The translations under genes and the position numbers were made by a program. From a virus (taxonomy: Duplodnaviria > Caudoviricetes), in the IMG/VR virus record IMGVR_UViG_3300032272_000012, positions 1 through 58,819 of that record: a DNA stretch of 58,819 bases. One strand, given 5' to 3'. The notes beneath the pieces were generated by a model, which worked only from the letters and a program-made list of their open reading frames with translations, made no database searches and was not told the origin of the DNA. Shown piece after piece: positions 1 to 58,819 of this stretch; the first letter of the stretch is position 1, and each line of letters opens with the position of its first letter.

Positions 1-127
1 CACTAACTTGGTTTTATAGATACACATCTATTTGATGAGCTTTCACCCAAGGCTGGGCTTTCATTATTTAAGCCCACCTTGTGCGAAAAATCAATTCAAA
101 TTTATTTTCTACTGTAATTTTAGTTAA
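1..127. repeat. Terminal direct repeat, left copy (circular assembly overlap)
   Basis: Identical to 58693-58819. 127 bp is a typical assembler k-mer. Confidence 0.95.
48..81 (+). promoter_or_regulatory. Stem-loop in the leader of the replication gene
   Basis: CAAGG-C-TGGGCTT pairs with AAGCCCA-CCTTG. Confidence 0.5.
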
Positions 128-133
128 ACTAAA
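119..133. promoter_or_regulatory. Palindromic operator-like site TTTAGTTAAACTAAA
   Basis: 7-1-7 inverted repeat that recurs upstream of several operons. Confidence 0.55.
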
Positions 134-154
134 TTCATGGAGAGGTATTTTATA

Positions 155-1705
155 ATGAGTGATGAAGTAGTTCCATATTTCAAAGTTGCAAAAAAAACAT
201 ACAAGCCAAAATCGAAACTATATGGTGATGGGTATGCTAGAGAAATTTTAAACACATTAATTGATGCTGCTGAATTTAAAAAACGCAAAAGAATTATAGG
301 CGGGAAGACTATTTATCTTGACCGTGGAGATGTTTTTATAAGCAGCACAGAGATTGAATCATCTACTGGTTTCTCAAGAAATTTAGTCTATTCGCGATTA
401 AAAATTCTTATTGAAGAGGGAACGATCAAAAAAGTAGCAAGATACAACAAAGGAACTCTTTACAAACTAGTGAAGTACGATGTTTTTCAAGATAAACCAT
501 CGAAATTAAATGAAGAATCGCTATACTGGAATAAAAAAGACAGTTTGCGGACAACTAGTGAAGGTACTAGTGAAGGTACTAGTGAAGGTACTAGTGAAGG
601 TACTAGTGAAGGTACTAGTGAAGGTACTAGTGAAGGTACTAGTGAAGGTACTAGTGAAGGTACTAGTGAAGGTACTAGCAACACTACTTTCCCTAATAAA
701 AACAGTTCGGTAAGTGCCCCTAATAAAGATAATAAAGTAAATCAATTAAATCAAACAGTAGGTAAACCTACTGTATTCCAAAAAAATTCTGAGAATCGAG
801 AACCAGAAATTCCACCACCGACTGATGAAGATTTTGAACATGTTGAATTTTTCGACTCGCAAGCTTTGTCGAACCCCGAACAAACCGATGATGATTTTCC
901 AAGCAATCAAAATTTTGAAAACCAACCACCCCAAAGCGAGCCCACTACATATGAACCCACACAAACCGAACTCGACAGGGAAGCACTTCTCGCCAAACTT
1001 GATGAGGTTTGTCCTGTCCGCAAAAAGTTGGAGCCTAAAGCAACACGAGAGGCCGAAAACTCAAACGACAACACAACAGAAACGAAAAATAATACAAAGC
1101 CTCACAAAAATTTAGAAAACGATTTAAAAGGCCGTTCTGAAGACGACACCGATAACCAAGAATACTTCCCCACCGAAATAATCGAACCAGACCCACCACC
1201 CGAATCGATGCATAAAAAAACTACAAAGAAAATATCTAAGAAAGTGGTCAAAAAGAAGACAACGAAGAAAAGTGCAAAAAGCAAACAATGTCCAGATCAG
1301 ATTTTTAAGGTTGTGACAGAATATCGAAATGCTTACCTCAATCGATATGGAGACACGCCAGCCAACAAAAGTAGAGATTTCAAGACAGCAGCAAATTTGA
1401 TCAAAGAAATCGGTTTTGAAACTGCAATGAATGTTGTTAATTTTTATTTAAGTCACAATAAAAGATTTTACGTCGATACATACCATAAGTTTGAAACTTG
1501 TTTATCAGATGCCAGTGGCTTAAAAACTCAAATGAATACTGGCAATATTCGGACTAGTATTGATGCAAAACAAATAGAGAGAAAATCACACAATTTTAAT
1601 ACGATTGCAAAAGCAGTTTCAACTTTGGATGATAGTGTCTTCAGCTTGCCAGAAGAAAGGGAAGCTCAATGCAAAATTTCAGGAAAAACAGAAGGGGGTC
1701 AATGA
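155..1705 (+). CDS. Replication initiator (N-terminal winged HTH, TSEG repeats, C-terminal helical domain)
   Basis: HTH-like segment STEIESSTGFSRNLVYSRLKILIEEG. Internal tandem array. Followed by a loader-like gene. GGAGAGG RBS favours ATG 155 over 137. Confidence 0.75.
   Translation: MSDEVVPYFKVAKKTYKPKSKLYGDGYAREILNTLIDAAEFKKRKRIIGGKTIYLDRGDVFISSTEIESSTGFSRNLVYSRLKILIEEGTIKKVARYNKGTLYKLVKYDVFQDKPSKLNEESLYWNKKDSLRTTSEGTSEGTSEGTSEGTSEGTSEGTSEGTSEGTSEGTSEGTSNTTFPNKNSSVSAPNKDNKVNQLNQTVGKPTVFQKNSENREPEIPPPTDEDFEHVEFFDSQALSNPEQTDDDFPSNQNFENQPPQSEPTTYEPTQTELDREALLAKLDEVCPVRKKLEPKATREAENSNDNTTETKNNTKPHKNLENDLKGRSEDDTDNQEYFPTEIIEPDPPPESMHKKTTKKISKKVVKKKTTKKSAKSKQCPDQIFKVVTEYRNAYLNRYGDTPANKSRDFKTAANLIKEIGFETAMNVVNFYLSHNKRFYVDTYHKFETCLSDASGLKTQMNTGNIRTSIDAKQIERKSHNFNTIAKAVSTLDDSVFSLPEEREAQCKISGKTEGGQ
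554..678. repeat. 10 perfect tandem copies of ACTAGTGAAGGT plus a partial copy (iteron-like)
   Basis: Read directly. Encodes (TSEG)10. Confidence 0.95.
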
Positions 1706-1706
1706 C

Positions 1707-2390
1707 ATGTCTAATGCAGCTGAAGAAAGAAAAAAAAGATTTATTAATTTAATGACTTTTCTTGGCGAACAATGCAGTCGTGAAGTAGAGAGTTATACTA
1801 TTGCATTTTATGCTAAAAATTTGTCTGAATATAACTTTGATAATGTGAATAAAGCACTCGAAGAAATAGCAAAAAAGACAACCAGATTTCCCACCATTGA
1901 CGAGATAAAAAACGAGATGGGAATCGAGACAACAACTCCCAAACAATTATCGGTAACACTGGCTACAAGATTATCGGAAGCTGCGCGAAAATTCGGGCGT
2001 ATCAATATACGTCAAAAACGTGATCTGATACTTAATTTCGTGGGTGACCCTAAGCTAGTATGTTTCACGTCCGAGGAGGGCTTATTCTCGCTGTATCAAA
2101 GCTTGGCAGATGATAAAATAACGGTGCAACAATGTGCAGCTAATCTTTCTAATCGCATATCAAAACTACCTCAAGAAAAAGTAGACGAAATAAACCATAA
2201 TATCGAACACCACAGCCCTAAAACTAAAGCATCTAGTGAAGACATCAAAGAACAAGCTATGTACGTGAGAAGCAATTTTGCTAACGATAAAGAACATCAA
2301 AAAAAGGTTGATGAATTTAAGGCATCTAACAATCAAACTCTAAGTGATTTAAAATATGAGTTAAAGCAAAAAGTTGGTGCATTGGATTGA
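1707..2390 (+). CDS. Putative helicase loader / replication partner (G39P or P-like)
   Basis: Immediately follows the initiator. Motif RFPTIDEIK after a helical segment. Confidence 0.55.
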   Translation: MSNAAEERKKRFINLMTFLGEQCSREVESYTIAFYAKNLSEYNFDNVNKALEEIAKKTTRFPTIDEIKNEMGIETTTPKQLSVTLATRLSEAARKFGRINIRQKRDLILNFVGDPKLVCFTSEEGLFSLYQSLADDKITVQQCAANLSNRISKLPQEKVDEINHNIEHHSPKTKASSEDIKEQAMYVRSNFANDKEHQKKVDEFKASNNQTLSDLKYELKQKVGALD

Positions 2391-2436
2391 CCTTTAAAGT
2401 ATGATAGTTTAGTTTAATTAAAATGGAAGGTTTAGC

Positions 2437-3267
2437 ATGAGTGAAGCACAGTATATTTTCAAAAAATACCCTAAAATTTATAAAAAACATAATGTAAGGA
2501 TGTCTATCACCCAAAAAATACATGGGTCAAATGCACAGATAATTATTAATAATATAGGCGACGATCAAAACCCTATATATGATGTGAAAGCAGGCTCTAG
2601 GTCTAGGGTATTATATCTTGGTGACGATAATTTTGGTTTTGCTAGATTTGTGAACGACAACAAATTAGAGCTGGCTATGTTTTTCGGTGAGGGTATTCAC
2701 TACGGAGAATGGGCAGGGAAAGGCATTAATTCAAGCGAAGGACTAGATGATAAGTATTTTGTCTCTTTTGAATGGTATTTATTTAAAGATAATGTATTAC
2801 CACCTAGTCACGTTATGAAAGTACCTGTTTTGTATGATGGTAATGTTGACTTTAATAAAATAAATGATTGTATGGACGATTTAAAAACCAATGGATCTAA
2901 GCTGGTCAAAGGATTTATGAGGCCAGAGGGTGTTGTTGTTGACGTTGGTGAACAAAAATTAAAATATGTTTTTGATAATGAAGAAACAAAATGGCAAAAA
3001 AACAAAGGTATCAACAAAGGTATCAACAAAAAAGAATTTGTAGACTATTCACATCTATGTCAACTATTGCGTTTAGAAAAACTTCTTTCTCGTGATGAAA
3101 AGTATATTAGAGAATACCCAAGAAGCTTAAAGGATATAGTCAAAGATTATGTACACGATTTAATAGATGAAGAACAGATTACAGGCGATAGTGACAAGAT
3201 AAAAGCTATTAAAAAAGGTGCATCGCAACAGATATTTAAGTTTATTAAGAGTGTAATTGAGAAATGA
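2437..3267 (+). CDS. RNA ligase, Rnl2-like
   Basis: Motif I TQKIHGSN, motif III YGEW, motif IV EGVVV, C-terminal RLEKLLSR. Confidence 0.8.
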   Translation: MSEAQYIFKKYPKIYKKHNVRMSITQKIHGSNAQIIINNIGDDQNPIYDVKAGSRSRVLYLGDDNFGFARFVNDNKLELAMFFGEGIHYGEWAGKGINSSEGLDDKYFVSFEWYLFKDNVLPPSHVMKVPVLYDGNVDFNKINDCMDDLKTNGSKLVKGFMRPEGVVVDVGEQKLKYVFDNEETKWQKNKGINKGINKKEFVDYSHLCQLLRLEKLLSRDEKYIREYPRSLKDIVKDYVHDLIDEEQITGDSDKIKAIKKGASQQIFKFIKSVIEK

Positions 3268-3514
3268 AGAAAGGCTAAAAATGGACAAGAAAATAACAGT
3301 CAAATTTTTGGAATCATATCGAGTTTATGAAAAAGAAGAAATTGTATTCAAATTTAATTATGATGGTGAGTTACTTACTTTTTTGATCAAAGATATTTCA
3401 GGTGTATATGATATGATTACGCTAAGAAATACCGCAGAAATAAAACTCAAAGACCATATGATAGCTGTTGGCTATGCTACTGAAGATAGCTGTATAGAGG
3501 TTGAGTATGGGTAG
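3257..3514 (+). CDS. Hypothetical protein
   Basis: ORF in a tightly coupled operon. Confidence 0.6.
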   Translation: MRNEERLKMDKKITVKFLESYRVYEKEEIVFKFNYDGELLTFLIKDISGVYDMITLRNTAEIKLKDHMIAVGYATEDSCIEVEYG

Positions 3515-3800
3515 AACGACGAGAGTAATAGAGATGGTTGATAGTTTGTTGAAAATGGCTGTTGCTTTCCATCGCTCACCTAACGCTGTTTTAGAGATTT
3601 ATGTTAGAACATTAATTTGTCCTGAATATCTTTTTAATAAATCTAAAGTTGATAATATCGCAAAAAAACATGGTCAACAAATAATAATGACAGCTAAAAA
3701 ATTCGCTGAAGAAGGGATATATTCATTTGGTACATTAATACCGCTTGTAACCAATGTTTTTATATTTGTTGAATATCTTGAAAAAATGAAGAAAGGTTGA
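3501..3800 (+). CDS. Hypothetical protein
   Basis: ORF in a coupled operon. Confidence 0.6.
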   Translation: MSMGRTTRVIEMVDSLLKMAVAFHRSPNAVLEIYVRTLICPEYLFNKSKVDNIAKKHGQQIIMTAKKFAEEGIYSFGTLIPLVTNVFIFVEYLEKMKKG

Positions 3801-3947
3801 GTATGAGTAAAAAATACAAATTGATTCTAACTTCACTAGCTTTGTTCTCGCTCTATTCTTTGTACGTAAGATACACTAACCCAGAACTTACAGAAACACA
3901 GTTGTTTTTGAAATTGTTTGGATTTGATTCGTGAAGAAAGGATAAAT

Positions 3948-4154
3948 ATGAGATGTAAACTTTGGATATGCGCATACTGCAAAAATGCTACTCCTAAAAT
4001 AATGGAAGAAGACCCAACATTTATGCAGCCATATTGTTCAGTATTTAATTATTTTGTCGACCCAGTTGATTTTTGTGATGATCACGAATTAGAAGATAAA
4101 TGGAAAAGTGATAGTCACCCAACAAAAGAAAGTGAGGTGAATAAAGATGACTGA
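3948..4154 (+). CDS. Small Cys-rich protein (CxxC..C..CDxHE)
   Basis: AAGGA RBS. Same Cys pattern as the KAKCC family. Confidence 0.65.
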   Translation: MRCKLWICAYCKNATPKIMEEDPTFMQPYCSVFNYFVDPVDFCDDHELEDKWKSDSHPTKESEVNKDD

Positions 4155-4326
4155 AATTGATCACGAATGCACTTATGAAATTGTATGCCCATATTGTGGA
4201 TACGAGTTTTCAGATAGTTGGGAATACGCAGACGACAACCAAGATGAACATTGTGGCAAGTGCGGAAAATATTTTGAATACACAAGGGATGTTGACGTTA
4301 CTTATACCTCTAAACAAAAGGATTGA
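4147..4326 (+). CDS. 59-aa zinc-ribbon protein (CPYC..CGKC), absent from the ORF track
   Basis: GAGGTG RBS. MTEIDHECTYEIVCPYCG translated by hand. Confidence 0.7.
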   Translation: MTEIDHECTYEIVCPYCGYEFSDSWEYADDNQDEHCGKCGKYFEYTRDVDVTYTSKQKD

Positions 4327-4327
4327 A

Positions 4328-4765
4328 ATGACTGAAAAATACAAAGTAAGAAAAATAGGCACGGGCTGGGGTTTGTTTTGTTTGGATCAAAAAGACCCGA
4401 TTGAAACATCGCTGTTCGAAGGAATAATAATTGAGTTCGCTCGTAGAAAAAACTTAGAGTGTGATGAAGAAGCAGAAGCAGAGCTAGAAGAAAACTGCGA
4501 GAATTGTAAATTTTATATTGAAATAAACACACGAACACTAGAATCATTAAAACAAAGTTCAGAATTGGCCAAAGAATGGTTTAAAGGTATAAATGGAGCG
4601 TGTCAGAGATACCCACCAAGTATAAATATAGAAAAAGAATCAGATTATTTAAGAAATACTTTCCCATTAGTAAAACATAAAACTTGGTGCGGAGAGTGGC
4701 GCTCTAAAAGCAATAAAAAGAAATACATCAAAACACCTTATGGACCAATGGAGGTCATAGAATGA
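4328..4765 (+). CDS. Cys-rich hypothetical protein (CENC..CQRYPP..WCGEW)
   Basis: ATG directly after the upstream stop. Common phage Cys pattern. Confidence 0.7.
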   Translation: MTEKYKVRKIGTGWGLFCLDQKDPIETSLFEGIIIEFARRKNLECDEEAEAELEENCENCKFYIEINTRTLESLKQSSELAKEWFKGINGACQRYPPSINIEKESDYLRNTFPLVKHKTWCGEWRSKSNKKKYIKTPYGPMEVIE

Positions 4766-4983
4766 AAAACATAATTTTAATCGAATATAATGACGGAAAG
4801 ACGAACCAAATAAAATTGAAAAAAGACCCAGAAGCTCTTTACAGTAATATAGTTGAGAATTTGAAAGCAAAAGGGTTAGTCAGATTAGAACAAGACGATA
4901 AAAATTATTTTTTGGATTGTCGAAATATTTTTTGTATTAGTTTAACTTCTAACAGAATTTTAAATAAAAAACTTGCTAAATAA
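4762..4983 (+). CDS. Hypothetical protein
   Basis: ATGA overlap and GGAGG RBS. Confidence 0.65.
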   Translation: MKNIILIEYNDGKTNQIKLKKDPEALYSNIVENLKAKGLVRLEQDDKNYFLDCRNIFCISLTSNRILNKKLAK

Positions 4984-4985
4984 AC

Positions 4986-5225
4986 ATGAGGGGTATGCAA
5001 ATGAAAGATCATATCGGTCAAGAAATAAACTTGGGAAATTATGTTGTTTTTCATTATTATTTAAGCGATTCAATGGTGTCTGGGAAAGTTGTAAAATTTG
5101 AAGTTCAACATCAATTCATACCTATTGATTTTATTGTTGTTGATATTGGTGAAAAAAATTTAATAAAATTAAATAGTATTGACTCGATAAAGTTGTGTGA
5201 CGAACAAGAAAGGCTATTGAAATGA
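4986..5225 (+). CDS. Hypothetical protein
   Basis: ORF in operon. Confidence 0.6.
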   Translation: MRGMQMKDHIGQEINLGNYVVFHYYLSDSMVSGKVVKFEVQHQFIPIDFIVVDIGEKNLIKLNSIDSIKLCDEQERLLK

Positions 5226-5407
5226 AAACAATACCGCACACAGTTGATAATATAGATATAGAGTTTTATTGTAAATGTGGAATGCTAGAGATGTGTTCAA
5301 TAAACAAGAATTTTGATCCAATAAAGAATCATTCTTGTAATTATTGTAATCAAGAATTTGTATTGAGTTTTAATGGTGGAAAGGGGAAGGTTGAGATAGA
5401 TGAGTGA
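5222..5407 (+). CDS. Small zinc-ribbon protein
   Basis: CKC..CNYC. Overlap coupling. Confidence 0.6.
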   Translation: MKTIPHTVDNIDIEFYCKCGMLEMCSINKNFDPIKNHSCNYCNQEFVLSFNGGKGKVEIDE

Positions 5408-5612
5408 TATCACATTTGTTCTTCTAGCTATAGCTTTTGTAATCGGTGCATATTGTTTAGGTGTGTGGGATGCTAGATGTAGTCAGAATAAATTAATTAA
5501 TGAAAAACACAAAGAAATAGGTTCTCTATATGATGAGAATAAGAGACTAGAACAAGAAATCGAGAGACTAGAACAAGAAATCGAGAGACTAAAAAGCGGT
5601 GCGAGAACTTAA
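5400..5612 (+). CDS. Membrane-anchored coiled-coil protein
   Basis: N-terminal TM helix. 21-bp tandem repeat encoding RLEQEIE. Confidence 0.6.
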   Translation: MSDITFVLLAIAFVIGAYCLGVWDARCSQNKLINEKHKEIGSLYDENKRLEQEIERLEQEIERLKSGART

Positions 5613-5631
5613 CGAGTGAGGGAATTAGCAA

Positions 5632-5805
5632 ATGGGAACACACAGGGATAAAAAAAATCCAATTTGCCCATATTGTCATACTGAACAGGATGACATTGAC
5701 GAAATAGACAAGATTGATCTTAGTATTGATCCTTCTATGGAGTGTCATGATTGTGGTGAAGAATTCAATGTTGAAATAAGATACACAACAAGGAACAAGA
5801 AATGA
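5632..5805 (+). CDS. 57-aa zinc-ribbon protein (CPYC..CHDC), absent from the ORF track
   Basis: GAGGGA RBS. Translated by hand. Paralogous to 4147-4326. Confidence 0.65.
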   Translation: MGTHRDKKNPICPYCHTEQDDIDEIDKIDLSIDPSMECHDCGEEFNVEIRYTTRNKK

Positions 5806-6359
5806 ATAAACAAGAAATTGAATACAAACTGAAAGAAAACAAGATTAACTTTGAAAGATATCAAGATATATTGAAAACAACTGCGATAGCTTTATCAGAC
5901 ATAGACGATCAAAAAAAAGAACTACAGGCAAAACTCGAAGAGATAAACAAAAAGCCAGAGTTTAGTTGGTGGGTTCCTAAACTTGGTGAAGACTGTGTTG
6001 TCGATGAGTATTATTATATTGATACTGCAACAGATGGAGAAGACCCTTTATATAAAGCTAATTGCTATGAGTTTAATGCTTATGGTTTAGATTTAAGAGA
6101 TTACGATTTTGAAGCATGGAAAGCACGCCAAAGAATCCAACGTACGGCTGATAAACTACATGGGTTTAGGTATGAGTTTCAAAAGGATCAAGCGAACTAT
6201 TTTATAAGAATAGATCGAGATTTGTGTATTGATGCTAACACTACAATGAAGATTCATTTTGTTATTTACTTTGAATTAGAGGAAACAGCTAAAGAATGCC
6301 TAGAGCTATGCCGCAAAGATTTCGAGTTTCTGGCTAAGGGGTTTGATAATGGTAAATGA
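5802..6359 (+). CDS. Hypothetical phage protein with coiled-coil N-terminus
   Basis: 185-aa ORF with ATGA overlap. Confidence 0.7.
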   Translation: MNKQEIEYKLKENKINFERYQDILKTTAIALSDIDDQKKELQAKLEEINKKPEFSWWVPKLGEDCVVDEYYYIDTATDGEDPLYKANCYEFNAYGLDLRDYDFEAWKARQRIQRTADKLHGFRYEFQKDQANYFIRIDRDLCIDANTTMKIHFVIYFELEETAKECLELCRKDFEFLAKGFDNGK

Positions 6360-6642
6360 AGATGATAGACAAAAATTATTCTTGCACTGGTTAGCTCATC
6401 GAGGCAATGGAGCTAGAATAAAAATCGGCTATGATACTTTTGAGTTTAAAACAGGTAAGTTTATTTGTGTCGAAAAAGGTAACTCATGTGCAGTTGACGA
6501 ATGTGAGTTAAGCCATGTTTTGCCTCATGTCCGAATTGGTAACGTTGATTTGATAACAGATAAAACGCCCGATTATTTGTCAAAATTAGAGCCGATACCA
6601 CCAAATGTGCAAATCACAATGAAGGGGTTTAGTGATGAGTGA
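6343..6642 (+). CDS. Hypothetical protein
   Basis: ORF in operon. Confidence 0.6.
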   Translation: MIMVNEDDRQKLFLHWLAHRGNGARIKIGYDTFEFKTGKFICVEKGNSCAVDECELSHVLPHVRIGNVDLITDKTPDYLSKLEPIPPNVQITMKGFSDE

Positions 6643-6708
6643 TAATGTTTTTGAAAACCAATACCAACAAGGGTTGCTAAACCAACTAGAGATAGTCAAT
6701 TCAGGCTT

Positions 6709-7077
6709 ATGCTTTGGCTTATGTACCATGTTGAGTGCGAAGAGTATGACCGTATGATTTGTGGTTCTGATGGGATACCGAAATCTATCAGAGAAAGAAA
6801 TCTTATAACTCATCACGCTCTTAAAATAAGACTTAAAGTGTTTCCTTTCCCAAAATTTGAATTTAAAGATATAGGGACACAACCAATAGGCACGTGGCAT
6901 GAAAAAATAATAGCTATTAGGTTGGTTGATCTTTCGTTAGATAGAGCTAAGATGGAATTGGATGCTATTAAAAAGGAATTGTATGGTGAACAAACACAAA
7001 TAAAAGAAAATATAATACCTCCCCCGACTCCAGACCCATCAGACGGTCGAAATATGAAAGGTGGTTGGATAACGTGA
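6709..7077 (+). CDS. Hypothetical protein
   Basis: 122-aa ORF. Start uncertain. Confidence 0.55.
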   Translation: MLWLMYHVECEEYDRMICGSDGIPKSIRERNLITHHALKIRLKVFPFPKFEFKDIGTQPIGTWHEKIIAIRLVDLSLDRAKMELDAIKKELYGEQTQIKENIIPPPTPDPSDGRNMKGGWIT

Positions 7078-7286
7078 ATAAAAGACAACGCAAGAAGAAG
7101 TTAAAGAACAAGTGTAGATGTTGTGCGTGTTGCTCTCATTTGGGTGGTTCATCTATTGATGGTGGTTACTCTCATGTATGGTGTAAAGAGTTGAAATGGG
7201 AAGGCATAGAGCATCATGATGAATTGCAAGAAAAAATAAAATGTTCTAAGTTTAAATTGATTCTTCTGAGGCAAGACGATGAATAA
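7074..7286 (+). CDS. Basic Cys-rich small protein (NKRQRKK leader)
   Basis: GTGA overlap. AAAGGTGG RBS. Confidence 0.6.
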   Translation: MNKRQRKKKLKNKCRCCACCSHLGGSSIDGGYSHVWCKELKWEGIEHHDELQEKIKCSKFKLILLRQDDE

Positions 7287-7458
7287 AAGGCAACGCAAAA
7301 AAGCACTTCAAACTAAAAGAAGAAAGTTTAATGAATGGTATATAGATAAACTGAGAGAAGGAACGACACGAAAATATAAGCCTAAGCCTAGTGAAATTAG
7401 AGGCCAGAGTGTTAGTTTTGTTATTGTAGACGATAATATCAAAGGTGGATCGGTGTGA
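7279..7458 (+). CDS. 59-aa basic protein (MNKRQRKK leader, C-terminal IRGQSVSFVIVDD), absent from the ORF track
   Basis: Translated by hand. Fills the gap exactly, with overlaps on both sides. Confidence 0.65.
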   Translation: MNKRQRKKALQTKRRKFNEWYIDKLREGTTRKYKPKPSEIRGQSVSFVIVDDNIKGGSV

Positions 7459-7808
7459 AGAGAAAAAAAGACTTGTATAGAAAGAAAAGAAGAAAATTAA
7501 AAAGAGATGCTGATTTCATTGATTATGTATTGAACACAACTACGACCGCACCAATAAAAGAAAACGCTAAAGTGTTCACAATCGAGTCGCTAAACGAAGT
7601 AATGAAATCGCTTCCAAAACCACCAACTCATAATATTTTAGCTCACCCGATAACTATAGCTAAATTTAACTTGGAGGGCGCTATACCAGACGAATTAATG
7701 AATGAAGATGAAGTTTTTAAAATACCCGTTAGAGCAGCTTTCATGCCGATGTTGGCTGAGCCAGAGTTTCGAGATAGTGAAATTAATTTTAACCCTAGGT
7801 GTTGGTGA
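7455..7808 (+). CDS. Hypothetical protein with basic N-terminus
   Basis: GTGA overlap. Confidence 0.6.
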   Translation: MKRKKDLYRKKRRKLKRDADFIDYVLNTTTTAPIKENAKVFTIESLNEVMKSLPKPPTHNILAHPITIAKFNLEGAIPDELMNEDEVFKIPVRAAFMPMLAEPEFRDSEINFNPRCW

Positions 7809-7949
7809 TGACTAAACAAGAATGGTGGGCGCTGACTAAAGAGCGAAATAAGAACATTTTTACATCTATATTAGAACATTGTTGTCTGTCACGTAAAAAT
7901 ATTTATGCACGTGAAGTATTAAATTGGCTTGAAGAGATGGAGTATTTGT

Positions 7950-8177
7950 ATGACTGAATTTGTAGAGTGTGCAAGATGCACAAGTACAGTAGATCGTGAA
8001 AATACGTGGACAACTAAAGGATCTCCACTATTGTGTGGTTTTTGCAGTGGGACACACTTAGGTATCATACAAAAATATCCAAATCAATATAGTGAGGAAA
8101 CGCTAAGGTTAGCGAAAGGTATAACTCAATCATTTAATATCATACTAAACAAAATAGAAGATTTATTGGAAAGGTAG
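7950..8177 (+). CDS. Small zinc-finger protein
   Basis: CARC..CGFC. GGAG RBS. Confidence 0.6.
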   Translation: MTEFVECARCTSTVDRENTWTTKGSPLLCGFCSGTHLGIIQKYPNQYSEETLRLAKGITQSFNIILNKIEDLLER

Positions 8178-8180
8178 ATA

Positions 8181-8366
8181 ATGACTGAAATAAAGAAAGC
8201 AAAGTGCTGTGGGACGTGTAATTTTTACGATACGAAAGATGTTGATTCAATGTGTTGTGATGAAAACCAAGGATGTGATTTAGACATGGGAAAAGCGCCA
8301 ACGCCTATAGATGATTGCGACAAACACGAATGGAAAACCGAAAACGGAATGGACAGCGGTGGGTGA
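8181..8366 (+). CDS. KAKCC-family small Cys-rich protein
   Basis: MTEIKKAKCCGTC..CDKHEW. Confidence 0.75.
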   Translation: MTEIKKAKCCGTCNFYDTKDVDSMCCDENQGCDLDMGKAPTPIDDCDKHEWKTENGMDSGG

Positions 8367-8473
8367 GAAATGATTAAACATATATTTTTGCTTCCTTATT
8401 ATGTAGCAATGGCCAATTATATTGTTGATGAATTATTGGAAGAAATAGAAAAACAAGAATGGGAGACTGAAGG

Positions 8474-8845
8474 ATGATTTACAAAGTAGCAAAAGTAAAA
8501 AGTGTATTTTTTGGATTAGAAGATCACAGGATATTAACATTTTCAATCGGTTTAGATTATGGTGGTACTCACCAAGGTTTTGGTGGTTATGCTTTAGATA
8601 CATACGACAAAGAGAAAAAAAGGCGAGTTGGTTGCGCTGCTGGAACTGATTTAATTCTTAAATTATTAAACTTTTTTGAAGTAGAACAAATAACAGATAT
8701 AAATGGTAAGTATATCTATGCAGTACTTGACAAGGACAATATATGTGGGAGCATTATTGGATTAAAACAATTAGAACCTGATGGCAACAAAGAACTGTTG
8801 ATCAAAGACTGGAAAAATGAGTGGTTCCCAGACAAAAAAAATTAA
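8474..8845 (+). CDS. Conserved-looking phage hypothetical protein
   Basis: Motifs GLEDH and QGFGGYALD. Confidence 0.7.
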   Translation: MIYKVAKVKSVFFGLEDHRILTFSIGLDYGGTHQGFGGYALDTYDKEKKRRVGCAAGTDLILKLLNFFEVEQITDINGKYIYAVLDKDNICGSIIGLKQLEPDGNKELLIKDWKNEWFPDKKN

Positions 8846-8851
8846 ATAGAG

Positions 8852-9079
8852 GTGAAAATGAAACTATCAGACTTCAAAACAAAGCAACTGAGAGTACAAG
8901 AAATCGTAAGTGATGGGAAATTGCTATTAATGAAATTCCATCAAAAGAAGATCACATCTGCAAGGTTCACGATTAAGATGAAGAAATTGAATAAAGAACA
9001 AGATCAATTGATTGCAGAGTTAGAGCCGATTGTGAGTGATCCTAGCTTGATAGTTGACGACACTGAGCCAAAGAGCTAA
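8852..9079 (+). CDS. Hypothetical protein
   Basis: ORF with GAGGTG RBS. Confidence 0.6.
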   Translation: MKMKLSDFKTKQLRVQEIVSDGKLLLMKFHQKKITSARFTIKMKKLNKEQDQLIAELEPIVSDPSLIVDDTEPKS

Positions 9080-9108
9080 AATGAAACAAGAAAAGCTGAT
9101 GTATTCTT

Positions 9109-9156
9109 AGAAGCCGCTTTAGGTGCTATAACACCCATGATAAGCGGTTTCTTCTT
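9109..9156 (+). terminator. Extended stem-loop ending the first accessory operon
   Basis: AGAAGCCGCTT/AAGCGGTTTCT with an inner GGTG/CACC stem. Confidence 0.45.
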
Positions 9157-9236
9157 GCCTAAAATTCATCATTCCAATTTAGTTTAATCTAAAGTACAAT
9201 CGTTGTATCAAACTTAAACATTTAGGAGGTGAATAA

Positions 9237-9440
9237 ATGAACGAGAAACCAACTTTTGACAACGACCATGGTGGATTTCTGTGGGCTTTAATCGGGTTTT
9301 TAATACCAGTGGTAGGGCTAATTCTCTATTTCATCTGGAACGACGATAAACCCCGTAGATGCGAATCAATCAAAACAGGCTTCACAATCGGTTTTGTATG
9401 CTGGTTTGTAACGTGGGCCTTGGCTAATTGTGGAAGCTGA
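9237..9440 (+). CDS. Small two-TM membrane protein
   Basis: AGGAGGT RBS. WALIGFLIPVVGLILYFIW..KP motif. Confidence 0.75.
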   Translation: MNEKPTFDNDHGGFLWALIGFLIPVVGLILYFIWNDDKPRRCESIKTGFTIGFVCWFVTWALANCGS

Positions 9441-9446
9441 TTAAAA

Positions 9447-10361
9447 ATGACTGAAGAAAAAAAAGAACCGAACAAAAAAACAACTACCACCAAAAAAAAG
9501 GTGATTAAAAAGAAAATTGTCAAGAAAAAAGTAATTAAAAAAAAGATTGTGGAAAAACCTGTTATTAAAACTGAGTTGACTGATAAACAAATAAAAGCAG
9601 CTGGGGATAAAGAAGGAAAAAGGATTGAAAACCTACGTAAGAAGGTTAAAAAGCCAACAGCTAATCGTACTGAGCTAAAACAAAAGATGGTTGATTTTTT
9701 TGGAGAAGTTGTTCCAGCCAAAGAAGTCAAAAAAGAAACTGTTTACGCCACAAAATGCACACATGAGATTATCGAGGGTGTTACTAAATACATTCGTATG
9801 GGCTCGTTTATCGAGACAGCGTGCTTAATGAACAATATCAGTTATTCAGCCTACAAATCATGGATGAGACTAGGTGCTAGGCTTAAAGATGATGCAGTGA
9901 CATACGAAGAAAAATTAAAAATAAATCAGATCTATGAAAAATTTTATGATGCCATATCAATGGCAGAAGCAGAAAGCGAAACACACTATGTCAAGATCGT
10001 CGCAAAGGAAGCACAAGCTAATTGGAACGCTGCGAGGTTTATGCTATCCCAAAGGTTTAGAAAACACTGGAACAACGCACAAACAACAGTCACGCACCAA
10101 GGAAGCGTTGATAGTAATGTGAGTGGTACGATAGAGCATCAACACGTACTTTCAATAGACGAAAAACGTGATGCAATGAAAAAGTTAATGGATAGTGATG
10201 AAGCTCTTGACGCTGCATTTACGGTGCTACAAACACTAGACGGATCAAACCCAGATGAATTTTATGCTAGTGAAGAGGCGCAAAAAACTATAGGTGAATT
10301 GGAAGAAGAACAACTTAAAAAAGAAAAGGACGGTAGTAAACATGGAAGTGAAACAGCCTAA
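9447..10361 (+). CDS. terS: Terminase small subunit (putative), Lys-rich N-terminus
   Basis: HTH segment YIRMGSFIETAC..ISYSAYKSW, then FYDAISMAEAESE and NWNAARFML. Adjacent to ParB-N and MTase genes. Confidence 0.7.
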   Translation: MTEEKKEPNKKTTTTKKKVIKKKIVKKKVIKKKIVEKPVIKTELTDKQIKAAGDKEGKRIENLRKKVKKPTANRTELKQKMVDFFGEVVPAKEVKKETVYATKCTHEIIEGVTKYIRMGSFIETACLMNNISYSAYKSWMRLGARLKDDAVTYEEKLKINQIYEKFYDAISMAEAESETHYVKIVAKEAQANWNAARFMLSQRFRKHWNNAQTTVTHQGSVDSNVSGTIEHQHVLSIDEKRDAMKKLMDSDEALDAAFTVLQTLDGSNPDEFYASEEAQKTIGELEEEQLKKEKDGSKHGSETA

Positions 10362-10899
10362 GATTGAATTAGTTGATATTGAGAAATTAATTGATTATGT
10401 CAACAACGCAAAAACTCATAGTGAAGAACAGATTGAAAAGGTAGCGTCAAGCATCAAAGAATTTGGATTTATTAACCCGATCGTGATTGATAAAGACTTT
10501 GGAATTGTTGCTGGTCATTGCAGAAGCAAAAGCGCAAAAAAGCTTGGACTAACTAAAGTTCCTTGCATCATTGCAGACCACCTAACAGAAGCCCAAAAGA
10601 AAGCTTACGTGCTTGCAGACAACCGCCTAGCTGAGTTTGGTACAGGTTGGGATAAAGACCTATTAAAAATCGAGCTAGACGATATCAAAGACAATTTCAA
10701 CTTAGATGATATCGGGTTTGATGCTGGGTTTTTGAGTGAGTTGGATATTGATTTTAGTGTTGAGGGTGATACACAGTCAATTGATTCAACTAAAGATGAT
10801 AATGTTGACGGAGCTAAAGAATTTTCAGAAGATGATTTCAGTAAATTTGATAATCAATGCCCTAAATGTGGATTCGAGTTTGACAACAAGAAAGGTTAA
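10342..10899 (+). CDS. ParB/Srx N-terminal domain protein with C-terminal zinc ribbon (MTase-associated type)
   Basis: NNAKTH..SIKEFGFINPIVID..AGHCR..LADNR and CPKCG. Confidence 0.9.
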   Translation: MEVKQPKIELVDIEKLIDYVNNAKTHSEEQIEKVASSIKEFGFINPIVIDKDFGIVAGHCRSKSAKKLGLTKVPCIIADHLTEAQKKAYVLADNRLAEFGTGWDKDLLKIELDDIKDNFNLDDIGFDAGFLSELDIDFSVEGDTQSIDSTKDDNVDGAKEFSEDDFSKFDNQCPKCGFEFDNKKG

Positions 10900-10901
10900 A
10901 T

Positions 10902-11960
10902 ATGAAACATCCAAAGCTAGTTAATGGCCCGTGGTTTTTAAAAGATTTGAAAAGTGGAAAATTAGGAGCTCCAAAACTTAATAAAAAAGTTCTATCATGC
11001 TTTTGCTGTGGTGGCGGTTCAACTATGGGCTATAAACTAGCTGGGTATGATGTTCTAGGAGGGGTTGAAATTGACCCAGAAATGCAAAATATCTATGTTA
11101 AAAATCATAACCCTAAATATATGTTCAAAATGGGGGTAGGTGATTTTAATAAATTACCTCGTGAAAAAATACCTGATGAATTATTTGATTTAGATATACT
11201 TGATGGATCACCACCATGTTCTAGCTTTTCTATGGCTGGATCAAGAGAAAAAAAATGGGGAGTCGAAAAAAAATTTCGTGAAGGACAAGCCAAACAAGTT
11301 CTTGACGATTTATTCTTCACGTTCATTGAAACAGCTAAATTACTTCAACCTAAAGTTGTTGTCGCTGAAAATGTTAAAGGGCTCATTCAAGGTAATGCTC
11401 GTGGCTATGTGAAAGAAATATTCAAGGGATTAAAAGATGCTGGTTATGATAATGTACAGCTATTCCTTTTAAATTCTTCAAAAATGGGTGTTCCACAACG
11501 ACGAGAAAGAACTTTCTTTGTGGCTAACCGTCTTGGTAAAAAATTGAAGCTTGATTTTGATGAGAAAGAAATTTCTGTATTAGAAGCGTTTTCAAGTATT
11601 GAAAAAATAAACTACAAAGGAAAAGATTATTCAAAAAGTTCAATGGTTAAATATTGGGAGCAATGTTTACCGGGTGAGAGTTTTTCAAAATATCACCCCA
11701 AGGGTTCTTTGTTTGGTCAGACTAAACTGCCAAAACATAAACCGGTTGGAACACTTACATCAAAAGATTATCAATATTGGAGTAATGAGACACCTAGGGG
11801 GTTATCAAAACATGAGTGTTTTATATTGCAATCATACCCTCAAGATTATTTAGTTAAAAATGATGCTGAAGCAAAATATATATGCGGAATGTCAGTACCC
11901 CCATTCATGACACAAAGATTATCATTAGAAATTTATAAACAAATATTGCATGGAAAATAA
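10902..11960 (+). CDS. DNA (cytosine-5) methyltransferase
   Basis: FCCGGG (motif I), GSPPC (IV), ENV (VI), QRRER (VIII), GMSV (X). Confidence 0.93.
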   Translation: MKHPKLVNGPWFLKDLKSGKLGAPKLNKKVLSCFCCGGGSTMGYKLAGYDVLGGVEIDPEMQNIYVKNHNPKYMFKMGVGDFNKLPREKIPDELFDLDILDGSPPCSSFSMAGSREKKWGVEKKFREGQAKQVLDDLFFTFIETAKLLQPKVVVAENVKGLIQGNARGYVKEIFKGLKDAGYDNVQLFLLNSSKMGVPQRRERTFFVANRLGKKLKLDFDEKEISVLEAFSSIEKINYKGKDYSKSSMVKYWEQCLPGESFSKYHPKGSLFGQTKLPKHKPVGTLTSKDYQYWSNETPRGLSKHECFILQSYPQDYLVKNDAEAKYICGMSVPPFMTQRLSLEIYKQILHGK

Positions 11961-11962
11961 AA

Positions 11963-12160
11963 ATGAAAATAATCCCATTCAACGACATTAAATCAAAAAA
12001 ATTCTATCTGAAAGTTTACGACGATAATGGAAAGCTTGTATTCAAGAAAGCAACAGCACACGAGCCTAAAACCACGTTTAGATCGAGGTTAAAGGTCGTG
12101 CAAGACGAATGTAATAAAGTTGTTAGAAAAGGCGTTGAAAGCGAGATTAAGCGCAATTGA
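11963..12160 (+). CDS. Hypothetical protein
   Basis: Starts 2 bp after the MTase stop. Confidence 0.55.
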   Translation: MKIIPFNDIKSKKFYLKVYDDNGKLVFKKATAHEPKTTFRSRLKVVQDECNKVVRKGVESEIKRN

Positions 12161-12344
12161 ACTTGCTTTTTAAATCGTGTTGTTTCTCAAATGATTCGTA
12201 GTTGTCAATACCAACGTCTACGATCATTCTTAGGATTTCTTGCATAGGCTTACCTGTGTCCTCAGACAAAGATTTGAGCCTATCCCACGTTACTTTGGGT
12301 GCGTCGAGTGGGCCTCTTATGTGTTTGATCTTTTTGTTTTTCAT
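12147..12344 (-). CDS. Ribbon-helix-helix-like DNA-binding protein
   Basis: WDRLKSLSEDTGKPMQEILR pattern. Last gene of the minus-strand operon. Confidence 0.55.
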   Translation of the reverse strand: MKNKKIKHIRGPLDAPKVTWDRLKSLSEDTGKPMQEILRMIVDVGIDNYESFEKQHDLKSKFNCA

Positions 12345-12544
12345 TATAGCTCACCTTCAATCAAATTTTTCAAAACTGTTGCTTTCAGACAAAGATTTTG
12401 TATTGTTGTTTCTAAATCATTGTCTCGACACATTTTTAAAACGGCTATTTCTGTTTCAATAAAAATCAAATTCTTTTTTAGTTCTTTATTGTCGAATAAA
12501 GTGTACATTTTTTTATAAAATTCATTTAGATTTGTCATTATCAC
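12344..12544 (-). CDS. Hypothetical protein
   Basis: Coupled minus-strand operon. Confidence 0.6.
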   Translation of the reverse strand: MIMTNLNEFYKKMYTLFDNKELKKNLIFIETEIAVLKMCRDNDLETTIQNLCLKATVLKNLIEGEL

Positions 12545-12743
12545 TCCTTTTTTTTAATCCAGTTGATCCACAATCGCAATTATACCAAATGTTATCATTG
12601 CTATCGTATTTGTAGTTTGTGTTTGTAGTTTTGATATCGGTGCCACAACATTTACATTTTTTATTTATCACGACTGGTGGTTGTTGTAGGCGTTCAGTTA
12701 GTGAAAAATTTAGTTTGTTAGTTTCCATGTTGTGACCTTTCAT
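12522..12743 (-). CDS. Small zinc-ribbon protein
   Basis: CKCC..WYNCDCGST. Confidence 0.65.
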   Translation of the reverse strand: MKGHNMETNKLNFSLTERLQQPPVVINKKCKCCGTDIKTTNTNYKYDSNDNIWYNCDCGSTGLKKRSDNDKSK

Positions 12744-12747
12744 TTTA

Positions 12748-12990
12748 TTAATTAGTTAATTCATACTTTTCACGATCATCACGATTTATTTCATCTTCGT
12801 CTATTAAACATCCAATAAAATGATTATATGATTCAACTAATTCATTCTCATCAGCCCAATCTAGTTTTTTTTCTGATCTAATACCATCCAGATAATCTAT
12901 GTATATATCCACATATTTTGTGCTGTTCAGATTGTCATTTAAAAATTCTCTTGCTTCATCAATATTTAGTGTTTTTTTTGCGTTTAACAT
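12748..12990 (-). CDS. Acidic hypothetical protein
   Basis: GAGGTGG RBS. TAATG coupling. Confidence 0.65.
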   Translation of the reverse strand: MLNAKKTLNIDEAREFLNDNLNSTKYVDIYIDYLDGIRSEKKLDWADENELVESYNHFIGCLIDEDEINRDDREKYELTN

Positions 12991-13226
12991 TATACCACCT
13001 CAATTTTTGCAACTAATTTTATACCGCCTTCTTCCAACAAGTGCCTAACCTCGTAATAGCTGCCTTTTTTAACAATGTCATAATCTCGATTATTGATTGT
13101 TATTATTTTGCTACAATTAAAAAAACTAGTTGATCTGATATGCTTACATAAATCATCTAAAGTTGAGTAGTACATAATTTTCCTTTCGGTTTGAGTTAAC
13201 AATCTCTCTGCCTTGTTATAATACAC
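12990..13226 (-). CDS. Hypothetical protein
   Basis: First gene of the minus-strand operon. Start uncertain. Confidence 0.55.
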   Translation of the reverse strand: MYYNKAERLLTQTERKIMYYSTLDDLCKHIRSTSFFNCSKIITINNRDYDIVKKGSYYEVRHLLEEGGIKLVAKIEVV

Positions 13227-13375
13227 TTATCGAACATTGTACAATTTAATTTAATCTAATTTGTAAACACTTGATTATATTAAGAAAAACAAGCTACAAT
13301 TTATCGCTATATAATTGTTTACAAATTTTTTTAGTTAAACTAAAATAGCACATCTATTTCATTGAGGAGCTATGA
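13227..13375. promoter_or_regulatory. Divergent promoter region with operator-like palindrome at 13329-13345
   Basis: AT-rich gap between divergent operons. Contains TATAAT and TTTTAGTTAAACTAAAA. Confidence 0.6.
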
Positions 13376-13663
13376 ATGACCGAATCACAATCAGATCGAA
13401 ATTGCTATATATGCAATATTTCAGAAGAAAAACCGAATACGCATTATAGTTACACATGTACTGCCATTTATGGGTTTGAGCACTCCAAAAAACCTTGGGA
13501 CAATCTAAATACTCACAACCACAAAAAATTCGTATGCCCAGACTGCGTTTTAAAATTAGAAAAAAAATCTGGTGATATTTTTAGATCAATCGACAAGCTT
13601 GTTTATGATCATATTAAGGAATTGAAAGGGATGGCAAATGAAATCAGTAACAAAGATACTTGA
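13376..13663 (+). CDS. Zinc-finger hypothetical protein
   Basis: CYIC..CPDC. GAGGAG RBS. Confidence 0.7.
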   Translation: MTESQSDRNCYICNISEEKPNTHYSYTCTAIYGFEHSKKPWDNLNTHNHKKFVCPDCVLKLEKKSGDIFRSIDKLVYDHIKELKGMANEISNKDT

Positions 13664-13880
13664 ACGCATAACGCTGCAATCGAAATTAACGATGATCGGA
13701 GTATACGATATTAATGAAGCCCTACAAATCGCGTATGTAGCTGCTACACTTGGGATCACGACAGATGATTATAAGAAGCTTCGAAATGAGAAGAAATTGG
13801 ACTTTGAATTGAAAAGGAAAGGCGATGAAAAAAATAAACAAACTAGTAACAGTAACTGCCTCAACAAAAATCAAAGATAA
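13638..13880 (+). CDS. Hypothetical protein
   Basis: ORF in operon. Confidence 0.55.
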   Translation: MKSVTKILERITLQSKLTMIGVYDINEALQIAYVAATLGITTDDYKKLRNEKKLDFELKRKGDEKNKQTSNSNCLNKNQR

Positions 13881-14121
13881 AAAGAGAATTACTATATTTA
13901 ATACTAAAAACATAAATATTAGTTGGGATAATATTGAATCATACGAGCCACATCCAAACGGTACTTACCTAGTTTTAGATAGGAATGCAAAGGTATTTGT
14001 TATGAATAAATACGCTTCTAAATCAGTGTTTGGGAATGCACTCGAACTTGAATCTGTGCAAGAAATTCACTCGAAATTTTTTGGGCTTAAGACTGTTAAA
14101 CAAATTTGTGGGGTGCGTTGA
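13825..14121 (+). CDS. Hypothetical protein
   Basis: ORF with RBS. Confidence 0.6.
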   Translation: MKKINKLVTVTASTKIKDKKRITIFNTKNINISWDNIESYEPHPNGTYLVLDRNAKVFVMNKYASKSVFGNALELESVQEIHSKFFGLKTVKQICGVR

Positions 14122-14122
14122 T

Positions 14123-14341
14123 ATGCATGGTGGAGGCTATCCCAATCAAAAAGAACATGAAGCGCTTGATAGAGCTATGAGCGACCTAGTTGAAGCGAGA
14201 GTTAAGCATGAATTAGAATACAATCTATCAACATATGGTAGTAAGATAAAAAAAGAAATGGATCAGCTTATTGATATTATAAAAAGAAAAAATCAAGTAA
14301 TAAAACAATTAAGGGAAGAGCTATTAAACAGAAAGGGTTGA
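14123..14341 (+). CDS. Coiled-coil hypothetical protein
   Basis: ATG 1 bp after the upstream stop. Confidence 0.6.
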   Translation: MHGGGYPNQKEHEALDRAMSDLVEARVKHELEYNLSTYGSKIKKEMDQLIDIIKRKNQVIKQLREELLNRKG

Positions 14342-14342
14342 T

Positions 14343-14540
14343 ATGGCAGAAATAACAATAGAACAATGTGATAATGGTTATATTGTAAAAGCAAAAAGAG
14401 TTGAAAAAAAACATCACACAGCTATTACTGTGGAAAACAAATGGGTTGTTCAAATAGCAGGAAAAGAAGATTTGATTAATGCTGTAGAAGTAGCTTTTAA
14501 ATGGAAACAAGAGTTTTACAAGAAAAACGCAGAGAAATAG
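14343..14540 (+). CDS. Hypothetical protein
   Basis: ITIEQCDNGYIV motif. Confidence 0.65.
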   Translation: MAEITIEQCDNGYIVKAKRVEKKHHTAITVENKWVVQIAGKEDLINAVEVAFKWKQEFYKKNAEK

Positions 14541-14552
14541 GAATGTTAAATA

Positions 14553-14783
14553 ATGCTTTTTAAGAGGGAAATTATAGAATATTGTAGAACTGAAGCAAAA
14601 GACGTTTACGATGAAATGGCGAGTACAACAAGGAATCCAGAAGTAAAACTTTTGAGTTTCGTAGCGTTGTTTGAGTTAGCGATTTTAGATAGCTTAAAAA
14701 CAGAAAAAAACAAAATAGCTTTCGTGCAAGATACTTTGCATGATATCGAAAAATATATTGTTAGTGAAATTAGGAAAGGTTAA
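14553..14783 (+). CDS. Hypothetical protein
   Basis: ORF in operon. Confidence 0.6.
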   Translation: MLFKREIIEYCRTEAKDVYDEMASTTRNPEVKLLSFVALFELAILDSLKTEKNKIAFVQDTLHDIEKYIVSEIRKG

Positions 14784-14785
14784 AA

Positions 14786-15283
14786 ATGAGTTGTTATTGT
14801 AGCGTAGATAATGCGCCTTGTCAATACTGTGAAAACGGTGAAGCAACAGGTAGAGATTGTAAAAAATGCGAATTCGGTGAAATATACGAAGTGCATACTG
14901 AATGGTATGATAATGAATGGTGTAGTAATTGTAATTATAATAGTGAAGACGAAAAGGAAACAAAAATGGACGAAGAAAAAAAACCCAAATTTGAAATGAA
15001 TGAAGTTGTTTATTGTAAATTAAATGATGGAGGCTCTAATATTTTTATAGAACGAGGAAAAATATATTCTATCACTGATTGCTTAACTAGAGCAGGGTTT
15101 GAGTATAAAATAAAAACTAACAACTACAATTTCACAAGAGAAGAACATGAGATTGTAAAACTAGATAATGAAAGCCTATCAAAAAGTGTCGAGCTATACG
15201 AAACAATCAAAAAAGCACACGATGAAATTGAAAGAGCAATGTTCAAGGTATTTAATTCAGAGGCTAAAAATGATGAAGATTAA
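14786..15283 (+). CDS. Cys-rich domain fused to a small beta domain
   Basis: Eight Cys in the first 50 aa. An internal RBS and ATG precede MDEEKKPKF. Confidence 0.65.
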   Translation: MSCYCSVDNAPCQYCENGEATGRDCKKCEFGEIYEVHTEWYDNEWCSNCNYNSEDEKETKMDEEKKPKFEMNEVVYCKLNDGGSNIFIERGKIYSITDCLTRAGFEYKIKTNNYNFTREEHEIVKLDNESLSKSVELYETIKKAHDEIERAMFKVFNSEAKNDED

Positions 15284-15468
15284 AACAAAATCAAAATGCG
15301 AGTGGTGCAAAGGCTTAGAGGGTATGGGGTGTGTTTGTAGTGCGTGTGGGAGGTGGTTGTAATCAAATGCAAATAATCATAAAATTAATAATATGTTTAC
15401 TAGTCTCAATCCTAGCCAGCGTGATTGTTTTGATTGCGTTGGTTTTGGTTGGGCTTTGAGGGAGAATT

Positions 15469-16527
15469 GTGAAAACTGAAATTCTTTTTAAAGAAAATTA
15501 TGATGGACATGAGCACAATGTGTCACTTTTCATATATGATGAAAGCGGAATGGATCTTCATTGTCAGACTGGTAGCAGCCACCACAAGGCAATTGAGAAA
15601 GCAACTAAAATATTAAACAAGAGAGGCTTATCAGTTGGTAAGCTTGAATTTATCGGGCCAACGGGTGCTTATTATCCTGTTGAAAAAATAAAGGTGGAAA
15701 AAATGACTAAATTAAAAAGCATGAAATTTAAGGTTGGTGGTGATGTTGAACTAACAAATAATATATTAGATCAATTAAAAAAAATGGGATACAAAACAAA
15801 GTTAATGGGAGTGAAAACGCAATATATTTATGCACATTTCGATGCTACTATTACTCACAGTACTTCGCCTAATGATAAATTTTTTCCAGAATATCCATTA
15901 AAAACATACGACGATATAAAAGAAAAAGACGCATATGCAAATTACATGTGTTTAAAATGCAATTTAAAAATGCTTTCAGCAAGTAATCCTCCAAGTTGTC
16001 ATCAGTGTGGTATTTTTGGAAATGTAGTACAATACTACGTTAGTATAGACAAATCAAACGGAACAGACAAAACAGGTATTTTAACAGGTCATACAGAAAA
16101 TGGAGTGATTAAAGTGGATGAATTTAAGACTGTAGAAAACGAGTATAATATTAATTTCCAAACAGCTATGGAATTAGCTGAAAAGGAAGGGAAGAAATTT
16201 TTAGGTGAGAAAATAGATAAAGATACAGTTTTTTATTACGATGAATTTCATGGAAAACATAGTTTAAAGGATATAGAAACAGGAATAGTGTCAAGTATAA
16301 CAATTAATTTTAATTTTGTAGATCAGATGTTCAAAGAGTACAAACCAGAGCCAAAAATTATCAGTTGGTTTCGGCCTAAGCATGTTTGGCATGAAAGTGA
16401 TGATTTCCATACTCTATACACAGGTAGAAGTTATAAAAGCAAAGAAGAGTACAATCCAAGTTCAAGTGTGAAAGTTGTAGAATGGATTGAAGAAAAACAT
16501 CCAGAAACATGGGAGCAATGCGAATGA
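15469..16527 (+). CDS. Multi-module hypothetical protein
   Basis: 352 aa. Contains a CxxC..CxxC zinc ribbon and several internal start-like junctions. Confidence 0.7.
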   Translation: MKTEILFKENYDGHEHNVSLFIYDESGMDLHCQTGSSHHKAIEKATKILNKRGLSVGKLEFIGPTGAYYPVEKIKVEKMTKLKSMKFKVGGDVELTNNILDQLKKMGYKTKLMGVKTQYIYAHFDATITHSTSPNDKFFPEYPLKTYDDIKEKDAYANYMCLKCNLKMLSASNPPSCHQCGIFGNVVQYYVSIDKSNGTDKTGILTGHTENGVIKVDEFKTVENEYNINFQTAMELAEKEGKKFLGEKIDKDTVFYYDEFHGKHSLKDIETGIVSSITINFNFVDQMFKEYKPEPKIISWFRPKHVWHESDDFHTLYTGRSYKSKEEYNPSSSVKVVEWIEEKHPETWEQCE

Positions 16528-16658
16528 CCCCAATCCTAAAAAAATGCTGGTCTTGTGATCACTGCAAAATAACTGGATTAAAACAGGGGTTTTGTAAATC
16601 GCATAAAATTTCGGTGTGGTCTATGATGGAGTGTAAAAGGTGGGTGCGGAGTGAGTGA
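16524..16658 (+). CDS. 44-aa Cys-rich protein related to the KAKCC family
   Basis: MTPILKKCWSCDHC, translated by hand. ATGA overlap. Confidence 0.55.
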   Translation: MTPILKKCWSCDHCKITGLKQGFCKSHKISVWSMMECKRWVRSE

Positions 16659-16789
16659 AGATTTAGATGTGAGACTAAAAGATTTAATCATAAATACATG
16701 TAATAAAATTGGTTGTGATGATTGTGGTTTGCAAAATGGTGACGATGGTGAATGTGCTATGACTGATTTGCAAGATAGGATTAATGAAA

Positions 16790-17158
16790 ATGAGTAAATT
16801 AAAAGACGGAGAGCCTTGTGGTAAACATGCTGGGTGTTTAAATCATGTATCTCATCCATGCGAAGGGTGTGGAAGAATAAATGGGAAAAGTGTTATGCCT
16901 GAATTAAAAAATGTTGAAATTTATAGTGTATCCTTGGTTGAAGAAGGTGGTTATCCCTTTAAGAAAGTGAAAAGTAATGTTGTGAATAAGATCAAGAAAG
17001 CTAAGTGCTGCGAAGATTGTAAATTTTTTGATGCTTCTTATTTTTCTGGTGTAATGGAAAGAACTGGTAAATGTAAAAAGCACGATAAAGCTTTGGATAT
17101 AACTAGTATTTGTAAAGAGCATAAACCACACGAAAAGGATGCTTTCTATGTCGATTAA
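16790..17158 (+). CDS. Cys/His domain fused to a KAKCC module
   Basis: PCGKHAGCLNHVSHPCEGC, then KIKKAKCCEDC from about 16982. Confidence 0.7.
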   Translation: MSKLKDGEPCGKHAGCLNHVSHPCEGCGRINGKSVMPELKNVEIYSVSLVEEGGYPFKKVKSNVVNKIKKAKCCEDCKFFDASYFSGVMERTGKCKKHDKALDITSICKEHKPHEKDAFYVD

Positions 17159-17300
17159 GAAAGCTAAATGCTGTGGGACGTGTAAGTTTTGGTGGGCTGA
17201 TCCATTTGACGATTATGAAGCTGAATGTAAATTAAAATTTAAACGTAATGTAAATTGCTGCCAAGTATGCGACAAGCACGAATGGAATGAAGATGAATGA
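17148..17300 (+). CDS. KAKCC-family protein (50 aa), absent from the ORF track
   Basis: MSIKKAKCCGTC..CDKHEW, translated by hand. Confidence 0.75.
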   Translation: MSIKKAKCCGTCKFWWADPFDDYEAECKLKFKRNVNCCQVCDKHEWNEDE

Positions 17301-17436
17301 TGTTGATTGTTGTCAGACATGTGCAATAAAATATAAAATAGGTAGTCATTATTGGTGTCCTGTTAAAAAGAAGATTTTAGATTCATGGGATTTAATGATT
17401 TATTCATGTGGTGATTGGAAGGATGAAGATGAATGA
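17293..17436 (+). CDS. 47-aa CCxxC protein, absent from the ORF track
   Basis: MNDVDCCQTC..WCPV..SCGDW, translated by hand. Confidence 0.65.
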   Translation: MNDVDCCQTCAIKYKIGSHYWCPVKKKILDSWDLMIYSCGDWKDEDE

Positions 17437-17623
17437 TTGTTTAGCTATACAGCCGATTCATTATTTTTTTATGGGTGTTTCTAGCACATGTTTTTTTACT
17501 TTTATTTGTTACTTAGTTACTTTGAAAATACATAAAGAAATGGCAGATCGTATTTTTAATTTAGGTTTTTTAGCAACTTTTGTAATGAATATTATATTTT
17601 TGATAATGAATATTATGGATTGA
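17429..17623 (+). CDS. Small two-TM membrane protein
   Basis: Two hydrophobic helices. Overlap start. Confidence 0.6.
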   Translation: MNDCLAIQPIHYFFMGVSSTCFFTFICYLVTLKIHKEMADRIFNLGFLATFVMNIIFLIMNIMD

Positions 17624-17627
17624 TACA

Positions 17628-17810
17628 ATGACTGAAATAAAGAAAGCTAAGTGCTGCGAAGAAAACTTTGTTAAACTTCTAGAAGTAGTTGAAGTGATAT
17701 CAGAAGATGTATCGCTGTCATCTCCTAACAGTTGCGTGGGAAGGTCTTATAATGGCCATATTGAGATGTGTAAAGAAGTTTTAAAGAAAGTGTTGGAATC
17801 AAATGAATGA
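17628..17810 (+). CDS. KAKCC leader fused to an unrelated body
   Basis: MTEIKKAKCCEE followed by a helical sequence lacking the family Cys pattern. Confidence 0.65.
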   Translation: MTEIKKAKCCEENFVKLLEVVEVISEDVSLSSPNSCVGRSYNGHIEMCKEVLKKVLESNE

Positions 17811-18000
17811 GATAAAAGAAGCTAAATGCTGTGGAAACTGTAAATTTTTTTTAGAAGTAGCAGAGTATTGTGATGTTCATAAAATTGGATATAAGAACGG
17901 ATATGATTTAGATCACTCTTATATTTGTGACAGTCACGAACATAGAGAAAATCATGATGAAGATGTTATTTTTAATAGTGAATGGGAGAATGATGTATGA
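17803..18000 (+). CDS. KAKCC-family protein
   Basis: MNEIKEAKCCGNC..CDSHE. Confidence 0.75.
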   Translation: MNEIKEAKCCGNCKFFLEVAEYCDVHKIGYKNGYDLDHSYICDSHEHRENHDEDVIFNSEWENDV

Positions 18001-18515
18001 CTATAAAATTATTTGGTGCGATAGACTTTTGTATAGAAGCGCACAGAGGACAGAAAAGAAAATACTCAGGAGAAGATTACGCAACACACCCTATGGCTGT
18101 AGCAATGCTATGCCAAGCGTATATGCTAGAACCAGATGCTGTTATAGCTGCGGTGTTGCATGATGTTATTGAAGACACAGACACAACCATAGATGAAATC
18201 AAATGCCTTTTTGGTGATAGTGTAGCTAAATTAGTGCTAGAAGTTACTGATGTTTCTAAACCAAGCGATGGGAACAGAAAAGTTAGAAAGCAAAAAGACT
18301 TGGAACATTTAGCTAAAGCTAGTCATTTGGGAAAGTCTATTAAGCTTGCAGACTTGATACACAATACACAATCTATAGTTAAACATGATATTGGTTTTGC
18401 TAAAATTTATTTGGAAGAAAAAACACAGTTATTAAAAGTTTTAAAAGACGGTAATGGTTTTCTGTATCAGATGGCTATGCATGTTTTGGAAGAAGGAAAA
18501 AAATGTCTGAAATAA
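17997..18515 (+). CDS. HD-domain small alarmone hydrolase ((p)ppGpp hydrolase, SpoT-HD/Mesh1-like)
   Basis: AHRGQKRK..Y..HP, AAVLHDVIEDT, IKLADLIHN. Confidence 0.9.
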   Translation: MTIKLFGAIDFCIEAHRGQKRKYSGEDYATHPMAVAMLCQAYMLEPDAVIAAVLHDVIEDTDTTIDEIKCLFGDSVAKLVLEVTDVSKPSDGNRKVRKQKDLEHLAKASHLGKSIKLADLIHNTQSIVKHDIGFAKIYLEEKTQLLKVLKDGNGFLYQMAMHVLEEGKKCLK

Positions 18516-18667
18516 AAGAAGCAAAATGCTGCGAGCACTGTAAAAGATATTGTAATGAAATTACTGGAGAGCCACATCAATGCATGTTACATGACTATCT
18601 TAGAGACACAAAACCAACAAATACATGTGACGAGTATGAATGTGATGAATGGAGCGAAGATGAATAG
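18503..18667 (+). CDS. KAKCC-family protein (54 aa), absent from the ORF track
   Basis: MSEIKEAKCCEHC..CDEW, translated by hand. Confidence 0.75.
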   Translation: MSEIKEAKCCEHCKRYCNEITGEPHQCMLHDYLRDTKPTNTCDEYECDEWSEDE

Positions 18668-18779
18668 CAGAAGTCACCATGCAAACAGTTGTTTGTTAAA
18701 AGCAATATTTTTAGCAGTTTTTTTCTCTATAATCCTATGTGCGTTTTTCTTTTACTTACTTGGGAAGCATTGGGGTTAA
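18660..18779 (+). CDS. Small membrane peptide
   Basis: Overlap start. One TM helix. Confidence 0.5.
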   Translation: MNSRSHHANSCLLKAIFLAVFFSIILCAFFFYLLGKHWG

Positions 18780-18780
18780 G

Positions 18781-18966
18781 ATGACTGAAATCGAAAAGCA
18801 AATCAAAAAAGATGAAGATAAGCTTTACAGGAAAATGATTAAACCAATTCTCAAATCAATTGCACAGTTTGTACTCTTTGTGATATTCTTGAATTATCAT
18901 TCAAACGATGAGTTTCAAAAAATGGTGTTTGTGGGGTTTCTAATCTTGTTTAGTCTTTTAATGTGA
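18781..18966 (+). CDS. Small membrane protein
   Basis: Two hydrophobic segments. Confidence 0.55.
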   Translation: MTEIEKQIKKDEDKLYRKMIKPILKSIAQFVLFVIFLNYHSNDEFQKMVFVGFLILFSLLM

Positions 18967-18969
18967 GGT

Positions 18970-19245
18970 TTGATTGTGGGAAAAAGAAAAAACGATACAA
19001 TAATAATATCTATGATCTTACTTCTATTCGTTGCAGCTGGATTTGTAGTCGTTCAGCTTGAGAAAGCTAAGAAAAGCATACCTGAGCCGAAACCCCAAAG
19101 TATAGAATATCTCATTAAAAGAAATTTAAGGACTGTGTGTTTGGAGGGTGTTACTTATTGGGTCAAATACCCTTTCGGAAATTATGGCTTTCTAGCAGCT
19201 AAATACGACACGATTACGGGGGAAATTGAGCGATGCGAAAACTAA
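18970..19245 (+). CDS. Membrane-anchored small protein
   Basis: TM helix, then VCLEGVTYW..C. Confidence 0.65.
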   Translation: MIVGKRKNDTIIISMILLLFVAAGFVVVQLEKAKKSIPEPKPQSIEYLIKRNLRTVCLEGVTYWVKYPFGNYGFLAAKYDTITGEIERCEN

Positions 19246-19451
19246 TATTTATTCTGGTCTGTGTTTGGCTTTCAGCTTGCTTTGAATTTCCAGACTACCA
19301 GTGCGACAAAAAAGAACAAGCTAAGTTTGTTTTGAGTTGTATTGAAAACATGACAAATGGGCTTGAAGAAATGGACACAACCCTTTCATATTCTATTCCT
19401 AATAACTGCAAAGATCTATCGAGGGAACTGTACTGCTATGCTGAGGACTAA
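19233..19451 (+). CDS. Small four-Cys lipoprotein
   Basis: LSAC lipobox. Paralogous to 20313-20618. Confidence 0.65.
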   Translation: MRKLIFILVCVWLSACFEFPDYQCDKKEQAKFVLSCIENMTNGLEEMDTTLSYSIPNNCKDLSRELYCYAED

Positions 19452-19713
19452 TACTTGCTCAGTTTGTGACGGCTCAAAAACAAACATGTTTGGCTTCAAA
19501 TGTAGAAAGTGTAACGAGTATGGAATTTTGTCTGTAGACCGTGAGCACGTTGTTTGTCCGTACTGTGGCCACGACCACGATAAGAAACAAGTAGAAATTA
19601 ATGGAGACAGCGATTTATTTGATTGCCATGGTTGTCAAAAACAATTTAAAGTCGAAATAAAATACACAGCTTTGGTTTCAACTTTCATTTTAAAAAAAAA
19701 GAAAAAAACATGA
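19438..19713 (+). CDS. Double zinc-ribbon protein
   Basis: Four CxxC pairs. Confidence 0.65.
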   Translation: MLRTNTCSVCDGSKTNMFGFKCRKCNEYGILSVDREHVVCPYCGHDHDKKQVEINGDSDLFDCHGCQKQFKVEIKYTALVSTFILKKKKKT

Positions 19714-19904
19714 AAAAAGAAAATAATATCATCGAACTAAATAATAGCTTCAAAGAAGCAAAACAATATCATGACATGATGACTAAGCAAGAAGATGATC
19801 GAATAAAATTGTTAGGATATAAACTCATCATTGGATTTGGCGTTGTGATGTTTTTGTTTGGTGTATTTTGGGGAGCATTTGGAGCGTGGGCATTTGGAAA
19901 TTAG
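19710..19904 (+). CDS. Small protein with a C-terminal TM helix
   Basis: ATGA overlap. Confidence 0.6.
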   Translation: MKKENNIIELNNSFKEAKQYHDMMTKQEDDRIKLLGYKLIIGFGVVMFLFGVFWGAFGAWAFGN

Positions 19905-20079
19905 CAAAAAAGAAATCTTGATCCAAAAGAGAGTAAGGTGTTGCTACAATTGTACTCACGTTAAGAAAAAAACAGCACACACCTTGTTTTGTATGCACCC
20001 ATGGGCTTCCAAAGAAATTTCACACGGTATAACTTCCCACGATTCTGTTTGCCAAAAACATGAGCCAACCAAAAAATAA
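19894..20079 (+). CDS. CCxxC protein related to the KAKCC family
   Basis: RVRCCYNC..CQKHE. Confidence 0.6.
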   Translation: MEISKKEILIQKRVRCCYNCTHVKKKTAHTLFCMHPWASKEISHGITSHDSVCQKHEPTKK

Positions 20080-20312
20080 TCTGCTATCATAGTCATAGAA
20101 ATAAATACACATCTAGGGCTAAATAAAATGAAATTTTCAGAAAACGAGAAAGCCCTTGTTTTGGTTTTTACTGCATTCGGGTTTGTCTGTGGTATATGGT
20201 TGGGGTGTCAAATGGTCAAAATAATGCACGAGACCGACAGGATTCACTTGATTTATGGCGGTGACTATTTTTTCTTGTTTGACAAATACCATAATTATTG
20301 AGGGTTATTAAA

Positions 20313-20618
20313 ATGCTAGAAATTGATAAAAGATTATACAAAAAAGAAGAAAACTCAAGCAAGAGTAAAAAATATTTAAAGTGGGCGCTTGGTGCAGCGA
20401 TTGCATGTTCAGGGATCGCACTATCTATAACCATCGTATTTAACAATGAATCTGGTTCTCAGATAGTCAAACAGTGCGATGGAGACAAACAAGCACAGTG
20501 GGCATTGGATTGTATCGAAAAGGGAGCTAACGGGCTACAAAACAGAAAGCGAGCGTTGATAATTGATAAGTGTTATAATAAAGCTCGAAAACTATACTGC
20601 AAAAAAGAAAAGATATAA
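20313..20618 (+). CDS. Membrane-anchored four-Cys protein
   Basis: TM helix, then QCD..CIE..C..LYC. Confidence 0.65.
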   Translation: MLEIDKRLYKKEENSSKSKKYLKWALGAAIACSGIALSITIVFNNESGSQIVKQCDGDKQAQWALDCIEKGANGLQNRKRALIIDKCYNKARKLYCKKEKI

Positions 20619-20821
20619 CGATGAAAATAGTGCATTTCACACAAATTTTAATTGGTTTAGGGTTTGAAGTCTATGGGCTTTTTAATGGCTTAGACTGGCA
20701 ATTGATTGCGCTAGGAAACTTAACTGTATATATTGGTATTATTCAATATAAAAATGACAAAATAACTATGCCTGATGATGGCAAGTAGATTTAACACAAA
20801 ATACTTAGGAGTTTTTTTGAA

Positions 20822-21133
20822 ATGAATGCAAAATTTGGATTTATACCGATTGTGATTTTTGTAGCTTACATTGGGATGATTGTTGTCTCTGAATACGTGA
20901 AAACATCGAGTGGGGTAGCTGATGCAAAGGCCGATTTAGTTGATAAGATTAAACCAGCTAAAGCCCAAAACCAGTTTATAGACTCCTACCATATACCATT
21001 AGACAAACCGTTATGGACAGAATGCCGTATTGATCCAAAAAATTTAAATGGTAGACGTTGCCATAATGATATTGAAGTTTGTTATTTTAATAAGACTGAT
21101 ATTAGTTGCTACGAAAAAACGAAAGGTAGATAA
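20822..21133 (+). CDS. Membrane-anchored or secreted Cys protein
   Basis: AGGAG RBS. N-terminal TM helix. Confidence 0.65.
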   Translation: MNAKFGFIPIVIFVAYIGMIVVSEYVKTSSGVADAKADLVDKIKPAKAQNQFIDSYHIPLDKPLWTECRIDPKNLNGRRCHNDIEVCYFNKTDISCYEKTKGR

Positions 21134-21136
21134 ATC

Positions 21137-21376
21137 ATGTTGCCTCAATTAAGTACAATGCAATTGTCATTATTTTTGTTCTCTTGCGCTATGACTATTT
21201 TTTCTATTTATAAATTTTTGGAAAAAGATAAAAGACCGCAAGTTAAGCCATTAATCAAGTGGGGTGTGCTTGTTATATTATTCTATCTAACTGCACTAGC
21301 AACCCTCAACATGGCATCATTTAACGCACTGACAAAGCCCAAAGTATTTAAATTAGAAATCGGTAGTGGTGATTAG
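21137..21376 (+). CDS. Two-TM membrane protein
   Basis: Hydrophobic helices. Confidence 0.6.
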   Translation: MLPQLSTMQLSLFLFSCAMTIFSIYKFLEKDKRPQVKPLIKWGVLVILFYLTALATLNMASFNALTKPKVFKLEIGSGD

Positions 21377-21744
21377 TGACCAAGAGAACAGATTACATCC
21401 TAACAATCGGCCAAGTTGTTGATGCTATTTTAAAAGACAATGATTTAGTTTTTGAGGCTGATTGTGGTGTTATGGAAATCGCATATCACAATGGTTTTAT
21501 CTATTGGATGTACAAGCAACGTGGACGACCGAAAGAAAAACTTAACCCTTGCCTAGTCGATCAAAATAAACGCTTTCGTATTAAGATCAAAGAATATAAG
21601 GTAAAAGGGTTTACATCAGGATTTATTAAATCAGGAGAGCCGTTAACAGTACATGATATTAATAACCTGATGATTAAAGATTTTAAGAACGTTAAGACAG
21701 CTAAGAATGATATAGAAATAGAAATTTTTCTAAGGGAGGTTTAG
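21376..21744 (+). CDS. Hypothetical protein
   Basis: Coupled ORF. Confidence 0.6.
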   Translation: MTKRTDYILTIGQVVDAILKDNDLVFEADCGVMEIAYHNGFIYWMYKQRGRPKEKLNPCLVDQNKRFRIKIKEYKVKGFTSGFIKSGEPLTVHDINNLMIKDFKNVKTAKNDIEIEIFLREV

Positions 21745-21746
21745 AA

Positions 21747-22034
21747 ATGCAAGGACTAGAAAGAATGATGGCAGTTAATCACTCAATGGGTGGGGACGGA
21801 AATCTATTCCCACAGAATTCAAAAATAGGAAGCAAAGGACAGCCGAAAACATATAGAAATATCATTAGAAAAACATATTTTACTTTTCAGACAATGATTA
21901 AAGACTATATGAAATCTTATTCTACTCCTATGCATGAAAACTCTATGTGTGATATGTGTGGTCAATTTGGAGCTATTTACAAAACCAACACACTTAAAGC
22001 ATGTTATAAAAAAGAATGTAAATCAAAATTATAA
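21747..22034 (+). CDS. Hypothetical zinc-binding protein
   Basis: GGAGGT RBS. CDMC..CYKKEC. Confidence 0.65.
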   Translation: MQGLERMMAVNHSMGGDGNLFPQNSKIGSKGQPKTYRNIIRKTYFTFQTMIKDYMKSYSTPMHENSMCDMCGQFGAIYKTNTLKACYKKECKSKL

Positions 22035-22054
22035 TATTGAGGGATGTTTAGAAT

Positions 22055-22297
22055 ATGAAAAGTAGATTTGATTATGTCAAATACGATGATAAAGCAATTG
22101 AGCAACAAGATTTATTTAAACAACAGTTTATGGTTTTAGATAGTACAGTTGCAAATATATTGGATGACTCTGACTACACAAAAGAAGTCATTAAACATTT
22201 AGAAATAGCTTATATGATGGTTGGTAAACAGGTGAGGGATCAACAAATTTTCAGGAATAGAACAGCAACCCTACAAGAAGAAAGAAAGGATGGTTAA
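22055..22297 (+). CDS. Acb2/Tad1-like helical-hairpin protein (putative cyclic-nucleotide sponge)
   Basis: RFDYVKY..helix..KHLEIAYMMVGKQV resembles the Acb2/Tad1 hairpin consensus. Adjacent to the Tad1-like gene. Confidence 0.5.
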   Translation: MKSRFDYVKYDDKAIEQQDLFKQQFMVLDSTVANILDDSDYTKEVIKHLEIAYMMVGKQVRDQQIFRNRTATLQEERKDG

Positions 22298-22299
22298 CC

Positions 22300-22668
22300 A
22301 TGGCATTAGAAACATTAAAGGGAGTGAAAGAAATTGGTGGGTATAAAGTTGCTGAATTTGATAAAAATGGTGATTTTAATTGTAAACTTAACGAAATTGA
22401 TAAATATTTTGTAGTTATTCGGCAAAGAAATAATATTATCGAATTTAAAATACAAAACGGCCCCATAAAAGAAAACGGCGTCAATGGTTGTCAAGTTGAT
22501 ACAATCATAGAAACAGCTAAAAAAATGTATGAAGGCTTTCAAAAAGATTTTGCACCATGTGAAGAGACAGCGCAAATGATTAAACATTGCCAAGCGATCA
22601 TTGATTTAACTGCAAAAAGAAAAGCAGACAGAGAAAAACGAGGCGTTGAAGGATATAGCAAAAAATAG
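22300..22668 (+). CDS. tad1: Tad1-like anti-Thoeris/anti-CBASS sponge
   Basis: IQNGPIKENGVNG..EGFQKDFAPCEET..RKADREKRGVEG matches the Tad1 pattern FQxG..G..FQ..REN..R..DR..R.V.G. Confidence 0.75.
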   Translation: MALETLKGVKEIGGYKVAEFDKNGDFNCKLNEIDKYFVVIRQRNNIIEFKIQNGPIKENGVNGCQVDTIIETAKKMYEGFQKDFAPCEETAQMIKHCQAIIDLTAKRKADREKRGVEGYSKK

Positions 22669-22676
22669 GAGAAATT

Positions 22677-22889
22677 ATGTCATATTTCCAATTCATACCA
22701 TTTTTAATTTTTTATTCAATCGTAAGTGCAATTTCAGGCGTGGTGGTTTTCTTTGATTTTAAAACTGAGCAAGTCAAAGTTAGATCGTGGGATGATTTTA
22801 AATTGTTCTGTAAGCTAACATGTGTATACGCTTTGTTGTGCGGTCTGTGGTTTCTGCTAAGTGCCTACATGCTGTTGGATATTAATTGA
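22677..22889 (+). CDS. Two-TM membrane protein
   Basis: AGGAG RBS. Hydrophobic helices. Confidence 0.6.
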   Translation: MSYFQFIPFLIFYSIVSAISGVVVFFDFKTEQVKVRSWDDFKLFCKLTCVYALLCGLWFLLSAYMLLDIN

Positions 22890-23191
22890 TGATCGAACTT
22901 AGAAAAACAGACAGAGATTTGATTAAAATGCTTTTGCATTCTCAAGGGCTTTTTGATCGGATACTAAAATACATTGAAGAACAAGGCGAGTTGAACATTG
23001 AGCTTTCATGGTGTGTGAGACGTGACACTAGGAAAAATAGGAAAAAAATAAAAGATGAGTTGGTAGACAATTACATCATGCTTGGCCAGCTTATTGAGGG
23101 CTTCTTCAAAAACGATATGGAATTTAGAGAATTGCTAGAACAAAAATTGGATGAAATCAGAAAAAAACCTGAAATTCAATCTATGTTGTAG
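22886..23191 (+). CDS. MazG-like nucleotide pyrophosphohydrolase
   Basis: EEQGEL..DELVD metal-binding motif. Confidence 0.75.
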   Translation: MMIELRKTDRDLIKMLLHSQGLFDRILKYIEEQGELNIELSWCVRRDTRKNRKKIKDELVDNYIMLGQLIEGFFKNDMEFRELLEQKLDEIRKKPEIQSML

Positions 23192-23418
23192 ACTTTCTTT
23201 TTCAGAAGTTTAATATCTTCTTTGTGATCTACCAATTTTTCTTTGATTGATTCAATATCTTTATCTATGCCTATTTGTTTGTTCTTCATTTCAGACATGC
23301 TTAAAGCCATAGAATCGAGTTTTGTTTTAATCGGCTTCATCGAATAAAGGAAAAACCATATAGTTAAACCCAAGCGTCCTAACTCTGTTCCTAGTATTGA
23401 TATGAAATCGAATGACAT
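23176..23418 (-). CDS. Single-TM coiled-coil protein (possible holin-like)
   Basis: AAGGA RBS. TM helix followed by a coiled coil. Confidence 0.55.
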   Translation of the reverse strand: MSFDFISILGTELGRLGLTIWFFLYSMKPIKTKLDSMALSMSEMKNKQIGIDKDIESIKEKLVDHKEDIKLLKKKVYNID

Positions 23419-23574
23419 TAGTTTGACTAATCCTTGGTTTTTTGATTAAAATGGTTTCATCAAATATAATGGTAACATATATTAATTTCAATAAATCATT
23501 TGATTTTTATTTATACAAAGAACTATAATGTTTTTGTGCACAAATTTTATTTATTTTTTAAAAGGACATGAATC

Positions 23575-23961
23575 ATGGCAAAAAAAGAATTAACTTTCAA
23601 AGAAGCAGTGAAAAACCTCGGCACAGCTACCAGTGATGTGGCTGTAGTGACCAAGAAAAACGCTATCGAAGCAAAAGACAAAACAGTCAAAGTAACAACT
23701 GAAACTGTTATTCCAGCTGCAAAAGAGGGATACGCAAAATCTCGTGATGTAGTAGAAAAATCTTTTGACTTTACTTATCCTAAATTAAAAGCATCAGTGC
23801 TTTATATTTGGAGTGCATTGCTTTGGTTGTATTCAAATTCTATCGGTTTGTTGCTTGGCAAAAAAGAAAAAGTTAAGCCAGTATCAAAGAAGAAAACTTC
23901 TTCCAAGAAAAAAGTTTCAACTAAGAAAAAAATAGCTAAAAAAGCTTTAACTAAAAAGTAA
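23575..23961 (+). CDS. Hypothetical protein with Lys-rich tail
   Basis: Own promoter-like TATAAT, RBS and terminator. Confidence 0.7.
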   Translation: MAKKELTFKEAVKNLGTATSDVAVVTKKNAIEAKDKTVKVTTETVIPAAKEGYAKSRDVVEKSFDFTYPKLKASVLYIWSALLWLYSNSIGLLLGKKEKVKPVSKKKTSSKKKVSTKKKIAKKALTKK

Positions 23962-23994
23962 GCACTCCTCTGTTTACTTCGGGATTGTTCAATT

Positions 23995-24031
23995 AGGCTG
24001 GTCAAGATTTCTTGATCAGCCTTTTTCTTTT
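23995..24031 (+). terminator. Rho-independent terminator
   Basis: AGGCTGGTCAAGA/TCTTGATCAGCCT plus T tract. Confidence 0.8.
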
Positions 24032-24212
24032 CAAATATGTTAAAATACCCACAAGAGCAACTACCACAATTCAATTAAATCATTGTCATTCAAGGGCTAT
24101 GAAGGATGAAGTTGACCACGTTTAAAATAAATTTAATGGTCATCATTTTTTTGGTGTTTGTTTGTTGCACTTGACTTTCGTTAGACTAATCTATAGCGTT
24201 GAAACGGCCTTT

Positions 24213-24289
24213 CTGTCCGTGTGCTTTAGGCTTTCGATTATGATTTGACTATGCGTCACTCAAGTTTTATTTGCCTAAAGCACACACAG
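24213..24289. other. Long inverted repeat in the non-coding region upstream of terL
   Basis: GTGTGCTTTAGGC/GCCTAAAGCACAC, a perfect 13-bp stem extended by CTGT/ACAG. Confidence 0.6.
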
Positions 24290-24449
24290 GGGTTGCCAAC
24301 CAGCTTTATGATGAAAAATTTCAATTTTTATTTAAACTTTTTTCCTTAGTGATAAAGTTTTTTTGAGTAAACCTAGCAAGTGAAACTCAGTGATTGAAAG
24401 ATAAGCATTTTAGAGTTGGTTTTTTAGTGTCATTAAATGTACAATGTAA

Positions 24450-25859
24450 GTGATTTCAATAACAACTAGGCTCAAGTTTTTCATGGATGATAAAACGCTG
24501 CTTAAAATGAAATATGCTTTTCCGCACACGTTTGCTAATCACGTAACTGATGGCGAATTTGAGATATACCCCTATATTGCCATGATCGGAAAAAAAATAT
24601 CTGAATTGATCAAGCAGGGCGGTGGTAAGCTAGTTGTTGAAATGATGCCTAGAAGTGGAAAATCATTCTTCATTTCACAATGGGTTCCAATCTGGTTTTT
24701 GGAAATGTACCCACACAAAAAAGTTATTTCAGCAACATATTCAGCAGATCTTTCCCGTGAGTTTGGGCGCAAAGTTAGAAATGAGTTTATTAATAATCCA
24801 TACCTAACGACAGAATTGGATTCTACAGCTACTAGAGCCGATGCATGGATGACTAAGCAAGGCGGTGGTATGTATTCGGCTGGCGTTGGTGGTCCGCTCA
24901 CTGGCCGTGGAGGTAATTTACTTTTAGTCGATGATGCCGTAAAAAACTGGGACGAAGCTGCAAGTCCTACATATAGACAACGAAACGTTGATTGGATGAA
25001 AACTACTCTATTAACAAGGGGTGAGCCGAACGCTGTATTTGTCATCTTAATGACACGATGGCACGAACAAGATTTGGCTGGAGTTATGCAGCAAGAAGGT
25101 GGCTGGGAAGTGATGAGATTCCCAGCTATAGCTGAAGATAACGACATTCTAGGTCGTAAAGTTGGAATGGCTTTAAATCCCAAAAGATATGGAATAGAGC
25201 GACTTGATGAGATCAGAAAAGCCCTTGGATCAAAATTCTTCTCTGCAATGTACCAACAAAGACCATCCCCAGAAGACGGTGATATTTTCAAACGCCACTG
25301 GTTTAAATATTACAAGAGAGCTGACAGACCACAACAATTTGATGCTATCTGTCAGTCGTGGGATATGGCATTCAAGGACACTAAAGGTTCTGCTTATGTT
25401 GTAGGTCAAGTTTGGGGTAGGAAGGGCGCAAACTTCTATTTGATTGATCAGATTAGAGATAAATTAAACTTTACCGAGTCGTGCAAGGCTGTTATTAATC
25501 TAACAAACAAATATCCAGACGTAAAAGCAAAGCTGATTGAGGACAAAGCCAACGGACCGGCTATTATTAATACACTTAAAGGCAAAGTTTCTGGTATAAT
25601 ACCCTTAAACCCACGTGGATCGAAAGAAGCTAGAGCATACGCAACGCAACCACTGTTAGAAGCTGGAAACATATTTTTGCCTGACCCTACAGAAAGCCCA
25701 TGGGTTGAAGATTTTTTAGAAGAATGTGTTACTTTTCCGAACAGTGATTATAAAGATCAGGTTGACTCATTTACACAAGCTTGCGATTATTTGGGTGAGA
25801 AGAATAAACTATCAGACATAAATATTTTGGGCATAACGAAAACTAGTACATGGTTATGA
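24450..25859 (+). CDS. terL: Terminase large subunit
   Basis: Walker A PRSGKS, Walker B LLLVDD, YQQRP, nuclease SWDMAFK..IEDKANG..DQVDS. The start may instead be ATG 24483. Confidence 0.95.
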   Translation: MISITTRLKFFMDDKTLLKMKYAFPHTFANHVTDGEFEIYPYIAMIGKKISELIKQGGGKLVVEMMPRSGKSFFISQWVPIWFLEMYPHKKVISATYSADLSREFGRKVRNEFINNPYLTTELDSTATRADAWMTKQGGGMYSAGVGGPLTGRGGNLLLVDDAVKNWDEAASPTYRQRNVDWMKTTLLTRGEPNAVFVILMTRWHEQDLAGVMQQEGGWEVMRFPAIAEDNDILGRKVGMALNPKRYGIERLDEIRKALGSKFFSAMYQQRPSPEDGDIFKRHWFKYYKRADRPQQFDAICQSWDMAFKDTKGSAYVVGQVWGRKGANFYLIDQIRDKLNFTESCKAVINLTNKYPDVKAKLIEDKANGPAIINTLKGKVSGIIPLNPRGSKEARAYATQPLLEAGNIFLPDPTESPWVEDFLEECVTFPNSDYKDQVDSFTQACDYLGEKNKLSDINILGITKTSTWL

Positions 25860-25878
25860 TTTTAAAAAAGGACGTTTA

Positions 25879-26550
25879 ATGAAGACACCAAAAAAATCAA
25901 TGGAAATAATAATAGAAAATCAATATGAAAATCATTATCTTGATTATCCTTTTATAAAAGAATGTAGCGATAAAATTATTCAATTAAAAGAAAACGGTGG
26001 TGGTAACTTAATTGTCGAGTTGCCACCTAGAACTTCAAAAACAACATTTTTTGCTAATGCTGTTCCAGCTTGGTTTAGCGGTAATTATCCAAAGGAAAAT
26101 ATTCTTATTGGTTCAAATCTTAAAGAATCAATTCAAAAATTTAAAAGCTGTATTCACACTGGTAGATATGATTTGTGTAAAGTATTTAGTATCATTGATA
26201 GGAGGTATGATTTAATGATTTTTGATGACCCAATGAAAATGAATGAATCAAAAAACTCAGAAGTAAACAAATGGTTTTTAGAATCTTTATTAACAAGAAG
26301 ACAAGAAAATTGTGTTACAATTATTGTTATGAGTAGAGTTTTAAAAAATGATATTGCTGGCATTTTACGCAAAGAAAAAGATTGGAATATATTAAGTTAT
26401 CCAATGTTAAGTGAAAAATTTGCGAATATAAAAATTAATCCAATGCTAAGAAAACACCCTAATGCGAATATTAATCATGCAGATCATTTAAAACACACAT
26501 TAGGAATAAATTTATTTGATGCTATGTATCAACAAAGCCCAAAAAAATAG
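25879..26550 (+). CDS. Degenerate TerL ATPase-domain paralog without the nuclease domain
   Basis: Colinear with the TerL N-domain: GGGNLIVELPPRTSKT, LMIFDD, LLTR, DIAG, AMYQQSP. Confidence 0.85.
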   Translation: MKTPKKSMEIIIENQYENHYLDYPFIKECSDKIIQLKENGGGNLIVELPPRTSKTTFFANAVPAWFSGNYPKENILIGSNLKESIQKFKSCIHTGRYDLCKVFSIIDRRYDLMIFDDPMKMNESKNSEVNKWFLESLLTRRQENCVTIIVMSRVLKNDIAGILRKEKDWNILSYPMLSEKFANIKINPMLRKHPNANINHADHLKHTLGINLFDAMYQQSPKK

Positions 26551-26565
26551 GATTGGTTAAACGCT

Positions 26566-27870
26566 ATGGCAAAAAACGACGATATGAAAAAAGGTAAGTA
26601 TGACGAATTAGGCTCGTTAGGTCTTCATCAAACAGGTGGTTTTGTAAACGAAGAAATTCTAACAGAACTTCAAGGCAAGCGTGGTATTCGTATATTCAGG
26701 GAAATGTCTGACAACGATGATACTGTTGGTGCTTGTTTATTAGCTATCAAAATGATTTTACGTGAAGTTAATTGGAATATCCAAGAAGTTTCACAAGATC
26801 AAAAAGATATTGAAATAGCTGATTTTGTTAAATCATGTATGGATGACATGGAGCATACTTGGGTTGATTTTATATCCGAAGTTTCCAGTATGCTTGAGTA
26901 CGGTTGGTCATGGCATGAACAAGTATTTAAGAAGCGTTCTGGCTATAGCAAAGACCTAACTAAAAACTCAAAACATGATGATGGTCGTATTGGTTGGCGA
27001 AAGCTTCCAATTCGTTCACAAGATACTCTATGGGCTTGGGATTTTGATGATAATGGAAATTTACAAGGTTTTGAACAAGTTGACGAGTATTCATATAATG
27101 CTAGTTGTGTGACCATACCACTAGAAAAATCACTTCATTTCAAATTAGTAAATTACAAGAATAATCCCGAAGGAAAATCAATTTTACGAAATGCGTACCG
27201 ATCGTGGTTTTTCAAAAAGAATATCCAAAACATTGAAGGTATTGGTATCGAGAGGGATTTAGCAGGGCTTCCAGTTGCTTATCTACCACCTGAATTTTTA
27301 AGTGACAATGCAACACCAAGCCAAAAAGCAACAGCTCAACAAATGCAAGATTTAGTTACAAATATCCGTCAAGATTCACAAGCTGGCATATTGATGCCCA
27401 TGGCTTTGGATGAGAATGGGCATAAGCTATTTGATCTTCAATTATTAAATGCTGCTGGCTCTAAACAGTTTGATACATCAGCTATTATTAGACGATATGA
27501 TCAAGGTATTTCAATGTCTATGTTAGCCGATTTTATAATGTTAGGGCATGACAATGTTGGTTCCTATGCACTTGCTGAAACAAAGAGCGAGCTGTTTACT
27601 AAGGCTGTTGGTGCTTGGGCTGATTCAATTTGTGATGTGTTTAATCGTTTTGCAATTCCTAAGCTTTGCCGATTAAATGGTTTTGATGTTGAGAAATATC
27701 CTAAGTTAACTAGATCGAAAATCACAAACGTAGATCTTAACACACTTGGTGAATTTATTTCTAAGCTAACTAGTTCGGGAGCTAATTTATTCCCTGATGA
27801 GAACCTTGAGAATCACTTGAGGGCGCAAGCTGATTTACCTTTGTCTAACACCGATATGAGTAGCTTATGA
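26566..27870 (+). CDS. Portal protein (Mu gp29/DUF935-like)
   Basis: Position after terminase. NNPEGKSILRNAY..ERDLAGLP. Confidence 0.9.
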   Translation: MAKNDDMKKGKYDELGSLGLHQTGGFVNEEILTELQGKRGIRIFREMSDNDDTVGACLLAIKMILREVNWNIQEVSQDQKDIEIADFVKSCMDDMEHTWVDFISEVSSMLEYGWSWHEQVFKKRSGYSKDLTKNSKHDDGRIGWRKLPIRSQDTLWAWDFDDNGNLQGFEQVDEYSYNASCVTIPLEKSLHFKLVNYKNNPEGKSILRNAYRSWFFKKNIQNIEGIGIERDLAGLPVAYLPPEFLSDNATPSQKATAQQMQDLVTNIRQDSQAGILMPMALDENGHKLFDLQLLNAAGSKQFDTSAIIRRYDQGISMSMLADFIMLGHDNVGSYALAETKSELFTKAVGAWADSICDVFNRFAIPKLCRLNGFDVEKYPKLTRSKITNVDLNTLGEFISKLTSSGANLFPDENLENHLRAQADLPLSNTDMSSL

Positions 27871-28880
27871 CATTTAAATCAATCGACACTCACGCAATAT
27901 CTAATCAATGCAATAGCACCTATAAAAAATGGGTGCGGTTTGAAAAGGTTGTTATTAGCCATGGCAGCGATAGGCTTATTTTAAAGCAGAAAAAAGATAG
28001 TCCAGAAAATGACATGATTGATTTTAGAAATATTGCTTTTGATATTAAAGACGATATTAAGAGCAATTTAGAGGCTGGTTTTAAGTCAATGCGTAATAAT
28101 ATTGACGATGAAAAACTAACTGAATCAATCGAAGCGGGCTCTAGTGTTGATCAAGTTTATTATGACTCTAATTTGATCGCTACTGAAGAAACTTTTAACA
28201 AATATGAAGCTGCAATTTTAGGAGCATTCTTACTAGGTGGTGGGCGTTCTAGGAAAGTACTTCAAAACACAGTTGATAGCCAGTTAACTGGTAAGCGTGA
28301 AGTGATTTTTGAGGCAAAACATAGATCAGTTGACGATTATATTAAAAAATATACAGGCGAGAAAATCACAGCTATCAATCAAACTCAGCTAGAGAATGTT
28401 CGATTAGTTTTTGCTGATGCATACAAGAATGGTCACTCTGTAAACAAAATAAAGACGAGATTAAAACAGAGTGTTGGATTAAATAATAGACAAATGAAAG
28501 CTTTGCAAAACCGTGAAGCTAAATTATTGAAATCAGGCATGTCGAAAACTCAAGTCGATAGAGCTCTAAAAGAATACCACAAAAAATTGTTAGGACAGCG
28601 AGCCGAAATGATCGCAAAGACCGAAGCTAGTTTTATCAAAAATCACGCTTTGGATTTAGTTGTACAGCAAAATTATGACTTGGTGAATCAAGAAGGGATG
28701 ACACTCCATAAAAAATGGGCTGTCTCAATATGGGATAGGGCTTGTCCAATATGCCAAGGAATTGACGGTGATGAGGTTCCTTATCCAGAAAATTTCAACG
28801 GTGGGTATTTCAAACCGCCCGTTCACCCTGTTTGTTATTGTGAAATAATATTATTCTACAAGGTAATTAAGTTAAACTAA
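27867..28880 (+). CDS. Head morphogenesis protein (Mu gpF-like)
   Basis: RAEMIAKTE..CPIC..PPVHPVCYC. Confidence 0.85.
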   Translation: MTFKSIDTHAISNQCNSTYKKWVRFEKVVISHGSDRLILKQKKDSPENDMIDFRNIAFDIKDDIKSNLEAGFKSMRNNIDDEKLTESIEAGSSVDQVYYDSNLIATEETFNKYEAAILGAFLLGGGRSRKVLQNTVDSQLTGKREVIFEAKHRSVDDYIKKYTGEKITAINQTQLENVRLVFADAYKNGHSVNKIKTRLKQSVGLNNRQMKALQNREAKLLKSGMSKTQVDRALKEYHKKLLGQRAEMIAKTEASFIKNHALDLVVQQNYDLVNQEGMTLHKKWAVSIWDRACPICQGIDGDEVPYPENFNGGYFKPPVHPVCYCEIILFYKVIKLN

Positions 28881-28892
28881 AAGGTAAATCCA

Positions 28893-29999
28893 ATGGCTAA
28901 AAGTGAAAAATTAAAATTTATTTTAAAAGAACTTAAAAATTCTAGTGTTGAAATGTCTGGATCAATGTTTGATCCCATGGTTATTGATAGTGATACTATT
29001 GATTTTCAAAATGACTTACCCATGGATTTAATGGGCTTTCTTTTAGAGCATGATTACTTTCAAGATGTTTACATTGAGCCTATATTTAAAGGCGGAAAAG
29101 CATTTATATTTAAAGATAATGATCAACTACAAGTAGTCTGTTTTAACTCTGAGTACAAGCAAATAAATCCTTTGACATTACCGCAAAAAATCGAGTTGCT
29201 TGATATAGAGGGTGATTTTTTAATAATAGGTTCTATTGTATCTATTGAAAATTCTGTTAAAATACTAGCAGACGATATCCTTTTAATTTACAATGAGAAC
29301 ATAGCTTATTATTGTTATGAAGATAGGAGGGAAATATTAAGAGACTTTTATCAAACTAAATTCCAAAAATTAGTTGATGTTGTTGGTTTGTTGAATGTTG
29401 AAAGGGTAGATAAAAGTGAAGTTCCTAGCGCAATAGAAAAATATTATAACAGCGATGATTGCGAAGGTATTATTTTAAAACGTTGCGGTAGTATGTACGA
29501 AACATCTAAGAATAATGAAGATTGGTTCACGATAGATTTTAAAAAATCGGGAGAAAAACTCATTACTAAAAACAACGAACAAATAAGCGACGATCAAATC
29601 AAACAGATTGCAAAATCTAATGATATGGTCGAAGTGCATAAGGCTAAGGCTCTTGATACTCAAGACGAAAAGCAGTTTGTTCTAGGTGTTGTTACTGAGC
29701 CTTTGTATATGGATGCTGAAGGCGATATCATGACACCCGAAGCCATTGAAGACATGGCACATCGTTATTTAAAAGAGCGTCGACACATTGGAATTATTCA
29801 TCAAGAATTTGCCGATGCATACTTAGTTGAATCATATATTGCTCGCATCGACTTTGAATTGAATGGTGAGCTTGTTAAAAAAGGCAGTTGGATAATTGGG
29901 GTTATTATTGAAAATAAAGACCTGTGGGACGCTGTTAAGATTGGTTTGATCAATGGCTTTTCTGTTGGTGGTTTTTCTAAAGAAAAGGAATTGACTTGA
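28893..29999 (+). CDS. Degenerate ATP-dependent DNA-ligase domain fused to an XkdF-like prohead protease
   Basis: N-part YIEPIFKG..DDILL..EDRREIL..EGIILK..DW. C-part VLGVVTEP..DAEGD..HQ..VESY..KGSW..GFSVGG. Confidence 0.8.
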   Translation: MAKSEKLKFILKELKNSSVEMSGSMFDPMVIDSDTIDFQNDLPMDLMGFLLEHDYFQDVYIEPIFKGGKAFIFKDNDQLQVVCFNSEYKQINPLTLPQKIELLDIEGDFLIIGSIVSIENSVKILADDILLIYNENIAYYCYEDRREILRDFYQTKFQKLVDVVGLLNVERVDKSEVPSAIEKYYNSDDCEGIILKRCGSMYETSKNNEDWFTIDFKKSGEKLITKNNEQISDDQIKQIAKSNDMVEVHKAKALDTQDEKQFVLGVVTEPLYMDAEGDIMTPEAIEDMAHRYLKERRHIGIIHQEFADAYLVESYIARIDFELNGELVKKGSWIIGVIIENKDLWDAVKIGLINGFSVGGFSKEKELT

Positions 30000-30000
30000 T

Positions 30001-30954
30001 ATGTCTGAAAAAGATACAATTGCTAAATTAACACAGCTAGAAAAAGTAAATGCTTATGAAGTTTCATTGGTTCCTTTTGGAGTTAATGAAAAGAAAAAAT
30101 TTTTAATAACCAAAAACGGAGAAACCACAGTGAGCAATTTATTAACACAAATTCTAAAAAGCGAGTTCAAGGATACTGATAAGTTGATTGAGATCGCTAA
30201 GTCAAAGGGACTTGACGAAACAGCGACAAATGGACTTGTCGCGATTTTAAAGATTGCTAGTGCCAAGGATATGGGACTAGACGCAGGAAAAGTTAGTGAG
30301 GTGTTAAAATCTCTTAACGGCGAAAAATCAACTGATGAGATCAAGGAAGAACTCACAGTTGAAATTAAAAAGCAGTTGAATATCAAGGATGGCAAACCAG
30401 ATGGAATGCCTAACGATAAAAACGATCATGGAGGTGATGATTTGAGTGGTGTTCCAGTTTTAAAAGGTGGGAAATGGGATTTAACAAACGTTGACGGAAA
30501 GCTTAAAGATGTTTTAGGTCCGATCTTAAAGCAGAATGAAAAGTTTGCAGAAGACAATAAGAATTTGTCTGACAAACTTCAAGTAGCTGAAGATTCTCGT
30601 GTGTTAAAAATGTTTGAAGACAAGGCAAAAGATTATGGCCATGTTGCTGAAGATGCAACTAAGTTAGCTGCTGTTCTTAAGTCTATTCACGATGCTAACC
30701 CAGAAAATGCAGAAGCAATTGAAGTTGTATTAAAATCAGCTTCCAAGAAAATTGACGAAGCAAAAGTTTTTGAAGAAGTTGGAAACAACAACTCAAATTC
30801 AATTGGTGGCGACGCATGGACTGCGATCGAAAAATCTGCTGAAAAGCTTCAAAAAGAAAAGCCAGAGTTAAATCAAGCACAAGCAGTGGACTTAGTGATG
30901 AAAAACAACCCTAAGTTGTATGCTGATTACTTGAAAGAAAAAGAAGGAAAGTAA
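30001..30954 (+). CDS. Scaffolding protein
   Basis: Helical and charged. N-terminal EVSLVP. C-terminal NPKLYADY. Lies between the protease and capsid genes. Confidence 0.75.
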   Translation: MSEKDTIAKLTQLEKVNAYEVSLVPFGVNEKKKFLITKNGETTVSNLLTQILKSEFKDTDKLIEIAKSKGLDETATNGLVAILKIASAKDMGLDAGKVSEVLKSLNGEKSTDEIKEELTVEIKKQLNIKDGKPDGMPNDKNDHGGDDLSGVPVLKGGKWDLTNVDGKLKDVLGPILKQNEKFAEDNKNLSDKLQVAEDSRVLKMFEDKAKDYGHVAEDATKLAAVLKSIHDANPENAEAIEVVLKSASKKIDEAKVFEEVGNNNSNSIGGDAWTAIEKSAEKLQKEKPELNQAQAVDLVMKNNPKLYADYLKEKEGK

Positions 30955-31008
30955 TTTAGTTTTTAATTTTAGTTTTAAATAAATCAATTTTAATGAAGGA
31001 ATATTAAA

Positions 31009-31719
31009 ATGGCTTACGAACAACCATTATTTTGTGATGGAAATGAAATTGCTGATGTAGATTTGACCACTAAACAATTTTATGCAGTTAAATTAACAGC
31101 GACTGGTTATAACCTTTGTGGTGCTGGTGAAGACTGTCATGGATTTTTGCAAAATGATCCAGACATAAATGAAGTATGTAGTGTGATGGTTGAGGGCGTT
31201 TCTAAAGCTGTTGCAGCGGAAGCATTAGCAAAGGGAGCAAAAGTAACTTCTAACGCGGCTGGTAAATTAGTTGCAGCAATAGCTAGCGATTCTGTCATTG
31301 GAACTCTTAAAGAAGCTTCTGCGGCTGATGGTGATATCGTATCAGTATTAATTAATCGTTTTGGTGTATCAATGAATGATACTAACGAAACAGCTGATGC
31401 AGATTTGACCACTAAACAATATTACGCAGTTAAATTAACAGCAACAGGTTATGCCCTTTGTGGTGCTGGAGAGCCTTGTGACGGGTTCTTACAAAATGCT
31501 CCTGACATAACTGAAGTTTGCGATGTTCAAACTTTAGGAGTTTCTCAAGTAGTCGTTGCAGCAGCTCTTGCAAAAGGTGCAAAAGTAACACCCGACGCAG
31601 CTGGTAAATTAGTTGCAGCAACTACAGGTGATTTTATTATCGGAACTCTCAAGGAAGCTTCTGCGGCTGATGGTGATGTTGTTTCAATGTTGATCAATCG
31701 TTATGGCGTTTCGGCTTAA
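31009..31719 (+). CDS. Capsid cement/decoration protein (DUF2190-like), internally duplicated
   Basis: Two near-identical units of about 115 aa. Confidence 0.8.
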   Translation: MAYEQPLFCDGNEIADVDLTTKQFYAVKLTATGYNLCGAGEDCHGFLQNDPDINEVCSVMVEGVSKAVAAEALAKGAKVTSNAAGKLVAAIASDSVIGTLKEASAADGDIVSVLINRFGVSMNDTNETADADLTTKQYYAVKLTATGYALCGAGEPCDGFLQNAPDITEVCDVQTLGVSQVVVAAALAKGAKVTPDAAGKLVAATTGDFIIGTLKEASAADGDVVSMLINRYGVSA

Positions 31720-31777
31720 TGTTTAGTTTTTAGTTTTTTGAAAATGGATTTTTAATTTTTTATTAGGAGAGACAAGG

Positions 31778-32740
31778 ATGTCACAACCAACTAAAAGTGC
31801 TGTGCATATAGATCGACCGTTAACTAACATGTCGGTAGCATACATTCAATCACAACAAAATTTTATTGCTAACCAAGTTTTCCCTCGTGTCCCTGTGATG
31901 AAGTCTAGTGATAAGTATTTTACTTATCCAAAAGGTTTTTTCTTCACAGACGAAATGCAGTTAAGAGCACCAGCGACAGAATCTAAAGGAACTGGCTATG
32001 GTATCGGAACTGATTCTTACAGCACTGACACATGGGCATTGCACCATGACATTGCTGATGAGATCAGAGACAACCAAGATCAGCCTTTAAACGCAGATCG
32101 TGACGCTATGCAGTTTCTTACACAAAAAGGATTTATCAGACAAGAAAAAATCTTTTCTGAAAAATACTTCACAACTGGGCTTTGGACTGGATCTTCTACA
32201 GGTGCCGATATTGATTTGGTAGCTGCAAAATGGTCTGTTGATACATCTACTCCGATCAAAGATGTTGACGATCAAAAAGAAGCAATGCGTGAGAAAACAG
32301 GAATCGAGCCTAATAAGCTTGTAGTTTCCTCTAAAGTGCATAAGGCGCTTAAAAACCACCCTGAAATCATTGATCGTGTTAAGCACACTCAGTTGGGTGT
32401 TGTAACTCATGAATTGTTAGCTCAGATGTTTGAGATTGATCAATACATCGTAGCAAAAGCAACTCACAACACTGCAAACGAAGGTGCAGCGGCATCTATG
32501 AGTTTCATCCTTGGTGATTATGCGTTGCTTTGTTACGCACCACAAACGCCAAGCATTATGACTCCATCAGCTGGGTATATCTTCCCATGGGTTGGGCATA
32601 TTGCTGCTTCTGAGTATGGACACAAGTTCTTTAAGTTCAGAATGGATCATTTAAAAGCTGATCGCTTAGAAATTGAAATGGCTTTTGATATGAAACAAGT
32701 TGCTGCTGACTTGGGTTGTATGTTTAAAAATGTAATTTAA
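31778..32740 (+). CDS. Major capsid protein (HK97 fold)
   Basis: HIDRPLTNMSVAY..FIANQVFPRVPV. Position and size fit. Confidence 0.9.
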   Translation: MSQPTKSAVHIDRPLTNMSVAYIQSQQNFIANQVFPRVPVMKSSDKYFTYPKGFFFTDEMQLRAPATESKGTGYGIGTDSYSTDTWALHHDIADEIRDNQDQPLNADRDAMQFLTQKGFIRQEKIFSEKYFTTGLWTGSSTGADIDLVAAKWSVDTSTPIKDVDDQKEAMREKTGIEPNKLVVSSKVHKALKNHPEIIDRVKHTQLGVVTHELLAQMFEIDQYIVAKATHNTANEGAAASMSFILGDYALLCYAPQTPSIMTPSAGYIFPWVGHIAASEYGHKFFKFRMDHLKADRLEIEMAFDMKQVAADLGCMFKNVI

Positions 32741-32750
32741 TTTACACTAT

Positions 32751-32806
32751 AAGCTTTGATCAATTTCTAACGAGGACGTTTTTAGGTTTTGATCGAAGCT
32801 TTTTTT
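32751..32806 (+). terminator. Long hairpin terminator after the major capsid gene
   Basis: AAGCTTTGATC/GATCGAAGCTT plus T tract. The loop displays GAGGACGTTT. Confidence 0.65.
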
Positions 32807-32835
32807 AGATAACTGAAAGAATCGAGGTAATAATA

Positions 32836-33240
32836 ATGGCTGTAACAAAAGTATACATTGCTAGACGTAAAATCAACGGTCACGATGAAAACGGCAAGCC
32901 TAAAACGTATCATCCAACAGATATGATCGAACACGCTGAAAGTTGGGGTGGGCCTTTTAGGTCTATGAAAAGCCTTAAATGGATTGAAGAGCGTTATGTT
33001 GATGATGCTGAACTAGCAGAACTTAGAGGCGAAAATAAGGTTGAAGAAAAAGCTAAGTGTGAGAACTGCGACAAAGAATTTAAAAACGCTCGTGGCCTTA
33101 CAACGCATTTAAAAAAGTGTGAGCCTAAGAAAAAAGAAGAAGAAGAGTACGAAGAGGTTGAGGTTGAAGTTGAAGTTGAAGTTGATGAGGACGGAAACGA
33201 AATCGAGCCAGAGACAGAGGCGCCTCTAGTAACATTATAG
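32836..33240 (+). CDS. Hypothetical protein with C2HC zinc finger and acidic tail
   Basis: CENC..LTTHLKKC. EV repeats. Confidence 0.75.
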   Translation: MAVTKVYIARRKINGHDENGKPKTYHPTDMIEHAESWGGPFRSMKSLKWIEERYVDDAELAELRGENKVEEKAKCENCDKEFKNARGLTTHLKKCEPKKKEEEEYEEVEVEVEVEVDEDGNEIEPETEAPLVTL

Positions 33241-33273
33241 TATTGATCACTCATTAAACAAGGAAGTTTAATC

Positions 33274-33714
33274 ATGAGTTTTTCATATAGCGGAAATCCA
33301 GCCAGCTCTCAAAAAGATGAAGTTCGGTTTTTACTCGGTGACACGTTTAAGGACAAAGCTTTAATGCTTGACGAAGAAATAAACTATCTGATTAGCAGTG
33401 AGGGCGGCTCTTTACAAGCTGCTATTGCTGGTGCTTTACAGCTTGCAGCTAGGTTTTCAAAACAAGCCGATGAAAAAGTCGGCAAGGTATCAAAAAAGTA
33501 TTCACAAAGATCATCTGCTTATCTAAAACTAGTCGACGAGCTTAGGAAAAAAATAACTTGGTCGGGCGGCTTAACTATCTACGCAGGTGGTATTTCTAAA
33601 GCTGATAAATCAAATAATGATTCTAAATCAGACAGAGTTAAGCCAATATTTACTAGAGAAACGCACAATAACGAGCTAGTAGGTGAGACAGATGACCACA
33701 TTAGAAATTGTTGA
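33274..33714 (+). CDS. Head-tail adaptor
   Basis: FSYSGNP..DEVRFLLGDT..DEEI. Confidence 0.8.
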   Translation: MSFSYSGNPASSQKDEVRFLLGDTFKDKALMLDEEINYLISSEGGSLQAAIAGALQLAARFSKQADEKVGKVSKKYSQRSSAYLKLVDELRKKITWSGGLTIYAGGISKADKSNNDSKSDRVKPIFTRETHNNELVGETDDHIRNC

Positions 33715-34189
33715 TATTGATCATGGTGGAAAAAAAGCACTTAGAAACTTAGCTAACCTAAAAGACATTCACGGTTATGCTGGGATTTTTGAAGAGGCTG
33801 GTACTTATCCAACAAAGGATAGTCCACCTGTTGCACAAGTAGCGTTTTGGAATCAATTTGGTACTAGAAATTCAGATGGAACTGAGCGAATACCTGAACG
33901 TCCTTTTATGTCAACAGCTTTTGATGAAATACGAAGAGATTTAGAAAAAGAATTAGAATGGGCATTAGAGGACATTATTGACGGTAAGGCAACACCGTAT
34001 AAAGCGATTGATAGGGCGGGAAAATATTTAGCTAAAAATATAAAGAAGAAAATAGTCGAGTGGAAAATACCAAGGAACGCAGATAGTACAATTGCAAAAA
34101 AAGGTTTTGACGATCCATTAATTGAAACTCGTAGAATGCTTAATTCTGTTAAGTTTAAGAAATTTAAAAAACCGAAAGTAAGAGATTAA
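33692..34189 (+). CDS. Neck / tail completion protein
   Basis: NQFGT..IPERPF..NADSTIAKKG..PLIET. Confidence 0.8.
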   Translation: MTTLEIVDIDHGGKKALRNLANLKDIHGYAGIFEEAGTYPTKDSPPVAQVAFWNQFGTRNSDGTERIPERPFMSTAFDEIRRDLEKELEWALEDIIDGKATPYKAIDRAGKYLAKNIKKKIVEWKIPRNADSTIAKKGFDDPLIETRRMLNSVKFKKFKKPKVRD

Positions 34190-34190
34190 A

Positions 34191-34553
34191 ATGGGAAATT
34201 CAAATTCAGATTTACTATATGACTTTGACGAAGATATAGACATTGTTAACGACGGTGAGGACGTAACGGTAAGTCGCCAAGCCGAGGGTGTTTATATAAA
34301 CGGTGAGTATGTCAGAGACGTGAGTAAAACTAAAACATATATAGCTAGATGCTCTGTGCAACCAGCTACTGGTGATGTGCTTTTGCATGTTCCAGAAAAC
34401 GAGAGGGATAAACAACACTTTATTGTTTTTAGTGACTTTAAATTTAAAAAGGACGATAATATCGAGAGAGATAGCAAAAATTACAAAATGCGATTTGTTA
34501 AAGATTGGAATGTGTACACCGAAAATTTGATGGTGCTTATAGATGTTGATTGA
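34191..34553 (+). CDS. Head closure protein
   Basis: Position. SVQP motif. Confidence 0.7.
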   Translation: MGNSNSDLLYDFDEDIDIVNDGEDVTVSRQAEGVYINGEYVRDVSKTKTYIARCSVQPATGDVLLHVPENERDKQHFIVFSDFKFKKDDNIERDSKNYKMRFVKDWNVYTENLMVLIDVD

Positions 34554-35076
34554 TAATACATTACAAATAACAAACATCAACTTAGCAGTATATAAGTGGA
34601 TGGAGCTATTAGACATAGTTTCTAATACACATATTGTTAGGCGCGAGCAAAACGTACCGAGGCCAGTAACAGGTTCTTATATTGGTTATAAGCTTACTTC
34701 TGGTCCTTTTAAAGTTGGATTCAATGATAACATTGAACATAAAATTGATTCTACTTTTACTAATTGGGGTCAACGTGAGTTAATTTATAGCGTTCAAACA
34801 TTCAGGGAAAGCGCTAATCAAATAGCTGCGTATATTCATGATTCACAAGAAATTTTAGACGTGAGGGATTTGTTAAGAACCTTTAACGTTGCGATTATAG
34901 ATGTTTCGACACCTTTAGATATTAGTTACGGCATAGAAACAGGCTTTGAAGAGAGGGCAGAAGTTACAATTAGGCTTAGAGCAAATGCCGAGTGGGATGT
35001 TGATCTAGGCGCAATTGAAACGACACAAATAGTTGGCACGTTGACTAGTGATAGTGGTAACGAAATTATAGTTTAA
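34543..35076 (+). CDS. Tail terminator / neck protein
   Basis: Immediately upstream of the sheath. QNVPRP motif. Confidence 0.7.
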   Translation: MLIDNTLQITNINLAVYKWMELLDIVSNTHIVRREQNVPRPVTGSYIGYKLTSGPFKVGFNDNIEHKIDSTFTNWGQRELIYSVQTFRESANQIAAYIHDSQEILDVRDLLRTFNVAIIDVSTPLDISYGIETGFEERAEVTIRLRANAEWDVDLGAIETTQIVGTLTSDSGNEIIV

Positions 35077-35108
35077 CAATTTTTTTAATTTGTTGGGAGT
35101 TTTTAAAA

Positions 35109-36440
35109 ATGAGTGAATTAGATAACATTATAGATCTAACCATCACACGACAAACAACGGCAGTATCACAAGCTGGTTTCGGCTCTGCTAACTTTTTGTC
35201 AAACGATGCTAGATTTAGCGATAGGATTAAAACCTATTCAGGAACAACAGAAGTGACCGAAGATACTTTAAGTGGTGCAGACACCCAAGCTTTTGCAGCT
35301 CAGTATTTTGGCCAAAACCCAAAGCCTACAATTTTGTATGTAACTAAGAAAATGAATGATATAGCTGAAACTTGGGTTTTAAGTTTCGATGCTGATTTTG
35401 TAACTTCTAACACTATCGATCTTAAGCTGAATGGAACAGCGTTAACACAAACAGTATTTACAACAGATCAAGCAACAACAATAGCTTTACTTGCTACCAA
35501 TATTGCGGCTGATGGTGATGTAACCACAGCGACTGTGACGGGTGTGAGAGAAATCACAATCGTAGCATCTGCTAATGATCTAGCTTTATTGTTTACAGAA
35601 TTAGTTGTAGCAGCTGGAGCTTCTCAAGCGACTGGTACTTTCGTTGCAACTCAATACGGTGATACATTAGGTACAGACGTTGAATCATTGACTGAAGCTG
35701 ACACAGTTGATAGCGATTGGTTTGCGCTTGCAGCTTATACAAGAGTTAAAGCTGATATCTTAGCTCTTGGCGTTTACATGCTTGGCAAGAAGAAAATCTA
35801 TGGTGCAGTATCAAATGATGCTGATGTTAAAAACAAAGTTGCTGATAACGTGTTAGAAGAGTTGAAAGCTTTCAACTATGAAAACGTGTTCTTGATCTAC
35901 ACAGAAAATGCAGGGACATACCCAGAAGGTGCGGCGTTTGGTAAGAACTTACCTAAAGACCCAGGCTCTATTACTTGGAAATTTAAAACTTTCACAGGTA
36001 TTCAAGCTGATACTTTCTCTAGCGCAGTGATCAAATCTGTTAAAGATCAAAACGGAAATGTTTATACCACAGTTGGTGGTCAAGATATTTTCCAAGAAGG
36101 CATGATGGTTAATGGTGAGTTTATCGACATTATCCGAGGCGCTTATTGGTTACATGCACGTATCCAAGAAAATGTTTATCAGCACTTAGTTACCGTTGAT
36201 AAAGTTCCGTACACCAATGGTGGTGTTGCACAGTTAACAGCTAAAGTTGATGAAATTCTATTACTTGGTGTTCGTCGTGAAGTCTTAAAAGCAGACCCAG
36301 CGCCAGCAGCAGACAGCGTTGACGTTCGTGATCAGTTAACGGCTGACAAGGCAAACAGATATTACCCTGATATCACTTTCACAGGTGAGTTTTCAGGCGC
36401 TATTCACTCAACAAAAATCGACGGAACGGTTTCTGTTTAA
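35109..36440 (+). CDS. Tail sheath protein (DUF3383-like)
   Basis: PGSITWKFK..GEFIDIIRG..KVPYT..GAIH. Confidence 0.9.
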   Translation: MSELDNIIDLTITRQTTAVSQAGFGSANFLSNDARFSDRIKTYSGTTEVTEDTLSGADTQAFAAQYFGQNPKPTILYVTKKMNDIAETWVLSFDADFVTSNTIDLKLNGTALTQTVFTTDQATTIALLATNIAADGDVTTATVTGVREITIVASANDLALLFTELVVAAGASQATGTFVATQYGDTLGTDVESLTEADTVDSDWFALAAYTRVKADILALGVYMLGKKKIYGAVSNDADVKNKVADNVLEELKAFNYENVFLIYTENAGTYPEGAAFGKNLPKDPGSITWKFKTFTGIQADTFSSAVIKSVKDQNGNVYTTVGGQDIFQEGMMVNGEFIDIIRGAYWLHARIQENVYQHLVTVDKVPYTNGGVAQLTAKVDEILLLGVRREVLKADPAPAADSVDVRDQLTADKANRYYPDITFTGEFSGAIHSTKIDGTVSV

Positions 36441-36499
36441 TTGAGTGACTAAATTTTAATATTACGGATGATTTATTTTAATATAAGGATGTATTTAAA

Positions 36500-36937
36500 A
36501 TGGCTGTAATTACGTACGACCCAAAAGAATATAATATTGTTTATGGTGGTAGAACCTTAAGCGGTTATGAAGATGGTACATTTATCACTATCGCTCGTGA
36601 TAATGATATGTGGACTAAAAAAACAGGTGCAGACGGAAAGGGTATTAGATCAAAATCTAATGATCGTTCTGGGCGTGTTGAAATTGTTTTATTGCAGGGA
36701 TCTTCTGACAATGAATTTTTATCTGAGATAGCATCGGCTGATGAATTAAACAACGGTGGTGTAAGAACTTTCGTTATGTCTAGTCAAAGTGATACAGATA
36801 AATTTGCAGCTGAAACCATGTGGGTTAAAAAAGTTCCAGATTCTCCATTCGCAAAAGAAGCAGGTTCTAGGACTTGGGTTTTAGAGACTGACGACCTTAG
36901 TGTATTTGTTGGTAAGAACAAGCAAGAAGGCGCTTAA
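36500..36937 (+). CDS. Tail tube protein (DUF3277-like)
   Basis: TYDPK..GADG..LLQGSSDNEFLS..RTW. Confidence 0.88.
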   Translation: MAVITYDPKEYNIVYGGRTLSGYEDGTFITIARDNDMWTKKTGADGKGIRSKSNDRSGRVEIVLLQGSSDNEFLSEIASADELNNGGVRTFVMSSQSDTDKFAAETMWVKKVPDSPFAKEAGSRTWVLETDDLSVFVGKNKQEGA

Positions 36938-36969
36938 CAATCAATTTTTTTAAGAGGACGTTTTAAAAA

Positions 36970-37470
36970 ATGAGTGATTTACATAAGAAGACGATAAAAA
37001 CCAGAGACAGATTAAACAAATCTGAAGAACCAACTTTCATCGAAACCGAAGTTTCTTGTACTTATTTAGGCGTTAAAGATCAGCTTAAGTTATTCAAGTA
37101 TTTAACAGCCCATGTCGGCGGTGGTGCCAAGGGCATCCAGAATATGCGTGATAACGATATTGATAACCATATGATTATCATGGGAGCTAAAGCTATTGGC
37201 TCTTTTGCTGATGCTTTAAAAGACATCGAAGATGATGAAATGATTTTCTGGATTGAAAAGCTTTTGGAAAAAGTAAAAGTAGGTGGAAAAAACTACGCTA
37301 TGGAATCTGAAGCTTACTACGGTAAAATGGGATTTTTGTTTGAAGTGATTTATTTTGCCTTGGAGGTAAATTATAGTGATTTTTTGCAAGAAAAGTTAGG
37401 AGCTATAGTCGAAGCCCTAACGGACATAATGAAAGTGAAATTAAGCGAATCACAGACGGCGGAAATGTAG
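36970..37470 (+). CDS. Tail assembly chaperone (G)
   Basis: Between the tube and tape measure genes. Slippery site at 37380-37386. Confidence 0.8.
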   Translation: MSDLHKKTIKTRDRLNKSEEPTFIETEVSCTYLGVKDQLKLFKYLTAHVGGGAKGIQNMRDNDIDNHMIIMGAKAIGSFADALKDIEDDEMIFWIEKLLEKVKVGGKNYAMESEAYYGKMGFLFEVIYFALEVNYSDFLQEKLGAIVEALTDIMKVKLSESQTAEM

Positions 37471-37622
37471 ATTGGTTTTTGTGGCGACCTGTTATTAAAA
37501 AGGTCGCTACGTACACAGAGATTGTTGACAATTGGAACATCAATGATCTTTTTGATTGTCACGAAGCACTTGATATAGTGGACGACATAGAAGATTTCTA
37601 CAATAAGAAATCAAAAGAATAA
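37380..37622 (+). CDS. -1 frameshift extension of the tail chaperone (GT product)
   Basis: T TTT TTG heptamer. The -1 frame is open to TAA 37622, has no ATG, and encodes DWFLWRPV..DLFDCHEALD. Confidence 0.75.
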   Translation, partial: FFARKVRSYSRSPNGHNESEIKRITDGGNVDWFLWRPVIKKVATYTEIVDNWNINDLFDCHEALDIVDDIEDFYNKKSKE

Positions 37623-37648
37623 AGTAGGCGTTAAGGGGTTGGGTTTTT

Positions 37649-39532
37649 ATGGCTAAGGTGATTAGAGAACTTTTAACAAAGATTGGTTATAAGGTAGATT
37701 CTCAAGAACTTGAGAAGGCTATTAAAAACACAGACCGCCTTAAAATGTCTACTAGGCAGTTAAACAATGAGTTAAAAAAATTAAAGGGCGGCTTAAATTC
37801 CCAACGAGCCGCCCAACAAAAAACAAATGCTTCTGCTTCTGCTTTTAAAAATAAAAGTGAATCTGTCTCACGATCTTTAAAAAAACAAAAAAACAGGACT
37901 GACAGCCTCAAAAGAAGTCAAAGACAACTTAGTGTATCAACCGCAAGCCTAGGCACTCAGATGAGTAGTTTGATGAGTATGGCTCGTGGTGTTGGGCTTG
38001 CTTTTGGTGCTGTCGGTGCTGGTTTTGGTTTCATAATGAAACAAACGGGTGATATGGAACAGGCCGAGGTCGCAATGACTGGCTTGCTTCAATCTGAAGA
38101 AAAAGCTAACAAAATGATGACTGACTTGAAAAAGTTGGCTGTCGAAACTCCATTCGAGTTAAAAGATGTTTTTAAAGGCACCAATCAATTGTTAGCTTAT
38201 AACATCAGTGCTGATAAAATGATTGATACTCTAACATCACTTGGAAACATTGCTTCGGTTGTTGGAACTCAGAAACTACCACAATTGATTTTGGCTTATG
38301 GTCAAGTTTCGACGGCTGGTAGATTACGCGGCCAAGAAGTTAGGCAGTTTACTGAGGCAGGTGTTCCAGTCAATGAAATCATTGCCAAACAAATGAAAGT
38401 TACTAAAGCTGAAGTATCAGATCTTGTTAGTGCTGGGAAGGTTTCTTTTGAAATTGTTCAAGCTGCAATCCAAGACTATGCAAATGGAACTGGTAAAGTT
38501 TCTGGCATGATGGCAAAGCAATCTAAGACGCTTCACGGTCGCATTTCAAACCTTAAAGATATAATCGCTATAACATCAGCTGAGATTGGAAATAATTTTC
38601 TTCCAATGACAAAAAACCTTGTTACAGAAACAAGAAAATGGATACAAACAAATAAGGAATTGATCAAAACAAATATTGTTAAATTTTTTAACAATGCTGA
38701 AAAAGTATTTGGCGATTTCTTAGTCATAGTAAAATCAGGATGGCGAACATTAACTACAGTGACTAAATTGTTTGGTGGCCTAGAAAACAGCGTTCTATTG
38801 CTAGGAAAAGCACTAGCTATAGTATTCGGTGCTAAATCATTAATGCTTATTGGTAGCTTTGTGATGAAGTTTAAAGCAATAGGCAATGTAATGTTTTGGG
38901 TTCAAGCTAAGGCGATGGCTGTGCCTTTAGCAATAGGTGCTGCTATAGTCGGCGTAATGTTACTGATAGATGACTTTATCAATTGGCAACAGGGGAACAA
39001 GTCTGTATTGGGCTTGATGCTTGGAGACTACAGCACTGCGACAAGTCCACTGTCAAAGCTTTTCAGTATGGATTTTGTTGATGGTGTTAAAAAGACAATA
39101 TTAGAGTTATGGAATTGGATCAAAAATTTATTTGATGATTTATTTACCAAAGATTTTTGGTCAAATAGATTACAAGATTTAAAATCTGTTTTTGACGAGG
39201 TATTCACTACTGAAGGCAGAGGCGAATCTGGTAAAAAATATGGTGAGGATGTTCAAAAAGATTTCAAAGAAAAAGGTTTCTGGGAAACAATAATCACTCG
39301 CTTTGGATCGTTAGGCGGCGGCTTAGGTACTTCTCCAAATGTTAAATCTGATGGCAATGGTATATTTGATAATTTAACTAGACCAGCAGGACAAAAAGGA
39401 ACAACAATAAATAATAAATTCGATACAACTGTTAATATGCCACAGGGCGTATCTGTAGACCAAGGCAAGGAAATGATATCGGATGCTTTACGAGAAACAG
39501 CAGCAAAAACACCAGCAACGACAGATCAATAG
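37649..39532 (+). CDS. Tape measure protein
   Basis: IRELLTKIGY. AVETPF..GQV..GRLRGQEVRQF tape-measure domain. Confidence 0.92.
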   Translation: MAKVIRELLTKIGYKVDSQELEKAIKNTDRLKMSTRQLNNELKKLKGGLNSQRAAQQKTNASASAFKNKSESVSRSLKKQKNRTDSLKRSQRQLSVSTASLGTQMSSLMSMARGVGLAFGAVGAGFGFIMKQTGDMEQAEVAMTGLLQSEEKANKMMTDLKKLAVETPFELKDVFKGTNQLLAYNISADKMIDTLTSLGNIASVVGTQKLPQLILAYGQVSTAGRLRGQEVRQFTEAGVPVNEIIAKQMKVTKAEVSDLVSAGKVSFEIVQAAIQDYANGTGKVSGMMAKQSKTLHGRISNLKDIIAITSAEIGNNFLPMTKNLVTETRKWIQTNKELIKTNIVKFFNNAEKVFGDFLVIVKSGWRTLTTVTKLFGGLENSVLLLGKALAIVFGAKSLMLIGSFVMKFKAIGNVMFWVQAKAMAVPLAIGAAIVGVMLLIDDFINWQQGNKSVLGLMLGDYSTATSPLSKLFSMDFVDGVKKTILELWNWIKNLFDDLFTKDFWSNRLQDLKSVFDEVFTTEGRGESGKKYGEDVQKDFKEKGFWETIITRFGSLGGGLGTSPNVKSDGNGIFDNLTRPAGQKGTTINNKFDTTVNMPQGVSVDQGKEMISDALRETAAKTPATTDQ

Positions 39533-39545
39533 GGGTTAGTAAAAT

Positions 39546-40268
39546 ATGCCTTTAACTTCATTAATATATAAGAATGTCCAAGAAACGGCATTTAAGACCA
39601 GTGATAAGAAACAAATAATTTGGTCGTTTGATACTATTCTTTCTGAGAATCACACTAGCAACGCAACGATAACAGATCGTGAAGTAGAATCCGTTGTGAG
39701 TCAAGATATTAACACAATCAATGATCATTCAGTTTTGTCACCTGAGACAGTAACGATTGTCGGTATTGTTTCAGAAACACCAATAACATTAGTAACAGCA
39801 ATCGTAGGCGGCGCTTTAGGTGCATTGGTTGGTAACAATACAAACTTTGGTGTTAACCTTGTTAGCGGCGTGTTGGGCGGCGCTGTTGTTGATGCTGTGC
39901 AAAACGGCATAGGTGAAAGCAAAGCTAAGGGAACAAGAACATCAAACGCATACGAAGTTTTACAAGGCTTACAGAAAAGTAGGGCGGTTTTTCATGTTCA
40001 AACTTTACTTAAAAGCTATGATGAAATGATGATTCAAAGTCTTACTGTTGATAAAAATGCAGAATTAGGTAAAGACGCAAAATATACTTGTGTAATAAAA
40101 AAAATAAGAATTGTCAGAAGTGAGATAGTTTCTATAGACCCGTCTTTGTTAGCAGCTGATACTTCGTCAAAAGCACAAGAAACAAAAAATCAAGGAAAAA
40201 AGCAGAGTGGCGCTGCGAGTGCAAAAACTGAAGAAAAATCTTCTGCTTTGTATAAACTATATAAATGA
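39546..40268 (+). CDS. Baseplate / tube initiator protein
   Basis: Position. ENH..ITDREVE..INDH. Confidence 0.75.
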   Translation: MPLTSLIYKNVQETAFKTSDKKQIIWSFDTILSENHTSNATITDREVESVVSQDINTINDHSVLSPETVTIVGIVSETPITLVTAIVGGALGALVGNNTNFGVNLVSGVLGGAVVDAVQNGIGESKAKGTRTSNAYEVLQGLQKSRAVFHVQTLLKSYDEMMIQSLTVDKNAELGKDAKYTCVIKKIRIVRSEIVSIDPSLLAADTSSKAQETKNQGKKQSGAASAKTEEKSSALYKLYK

Positions 40269-40313
40269 ACAAGCAATATTTAGAACTGATATTCTAACTA
40301 GTAGGTTTAAAAC

Positions 40314-40646
40314 ATGGCATATATAGAAATACCAGTTATATCAAACATACCAAGCTATACTTTTAATCTAGTATTAGAAGGAACTAAATTTAATTTCAGT
40401 TTTAGATTTAATAAAAGGCTTGATCGTTGGACGTTTGATTTAAGTGATGCAGAAAATATTTTGATTATTGCTGGCATACCGTTGTTAACTAATTTACTAT
40501 TAACAGAAAGATACTCATACGACAATTTACCAGAGGGCGAGTTTTTTGTTTTAGATATGACTGGTAACGATGCAAACCCGTCTGATATTGGGTTAGGTGA
40601 TGATTATAAATTGATTTATCGTGAAAGTACAACCGTAGATGAATGA
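40314..40646 (+). CDS. Baseplate protein
   Basis: Position. FRFN..RW..GIPL. Confidence 0.75.
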   Translation: MAYIEIPVISNIPSYTFNLVLEGTKFNFSFRFNKRLDRWTFDLSDAENILIIAGIPLLTNLLLTERYSYDNLPEGEFFVLDMTGNDANPSDIGLGDDYKLIYRESTTVDE

Positions 40647-41529
40647 ATTATTTAACAGGATTGGAAGCATTACAGTCGGACGTACTGACTCCGACAGGGG
40701 TATTGAGTTTAAGGGTCTACGTTTTTCTTTTGAAATAGACAAAGGAAACAGCTCGACTCCAAACGTTGCAAAATTCAGTATCTACAATCTTTCGTCAGAG
40801 AGCCGTTATCTTTTTGAAGAAACTGGAAAAATAATCATTTGTAAGCTTGGTTGGGCTGGCCGTGGTGATCCAACATCTAAAGAATTTTTGGCCAACATAG
40901 AAAAAAACTTAGAGATTTGTTATCAAGGTCAAATCATAGAAAACGGATATACCCTATCAAAAAATGGTGCTGACACAGTTGTAGCGATTCAATGCGGAAC
41001 CGAAATAAACAAATTGAGAAACGCAACATTTAATCAATCTTACGATAAAAACACAAAAGTAGATTCTATCGTGGGAGACTTGGCAGGCGGCCTAGGGCTT
41101 AATGTTTCGTTTCTCCCAAAACTTGATTTAGGAACAATGTTGAATGGTTTTATGGCAAGCGGAAATATAAAGAGTATGCTTGATCAGATATTAGGCTCTA
41201 AAGATTTAGATTGGTCCATACAAGATGAAGAATTGATCATCACTGAAAAAGGTGAGCCCACAGACCCTACAGCTATTTTAATTACACCCGAAACGGGATT
41301 GCTTGGAACGCCCACAAAAACAAAAGAGGGAGGCGTTAAATTCAAAACACTGCTTAACCCTAAGATAAAACCCCAAACTCTTATAAAACTTGTTTCAAGC
41401 ACATATGAGGGGTTAGTTGTTCCACAGAGAGTGAAATATATAGGTGATTTTGACGGTGGCCCGTATGATTGTGATATCGAGGCGGTTGAGCAAGGGACTA
41501 AGAAAGAAAAAACGGTGACACTTGCATGA
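40639..41529 (+). CDS. Baseplate hub protein
   Basis: IYNLS..WSIQD..TGLLGTP..LLNP. Confidence 0.8.
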   Translation: MNELFNRIGSITVGRTDSDRGIEFKGLRFSFEIDKGNSSTPNVAKFSIYNLSSESRYLFEETGKIIICKLGWAGRGDPTSKEFLANIEKNLEICYQGQIIENGYTLSKNGADTVVAIQCGTEINKLRNATFNQSYDKNTKVDSIVGDLAGGLGLNVSFLPKLDLGTMLNGFMASGNIKSMLDQILGSKDLDWSIQDEELIITEKGEPTDPTAILITPETGLLGTPTKTKEGGVKFKTLLNPKIKPQTLIKLVSSTYEGLVVPQRVKYIGDFDGGPYDCDIEAVEQGTKKEKTVTLA

Positions 41530-42227
41530 ATGAAAACAACCAAAAAACACCATCACTATATGAAGTTATTTCTAACATCGTCGAGAGCCGATTGGTTGAA
41601 CTTCATACATCTATGCCAGCCGAAGTTGTTAGTTACGATGACTCAACGGGCTATGTATCAGTACAGCCGTTGATCAAGAAAAAATATATAGATCAAGAAT
41701 CGCTAATTGAATTGCCAGTGATTCCTAATGTTCCAGTTGCCTTTTATAGAACTAAGAACGCTTTTATATCTATGCCAATTGCAAAAGGTGATGTTGGACA
41801 TATTCAATTTTCTGAACGCTCGCTTGATATTTGGAAAAACTTGGGTGGATCAGTTGATCCCATGGACACAAGAAAACATCACTTGACCGATGCTGTTTTT
41901 TATTTGGGCGGTTATCCTAGTAATGATCATTTTAAGGGTGTTGATAAAAAAGATATTCATATTCAAAACAAAAGTGGTGAGTTTATTATTAAGCCAAACG
42001 GCGACACCACTTTAAAAAATGATATTGGAACTTTCCAGTTAACAAATGATGGTAAAATACAGATTGCAGGTGCTACGGGTGAGATTTTAGATTTATTATC
42101 ACAGTTGCTTGTTAAGCTTCAATCTCACAGTCACGGTCATCCTATGGGTCCAACAGGTCCAATGTTACCACCTGAATTAGCTGATTTGATTACAATACAA
42201 GCTGCTATAGATGGGATGAAAGTTTAA
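41526..42227 (+). CDS. Baseplate spike (Gp138-like)
   Basis: HTSMPA..VQP..FSERSLD..RKHHLTDA. C-terminal HSH. Confidence 0.85.
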   Translation: MNENNQKTPSLYEVISNIVESRLVELHTSMPAEVVSYDDSTGYVSVQPLIKKKYIDQESLIELPVIPNVPVAFYRTKNAFISMPIAKGDVGHIQFSERSLDIWKNLGGSVDPMDTRKHHLTDAVFYLGGYPSNDHFKGVDKKDIHIQNKSGEFIIKPNGDTTLKNDIGTFQLTNDGKIQIAGATGEILDLLSQLLVKLQSHSHGHPMGPTGPMLPPELADLITIQAAIDGMKV

Positions 42228-42230
42228 ATA

Positions 42231-42785
42231 ATGGCTATCGAATCATTATCAAATTTCAAATCTTCTTTTGCTAACTTACCAATAGCAACAGCTGCGGAAT
42301 TTCCAGCTAATCTAGCTGATTGGTTTGAAGATAATATTTTAATCTTGGCACTTGCTGGAGTTGGTGGTGCTGGATTGTCGTTTAGTTTTGATAAATCTAC
42401 TTTGATTACTCAGCTTACAGCTTTACCCACAACCCCACAGCCAGAAGCTTCGGCTATAGCTGCTTTGGCTAATTGTTTTGTTTCATCTTTAACAAGTAGT
42501 ACATACAATACACAAGTTGGAACTTATTTAAGTGAGCCACCGTTGCCAGCTAATACATTCGGATCAGTAACGTCTACGACTCCGAATACTTCAAGTGTTG
42601 GTGCGAAGATAGAAGAAATGATAGGAACAGACCCTGATAGTGTGCAAGATGTTGACGACTCACCTTTCCCAGAAAAAATAAGGGATGCTGTTTTAACTAT
42701 TTTAATAACTACAATCGGTTTTGATCAAACACCGCCAGCAACAGGGCCTTTGCCTTTAACAGATGCAGCAAGGAGCGTTATTTAA
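42231..42785 (+). CDS. Hypothetical baseplate-region protein
   Basis: Lies between the spike and wedge genes. Confidence 0.65.
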   Translation: MAIESLSNFKSSFANLPIATAAEFPANLADWFEDNILILALAGVGGAGLSFSFDKSTLITQLTALPTTPQPEASAIAALANCFVSSLTSSTYNTQVGTYLSEPPLPANTFGSVTSTTPNTSSVGAKIEEMIGTDPDSVQDVDDSPFPEKIRDAVLTILITTIGFDQTPPATGPLPLTDAARSVI

Positions 42786-43144
42786 TGAGTGGTTTTAAAT
42801 GTGCAGAAGACGGAGACATATTAATAGAACAAAATAAGTTTTCTATTGTAAGCGGACCCGATGAGATTGTTCAAAATTTAAGACAAAACATTAGAACATT
42901 TTTTGGCGAATGGTTTTTAAATCAAAGCTTGGGTGTTCCATATTTTCAAGATATTTTTATAAAAAATCCAAACCCTATTTCAATTGAAGCAGCTTTTAAA
43001 AATGTAATATTAGGCACTATAGGTGTAAGAGAATTAATAGATTTTGATTTAAACTTAGACAGCGCACAAAGAGAATTGAGCTATACATTTAGTGCTTTAA
43101 TTTATGATAAAATAATCGACTTTAGTGAGGTAGTAGCAATATGA
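42785..43144 (+). CDS. Baseplate wedge / sheath initiator (gp25-like)
   Basis: GEWFL..GVPY. Confidence 0.8.
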   Translation: MSGFKCAEDGDILIEQNKFSIVSGPDEIVQNLRQNIRTFFGEWFLNQSLGVPYFQDIFIKNPNPISIEAAFKNVILGTIGVRELIDFDLNLDSAQRELSYTFSALIYDKIIDFSEVVAI

Positions 43145-44871
43145 CAACTTATGGAATTACCCCAGAGGGCTTTGTATTAAAACGGCTCCCAATTATAAAA
43201 ACAGAATTAGAAGACGATTTTAGGGGGTCATACGGTGACTCAGTTAATCTTGACGCTAGAACTCCAGAAGGTCAATTGATAGGTATCATGTCAGAACGTG
43301 AAGCCGAGCTTTGGGAAAAAATGGAGCAACTTTATTATTCTGCTTATCCCGACACAGCCGAAGGGGTTCCACTTGATAACTCTGTTGCTATAACTGGAAC
43401 AAAACGCAGGGCTTCCACTTATTCTACTGTTGTTGCTAGAATTATAGGCGTTGCTACAACTGTCGTTCCTAACACGTTTGAGGCATCAGTTGAAAATAAT
43501 CCCGACGCTAAATTTAAATTAAATGATCCAGTTACTATTGCAGCGGGTGTTAGTGAAGTTCAAAAAATAGTTTATTCGGCTGTTCCGACGTCGGGAATTA
43601 TTGCTTATGTATACGATGGCAATCAAACTGCTGATTTAGATTTTAATGCTACGGTTGGTGAAATAGAAACAGCACTAGAAGCTTTGGAGGGTATAGACGA
43701 TGTTTCAATTACGGGTGATTATACAATTGGCCACACAATTACTTTCGTTGGTGATAGCGCAAATACTCCTTTCGACATACTAACGGTTGGCTCTAACTCT
43801 TTGGACGCTGGTGGTGCTGTAGGCATTACAATCACAGAAGAGACAGAAGGTAAATACCCAGAAATTGAAGGCGAGTTTACTGCCACAACAAAAGGCGCAG
43901 TGCAAGCGCCTACTAGCTCTTTAATAGTAATCGACACGCCAATAAATGGAGTTGAAAGCATTATAAACGATGCTGATGCAACGCTAGGCGACGAAACTGA
44001 GGAAGATGCTGAATTAAAATTAAGGCGTGAAACTGAAATCGCACAAGCTGGTAAGGCGACCGTAGACGCTATTAGAGCTAGTATTTCAGAAGTTCTAGGA
44101 GTCACATCTGTCCTTGTGTTCAACAACAGAACAAATAACACAGATGCATTTGGAAGGCCACCACACAGCGTTGATTGTGTTGTCGAGGGCGGTGTAAATC
44201 AAGATATAGCAGATGATATTTGGGATGTTATTGGTGCTGGTATAACCATGTACGGCGACATTGAAGAGACTGTTACGGATTCAAATGGTTTTTTCCAGAA
44301 AGTTTATTTTTCAAGGCCGACAGATGTAACTATCTGGGTCGAGGTTGATTTAACAACTGATACTAATTTCCCTGTAGACGGTATCGCATTGGTTGAAGCT
44401 GCAATACTTGCTTATGGTAACGATTTAGAAATTGGTGAAGATGTAATCGTTTACACTCCATTAATTAATTCGTTTTCTCATATAGACGGAATAACTGATG
44501 TTGCTATCAGGGTCGGTGTTGCTGATTTTCCAGTTGCAGGAAGTGGAACATTTACAGCATCGGATAGTACGGGTGATTTATTAGCAACTTTAGCTGGTCA
44601 TGGTTTATCAGATGATAACAGAGTTAAGTTTTCAAATTCAGGCGGTGCTTTACCAACGGGCTTAAGCGCAAGCACAAGCTATTATATTGACGTGATCGAT
44701 ACTAATACATTCTTGGTTTTAGATGATCGTGGAGGAGATCCTATAGCTTATACTGATGCTGGCACAGGTACGAATACAGTGACGTATGGAGGCTTTGACG
44801 ATAACATAATCATAGCGCAAAGAGAAAAAGCTGGTTTTGACAGTGCAAGAATTACAGCAGTTGAGGTTTAA
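43141..44871 (+). CDS. Baseplate J-like wedge protein with two inserted domains
   Basis: YGITPEGF..AEGVPLD..ETEEDAELKLR..PPHS..FSRP. Confidence 0.88.
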   Translation: MTTYGITPEGFVLKRLPIIKTELEDDFRGSYGDSVNLDARTPEGQLIGIMSEREAELWEKMEQLYYSAYPDTAEGVPLDNSVAITGTKRRASTYSTVVARIIGVATTVVPNTFEASVENNPDAKFKLNDPVTIAAGVSEVQKIVYSAVPTSGIIAYVYDGNQTADLDFNATVGEIETALEALEGIDDVSITGDYTIGHTITFVGDSANTPFDILTVGSNSLDAGGAVGITITEETEGKYPEIEGEFTATTKGAVQAPTSSLIVIDTPINGVESIINDADATLGDETEEDAELKLRRETEIAQAGKATVDAIRASISEVLGVTSVLVFNNRTNNTDAFGRPPHSVDCVVEGGVNQDIADDIWDVIGAGITMYGDIEETVTDSNGFFQKVYFSRPTDVTIWVEVDLTTDTNFPVDGIALVEAAILAYGNDLEIGEDVIVYTPLINSFSHIDGITDVAIRVGVADFPVAGSGTFTASDSTGDLLATLAGHGLSDDNRVKFSNSGGALPTGLSASTSYYIDVIDTNTFLVLDDRGGDPIAYTDAGTGTNTVTYGGFDDNIIIAQREKAGFDSARITAVEV

Positions 44872-44873
44872 TT

Positions 44874-45479
44874 ATGGCTGAAATAATCGAAATAACAACT
44901 CATGTCGTAGATGCAAAAAATCGACTGCTTGAGCAATACAAAGAAAAGCCTAATATAAATGCTTTGGTTGAAATTTTTTCAAATAGATCACAATTGATTG
45001 AAACTGAATTACAAAAATTCCCCAACGCACGATCAATAAATGATGCTGTAGGCGCTCAACTTGATCAAATAGGCTCTATCGTTGGCTTGGATCGGGTTAT
45101 AGGCCAAAGTGATGAAAACTATCGTGCTGAATTGTTCGTTCAAATTTCAATCAACACAGCTCAAGGTGATCCAGAGAGTTTAATTTTGCTTGTGGAAAAC
45201 CTAACACAAGCAACTATTGTTAAATACGTGAATCTTGGCAACGGAAACATGAGTTTTTATATTGATGTTGATATACCAACAGACGAAATAAACATACTCT
45301 ATGAAAGAATTGAAAGCGCAGCCTTGGGAGGTGTTCAGGTTTCTGCTATCATAAAAATAACAGCAACAGAAACATTTAGTTTTGCGGGTAGTGACGGCGG
45401 TACGACTGGCAAGGGATTTGGTAGCATTTACGACCCGTTAATTGGCGGTGTTTGGGCTAGTTTATTAGTAAGAACCTAA
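44874..45479 (+). CDS. Baseplate wedge protein (gpI/DUF2612-like)
   Basis: AVGAQLDQIGSIVG..DENYR. Confidence 0.82.
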   Translation: MAEIIEITTHVVDAKNRLLEQYKEKPNINALVEIFSNRSQLIETELQKFPNARSINDAVGAQLDQIGSIVGLDRVIGQSDENYRAELFVQISINTAQGDPESLILLVENLTQATIVKYVNLGNGNMSFYIDVDIPTDEINILYERIESAALGGVQVSAIIKITATETFSFAGSDGGTTGKGFGSIYDPLIGGVWASLLVRT

Positions 45480-45497
45480 CAATGGAGATTTATAAAA

Positions 45498-47546
45498 ATG
45501 GTAAGTAAACCAACATCAAGTTTAGATTGGACTGAAGGCAACCCAGATCAAGCAACAATTTCAGTTGAGCCTAACGCAACGAAAAAAGAAGACGGTTGGG
45601 AGGGAGGCGAACAGCCACCAGCTGAGACAACTAACTGGCAATTGCAGAATACAGACGAGTGGATTAAGTACTTAACTCAAGAAACAGATCGAAATCAATA
45701 TGGTCAATTTTCTATTTTAGATAATCAATCTAGTGCTGTTAATATAACTGATTTGATTGCTGACAAAACTAAATATCAAAATTGGAGTTTAGAAGCTTAT
45801 TTTGAAAGAAATCATGTTGGTTTAGCTGGTATTGAAGACACAGCATTTTATACTAACTTAGGTACTGGTTTAAATAGTTCAGTTTATGCTATTGCTGTTC
45901 AATCAGATGGCAAAATATTAGCTGGTGGATCACTTACATCATTTGATGGAAACGTAAGAAATAGATTGATACGTTTAAATTCTGATGGGACGGAAGACGC
46001 AGATTTCTATACAAATTTAGCAGGGGGGTTTAACTTAAATGTTTTAGCCATAAAAGTTCAATCCGATGGAAAAATATTAGTAGGTGGTACATTCACAACT
46101 CTTGGTGGCAATACAAGAAATAGATTAGTGCGTTTAAATTCCGATGGAACTGAAGACACAGCATTTTATACAAATCTAGGCACTGGGTTTAGTGGAAATA
46201 TTAACATAATATTAACACAGTCAGATGGTAAGATTTTGGCTGGTGGGTCATATACAACATTTAATGGAAGTACAAGAAATAGATTAGTACGTTTAAATGA
46301 AGATGGTACGCAAGACAATACATTCTATACGAATTTAGCAGGGGGGTTTGCTAGTAATATTTACAAACTATGTATTCAATCAGACGGTAAGATTTTGGCT
46401 GGTGGGTCGTATATATCATTTGGTGGCAATACAAGAAACAAATTAGTGCGTTTAAATTCTGATGGAACAGAAGACACAGCATTCTATACAAATCTAGGAA
46501 CTGGGTTTAGTGGGTCAGTATATGAGATTTCAACCCAATCCGATGGAAAAATATTAGTAGGAGGTACGTTCACAACTCTTGATATTGATACAAGAAATAA
46601 ATTAGTACGTTTAAATTCCGATGGGACGGAAGACGCAGCGTTTTATACAAATCTAGGTACTGGGTTTGATGACATGATCTATACTGCTTCGATTAAATCT
46701 GATGGTAAGATTTTAATAGGTGGTTATTTCACAACTCTTGATGGCAACACAAGAAATAGATTGATGCGTTTAAATTCTGATGGAACTGAAGACACATCGT
46801 TCTATACAAATCTAGGCACTGGGTTTGATGCTGCTATTCTTAGTCTAAATAATGAGTATGATGACAATATTTTAGTAGGAGGTCATTTTATAGATTTAGA
46901 TGGCAACACAAGAAATTATCTTGTTAGGCTAGACGGTGATTTTTTAACACGAGAAAAACGAATCTACACAATAGACAAAGATGATGTTGATTTATTATCA
47001 ATCACAGAACAATACCGAGATGGTGACGTTTCAGGTGTAACGCTATCAATTGATGATACCACAGGCCAAGTTGAATATACAAGTTCAAACGTAGGAGGCA
47101 CGCTTGTAACTAGTGAGCTTTATTATGCGCTTAGGAATGGTAAAGTTTTTCAGAAAATTGATGAAGCGACTAGTACTAAGAGTGGGTTAGTTAAAGCGCA
47201 CAAACAATACACACAATCTGATGTAACTTTTTCTTCAACCCCAACCGGCTGGAGTGTTAATAGAGCTATTTTGGTGCCTTATCAAACAGTAGATGGAGCG
47301 TGGAGACTAAAATTAACAGTGGATGCGACCATGACAACTGCTACTGATGGAAGTTTCACAATTAGTGGAACAACATTTAAAACTAGTTTTAACCAAGCAG
47401 GAAATATTATGTTTTCCAATGGATGGTCATATTCGACTACAACAGGAGGTAATGGAACAGTAGGAGTTGGATTTGAAAACAACTCCACTATTATAAGAGT
47501 TTCTGGAGATTTTGAGTTAGATTCAAAGCCAACTTGGGCATATTAA
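45498..47546 (+). CDS. Tail fibre with a delta-60-repeat beta-propeller
   Basis: Fibre N-anchor GW..GEQPPA..NW. About seven 54-aa QSDGKILVGG..RNRLVRLNSDGTED repeats. Confidence 0.82.
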   Translation: MVSKPTSSLDWTEGNPDQATISVEPNATKKEDGWEGGEQPPAETTNWQLQNTDEWIKYLTQETDRNQYGQFSILDNQSSAVNITDLIADKTKYQNWSLEAYFERNHVGLAGIEDTAFYTNLGTGLNSSVYAIAVQSDGKILAGGSLTSFDGNVRNRLIRLNSDGTEDADFYTNLAGGFNLNVLAIKVQSDGKILVGGTFTTLGGNTRNRLVRLNSDGTEDTAFYTNLGTGFSGNINIILTQSDGKILAGGSYTTFNGSTRNRLVRLNEDGTQDNTFYTNLAGGFASNIYKLCIQSDGKILAGGSYISFGGNTRNKLVRLNSDGTEDTAFYTNLGTGFSGSVYEISTQSDGKILVGGTFTTLDIDTRNKLVRLNSDGTEDAAFYTNLGTGFDDMIYTASIKSDGKILIGGYFTTLDGNTRNRLMRLNSDGTEDTSFYTNLGTGFDAAILSLNNEYDDNILVGGHFIDLDGNTRNYLVRLDGDFLTREKRIYTIDKDDVDLLSITEQYRDGDVSGVTLSIDDTTGQVEYTSSNVGGTLVTSELYYALRNGKVFQKIDEATSTKSGLVKAHKQYTQSDVTFSSTPTGWSVNRAILVPYQTVDGAWRLKLTVDATMTTATDGSFTISGTTFKTSFNQAGNIMFSNGWSYSTTTGGNGTVGVGFENNSTIIRVSGDFELDSKPTWAY

Positions 47547-47566
47547 CACCAACAAATAAATAAACC

Positions 47567-47595
47567 TTTGACCTAAGCATCGTCAAAAAACTGCT
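47567..47595 (+). promoter_or_regulatory. Compact H-type pseudoknot upstream of the lipoprotein gene
   Basis: TTTGAC/GTCAAA stem. Loop AGCA pairs with TGCT after an A-rich linker. Confidence 0.45.
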
Positions 47596-47622
47596 AATTT
47601 AAAATTAACTTAGGAGTTTATT

Positions 47623-49155
47623 ATGAAACATTTATTTTTATCAACATTTTTATTTCTTGGATGTGGTGAGGGTGAGCAAGACATTCACATTTACGCAGGA
47701 AATCAAGACAACGAGACAGTTGAACTTGACAACGAACATGAGACAAATTCGACAAGTGGAAGCGCAAGCGGTGAAGGAGGTTCGGGAGGAGCTGGCGGAT
47801 CTGGTTCTGCTACAAGTACAAATCCTTTCGAGGATCAAATACCACCAGATTACGTACCTCAACCTTTACCTGTGCCTTTGCCAGAGCCGGAACCAGAAAG
47901 CGGAACGGGCTTAGGTGGTGCTGTTAGTTGGATTTGCAAAATACTTCCAAGTAATCCAGTTTGTACGGTTGCCGACTTGGGAACTGGTGCGATAAGTGGA
48001 ATCGTTTGTTCTATACTTCCGAACTTAAGCATGTGCCAAGGCAACGGTGGTGAAAACCCAAAGCCTGAGCCGAATAAGCCAATTAAAACTTGTGAAGACA
48101 AAATAATTTTCGAGGCTGAAAATTTTACTTCACAGTCGGGTTATTCGGTCATTGATAAAGCTGGTGCAAGTGGAAAAGTTATTCAGGTAGGTGATTCAGG
48201 TGTTGCAAAATATAGCTTAGATTTCCCTAAAGCTGGTCGCTGGTATGTTCACATCAAAACTATGGCTGAAGGCCACACAGACAACGGTTTGTATCTTAAT
48301 CTTGACGGTCAAAGAGTGGTTGCACCTAGTGGACATCCTTTAGCTGGAAAGTCTCAGATATGGCTTCAAAAAGGTTCTGTATGGAGTTGGAAGCCAAAGT
48401 TTCAAGGCGGGCATGGTGAAGCTGAAGGACCAGTTACAATAGAAATTCAAAGTGCGGGTGTGCATGAATTTTCTATTGAGAAAAAATTAGTTGAACGTCC
48501 TTATATTGATAAGGTCGTGCTTGCTACCAGTGACCTTGATTCTAGTGTTTTAGATTCGATTGATTGTGAGACAACAACCGAACCAGAGCCAGAACCAGAA
48601 CCAGAACCTAATCCGACTGATAAACTTTATTTCAACATCATTATTGAGCAGACGTTTGAGCCTTGCGGCTCTTGTGGAATAATTTTCGATTGGGAAGGAA
48701 ATGCAGATCGAAAACCTTTGTTTGTTATCAATCATGGAAACGGTTCGGGAACTGAATTAAATTTCAGAGATGAGGTAAGTTCGATTTCTTTAGGCAGTCA
48801 CGATTTTAATAATAAACAAAATGTAATGTTAGTAAAAAAAATGTTTGGTTCTAAAGGCTATTTGATCGCTGATATTTCTAGGCTGCCAAAGGGATCACCA
48901 ATCAATCAAGCAAAGCTTTGTCTGAAGCTTAACAGTAGGGAAGGATTGGCCAACTCAGACAAAACAAGTGTTCTTTCCGTATCTACTAATAATACCGTGT
49001 GGGATTACTCCACAAGTGCAAAAGGAAGTCAGAACGGTACTATTCGCGAGATAAGAGCAGATAGAGATTTTTGGGGGCAAGGCATTTCAAAAGCTAACCC
49101 TTGGGGGTGCTATGACTTCACGCAACATGTAACAAATTTACAAAACAATAGATAG
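47623..49155 (+). CDS. Large lipoprotein with carbohydrate-binding-like beta-sandwich domain(s)
   Basis: FLGC lipobox. Gly/Ser and PE linkers. FEAENF..IDKVVL domain. Confidence 0.7.
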   Translation: MKHLFLSTFLFLGCGEGEQDIHIYAGNQDNETVELDNEHETNSTSGSASGEGGSGGAGGSGSATSTNPFEDQIPPDYVPQPLPVPLPEPEPESGTGLGGAVSWICKILPSNPVCTVADLGTGAISGIVCSILPNLSMCQGNGGENPKPEPNKPIKTCEDKIIFEAENFTSQSGYSVIDKAGASGKVIQVGDSGVAKYSLDFPKAGRWYVHIKTMAEGHTDNGLYLNLDGQRVVAPSGHPLAGKSQIWLQKGSVWSWKPKFQGGHGEAEGPVTIEIQSAGVHEFSIEKKLVERPYIDKVVLATSDLDSSVLDSIDCETTTEPEPEPEPEPNPTDKLYFNIIIEQTFEPCGSCGIIFDWEGNADRKPLFVINHGNGSGTELNFRDEVSSISLGSHDFNNKQNVMLVKKMFGSKGYLIADISRLPKGSPINQAKLCLKLNSREGLANSDKTSVLSVSTNNTVWDYSTSAKGSQNGTIREIRADRDFWGQGISKANPWGCYDFTQHVTNLQNNR

Positions 49156-49164
49156 GGTGATTTT

Positions 49165-49890
49165 ATGAGATTTTTATTATTAAGTTTAGTTTTATTTATG
49201 TTTAGTTGTGGCGTTGAAAATAAGCAATCCAATACACAGGTAGTTAATGGGGTTGAAACAGTTAGCTACCCAGCGGTAGCTAGTCTGAAACTTTTTCGCT
49301 CCAATGGATCGGTTGGGCTTTGTACTGGCACTTTTATACAAAGAGATTTGATTTTAACTGCTTCTCATTGTGTTGACGGTGTTGTAGGGGTTGAAGCATT
49401 AGGACATCAAGCCGTTAAAATAGTGAGCAACAAAGATTATTCTTACACATTTTCTGGACTGCCTCATGACTTTGCTTTTGTGAAGTTTGCTAAGAATATT
49501 TCTGAATACACCATGAGAGTTTCAAACAAGAGATTAAAGGAGGGGTCACCTTTAACTTTAGTTGGGTATGGAGTAAACAACTATCGTCCTTACAGAAGCG
49601 GCGCAGGTAAAAAGCGTATTGGCTTTAATACGTACAAACTCAACGACTACCTTGAAAGGGGCATAGTTCAATTTGAAGGCTATCAAATAACTCAAACAGA
49701 GCGAGGCACTTATTTTAATGCGAGTGTCGGGCAAGGTGATTCTGGTGGCCCGTTAATATCAAACGGTGAGATTGTTGGCGTTGCAAGTGCACAAGCTTTG
49801 TATAACGATGTTAATAGTTCTTATTATGCTTATACAGTTTCTAGAAATTTTACATATTTTTATGATAGAGCTATGCGCCTTTTGAAATAA
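49165..49890 (+). CDS. Trypsin-like (S1) serine protease lipoprotein
   Basis: MFSC lipobox, VVNG mature start, LTASHC, HDFA, GDSGGP. Confidence 0.92.
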   Translation: MRFLLLSLVLFMFSCGVENKQSNTQVVNGVETVSYPAVASLKLFRSNGSVGLCTGTFIQRDLILTASHCVDGVVGVEALGHQAVKIVSNKDYSYTFSGLPHDFAFVKFAKNISEYTMRVSNKRLKEGSPLTLVGYGVNNYRPYRSGAGKKRIGFNTYKLNDYLERGIVQFEGYQITQTERGTYFNASVGQGDSGGPLISNGEIVGVASAQALYNDVNSSYYAYTVSRNFTYFYDRAMRLLK

Positions 49891-49955
49891 ATATGTTAGA
49901 ATTAGAATAGATCAATTAAAAACTATATTTTAATTAAACTTAAAAGGCGGTTAAT

Positions 49956-50240
49956 ATGGAAACTTTAGATAACACTGTGGGCATTGACGAAATATTAGAC
50001 GTTGCAGAATGTTATGTTGAAATTGTTGACGACATTCACGAGCAAAAAATGGACGACGGAAAATTGACAATGAGTGAAATTGGACAAGTTGCAGCTGAAA
50101 ATGCACTCGGTATTTTCGAGGCATTTTGGGGTGCTGATGAAATCCCAGAACAAGTTAAAAATATGACTGACGCACAAAAGGCGATTGTGCTAGATAAAAT
50201 ATTGCCAGCGACGATAAAACTGATTAAGACATTTGCTTAG
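49956..50240 (+). CDS. Acidic hypothetical protein upstream of the endolysin
   Basis: ORF with RBS. Confidence 0.65.
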   Translation: METLDNTVGIDEILDVAECYVEIVDDIHEQKMDDGKLTMSEIGQVAAENALGIFEAFWGADEIPEQVKNMTDAQKAIVLDKILPATIKLIKTFA

Positions 50241-50312
50241 GGTTTTAATGGTTAGTAAACCAAGCCCAAAGGGGGTGTAACGACCCCCTATTAAACTACA
50301 AAGGAGCCTTTT

Positions 50313-50702
50313 ATGCCTAAGTTCGGAAAATCTTCACAAGCTAGATTAGATACATGTCATCCTGATTTGCAGCTTCTTTTAAATTTTGTTATTAAGAAAA
50401 TTGATATAACAATATTGTGTGGGCATAGAACTGAAGCAGAACAAAATAAGGCTTATCGTGAGAAAAAAAGTAAATTGAAGTTTCCACAGTCAAAGCACAA
50501 TAAAGTACCAAGCATGGCTGTCGATCTTTCATTATATCCTATTAACTGGAGTGATCACGGTAGTTTTTACATGGTGATAGGTTATATTAGGCGTGTAGCT
50601 GACGAGTTAGGAATAAAAATAAGGGTTGGATCTGATTGGGATGGTGATTGGAAAACAAAAGACCAAAGCTTTCACGATTTACCACATATTGAGTTGGTGT
50701 GA
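50313..50702 (+). CDS. Endolysin, M15 L-Ala-D-Glu peptidase
   Basis: CGHRT..SKH..AVD..DLPHIEL. Confidence 0.9.
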   Translation: MPKFGKSSQARLDTCHPDLQLLLNFVIKKIDITILCGHRTEAEQNKAYREKKSKLKFPQSKHNKVPSMAVDLSLYPINWSDHGSFYMVIGYIRRVADELGIKIRVGSDWDGDWKTKDQSFHDLPHIELV

Positions 50703-50730
50703 TCGAATTTAAAAAAGGAAAGAATGACTA

Positions 50731-52569
50731 ATGAGCTTTGAACAAATAATCAACTATAATACTCCATCTGATTTTACATTTGATGCTAATAAAATATCAA
50801 TGGTTGCTCTAGCTAAACTAAAATATATACCTATCCCAGAACAACATTTCGTACAAAATTTTTCTAGTTCAACTGGATTCACGTTTGACACAAACAAAGT
50901 TGAGTTTAATACTGGAACTCTCGAACCAAAAGACCAAACGCCCGCTAATTCTGTATTTGGTTGCAATTTTAGCGTGCTTGATAGTGCGTCGGGTTTGAAT
51001 GTAAAAGAAAATTGGAGCGATTACGTTCCAACACTCACAGGGACACCAGTAGTAACGGCTGGTAAACTTGTGTGTATAGGTGCTGGGTATGGTGCGCATT
51101 ATGATAATGCTATGCTTGCGAGTGCTCAGGGTGAAATAAAATTCAAATATACGCCTAACTACAACGGAGGTCCTGCTTCAAATGTAAATGTCGTGGCTCT
51201 TGTTAACCCATTATCAAACAACGACCGCATTGTGATGACAAATTCACCTTCTGGCAACAACTTGCGTATAACAATTAGTAATGCTTCTGGTACTGCTGTA
51301 GTTACTGCATTGGCAATAGGGGGAGCATGGACTGCTGTACTTGGCACCGAATATGAATTTGCGCTAAATTACGATAGCGTATCGGGTGTTGTTAGGCTAT
51401 TTATAGATGGAGCATTGCACGGAACAGTAAGTTTAGGTGCTTGGACTAATGGCGGTTCAGCAACAACATTATCCATAGGTTCTACTGATAAAATTTATAA
51501 TACTGCTGAAGGGTCGTTTGATGATGTTATACTGTTTAACTCAGTTCAACATACTGCACCATACACATCAGGTTATATTGTGCCTCAAACAGTATATGCA
51601 GAGGCTTTTACCGAGATGCCACAATTTGCGTACGGCGGTGAGGGAGTATTAGATTCTTTTGATGGCATGACTACAACAGAAGTTAATGCACCTAAATATG
51701 TTTTAAATGGATTATACTGGAACGGAGCGGCGTGGGCTACTTCAGATGGGAGCTATGCACAAGCGTCAAGCGAAGCAACGGTGGCTGCTAACATCGACAC
51801 GCTAACGCCCAGTGACACTCTTGATATAGATATAGTTTTCCAAGCATCGAACATACAATCAAGCATTAGCAATTTGGACGTTGAATATTCTGGCCAACTA
51901 TATGCTACAGACAATCCGTCAGTTGTAAATAATTCGGGTGTATTTACTGATTCTCTCGACACATTTTCTGCGACATATACAGAAGTTGGAAGCGATTCTG
52001 TTTCGTTTCAACTATTAGTCAATGAGATACCAAAATATTTTAACGTCACTTCTTCTTCTTGGGTGACTGCTACGCTTGGATTGATTGCAGAATCTAATAC
52101 TGAATCTGAGATTGAAACAAACAAGGGATCACTTGATTTAACAAATGGTCGTATTCTTAAAGTAAACGCTATACTACATTCAACAGATGGGACGACAACA
52201 CCAGATATCACGCAAGTTTATATTGCCTATGGTTTTCAAGGAGTAATACCAGATACGCCATTGGAATGCTTTGTATATGCGTATTTGAAAGATATTCAAG
52301 CTGATGCAAAAAATGGTGTGCTAGAAATAGAAAATGAGAAAACGTTTTCAAACAACGGAACGCTTGTCATTGCTAATATTCAACGTGCTGATTTTGATGA
52401 AAATGGTTATGTAGAAATTTCTGTTATTGAAACTGAATCAGTTAGTAAAAAATATAATTTCAGAATCAATTACACAGATATAGATAATTGTCCGCAAACA
52501 TCTACTTTAGGAGATGCAACAGTTCCTAATCAAACTTCTGCTAATATTGCTGATTTAACGTTTGATTAA
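50731..52569 (+). CDS. LamG/concanavalin-like domain protein (probable virion accessory protein)
   Basis: VRLFIDG..LSIG..GSFDDVILFN. Beta-rich. Confidence 0.7.
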   Translation: MSFEQIINYNTPSDFTFDANKISMVALAKLKYIPIPEQHFVQNFSSSTGFTFDTNKVEFNTGTLEPKDQTPANSVFGCNFSVLDSASGLNVKENWSDYVPTLTGTPVVTAGKLVCIGAGYGAHYDNAMLASAQGEIKFKYTPNYNGGPASNVNVVALVNPLSNNDRIVMTNSPSGNNLRITISNASGTAVVTALAIGGAWTAVLGTEYEFALNYDSVSGVVRLFIDGALHGTVSLGAWTNGGSATTLSIGSTDKIYNTAEGSFDDVILFNSVQHTAPYTSGYIVPQTVYAEAFTEMPQFAYGGEGVLDSFDGMTTTEVNAPKYVLNGLYWNGAAWATSDGSYAQASSEATVAANIDTLTPSDTLDIDIVFQASNIQSSISNLDVEYSGQLYATDNPSVVNNSGVFTDSLDTFSATYTEVGSDSVSFQLLVNEIPKYFNVTSSSWVTATLGLIAESNTESEIETNKGSLDLTNGRILKVNAILHSTDGTTTPDITQVYIAYGFQGVIPDTPLECFVYAYLKDIQADAKNGVLEIENEKTFSNNGTLVIANIQRADFDENGYVEISVIETESVSKKYNFRINYTDIDNCPQTSTLGDATVPNQTSANIADLTFD

Positions 52570-52582
52570 GCAGTCAATTGAT

Positions 52583-52620
52583 ACAGCATAGCTTAATTGT
52601 TAAGCATGTTGTGTTTTTTT
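52583..52620 (+). terminator. Rho-independent terminator
   Basis: ACAGCAT-A-GCTTAA/TTAAGC-ATGTTGT plus T7. Confidence 0.7.
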
Positions 52621-52637
52621 GTTTATTTATGTCGTAA

Positions 52638-52733
52638 TTTAGTATAACTAAATACCAAGCTAACTAGGCACAAGCTTTTTTGTTAACAAGAGGTTGTATA
52701 CATGAAGAGGTAAGGACTTGTGCCTATTTAGCT
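52638..52733 (+). promoter_or_regulatory. Operator-like palindrome and long structured leader of the recombination operon
   Basis: TTTAGTATAACTAAA, then AGCTAA-C-TAGGCACAAG/CTTGTGCCTA-T-TTAGCT. Confidence 0.55.
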
Positions 52734-52771
52734 AACTCTCCAAAAAACATTGTAAATATTGAGGTATCAAA

Positions 52772-53440
52772 ATGACGGAAAAACCTGTGATCAAAAAAAC
52801 GCATGAAAATAACTCTATCATACAAAAGGTTATTCAATTTCAACGCTATGCTGAAGGACTTGACGAGCCAGAACGCCCAGAAGAAATTCAAGAGCTTCTA
52901 GCTGATATAGCGAACCATGCTGAGTGGGTTATTGAGTTTATCAAACGACTTGAAATTAATGCAGCTGAACTCAAAGAAAAAGCAGCTATGTTTGCAAAAA
53001 GCGCAAAAACTCAAGACAACAAAGCAAAATCTTATAAAGAGTATTTAAAGCAAGCGTTAAAATCAGGAGGCTACGAGCAATTAGCGGTTGGTGATCTAAT
53101 GCTAAAGCTATCGAAATCAGTTACGTACAAGCCAAAGGCTGCGCCTACAGAAGACGATCTTATTAATATGACTGACTTTGTAGAAACGAAATTCAACTGG
53201 AAAAAAGAGCCAGAAGCTTTAGATTACTTAGAGCACAAAGATAAAGTCGAACGTGTTTTTGATTGGAAAGAAGCAATGATTAAAGCTGAAATCAAAGCAT
53301 CTCAAAAAGTAATAAACTCCAAAAAATCAAACGATATTGAAAAAGCAGCTGCAACAAAAAGTTTAGAAAAAATATTGCTGTTGATGGACGAGCAACACTC
53401 ATTTAAATTAAATGTTGGTGTGAAAAAAATAACTAAATAA
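52772..53440 (+). CDS. Siphovirus Gp157 / Gam-like coiled-coil protein
   Basis: FIKRLE..LKEK..KSYKEYL. Upstream of recT. Confidence 0.6.
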   Translation: MTEKPVIKKTHENNSIIQKVIQFQRYAEGLDEPERPEEIQELLADIANHAEWVIEFIKRLEINAAELKEKAAMFAKSAKTQDNKAKSYKEYLKQALKSGGYEQLAVGDLMLKLSKSVTYKPKAAPTEDDLINMTDFVETKFNWKKEPEALDYLEHKDKVERVFDWKEAMIKAEIKASQKVINSKKSNDIEKAAATKSLEKILLLMDEQHSFKLNVGVKKITK

Positions 53441-53457
53441 CTAAGGGGAATTTAAGA

Positions 53458-53823
53458 ATGAAAATTAATTTAGACGATTTAACATTAGGCCAAATCAAAG
53501 AAATCAAAAATTTAATAGGAATTGATAATAACAATGTATGTGATGTTAAAACAGCATCCATTCCTTATGAAATTGAGACAAATTACTTAATAAGATCAGT
53601 CACTAATTATTTTGTTGGGAGATTGGTTGAAGTTTACGAAAAAGAGCTAGTATTGAAAGAAGCTTCATGGGTTGCTAGCACAGGAGATTTTAATAAAGCT
53701 TGTATGACGGGTGAGTTGAATGAAATTGAGCCTTACAACCCGAATCATAGAGTAATAGTTGGGAGAGGCGCTATTATAGATGCGTCGCCTTGGGATTTTG
53801 ATTTGCCGAAAGAAAGAAAATGA
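53458..53823 (+). CDS. Small beta-rich (Sm/SH3-like) protein coupled to a repeat peptide
   Basis: YLIRSVTNYFVGRL..LVLKEASW..EIEP..VIVGRGAIIDA. ATGA overlap with the peptide gene. Confidence 0.7.
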   Translation: MKINLDDLTLGQIKEIKNLIGIDNNNVCDVKTASIPYEIETNYLIRSVTNYFVGRLVEVYEKELVLKEASWVASTGDFNKACMTGELNEIEPYNPNHRVIVGRGAIIDASPWDFDLPKERK

Positions 53824-54038
53824 ATCAAGCTATTTTAAGAACAGGGTATGAACAGTCACGGTCATGGTCATGGTCACGGTCAGGGTCACAGTCACGGTCA
53901 TGGTCATGGTCACGGTCAGGGTCACGGTCACGGTCACGGTCATGGTCAGGGTCATGGTCAGGGTCATGGTCAGGGTCACGGTCATGGTCAGGGTCACGGT
54001 CAGGGTCACGGTCAGGGTCACGGTCAACTAGTAATTAA
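53820..54038 (+). CDS. Leader plus (Ser-X)30 repeat peptide, copy 1
   Basis: ATGA coupling. [12 protein letters not shown] followed by S-[RWGQ] dipeptides. Confidence 0.65.
53856..54026. repeat. TCA-(C/T/G)GG hexamer array 1 (28 units)
   Basis: Read directly. Confidence 0.95.
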
Positions 54039-54047
54039 GGATAAATT

Positions 54048-54953
54048 ATGAATAAACCAGCACAACAAAATCAAAAACCACAAGCAATCACTCTTATGGA
54101 AAACAATAAGAGTGTGATCAATGAAATTCTACCAAAAGGATTTGATGTAGGCCGTCTAGTTAGAGTTATGACTAGCCAGATCAGACAAAACCCAAAACTA
54201 GGTATGTGTGATCCCTACAGTTTCATGCATGCTGTTATGACTTGCGCTCAACTTGGACTAGAGCCAAGCAAAACACTCGGCCGAGTACACTTAATCCCTT
54301 TCAAGCGTGATGTACAGTGTATTATCGGGTATCAGGGACTAATCGAACTTGCTAGACGATCAGGAGAAATTACAGAAATCTATGCAGAAGTAATTTATTC
54401 AAATGATGATTTTACTTATCACCTTGGAACAGATAAAAAACTAGAGCACATCCCGAATATGAGTGATGATAGAGGCGAGTTTAAAGCTGCCTATGCAGTT
54501 GCTAAGTACAAAAATGGTGGCAATCATGTTGTCGTAATGGCAAAGCCTGAGATTGAAAAAATCAGAACAGGTGTGCGCTACGAAAATAAGATTTGGAATG
54601 ATCACTACGATGAGATGGCAAAGAAGACAGCAATACGTAGACTATCAAAGTTCTTACCTATGTCTGTTGAAATTGAATCCGCAGCTCAAATAATGGATCA
54701 AGAAGCAACAGGAACACCAGCTGATTACAAAGCTGATTTTGAGGTTATCGGTGTGCCAGTGGTAGAAGAATCCGACCAAAAAACAAACGAAGAAAACAAT
54801 TTATTGATAAATAAAATTGCTGCAATCCTAGAAAAAGTAACTGACAAAGTTGTTGAGACAAAACTAAAAAGATCAAAAATTGATTTACTTGATAGCTGTA
54901 CGGATTTGGAAAGAACTAAGACTGTATTTAATATTGTTTCAACGTTGGTTTAG
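54048..54953 (+). CDS. recT: RecT-family single-strand annealing protein
   Basis: [44 protein letters not shown]. Confidence 0.95.
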
Positions 54954-54961
54954 GTAAGAAA

Positions 54962-55198
54962 ATGAATCAAGCTATTTTAAGAACAGGGTATGAACAGTCA
55001 CGGTCATGGTCATGGTCACGGTCAGGGTCAGGGTCACAGTCACGGTCATGGTCAGGGTCATGGTCAGGGTCACGGTCATGGTCATGGTCACGGTCAGGGT
55101 CATGGTCAGGGTCACGGTCATGGTCAGGGTCACGGTCAGGGTCACGGTCATGGTCAGGGTCACGGTCAGAATCATGGTCACGGTCAACTAGTAATTAA
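54962..55198 (+). CDS. Leader plus (Ser-X)33 repeat peptide, copy 2
   Basis: Leader and STSN end identical to copy 1, with a different core order. Confidence 0.65.
54998..55186. repeat. TCA-(C/T/G)GG hexamer array 2 (31 units)
   Basis: Read directly. Confidence 0.95.
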
Positions 55199-55270
55199 TT
55201 AAGGATAACTTATTTAGTTAAACTTTAAGCACAAGGTTTTTTTGAGGGAAAAAATATAGTATAATACTTG

Positions 55271-55341
55271 AAACGTCCTCTTAGAAGTTGATAAGCAAGC
55301 GATGGGTTTTTTCGGTTCTTCCCGTCGCTTGCTAACTTTTT
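55271..55341 (+). ncRNA. Candidate ~70-nt sRNA, or simply the operon terminator
   Basis: TATAAT at 55260-55265. Unpaired 5' AAACGTCCTCTTA. 13-bp stem plus T tract. Confidence 0.35.
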
Positions 55342-55389
55342 GGTTTAGGTCTATAGTTTAGTTACATAAAACTACACAAGAGCTAATTC

Positions 55390-55878
55390 ATGGACAACAA
55401 AAAGAAACTTAAAATTACTATCCCAAGTTTTCCTTTCCCCCCTCAATTAAGCAAGCTTTACAATTCATTTTATAAAAATGGAAAAGTTAACAAGGTCAAA
55501 TCGAAAGAATACACGCAGTATTTAAAGGAAGTGAACGCTTACCATTGGGCTAGAGAAAGCGAGTTTAGAGAAGCACGTGATGCATTAAAAGAGTTTGAGT
55601 CATTTAAAATGACATATTACGTCATGTTTCCATACTCTAAAGTTTTTACAAAAAAAGGAGCACTTAAAAAATGTGATGTATCAAACAGAGAAAAAGCACT
55701 TAGCGACTCCCTTGCTATATGTTTGGGTATAGATGATCAAAGATTTAATAACGTTGAGCTAATCAAGTGTGTGGCAACCAACGAAGAAAACCCAAAAGTA
55801 ATAATTATAATAGAACCTATGAAGATATTGACAGAAAGCGAGGTATTAGAATTAATATTACTCCAAAAAAAACAATAG
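55390..55878 (+). CDS. rusA: RusA-like Holliday junction resolvase
   Basis: DVSNREKALSDSL..IDD. Confidence 0.8.
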   Translation: MDNKKKLKITIPSFPFPPQLSKLYNSFYKNGKVNKVKSKEYTQYLKEVNAYHWARESEFREARDALKEFESFKMTYYVMFPYSKVFTKKGALKKCDVSNREKALSDSLAICLGIDDQRFNNVELIKCVATNEENPKVIIIIEPMKILTESEVLELILLQKKQ

Positions 55879-56111
55879 AAATTAGAAAAGAAATTGAAAG
55901 CAGAAGTGATTTTGTGCGCTTTGTAGAATCGAGTCATGAGGGCGTTAGTTTCAAATACAAATGGAATGATTTTGATGTTATCTGTATTTACTTTGATCAT
56001 TATGGATCAAGGAAAGTTGTGTTATACGATGTTTTTCTTGACGAGAAAACAATTTATACGTACAGACATTTCACTAGAATACTAAAAAAAGTAGGCAAAA
56101 ATAATGAGTAA
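55767..56111 (+). CDS. Hypothetical protein (start uncertain)
   Basis: Fills the gap to 56104. Confidence 0.45.
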   Translation: MCGNQRRKPKSNNYNRTYEDIDRKRGIRINITPKKTIEIRKEIESRSDFVRFVESSHEGVSFKYKWNDFDVICIYFDHYGSRKVVLYDVFLDEKTIYTYRHFTRILKKVGKNNE

Positions 56112-56430
56112 AAAAACATCTAGCAAATATTACGTCCAACCAAAAGGCGTTGATAAAATAAGCCAACTCCAAAGTGAAAATAGTATTCTAAAAAATATAG
56201 TAAACATTATTTTGCCTATCGCTCGTGATCACGGTTTTGATAGAAGCGAACAAGTGTGTCATGATATAAACTCGGCGATTGACGAGGCAATATCACAAGG
56301 TATGTTTATACCACCAAACAGGAAAAACCAACTATATGCTATTCCTAAAGGTTTCTGTGATTGGGATAAAATAGGTAACAGGCTCGTTCGTGACAAGAAA
56401 AGGCTAGAAACTGCTAGGCTAATAAGGTAG
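56104..56430 (+). CDS. Hypothetical protein
   Basis: Overlap coupling. Confidence 0.6.
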   Translation: MSKKTSSKYYVQPKGVDKISQLQSENSILKNIVNIILPIARDHGFDRSEQVCHDINSAIDEAISQGMFIPPNRKNQLYAIPKGFCDWDKIGNRLVRDKKRLETARLIR

Positions 56431-56550
56431 TGTTTAATCGAACTAAATTAAGTAATACTTTAAGGGGAATTATTATGACAGTACAAATAGACGGTAGTTG
56501 GAAAGAATTAGATTTAAGTGATATTAACCAAGCAAATAAGGGAAATTAAA

Positions 56551-57267
56551 ATGTTAAAAGAAGGTTTAGAATTTCTATTAAGTCAATACAAAAGACCACA
56601 AGCAATGAAAATAAATGGTAGACACTTCATGGTCCAACCTGACGGTGACTATGATAAGCTTTTTAGTGACCAACTAGAAACGCAGTATTTTTCAACATTA
56701 GACGGTATTATTGCCTATACTAAAATGCTTTCAGAAATAATCGACGCGCCATTATATATGAAAGTGAAAGATAATAAAAGAGTTTCGTTACACTTTCAAG
56801 AACACAATGCAGATGCAGAAATTGAAACACTAGCAGTATCAGAGTGCCATGATTACATTTGTGATATTAAACATCTTAAAAATATGGACAGCGAAGAGTT
56901 TATCGTTGCGCTACTCTCTAAGTTTAAATGTACGCCTATGAGAGATACATTGATGCAAGTTGCAGCTTCTGTTAAAAAAGAAGATGAATTTAAAAAATCT
57001 GATGACGGCGTAAGTCAAAGCACTGTTGTCGGTCATGCAATTAAATCAGAAGTTGAGATCAAAAACCCAACAGATTTACGGCCAATATTAACATTTCCAG
57101 AAGTTGAGCAACCGATTATACCGTTTATATTTAGAATAAGCGATAGTATTACGTATAGTTTAATTACTGGTGATACATCACAAGCATTATTTAGATCCCT
57201 CGGTGTTGTTCAAAGTTATTTGATTGAAAACTTAAAAGATATAAAAGACATCAAAGTATTTATTTAG
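56551..57267 (+). CDS. Conserved phage protein (DUF2303-like)
   Basis: TLDGI..DDGVSQ..LRP..TFPEVEQP..FRI. Confidence 0.65.
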   Translation: MLKEGLEFLLSQYKRPQAMKINGRHFMVQPDGDYDKLFSDQLETQYFSTLDGIIAYTKMLSEIIDAPLYMKVKDNKRVSLHFQEHNADAEIETLAVSECHDYICDIKHLKNMDSEEFIVALLSKFKCTPMRDTLMQVAASVKKEDEFKKSDDGVSQSTVVGHAIKSEVEIKNPTDLRPILTFPEVEQPIIPFIFRISDSITYSLITGDTSQALFRSLGVVQSYLIENLKDIKDIKVFI

Positions 57268-57292
57268 TTCATTATTTTGTAATTGCAACATG

Positions 57293-57327
57293 GCAACCCT
57301 TTCAATATCGAGAGGGTTGTTTTTTTT
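57293..57327 (+). terminator. Rho-independent terminator
   Basis: GCAACCCTTTC/GAGAGGGTTGT plus T tract. Confidence 0.8.
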
Positions 57328-57396
57328 GTTGCTTATTTAATGATACAACTTTACTATACAACAAAAGTACAACCTTGTTTTTATGAGATGATTTAA

Positions 57397-57615
57397 ATGG
57401 CAAAGAAAAAAGTTAAAAAGAAAATTCTAAAAAATAAATTATTAAAAGACCCAATCAAACTAGGAAGACCGCACTTAGATGCCAAAGAAAAAACAGTTAG
57501 ACTAGGCGTGTGCTTACCTGAAAGCGTTGCTAATCAACTTAAAAAAGATGGTGAAAAGTATGGAGGCTATGGTGTTATCATTAGGCAAGCGATAATGATG
57601 ATGTATGATGTTTGA
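57397..57615 (+). CDS. Ribbon-helix-helix-like regulator
   Basis: GRP..VRLGVCLPESVANQL..IIRQAI. Confidence 0.6.
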   Translation: MAKKKVKKKILKNKLLKDPIKLGRPHLDAKEKTVRLGVCLPESVANQLKKDGEKYGGYGVIIRQAIMMMYDV

Positions 57616-57620
57616 AAAAC

Positions 57621-57652
57621 AAAAACCCCTCGATTCATATCAAGGGGTTTTT
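57621..57652. terminator. Bidirectional terminator between convergent genes
   Basis: AAAAACCCCT..AGGGGTTTTT. Confidence 0.8.
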
Positions 57653-57655
57653 ACC

Positions 57656-57712
57656 AGAAAATAATCATATCACTATCTTTGGAACAGGAGTAGATAGAAA
57701 ATAATCATATCA
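57656..57712. repeat. 17-bp direct repeat AGAAAATAATCATATCA, two copies
   Basis: Copies at 57656-57672 and 57696-57712. Confidence 0.85.
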
Positions 57713-58393
57713 TCAATAAGGTTTTTTACCAACCCAATTACCAGCTGGCTCATAATTACAAACAACAACGACCTGAGTGCCAGCATCACAACGCCTAAGT
57801 GAACATCCTACACGTTCAGTATCAGCCCAAACAATTTGTGTGTAATGACCACATACTTTGCCATCAGCACATTTATTAGTTTCATAGTTGTAGTCCCCTA
57901 CTTCTTCACCCCAAGCATCTACGGCTTTTGTTGGATTAGACATTTTATAATTAGAGTGCCAGTAAATGTTTTCACCAACGCCTTGGCCACGTCTTGGGTT
58001 GTGCATCATTTTACAGAAGTAATCATCAATCAAAATTTTAGACCAATCAGTAGCAATCTTTTCCAACTCAGAAGAGTATTTGAGTGGATGAATGCCAACA
58101 GATTTTCTCCAATCGTTGTGAGCATCTAAAAATTCTTTTTGCAATTCAGTTAGAGTTTGATCTTGTGGTTCTGGCTCTGAAGGTTTTTGATGATCGATAC
58201 AATCAGGGCTATCACAAATTTCTACCGTGTCTATTTCAGGTATTGGGTCGGGTGACAAAATCGGATCTGTTCGAGTGGAACAATTATCTGTTTCGCATAG
58301 ATCAGTATCCTTGATTTTTTCCTTAATTGTTTGGCAACCTGTGCATCCCATAATCCATATGAAGCAAACCGACAGTGTGAATAAATTTAGCAT
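57713..58393 (-). CDS. CAP/SCP (PR-1-like) domain lipoprotein
   Basis: Lipobox-like Cys. FLDAHNDWR, GENI, GHYTQIVW, VCNYEPAGN. Confidence 0.92.
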   Translation of the reverse strand: MLNLFTLSVCFIWIMGCTGCQTIKEKIKDTDLCETDNCSTRTDPILSPDPIPEIDTVEICDSPDCIDHQKPSEPEPQDQTLTELQKEFLDAHNDWRKSVGIHPLKYSSELEKIATDWSKILIDDYFCKMMHNPRRGQGVGENIYWHSNYKMSNPTKAVDAWGEEVGDYNYETNKCADGKVCGHYTQIVWADTERVGCSLRRCDAGTQVVVVCNYEPAGNWVGKKPY

Positions 58394-58692
58394 GTGAAAA
58401 CCCCTTTTGGTTAAACTAAAGTCAAAAAAACTATTGTTAGTATAATGTGCAAAATTGCAGCTAATTCATATTTTAACATAAAAGTAAAGAAGCATCGCAT
58501 ACCAAATTAATGATTAAATTGGGGTGTCAGTGTTCCTTGACTGCGACCAACTCATCGAAAAATCCGAATAGTTAGTAATTAAGCAAAATGTAGTAGCTAC
58601 GAATTAAGCATAACGAAATTCTTGTTTACAATTTTGATTGGATGGGCTTACTATGTTTTTAGAAAATAAAAAAACCAAGAAGGATTCGTGGT

Positions 58693-58819
58693 CACTAACT
58701 TGGTTTTATAGATACACATCTATTTGATGAGCTTTCACCCAAGGCTGGGCTTTCATTATTTAAGCCCACCTTGTGCGAAAAATCAATTCAAATTTATTTT
58801 CTACTGTAATTTTAGTTAA
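58693..58819. repeat. Terminal direct repeat, right copy
   Basis: Identical to 1-127. Confidence 0.95.

Follow-up and report, generated by a model that had tools for sequence, protein, structure and literature searches.

A dispersed family of four-cysteine mini-genes in a sediment phage: putative HiPIP-type cores and mosaic relatives

Introduction

High-potential iron-sulfur proteins (HiPIPs) are classically periplasmic electron carriers that are exported and carry a signal peptide, and aromatic residues follow their first and last cysteine motifs. To our knowledge, iron-sulfur mini-proteins have not been recognised as a class among the accessory genes of phages, and a literature search on HiPIPs in phages returned nothing on the subject.

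According to a review, the small subunits of glycyl-radical enzymes resemble HiPIPs and hold [4Fe-4S] clusters; they reside in the cytoplasm and, instead of carrying electrons, serve as accessory subunits that bind proteins (PMC13450708). With regard to gene mosaicism, Trojet et al. (2011, PMC3157838) describe T-even gp38 adhesins with conserved glycine-rich motifs between hypervariable segments, and Arbiol et al. (2010, PMC2839356) report that PeSL cassettes bring about the shuffling of modules in T4-type hyperplastic regions.

Here, we analyzed a 58,819-nucleotide stretch of a sediment phage (the window; Caudoviricetes, IMG/VR record IMGVR_UViG_3300032272_000012). The original prediction for this DNA was a family of Cys-rich mini-genes with a constant metal-binding scaffold and variable loops, whose shared leader and gene junctions serve as microhomology for cassette shuffling.

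Results

The leader IK(K/E)AKCC was searched as the back-translated pattern IK[KE]AKCC and found at six sites in the window, all on the + strand (8190, 16991, 17154, 17637, 17812 and 18512) and all where it had been predicted, while it was present in 0 of 100 dinucleotide shuffles of the window (0 expected vs. 6 observed). The genes behind these matches start at 8181, 16982 (within ORF 16784-17158), 17148, 17628, 17803 and 18503, and intact proteins of 50-65 amino acids (aa) are encoded at all of them except 17628. Over the first 29 nt, the genes at 8181 and 17628 differ by one base, as the original prediction had also noted.

HMMs trained solely on sequences outside the window were then searched against 851 frames and recovered five core members (E 5e-19 to 1e-11; best reversed-sequence control, 0.83). 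Four looser relatives had additionally been proposed: those at 3948 and 19894 were recovered, while 16524 and 17287/17293 were absent at E<=1 and are linked to the family solely by the four-Cys pattern and by lying in the cluster. Judged by sequence, the window holds five intact core copies, one decayed or chimeric copy and two distant ones. The members, relatives and two further genes are as follows (A8 is an alignment of 29 sequences):

3948-4154, + strand: distant member, 68 aa; external HMM E 3.6e-5 against 851 frames
8181-8366, + strand: core member m8181, 61 aa; external HMM E 5e-19
16524-16658, + strand: four-Cys mini-gene, relative by pattern only; four Cys align in A8
16784-17158, + strand: 124-aa ORF with a core member in its C-terminal part (16982-17158); external HMM E 1e-11, frame residues 71-124
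17148-17300, + strand: core member m17148, 50 aa; external HMM E 5e-17
17287-17436, + strand: four-Cys mini-gene with acidic ..WKDEDE tail, relative by pattern only; four Cys align in A8
17628-17810, + strand: leader-only member, MTEIKKAKCC followed by an unrelated body; HMM reaches profile positions 1-10 / 5-16 only
17803-18000, + strand: core member m17803, 65 aa; external HMM E 1.4e-11
17997-18515, + strand: HD_4 phosphohydrolase (RelA/SpoT-type hydrolase domain), neighbour and non-member; Pfam HD_4 E 5.5e-18, phrog_990 E 4e-42
18503-18667, + strand: core member m18503, 54 aa; external HMM E 1.2e-13
19894-20079, + strand: distant member, 61 aa, TTG start; broad external HMM E 2.8e-4, strict HMM E 0.99
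54048-54953, + strand: RecT-like single-strand annealing protein; phrog_148 E 3.9e-80

The family sits in the accessory (early) region, alongside ORFans, genes for small membrane proteins and the HD_4 hydrolase gene. In agreement with the proposal that two members flank an alarmone hydrolase, 17803-18000 and 18503-18667 overlap both ends of the HD_4 gene, the stop of m17803 overlapping its start; orthologues of m18503 are P0005 and P0016. The first 37 aa of ORF 16784-17158 form an additional Cys-rich extension, and its 87-aa relative P0001 starts downstream of this extension. The mini-gene at 17287-17436 is conserved in contig L007. The view of 17628 as a leader on an unrelated body was borne out, since HMM matches were limited to its first 10-12 residues and local alignments with other members scored no higher than shuffles in 5 of 5 cases; its body lacks the second Cys of the CxxC.

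The invariant columns of A8 are the four cysteines alone, spaced in most members as CxxC-x(10-18)-C-x(10-17)-C. This invariance, together with the weak HiPIP-type fold matches described below, supports and sharpens the idea of a constant metal-binding scaffold with variable loops. Regarding the predicted CxxHE ending, the Cys is invariant while the His is not, as some members have Y, W, F or K instead. The first and last Cys motifs are followed by aromatic residues. Counting from the start codon, the first Cys comes after 8-9 residues, no hydrophobic N-terminal segment is present, and members of 50-65 aa leave no room for an export signal peptide. A zinc ribbon or rubredoxin-like assignment was rejected, as it requires two CxxC knuckles and only the first pair forms CxxC, the third and fourth cysteines being single. 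The strict family has a fifth conserved Cys by virtue of a CC pair, which the HiPIP model leaves unexplained.

Comparison of the paralogs revealed synonymous variation at 11 of the 13 leader codon positions shown. The motif was also found in the high-GC phage contig L006, with different codons and with P0029 as a variant, and in the 136-kb phage contig L010. Because synonymous sites vary and the motif recurs in these phages, the leader appears from sequence to be conserved as a functional part of the protein, not for recombination. Its residues also recur in solved HiPIP-type proteins (e.g., 'AK.CGTC' in PioC), and what was called a leader is, within a four-Cys domain (CxxC..C..C), the putative first motif for metal binding.

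An AF2 model was built from the 29-sequence alignment (pLDDT 77.5, pTM 0.51; three of five models >70), an earlier one from 19 sequences having been poor (pLDDT 55). In a Foldseek search of the PDB with this model, ranks 1-12 were all HiPIPs or glycyl-radical-enzyme small subunits, albeit with a best E of 0.34, which is not significant. Using VIA-align against 48,161 chains, 11 matches had Z>=2, and the 10 listed were all HiPIPs or glycyl-radical small subunits (Z 4.2-3.1), headed by 2y8n_B (Z 4.2, rmsd 2.5, 46 aligned). Likewise, 14 of 14 entries listed in a second structural comparison were HiPIPs or glycyl-radical-enzyme small subunits, among them 1b0y, with 44 residues aligned (Z 3.6, rmsd 2.4) and model 4-49 placed on chain 37-85. 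The A8 profile, searched against 177,635 PDB sequences, gave BSS beta (twice), PioC and the HPAD small subunit as its best four matches (E 0.3-0.6), with all four Cys in register; in the best, 4pkf_B (E 0.34), a '..C.RHE' end resembles the family CDKHE. Structural and profile evidence were built on one and the same alignment.

The first profile (A2) had given four PDB matches, none HiPIP-type. None of 25 members was recognised by Pfam HIPIP (PF01355) at E<=10, and its two weak matches in a six-frame search of the window both lay away from the members; the corresponding search with HPIP_like (PF18524, HPAD small subunit domain) gave no matches at E<=10. Predicted look-alikes in BFVD reached a best E of 0.011, with Foldseek probabilities of 0.99-1.0 in the top rows, and three of the 50 listed were named zinc finger, zinc ribbon or TFIIS. 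Taken together, the predicted model and the sub-significant profile matches suggest a HiPIP-like fold and an iron-sulfur cluster.

The flanking DNA of contigs L007, L008 and L009 is 93-99% identical to the window, yet these near-identical relatives differ by replaced middles, merged genes and members gained or lost. At the 8181 locus, relatives carry a tandem A+B gene pair, while m8181 consists of an A-type leader and middle on a B-type tail: its leader shares 91-94% identity with the A genes of L008/L009, its middle agrees with P0006/P0018 in 23 of 24 positions, and its tail is 96% identical to the L008 B gene. Across this locus, identities were 82-94% for leaders, 51-57% (background level) for middles, which also differ in length, and 84-96% for orthologous tails. 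The near-identical variants available for comparison come from two independently sequenced sediment samples.

Homology boundaries against the relatives were mapped at 8180, 8221, 8316, 16524, 17153, 17646 and 17801. Homology stops at 8221, where the leader ends, and restarts at 8316 (CDKHEW), while the breaks at 17153, 17646 and 17801 are leaders or starts. The L007 copy of m17148, which is 96% identical and has an MTEIKK start, shares homology with the window from 17153, and homology between the two stops again at 17646, inside the 17628 leader. A 1061-bp indel present in L007 and in X2, a contig from an independent study, is bounded on the right by the ATG at 16524. In X2, 16787 is joined to 17801 via a shared AAATGA, a deletion fusing two stop/start junctions. 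Breakpoints at 7294/7302 fall on a second shared start, MNKRQRKK. The family was rejected as the target of a diversity-generating retroelement, as no reverse transcriptase family was found in the window ORFs scanned, no long repeat of the middles was detected and their lengths differ.

The junctions themselves are short stop/start overlaps:

17289-17300, + strand: stop/start overlap junction GAAGATGAATGA, recurring at 17425-17436
18656-18667, + strand: junction variant GAAGATGAATAG, ending the gene at 18667
17802-17810, + strand: related junction form AATGAATGA

In GAAGATGAATGA and GAAGATGAATAG, an internal ATG 8 nt before the junction end opens the next frame; the predicted sharing of this junction by the gene ends at 17300, 17436 and 18667 was thereby confirmed. 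The junction codes for the acidic ..EDE tail of the family plus the stop. A PeSL-type shuffling cassette was also rejected, since the genes overlap and neither promoter-like (52 vs. 52.8 expected) nor terminator-like sites (7 vs. 4.9) were enriched.

Discussion

Our preferred reading, to which we assign a probability of roughly 0.55, is that of a phage paralog family with HiPIP-type four-Cys cores whose ends are kept by protein-level selection and which evolves via recombination. The members would be cytoplasmic mini-proteins of 50-65 aa with little beyond a HiPIP-type cluster-binding core and, going by the structural model, each most probably binds a [4Fe-4S] cluster. In the leader, ..KAKCCGTCKH[WFY], the CxxC and an aromatic residue would make up the first binding motif, and the tail, ..CDKHEW plus an acidic end, would bear the fourth cysteine, leaving the two inter-cysteine loops free to vary. 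Recombination at the population level would then yield replaced middles, fused genes and whole members gained or lost, and exchanges would land at gene ends and junctions because the ends stay similar by protein-level selection and the 8-nt stop/start overlap is reused. The RecT-like protein is a possible agent of these exchanges, and breakpoints at conserved ends may partly reflect survivorship, in that only in-frame recombinants persist.

Four invariant cysteines could also bind zinc, and the family might consist of Zn(Cys)4 zinc-finger-like mini-domains devoid of an iron-sulfur cluster, with paralogy, variable loops and mosaic exchange unchanged. The many small CxxC..CxxC zinc-ribbon-like ORFs in the window and the three zinc-related names among the 50 listed BFVD look-alikes point in that direction. 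However, the second half of the domain has single cysteines and no CxxC knuckle, the listed PDB structural matches with Z>=3 are all [4Fe-4S] HiPIP-type with zero zinc fingers, and the aromatic residues after the first and last Cys motifs are a HiPIP trait; we therefore regard zinc binding as unlikely, if a serious contender. Far less credible is a reading in which these are genes for precursor peptides, with conserved leader and hypervariable core, of a Cys-rich natural product made ribosomally and modified post-translationally. Although a size of 50-65 aa, a conserved N-terminus, a hypervariable middle and many copies would suit such peptides, the C-terminus is conserved too, the four Cys are spread across the full length, a compact fold is predicted, and radical SAM, cyclase, protease and transporter families were absent among the 83 window ORFs scanned.

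In its strong form, the original prediction would have leader and junction preserved as DNA microhomology in the service of RecT-driven cassette shuffling, with the encoded protein secondary. As a pattern, this is partly supported because several breakpoints in relatives sit at the leader, others at CDKHEW or the stop/start junction; the RecT gene in the window and the breakpoints at the second shared start MNKRQRKK also fit. The claim that the leader is conserved for recombination did not hold, given that synonymous sites vary freely among paralog leaders and leave only short exact identity, that a high-GC phage retains the amino-acid motif with other codons and solved HiPIP-type proteins have it too, and that the junction results from the acidic protein tail and the 8-nt stop/start overlap. 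We thus consider microhomology as the primary cause improbable.

Returning to the preferred reading of HiPIP-type cores, the variability of the loops and the gene neighbourhood allow the guess that the cluster acts as a rigid scaffold whose loops engage proteins of the host, to serve takeover or counter-defence. It is a speculative and rather unlikely extension that the phages keep a repertoire of iron-sulfur mini-binders, in which loops on a ~50-aa scaffold are exchanged among alleles and paralogs, guided by the conserved binding motifs, as a combinatorial, cassette-based counter-defence. If so, every phage variant would have its own set of binders of host proteins, be it in defence or metabolism. 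Should the cluster be confirmed, the family would provide a natural [4Fe-4S] domain of very small size in which nearly any loop sequence is tolerated, of interest for protein engineering, and a novel type of rapidly evolving gene family in phages. The locus is also an unusually clean natural case of recombination in a phage accessory region being channelled by short coding motifs that are conserved and by stop/start overlaps that are reused.

Among known systems, HiPIPs (PF01355; PioC 6xyv, 1hlq, 1isu, 1b0y) share the CxxC..C..C pattern with the family, whose model superposes on their cluster-binding C-terminal two thirds (Z 3.2-4.2). In contrast to HiPIPs, the family proteins are shorter (50-65 aa), have no N-terminal extension or signal peptide and are unrecognised by the Pfam model; they are also phage-borne and multi-copy, with hypervariable loops and, in the strict family, the extra Cys (CC). 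Glycyl-radical-enzyme small subunits (BSS beta/gamma, HPAD gamma, MASS beta/gamma) give the family's best structural and profile matches, none of them significant, and a scan of 25 + 58 window ORFs (PHROGs, Pfam) turned up neither a glycyl radical enzyme nor an activase. Uncharacterised small phage proteins in BFVD have a similar predicted fold, a likeness by fold alone, and two carry the automatic label 'High potential iron-sulfur protein (like)'.

At the level of gene organisation, PeSL regions resemble this locus in that small accessory genes are inserted, deleted and replaced between near-identical phages at short repeats; a PeSL, however, is an intergenic promoter plus stem-loop, whereas the family genes overlap and their repeats are coding. 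As in gp38, short conserved coding motifs would form the structural core and delimit readily interchanged segments, but each genome has a single gp38 gene, which encodes a virion adhesin, while the family described here comprises dispersed, non-structural mini-genes with a putative metal site.

Leader motif and member genes

The back-translated pattern IK[KE]AKCC matched the window six times, always on the plus strand (8190, 16991, 17154, 17637, 17812 and 18512), and never in 100 shuffles. The six matches account for every leader of the original prediction (8181, 16982 inside a longer ORF, 17148, 17628, 17803 and 18503), and are placed as follows:

8181, plus strand: gene with the leader as its N-terminus
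17148, plus strand: gene with the leader as its N-terminus
17628, plus strand: gene with the leader as its N-terminus
17803, plus strand: gene with the leader as its N-terminus
18503, plus strand: gene with the leader as its N-terminus
16784-17158, plus strand: ORF with the leader at an internal site

The counterpart of the gene in ORF 16784-17158, the relative P0001, is an 87-aa protein whose start lies downstream of the window's extra 37 residues. The near-identity of 8181 and 17628 over 29 nt and the gene ends GAAGATGAAT(GA/AG) were as described, and the two members said to lie beside the alarmone hydrolase abut the HD_4 hydrolase gene.

Membership was determined with HMMs trained only on sequences from outside the window in order to avoid circularity, and 851 stop-to-stop frames of at least 30 aa were scored. 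The five intact members matched at E 5e-19 to 1e-11 and two distant members at E 3.6e-5 (3948) and 2.8e-4 (19894), the best reversed-sequence control reaching 0.83. Neither 16524 nor 17287 was found among the 851 frames, so that, of the looser relatives proposed, 3948 and 19894 are retained but 16524 and 17287 (predicted at 17293) are not. The gene at 17628 matched through its leader alone. In line with the unrelated body ascribed to it, the part behind the leader resembles no member more than shuffled sequence does; a resemblance to 17803 after the leader was rejected, as 1753 of 2000 shuffles scored as high.

Four cysteines, CxxC ... C ... C, are the only invariant columns of the 29-sequence alignment. 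In the scheme CCxxC...CxxHE, the first cysteine of 'CC' and the histidine (that of 'CDKHE') are usual in the strict family, though some sequences lack them. Pfam and PHROGs assigned no family to the members.

Predicted fold and proposed cluster

A first AlphaFold model, from 19 sequences, was poor (pLDDT 55) and was not used. With 29 sequences, an AF2 model of the relative P0012 reached a pLDDT of 77.5 and a pTM of 0.51. When this model was compared with the PDB by Foldseek, ranks 1-12 were all high-potential iron-sulfur proteins (HiPIPs) or glycyl radical enzyme small subunits (best E 0.34). An exhaustive VIA-align comparison with 48,161 chains gave only 11 with Z>=2, and the 10 listed all belonged to the same two groups, as did the 14 entries listed by a second structure comparison. 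The VIA-align matches included:

2y8n_B: Z 4.2, rmsd 2.5, 46 aligned
1hlq_A: Z 4.0

The three comparisons agree in the two groups of proteins that they match. The model superposes on the C-terminal, cluster-binding part of HiPIPs, e.g., residues 4-49 on 37-85 of 1b0y. The cluster ligands of 1b0y are residues 43, 46, 63 and 77, and the title of 1js2 bears out Cys77 as one of them; with this numbering, the four invariant cysteines of the modelled protein fall on the ligand positions.

A profile of the 29-sequence alignment (A8) was also compared with 177,635 PDB sequences. Its first four matches were benzylsuccinate synthase (BSS) beta (twice), PioC (a HiPIP) and the 4-hydroxyphenylacetate decarboxylase small subunit, at E 0.34-0.56 and with all four cysteines in register. 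PioC has an 'AK.CGTC' motif like that of the family leader, and BSS beta a '..C.RHE' end like the family CDKHE. A 2026 review (PMC13450708) describes glycyl-radical-enzyme small subunits as resembling HiPIPs and carrying [4Fe-4S] clusters.

No structure or profile score is significant alone, and both lines of evidence share one alignment. Further, the first profile, A2, gave four matches among PDB sequences, none informative and none to a HiPIP-type protein, and Pfam HIPIP and HPIP_like recognized no member in six-frame searches of the window, nor did HIPIP when run on the members. For these reasons, we grade it as likely (probability about 0.6) that the family would work like a HiPIP-type cluster domain, as model and alignment suggest, and withhold membership of the Pfam family. 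The main alternative to the HiPIP-type reading is that the members bind zinc instead. A reading as RiPP precursors was rejected. DUF6472, a lead from the ESM Atlas (score 0.88) where the other results were unnamed small viral clusters, had no match at any member in a six-frame search of the window.

The only Pfam HIPIP matches in the window were weak (E 0.072 and 0.0058) and lie at 4157-4765 (likely start near 4329), whose C-terminal half has a similar, more widely spaced CxxCKFY ... GAC ... WCGEW. In X2, a run from a second study, a joint 3944>4501 (side 39) ends in the CxxC motif of this gene and is too short to rely on. The metagenome contig L008 carries, at 1538-1723, a 61-aa CxxCKY ... 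VC ... WCGMW mini-gene (P0028), inserted between the counterparts of two neighbouring window genes; P0028 aligns with the family on the four cysteines.

Exchange at the 8181 locus

In flanking DNA, three metagenome contigs (L007, L008 and L009) share 93-99% identity with the window, and X2 provided contigs of a related variant, read only in those parts of the region that they cover. Where the window has one member at 8181, L008 and L009 each have two in tandem, A and B. In both contigs, homology to the window ends at 8221, the leader end, and restarts at 8316, the cysteine of CDKHEW. Leader identity at this locus is 82-94% in all pairs, middle identity is 51-57%, the level of unrelated sequence under the scoring used, and tail identity is 84-96% in orthologous pairs and about 60% between A and B types.

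The window gene has an A-type leader, a middle that matches P0006 and P0018, whose tails are A-like, at 23/24 positions, and a tail with 96% identity to that of L008 B. The simplest reading is that it would be an A + B fusion at the CDKHEW motif. Between A and A', and between B and B', which hold the same positions in near-identical genomes, the middles are unrelated and of different lengths, which amounts to replacement as opposed to point mutation. An 8221>16988 'joint' in X2 (side 25) was rejected as a real deletion, being most likely the second leader of an L008-like tandem pair.

Exchange at the 16.5-18.9 kb cluster

Four further events were found at the cluster:

15463-16523: gap in L007 and X2; right end at the ATG of mini-gene 16524
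16672-17152: replacement in L007; homology restarts at the leader of 17148
17647-18837: gap in L007; left end inside the leader of 17628
16787 to 17801: joint in X2; five genes removed

The L007 gap at 17647-18837 costs two members and the HD hydrolase, and AAATGA stands on both sides of the X2 joint, at two stop/start junctions. Of the eight boundaries, four coincide with the start or leader of a member, a count to be read in light of the few relatives, the general preference of phage-mosaic breakpoints for gene boundaries and the survival of only in-frame products.

Breakpoints had been predicted to coincide with the motif. This stands for those four boundaries and for 8221/8316, which lie at leader, start or tail; however, the leader is conserved as peptide, not as DNA. 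Among 12 DNA copies, its synonymous codons differ at 11/13 positions shown (ATA/ATC/ATT, AAA/AAG, GCT/GCA/GCC, TGC/TGT and GGA/GGG/GGC), and in the high-GC copy other codons encode the unchanged residues; selection therefore acts on the peptide. A RecT gene is present in the window. Promoter-like and terminator-like sites occur without excess, no reverse transcriptase was found among the window ORFs scanned, and there is no template repeat; PeSL-type and DGR-type mechanisms thus do not apply.

A tiny ORF at 15270-15362, ending ..KIKTKSKCEWCKGLEGMGCVCSACGRWL, resembles a truncated member, and L007 and X2 have an insertion exactly behind it (15363|15364).

Stop/start overlaps and recurring gene starts

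The junction at the gene ends arises because the acidic family tail (..EDE, then stop) has an 8-nt overlap with the next ATG (ATGAATGA). Gene 3948 is linked to its successor (start 4147) by a similar overlap, ATGACTGA. Because of the overlap, many local genes start MTE, MNE or MND. Several unrelated genes begin ATGACTGAAAT (MTEI..), at 4147, 8181, 17628 and 18778 (also 9447); on the right, the 17647-18837 indel of L007 has the membrane-protein gene 18778 as its partner. Another N-terminal 'leader', MNKRQRKK, recurs at the start of small genes that are not related to one another and of which two are Cys-rich (window 7065-7458; L008 87-438; L009, minus strand, 116-331 of the reverse complement). 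Homology of the window to its relatives breaks at 7294/7302, about 20 nt into this leader.

Rarity and genomic setting

Among 1.84 billion representative proteins, a profile search found 15 matches at E<=0.001, four of them the window's own proteins; in 5.8 billion clusters, two word-indexed searches found 17 and 16 matches. Strict relatives have MxxI(K/E)KAKCCGTCKH(W/Y/F) and ..CDKHEW(S)EDE in common, with unalignable middles. Distant single-copy relatives also carry 'KAKCCGTC', one in a 136-kb IMG/VR phage contig and one in a high-GC phage contig (helicase, methyltransferase, central tail fibre), of which P0029 in the protein collection is a second variant. The leader DNA pattern had two loci in IMG/VR, both overlapping an opposite-strand 586-aa ORF and neither in a Cys mini-protein ORF, and was put down to chance. 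A search of viral contigs with the relative P0007 found no related locus. In a tblastn search of cultured phages with P0009, only a Rhizobium N4-like phage ORF had a similar motif (E 0.7, suggestive but short of significance). The 61-aa hypothetical protein QWY83715 of Rhizobium phage RHph_X3_15 (1504-1689; ..RKACSTCKHW ... GAC ... VCYDH), adjoining early RNA polymerase genes, is a possible distant relative from a cultured N4-like phage, the match reaching only E 0.7.

With direct terminal repeats and a length of 58,819 bp, the window is a complete virus record. Its genes are those of a contractile-tailed phage (large terminase, portal, major head protein, sheath, tape measure, baseplate), and it further encodes RecT, an RNA ligase, a ParB-like protein and a cytosine-type DNA methyltransferase. 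No cultured phage matched the region in Megablast, and no isolate has a capsid protein more than 44% identical, placing the phage, by sequence, far from any cultured one. A search of genome contigs with the family profile A7 gave seven pattern matches, one relative and no locus, and pointed to no host. From 3.2 to 24 kb runs a series of short, mostly overlapping plus-strand ORFs, almost none with a Pfam family. Other features of the genome are:

9447-10361: protein resembling a small terminase (phrog_4102, E 7e-18), its N-terminus a lysine-rich repeat, encoded 14 kb upstream of the large-terminase gene; small indels in X2 contigs within the repeat
12147-13226, minus strand: island of five small genes breaking into the plus-strand run, with negative GC skew; its gene 12522-12743 contains KKCKCCGTD, yet has no match to the family
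24450-26550: full-length large terminase ORF (469 aa), then directly a 223-aa ORF matching large-terminase families in two stretches, which may be a duplicated or split fragment
57713-58393, minus strand: domain of the CAP / cysteine-rich secretory protein family (Pfam E 1e-23), close to the end of the genome

Possible role and comparison with known systems

The members lack a signal peptide, lie among ORFans, small membrane proteins and the HD_4 (RelA/SpoT-type) hydrolase, and vary in the loops alone; near-identical phages differ by gain, loss and recombination of members. Together, these properties suggest an accessory role in host interaction. HiPIP-fold small subunits of glycyl radical enzymes are described in the same review (PMC13450708) as protein-binding subunits, not electron carriers; no glycyl radical enzyme was found among the window ORFs scanned. 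Loop-mediated binding of host proteins, counter-defence included, is a guess held as less likely than not, with a redox or iron-related role as an alternative.

Judging by titles and abstract openings, none of the papers that name both HiPIP and phages deals with a phage-encoded HiPIP, and a literature search for cysteine-rich hypervariable phage families found nothing. The predicted fold class is nevertheless not new in phages, but unstudied, since BFVD holds many uncharacterized small phage proteins of similar predicted fold, two automatically labelled HiPIP-like. Novel features are the expansion to at least five copies, loops that are hypervariable and an exchange bounded by motifs. Among described systems, those that come closest to this exchange are the gp38 adhesins, which combine conserved motifs with hypervariable segments (PMC3157838), and PeSL-mediated shuffling in T4-type phages (PMC2839356).
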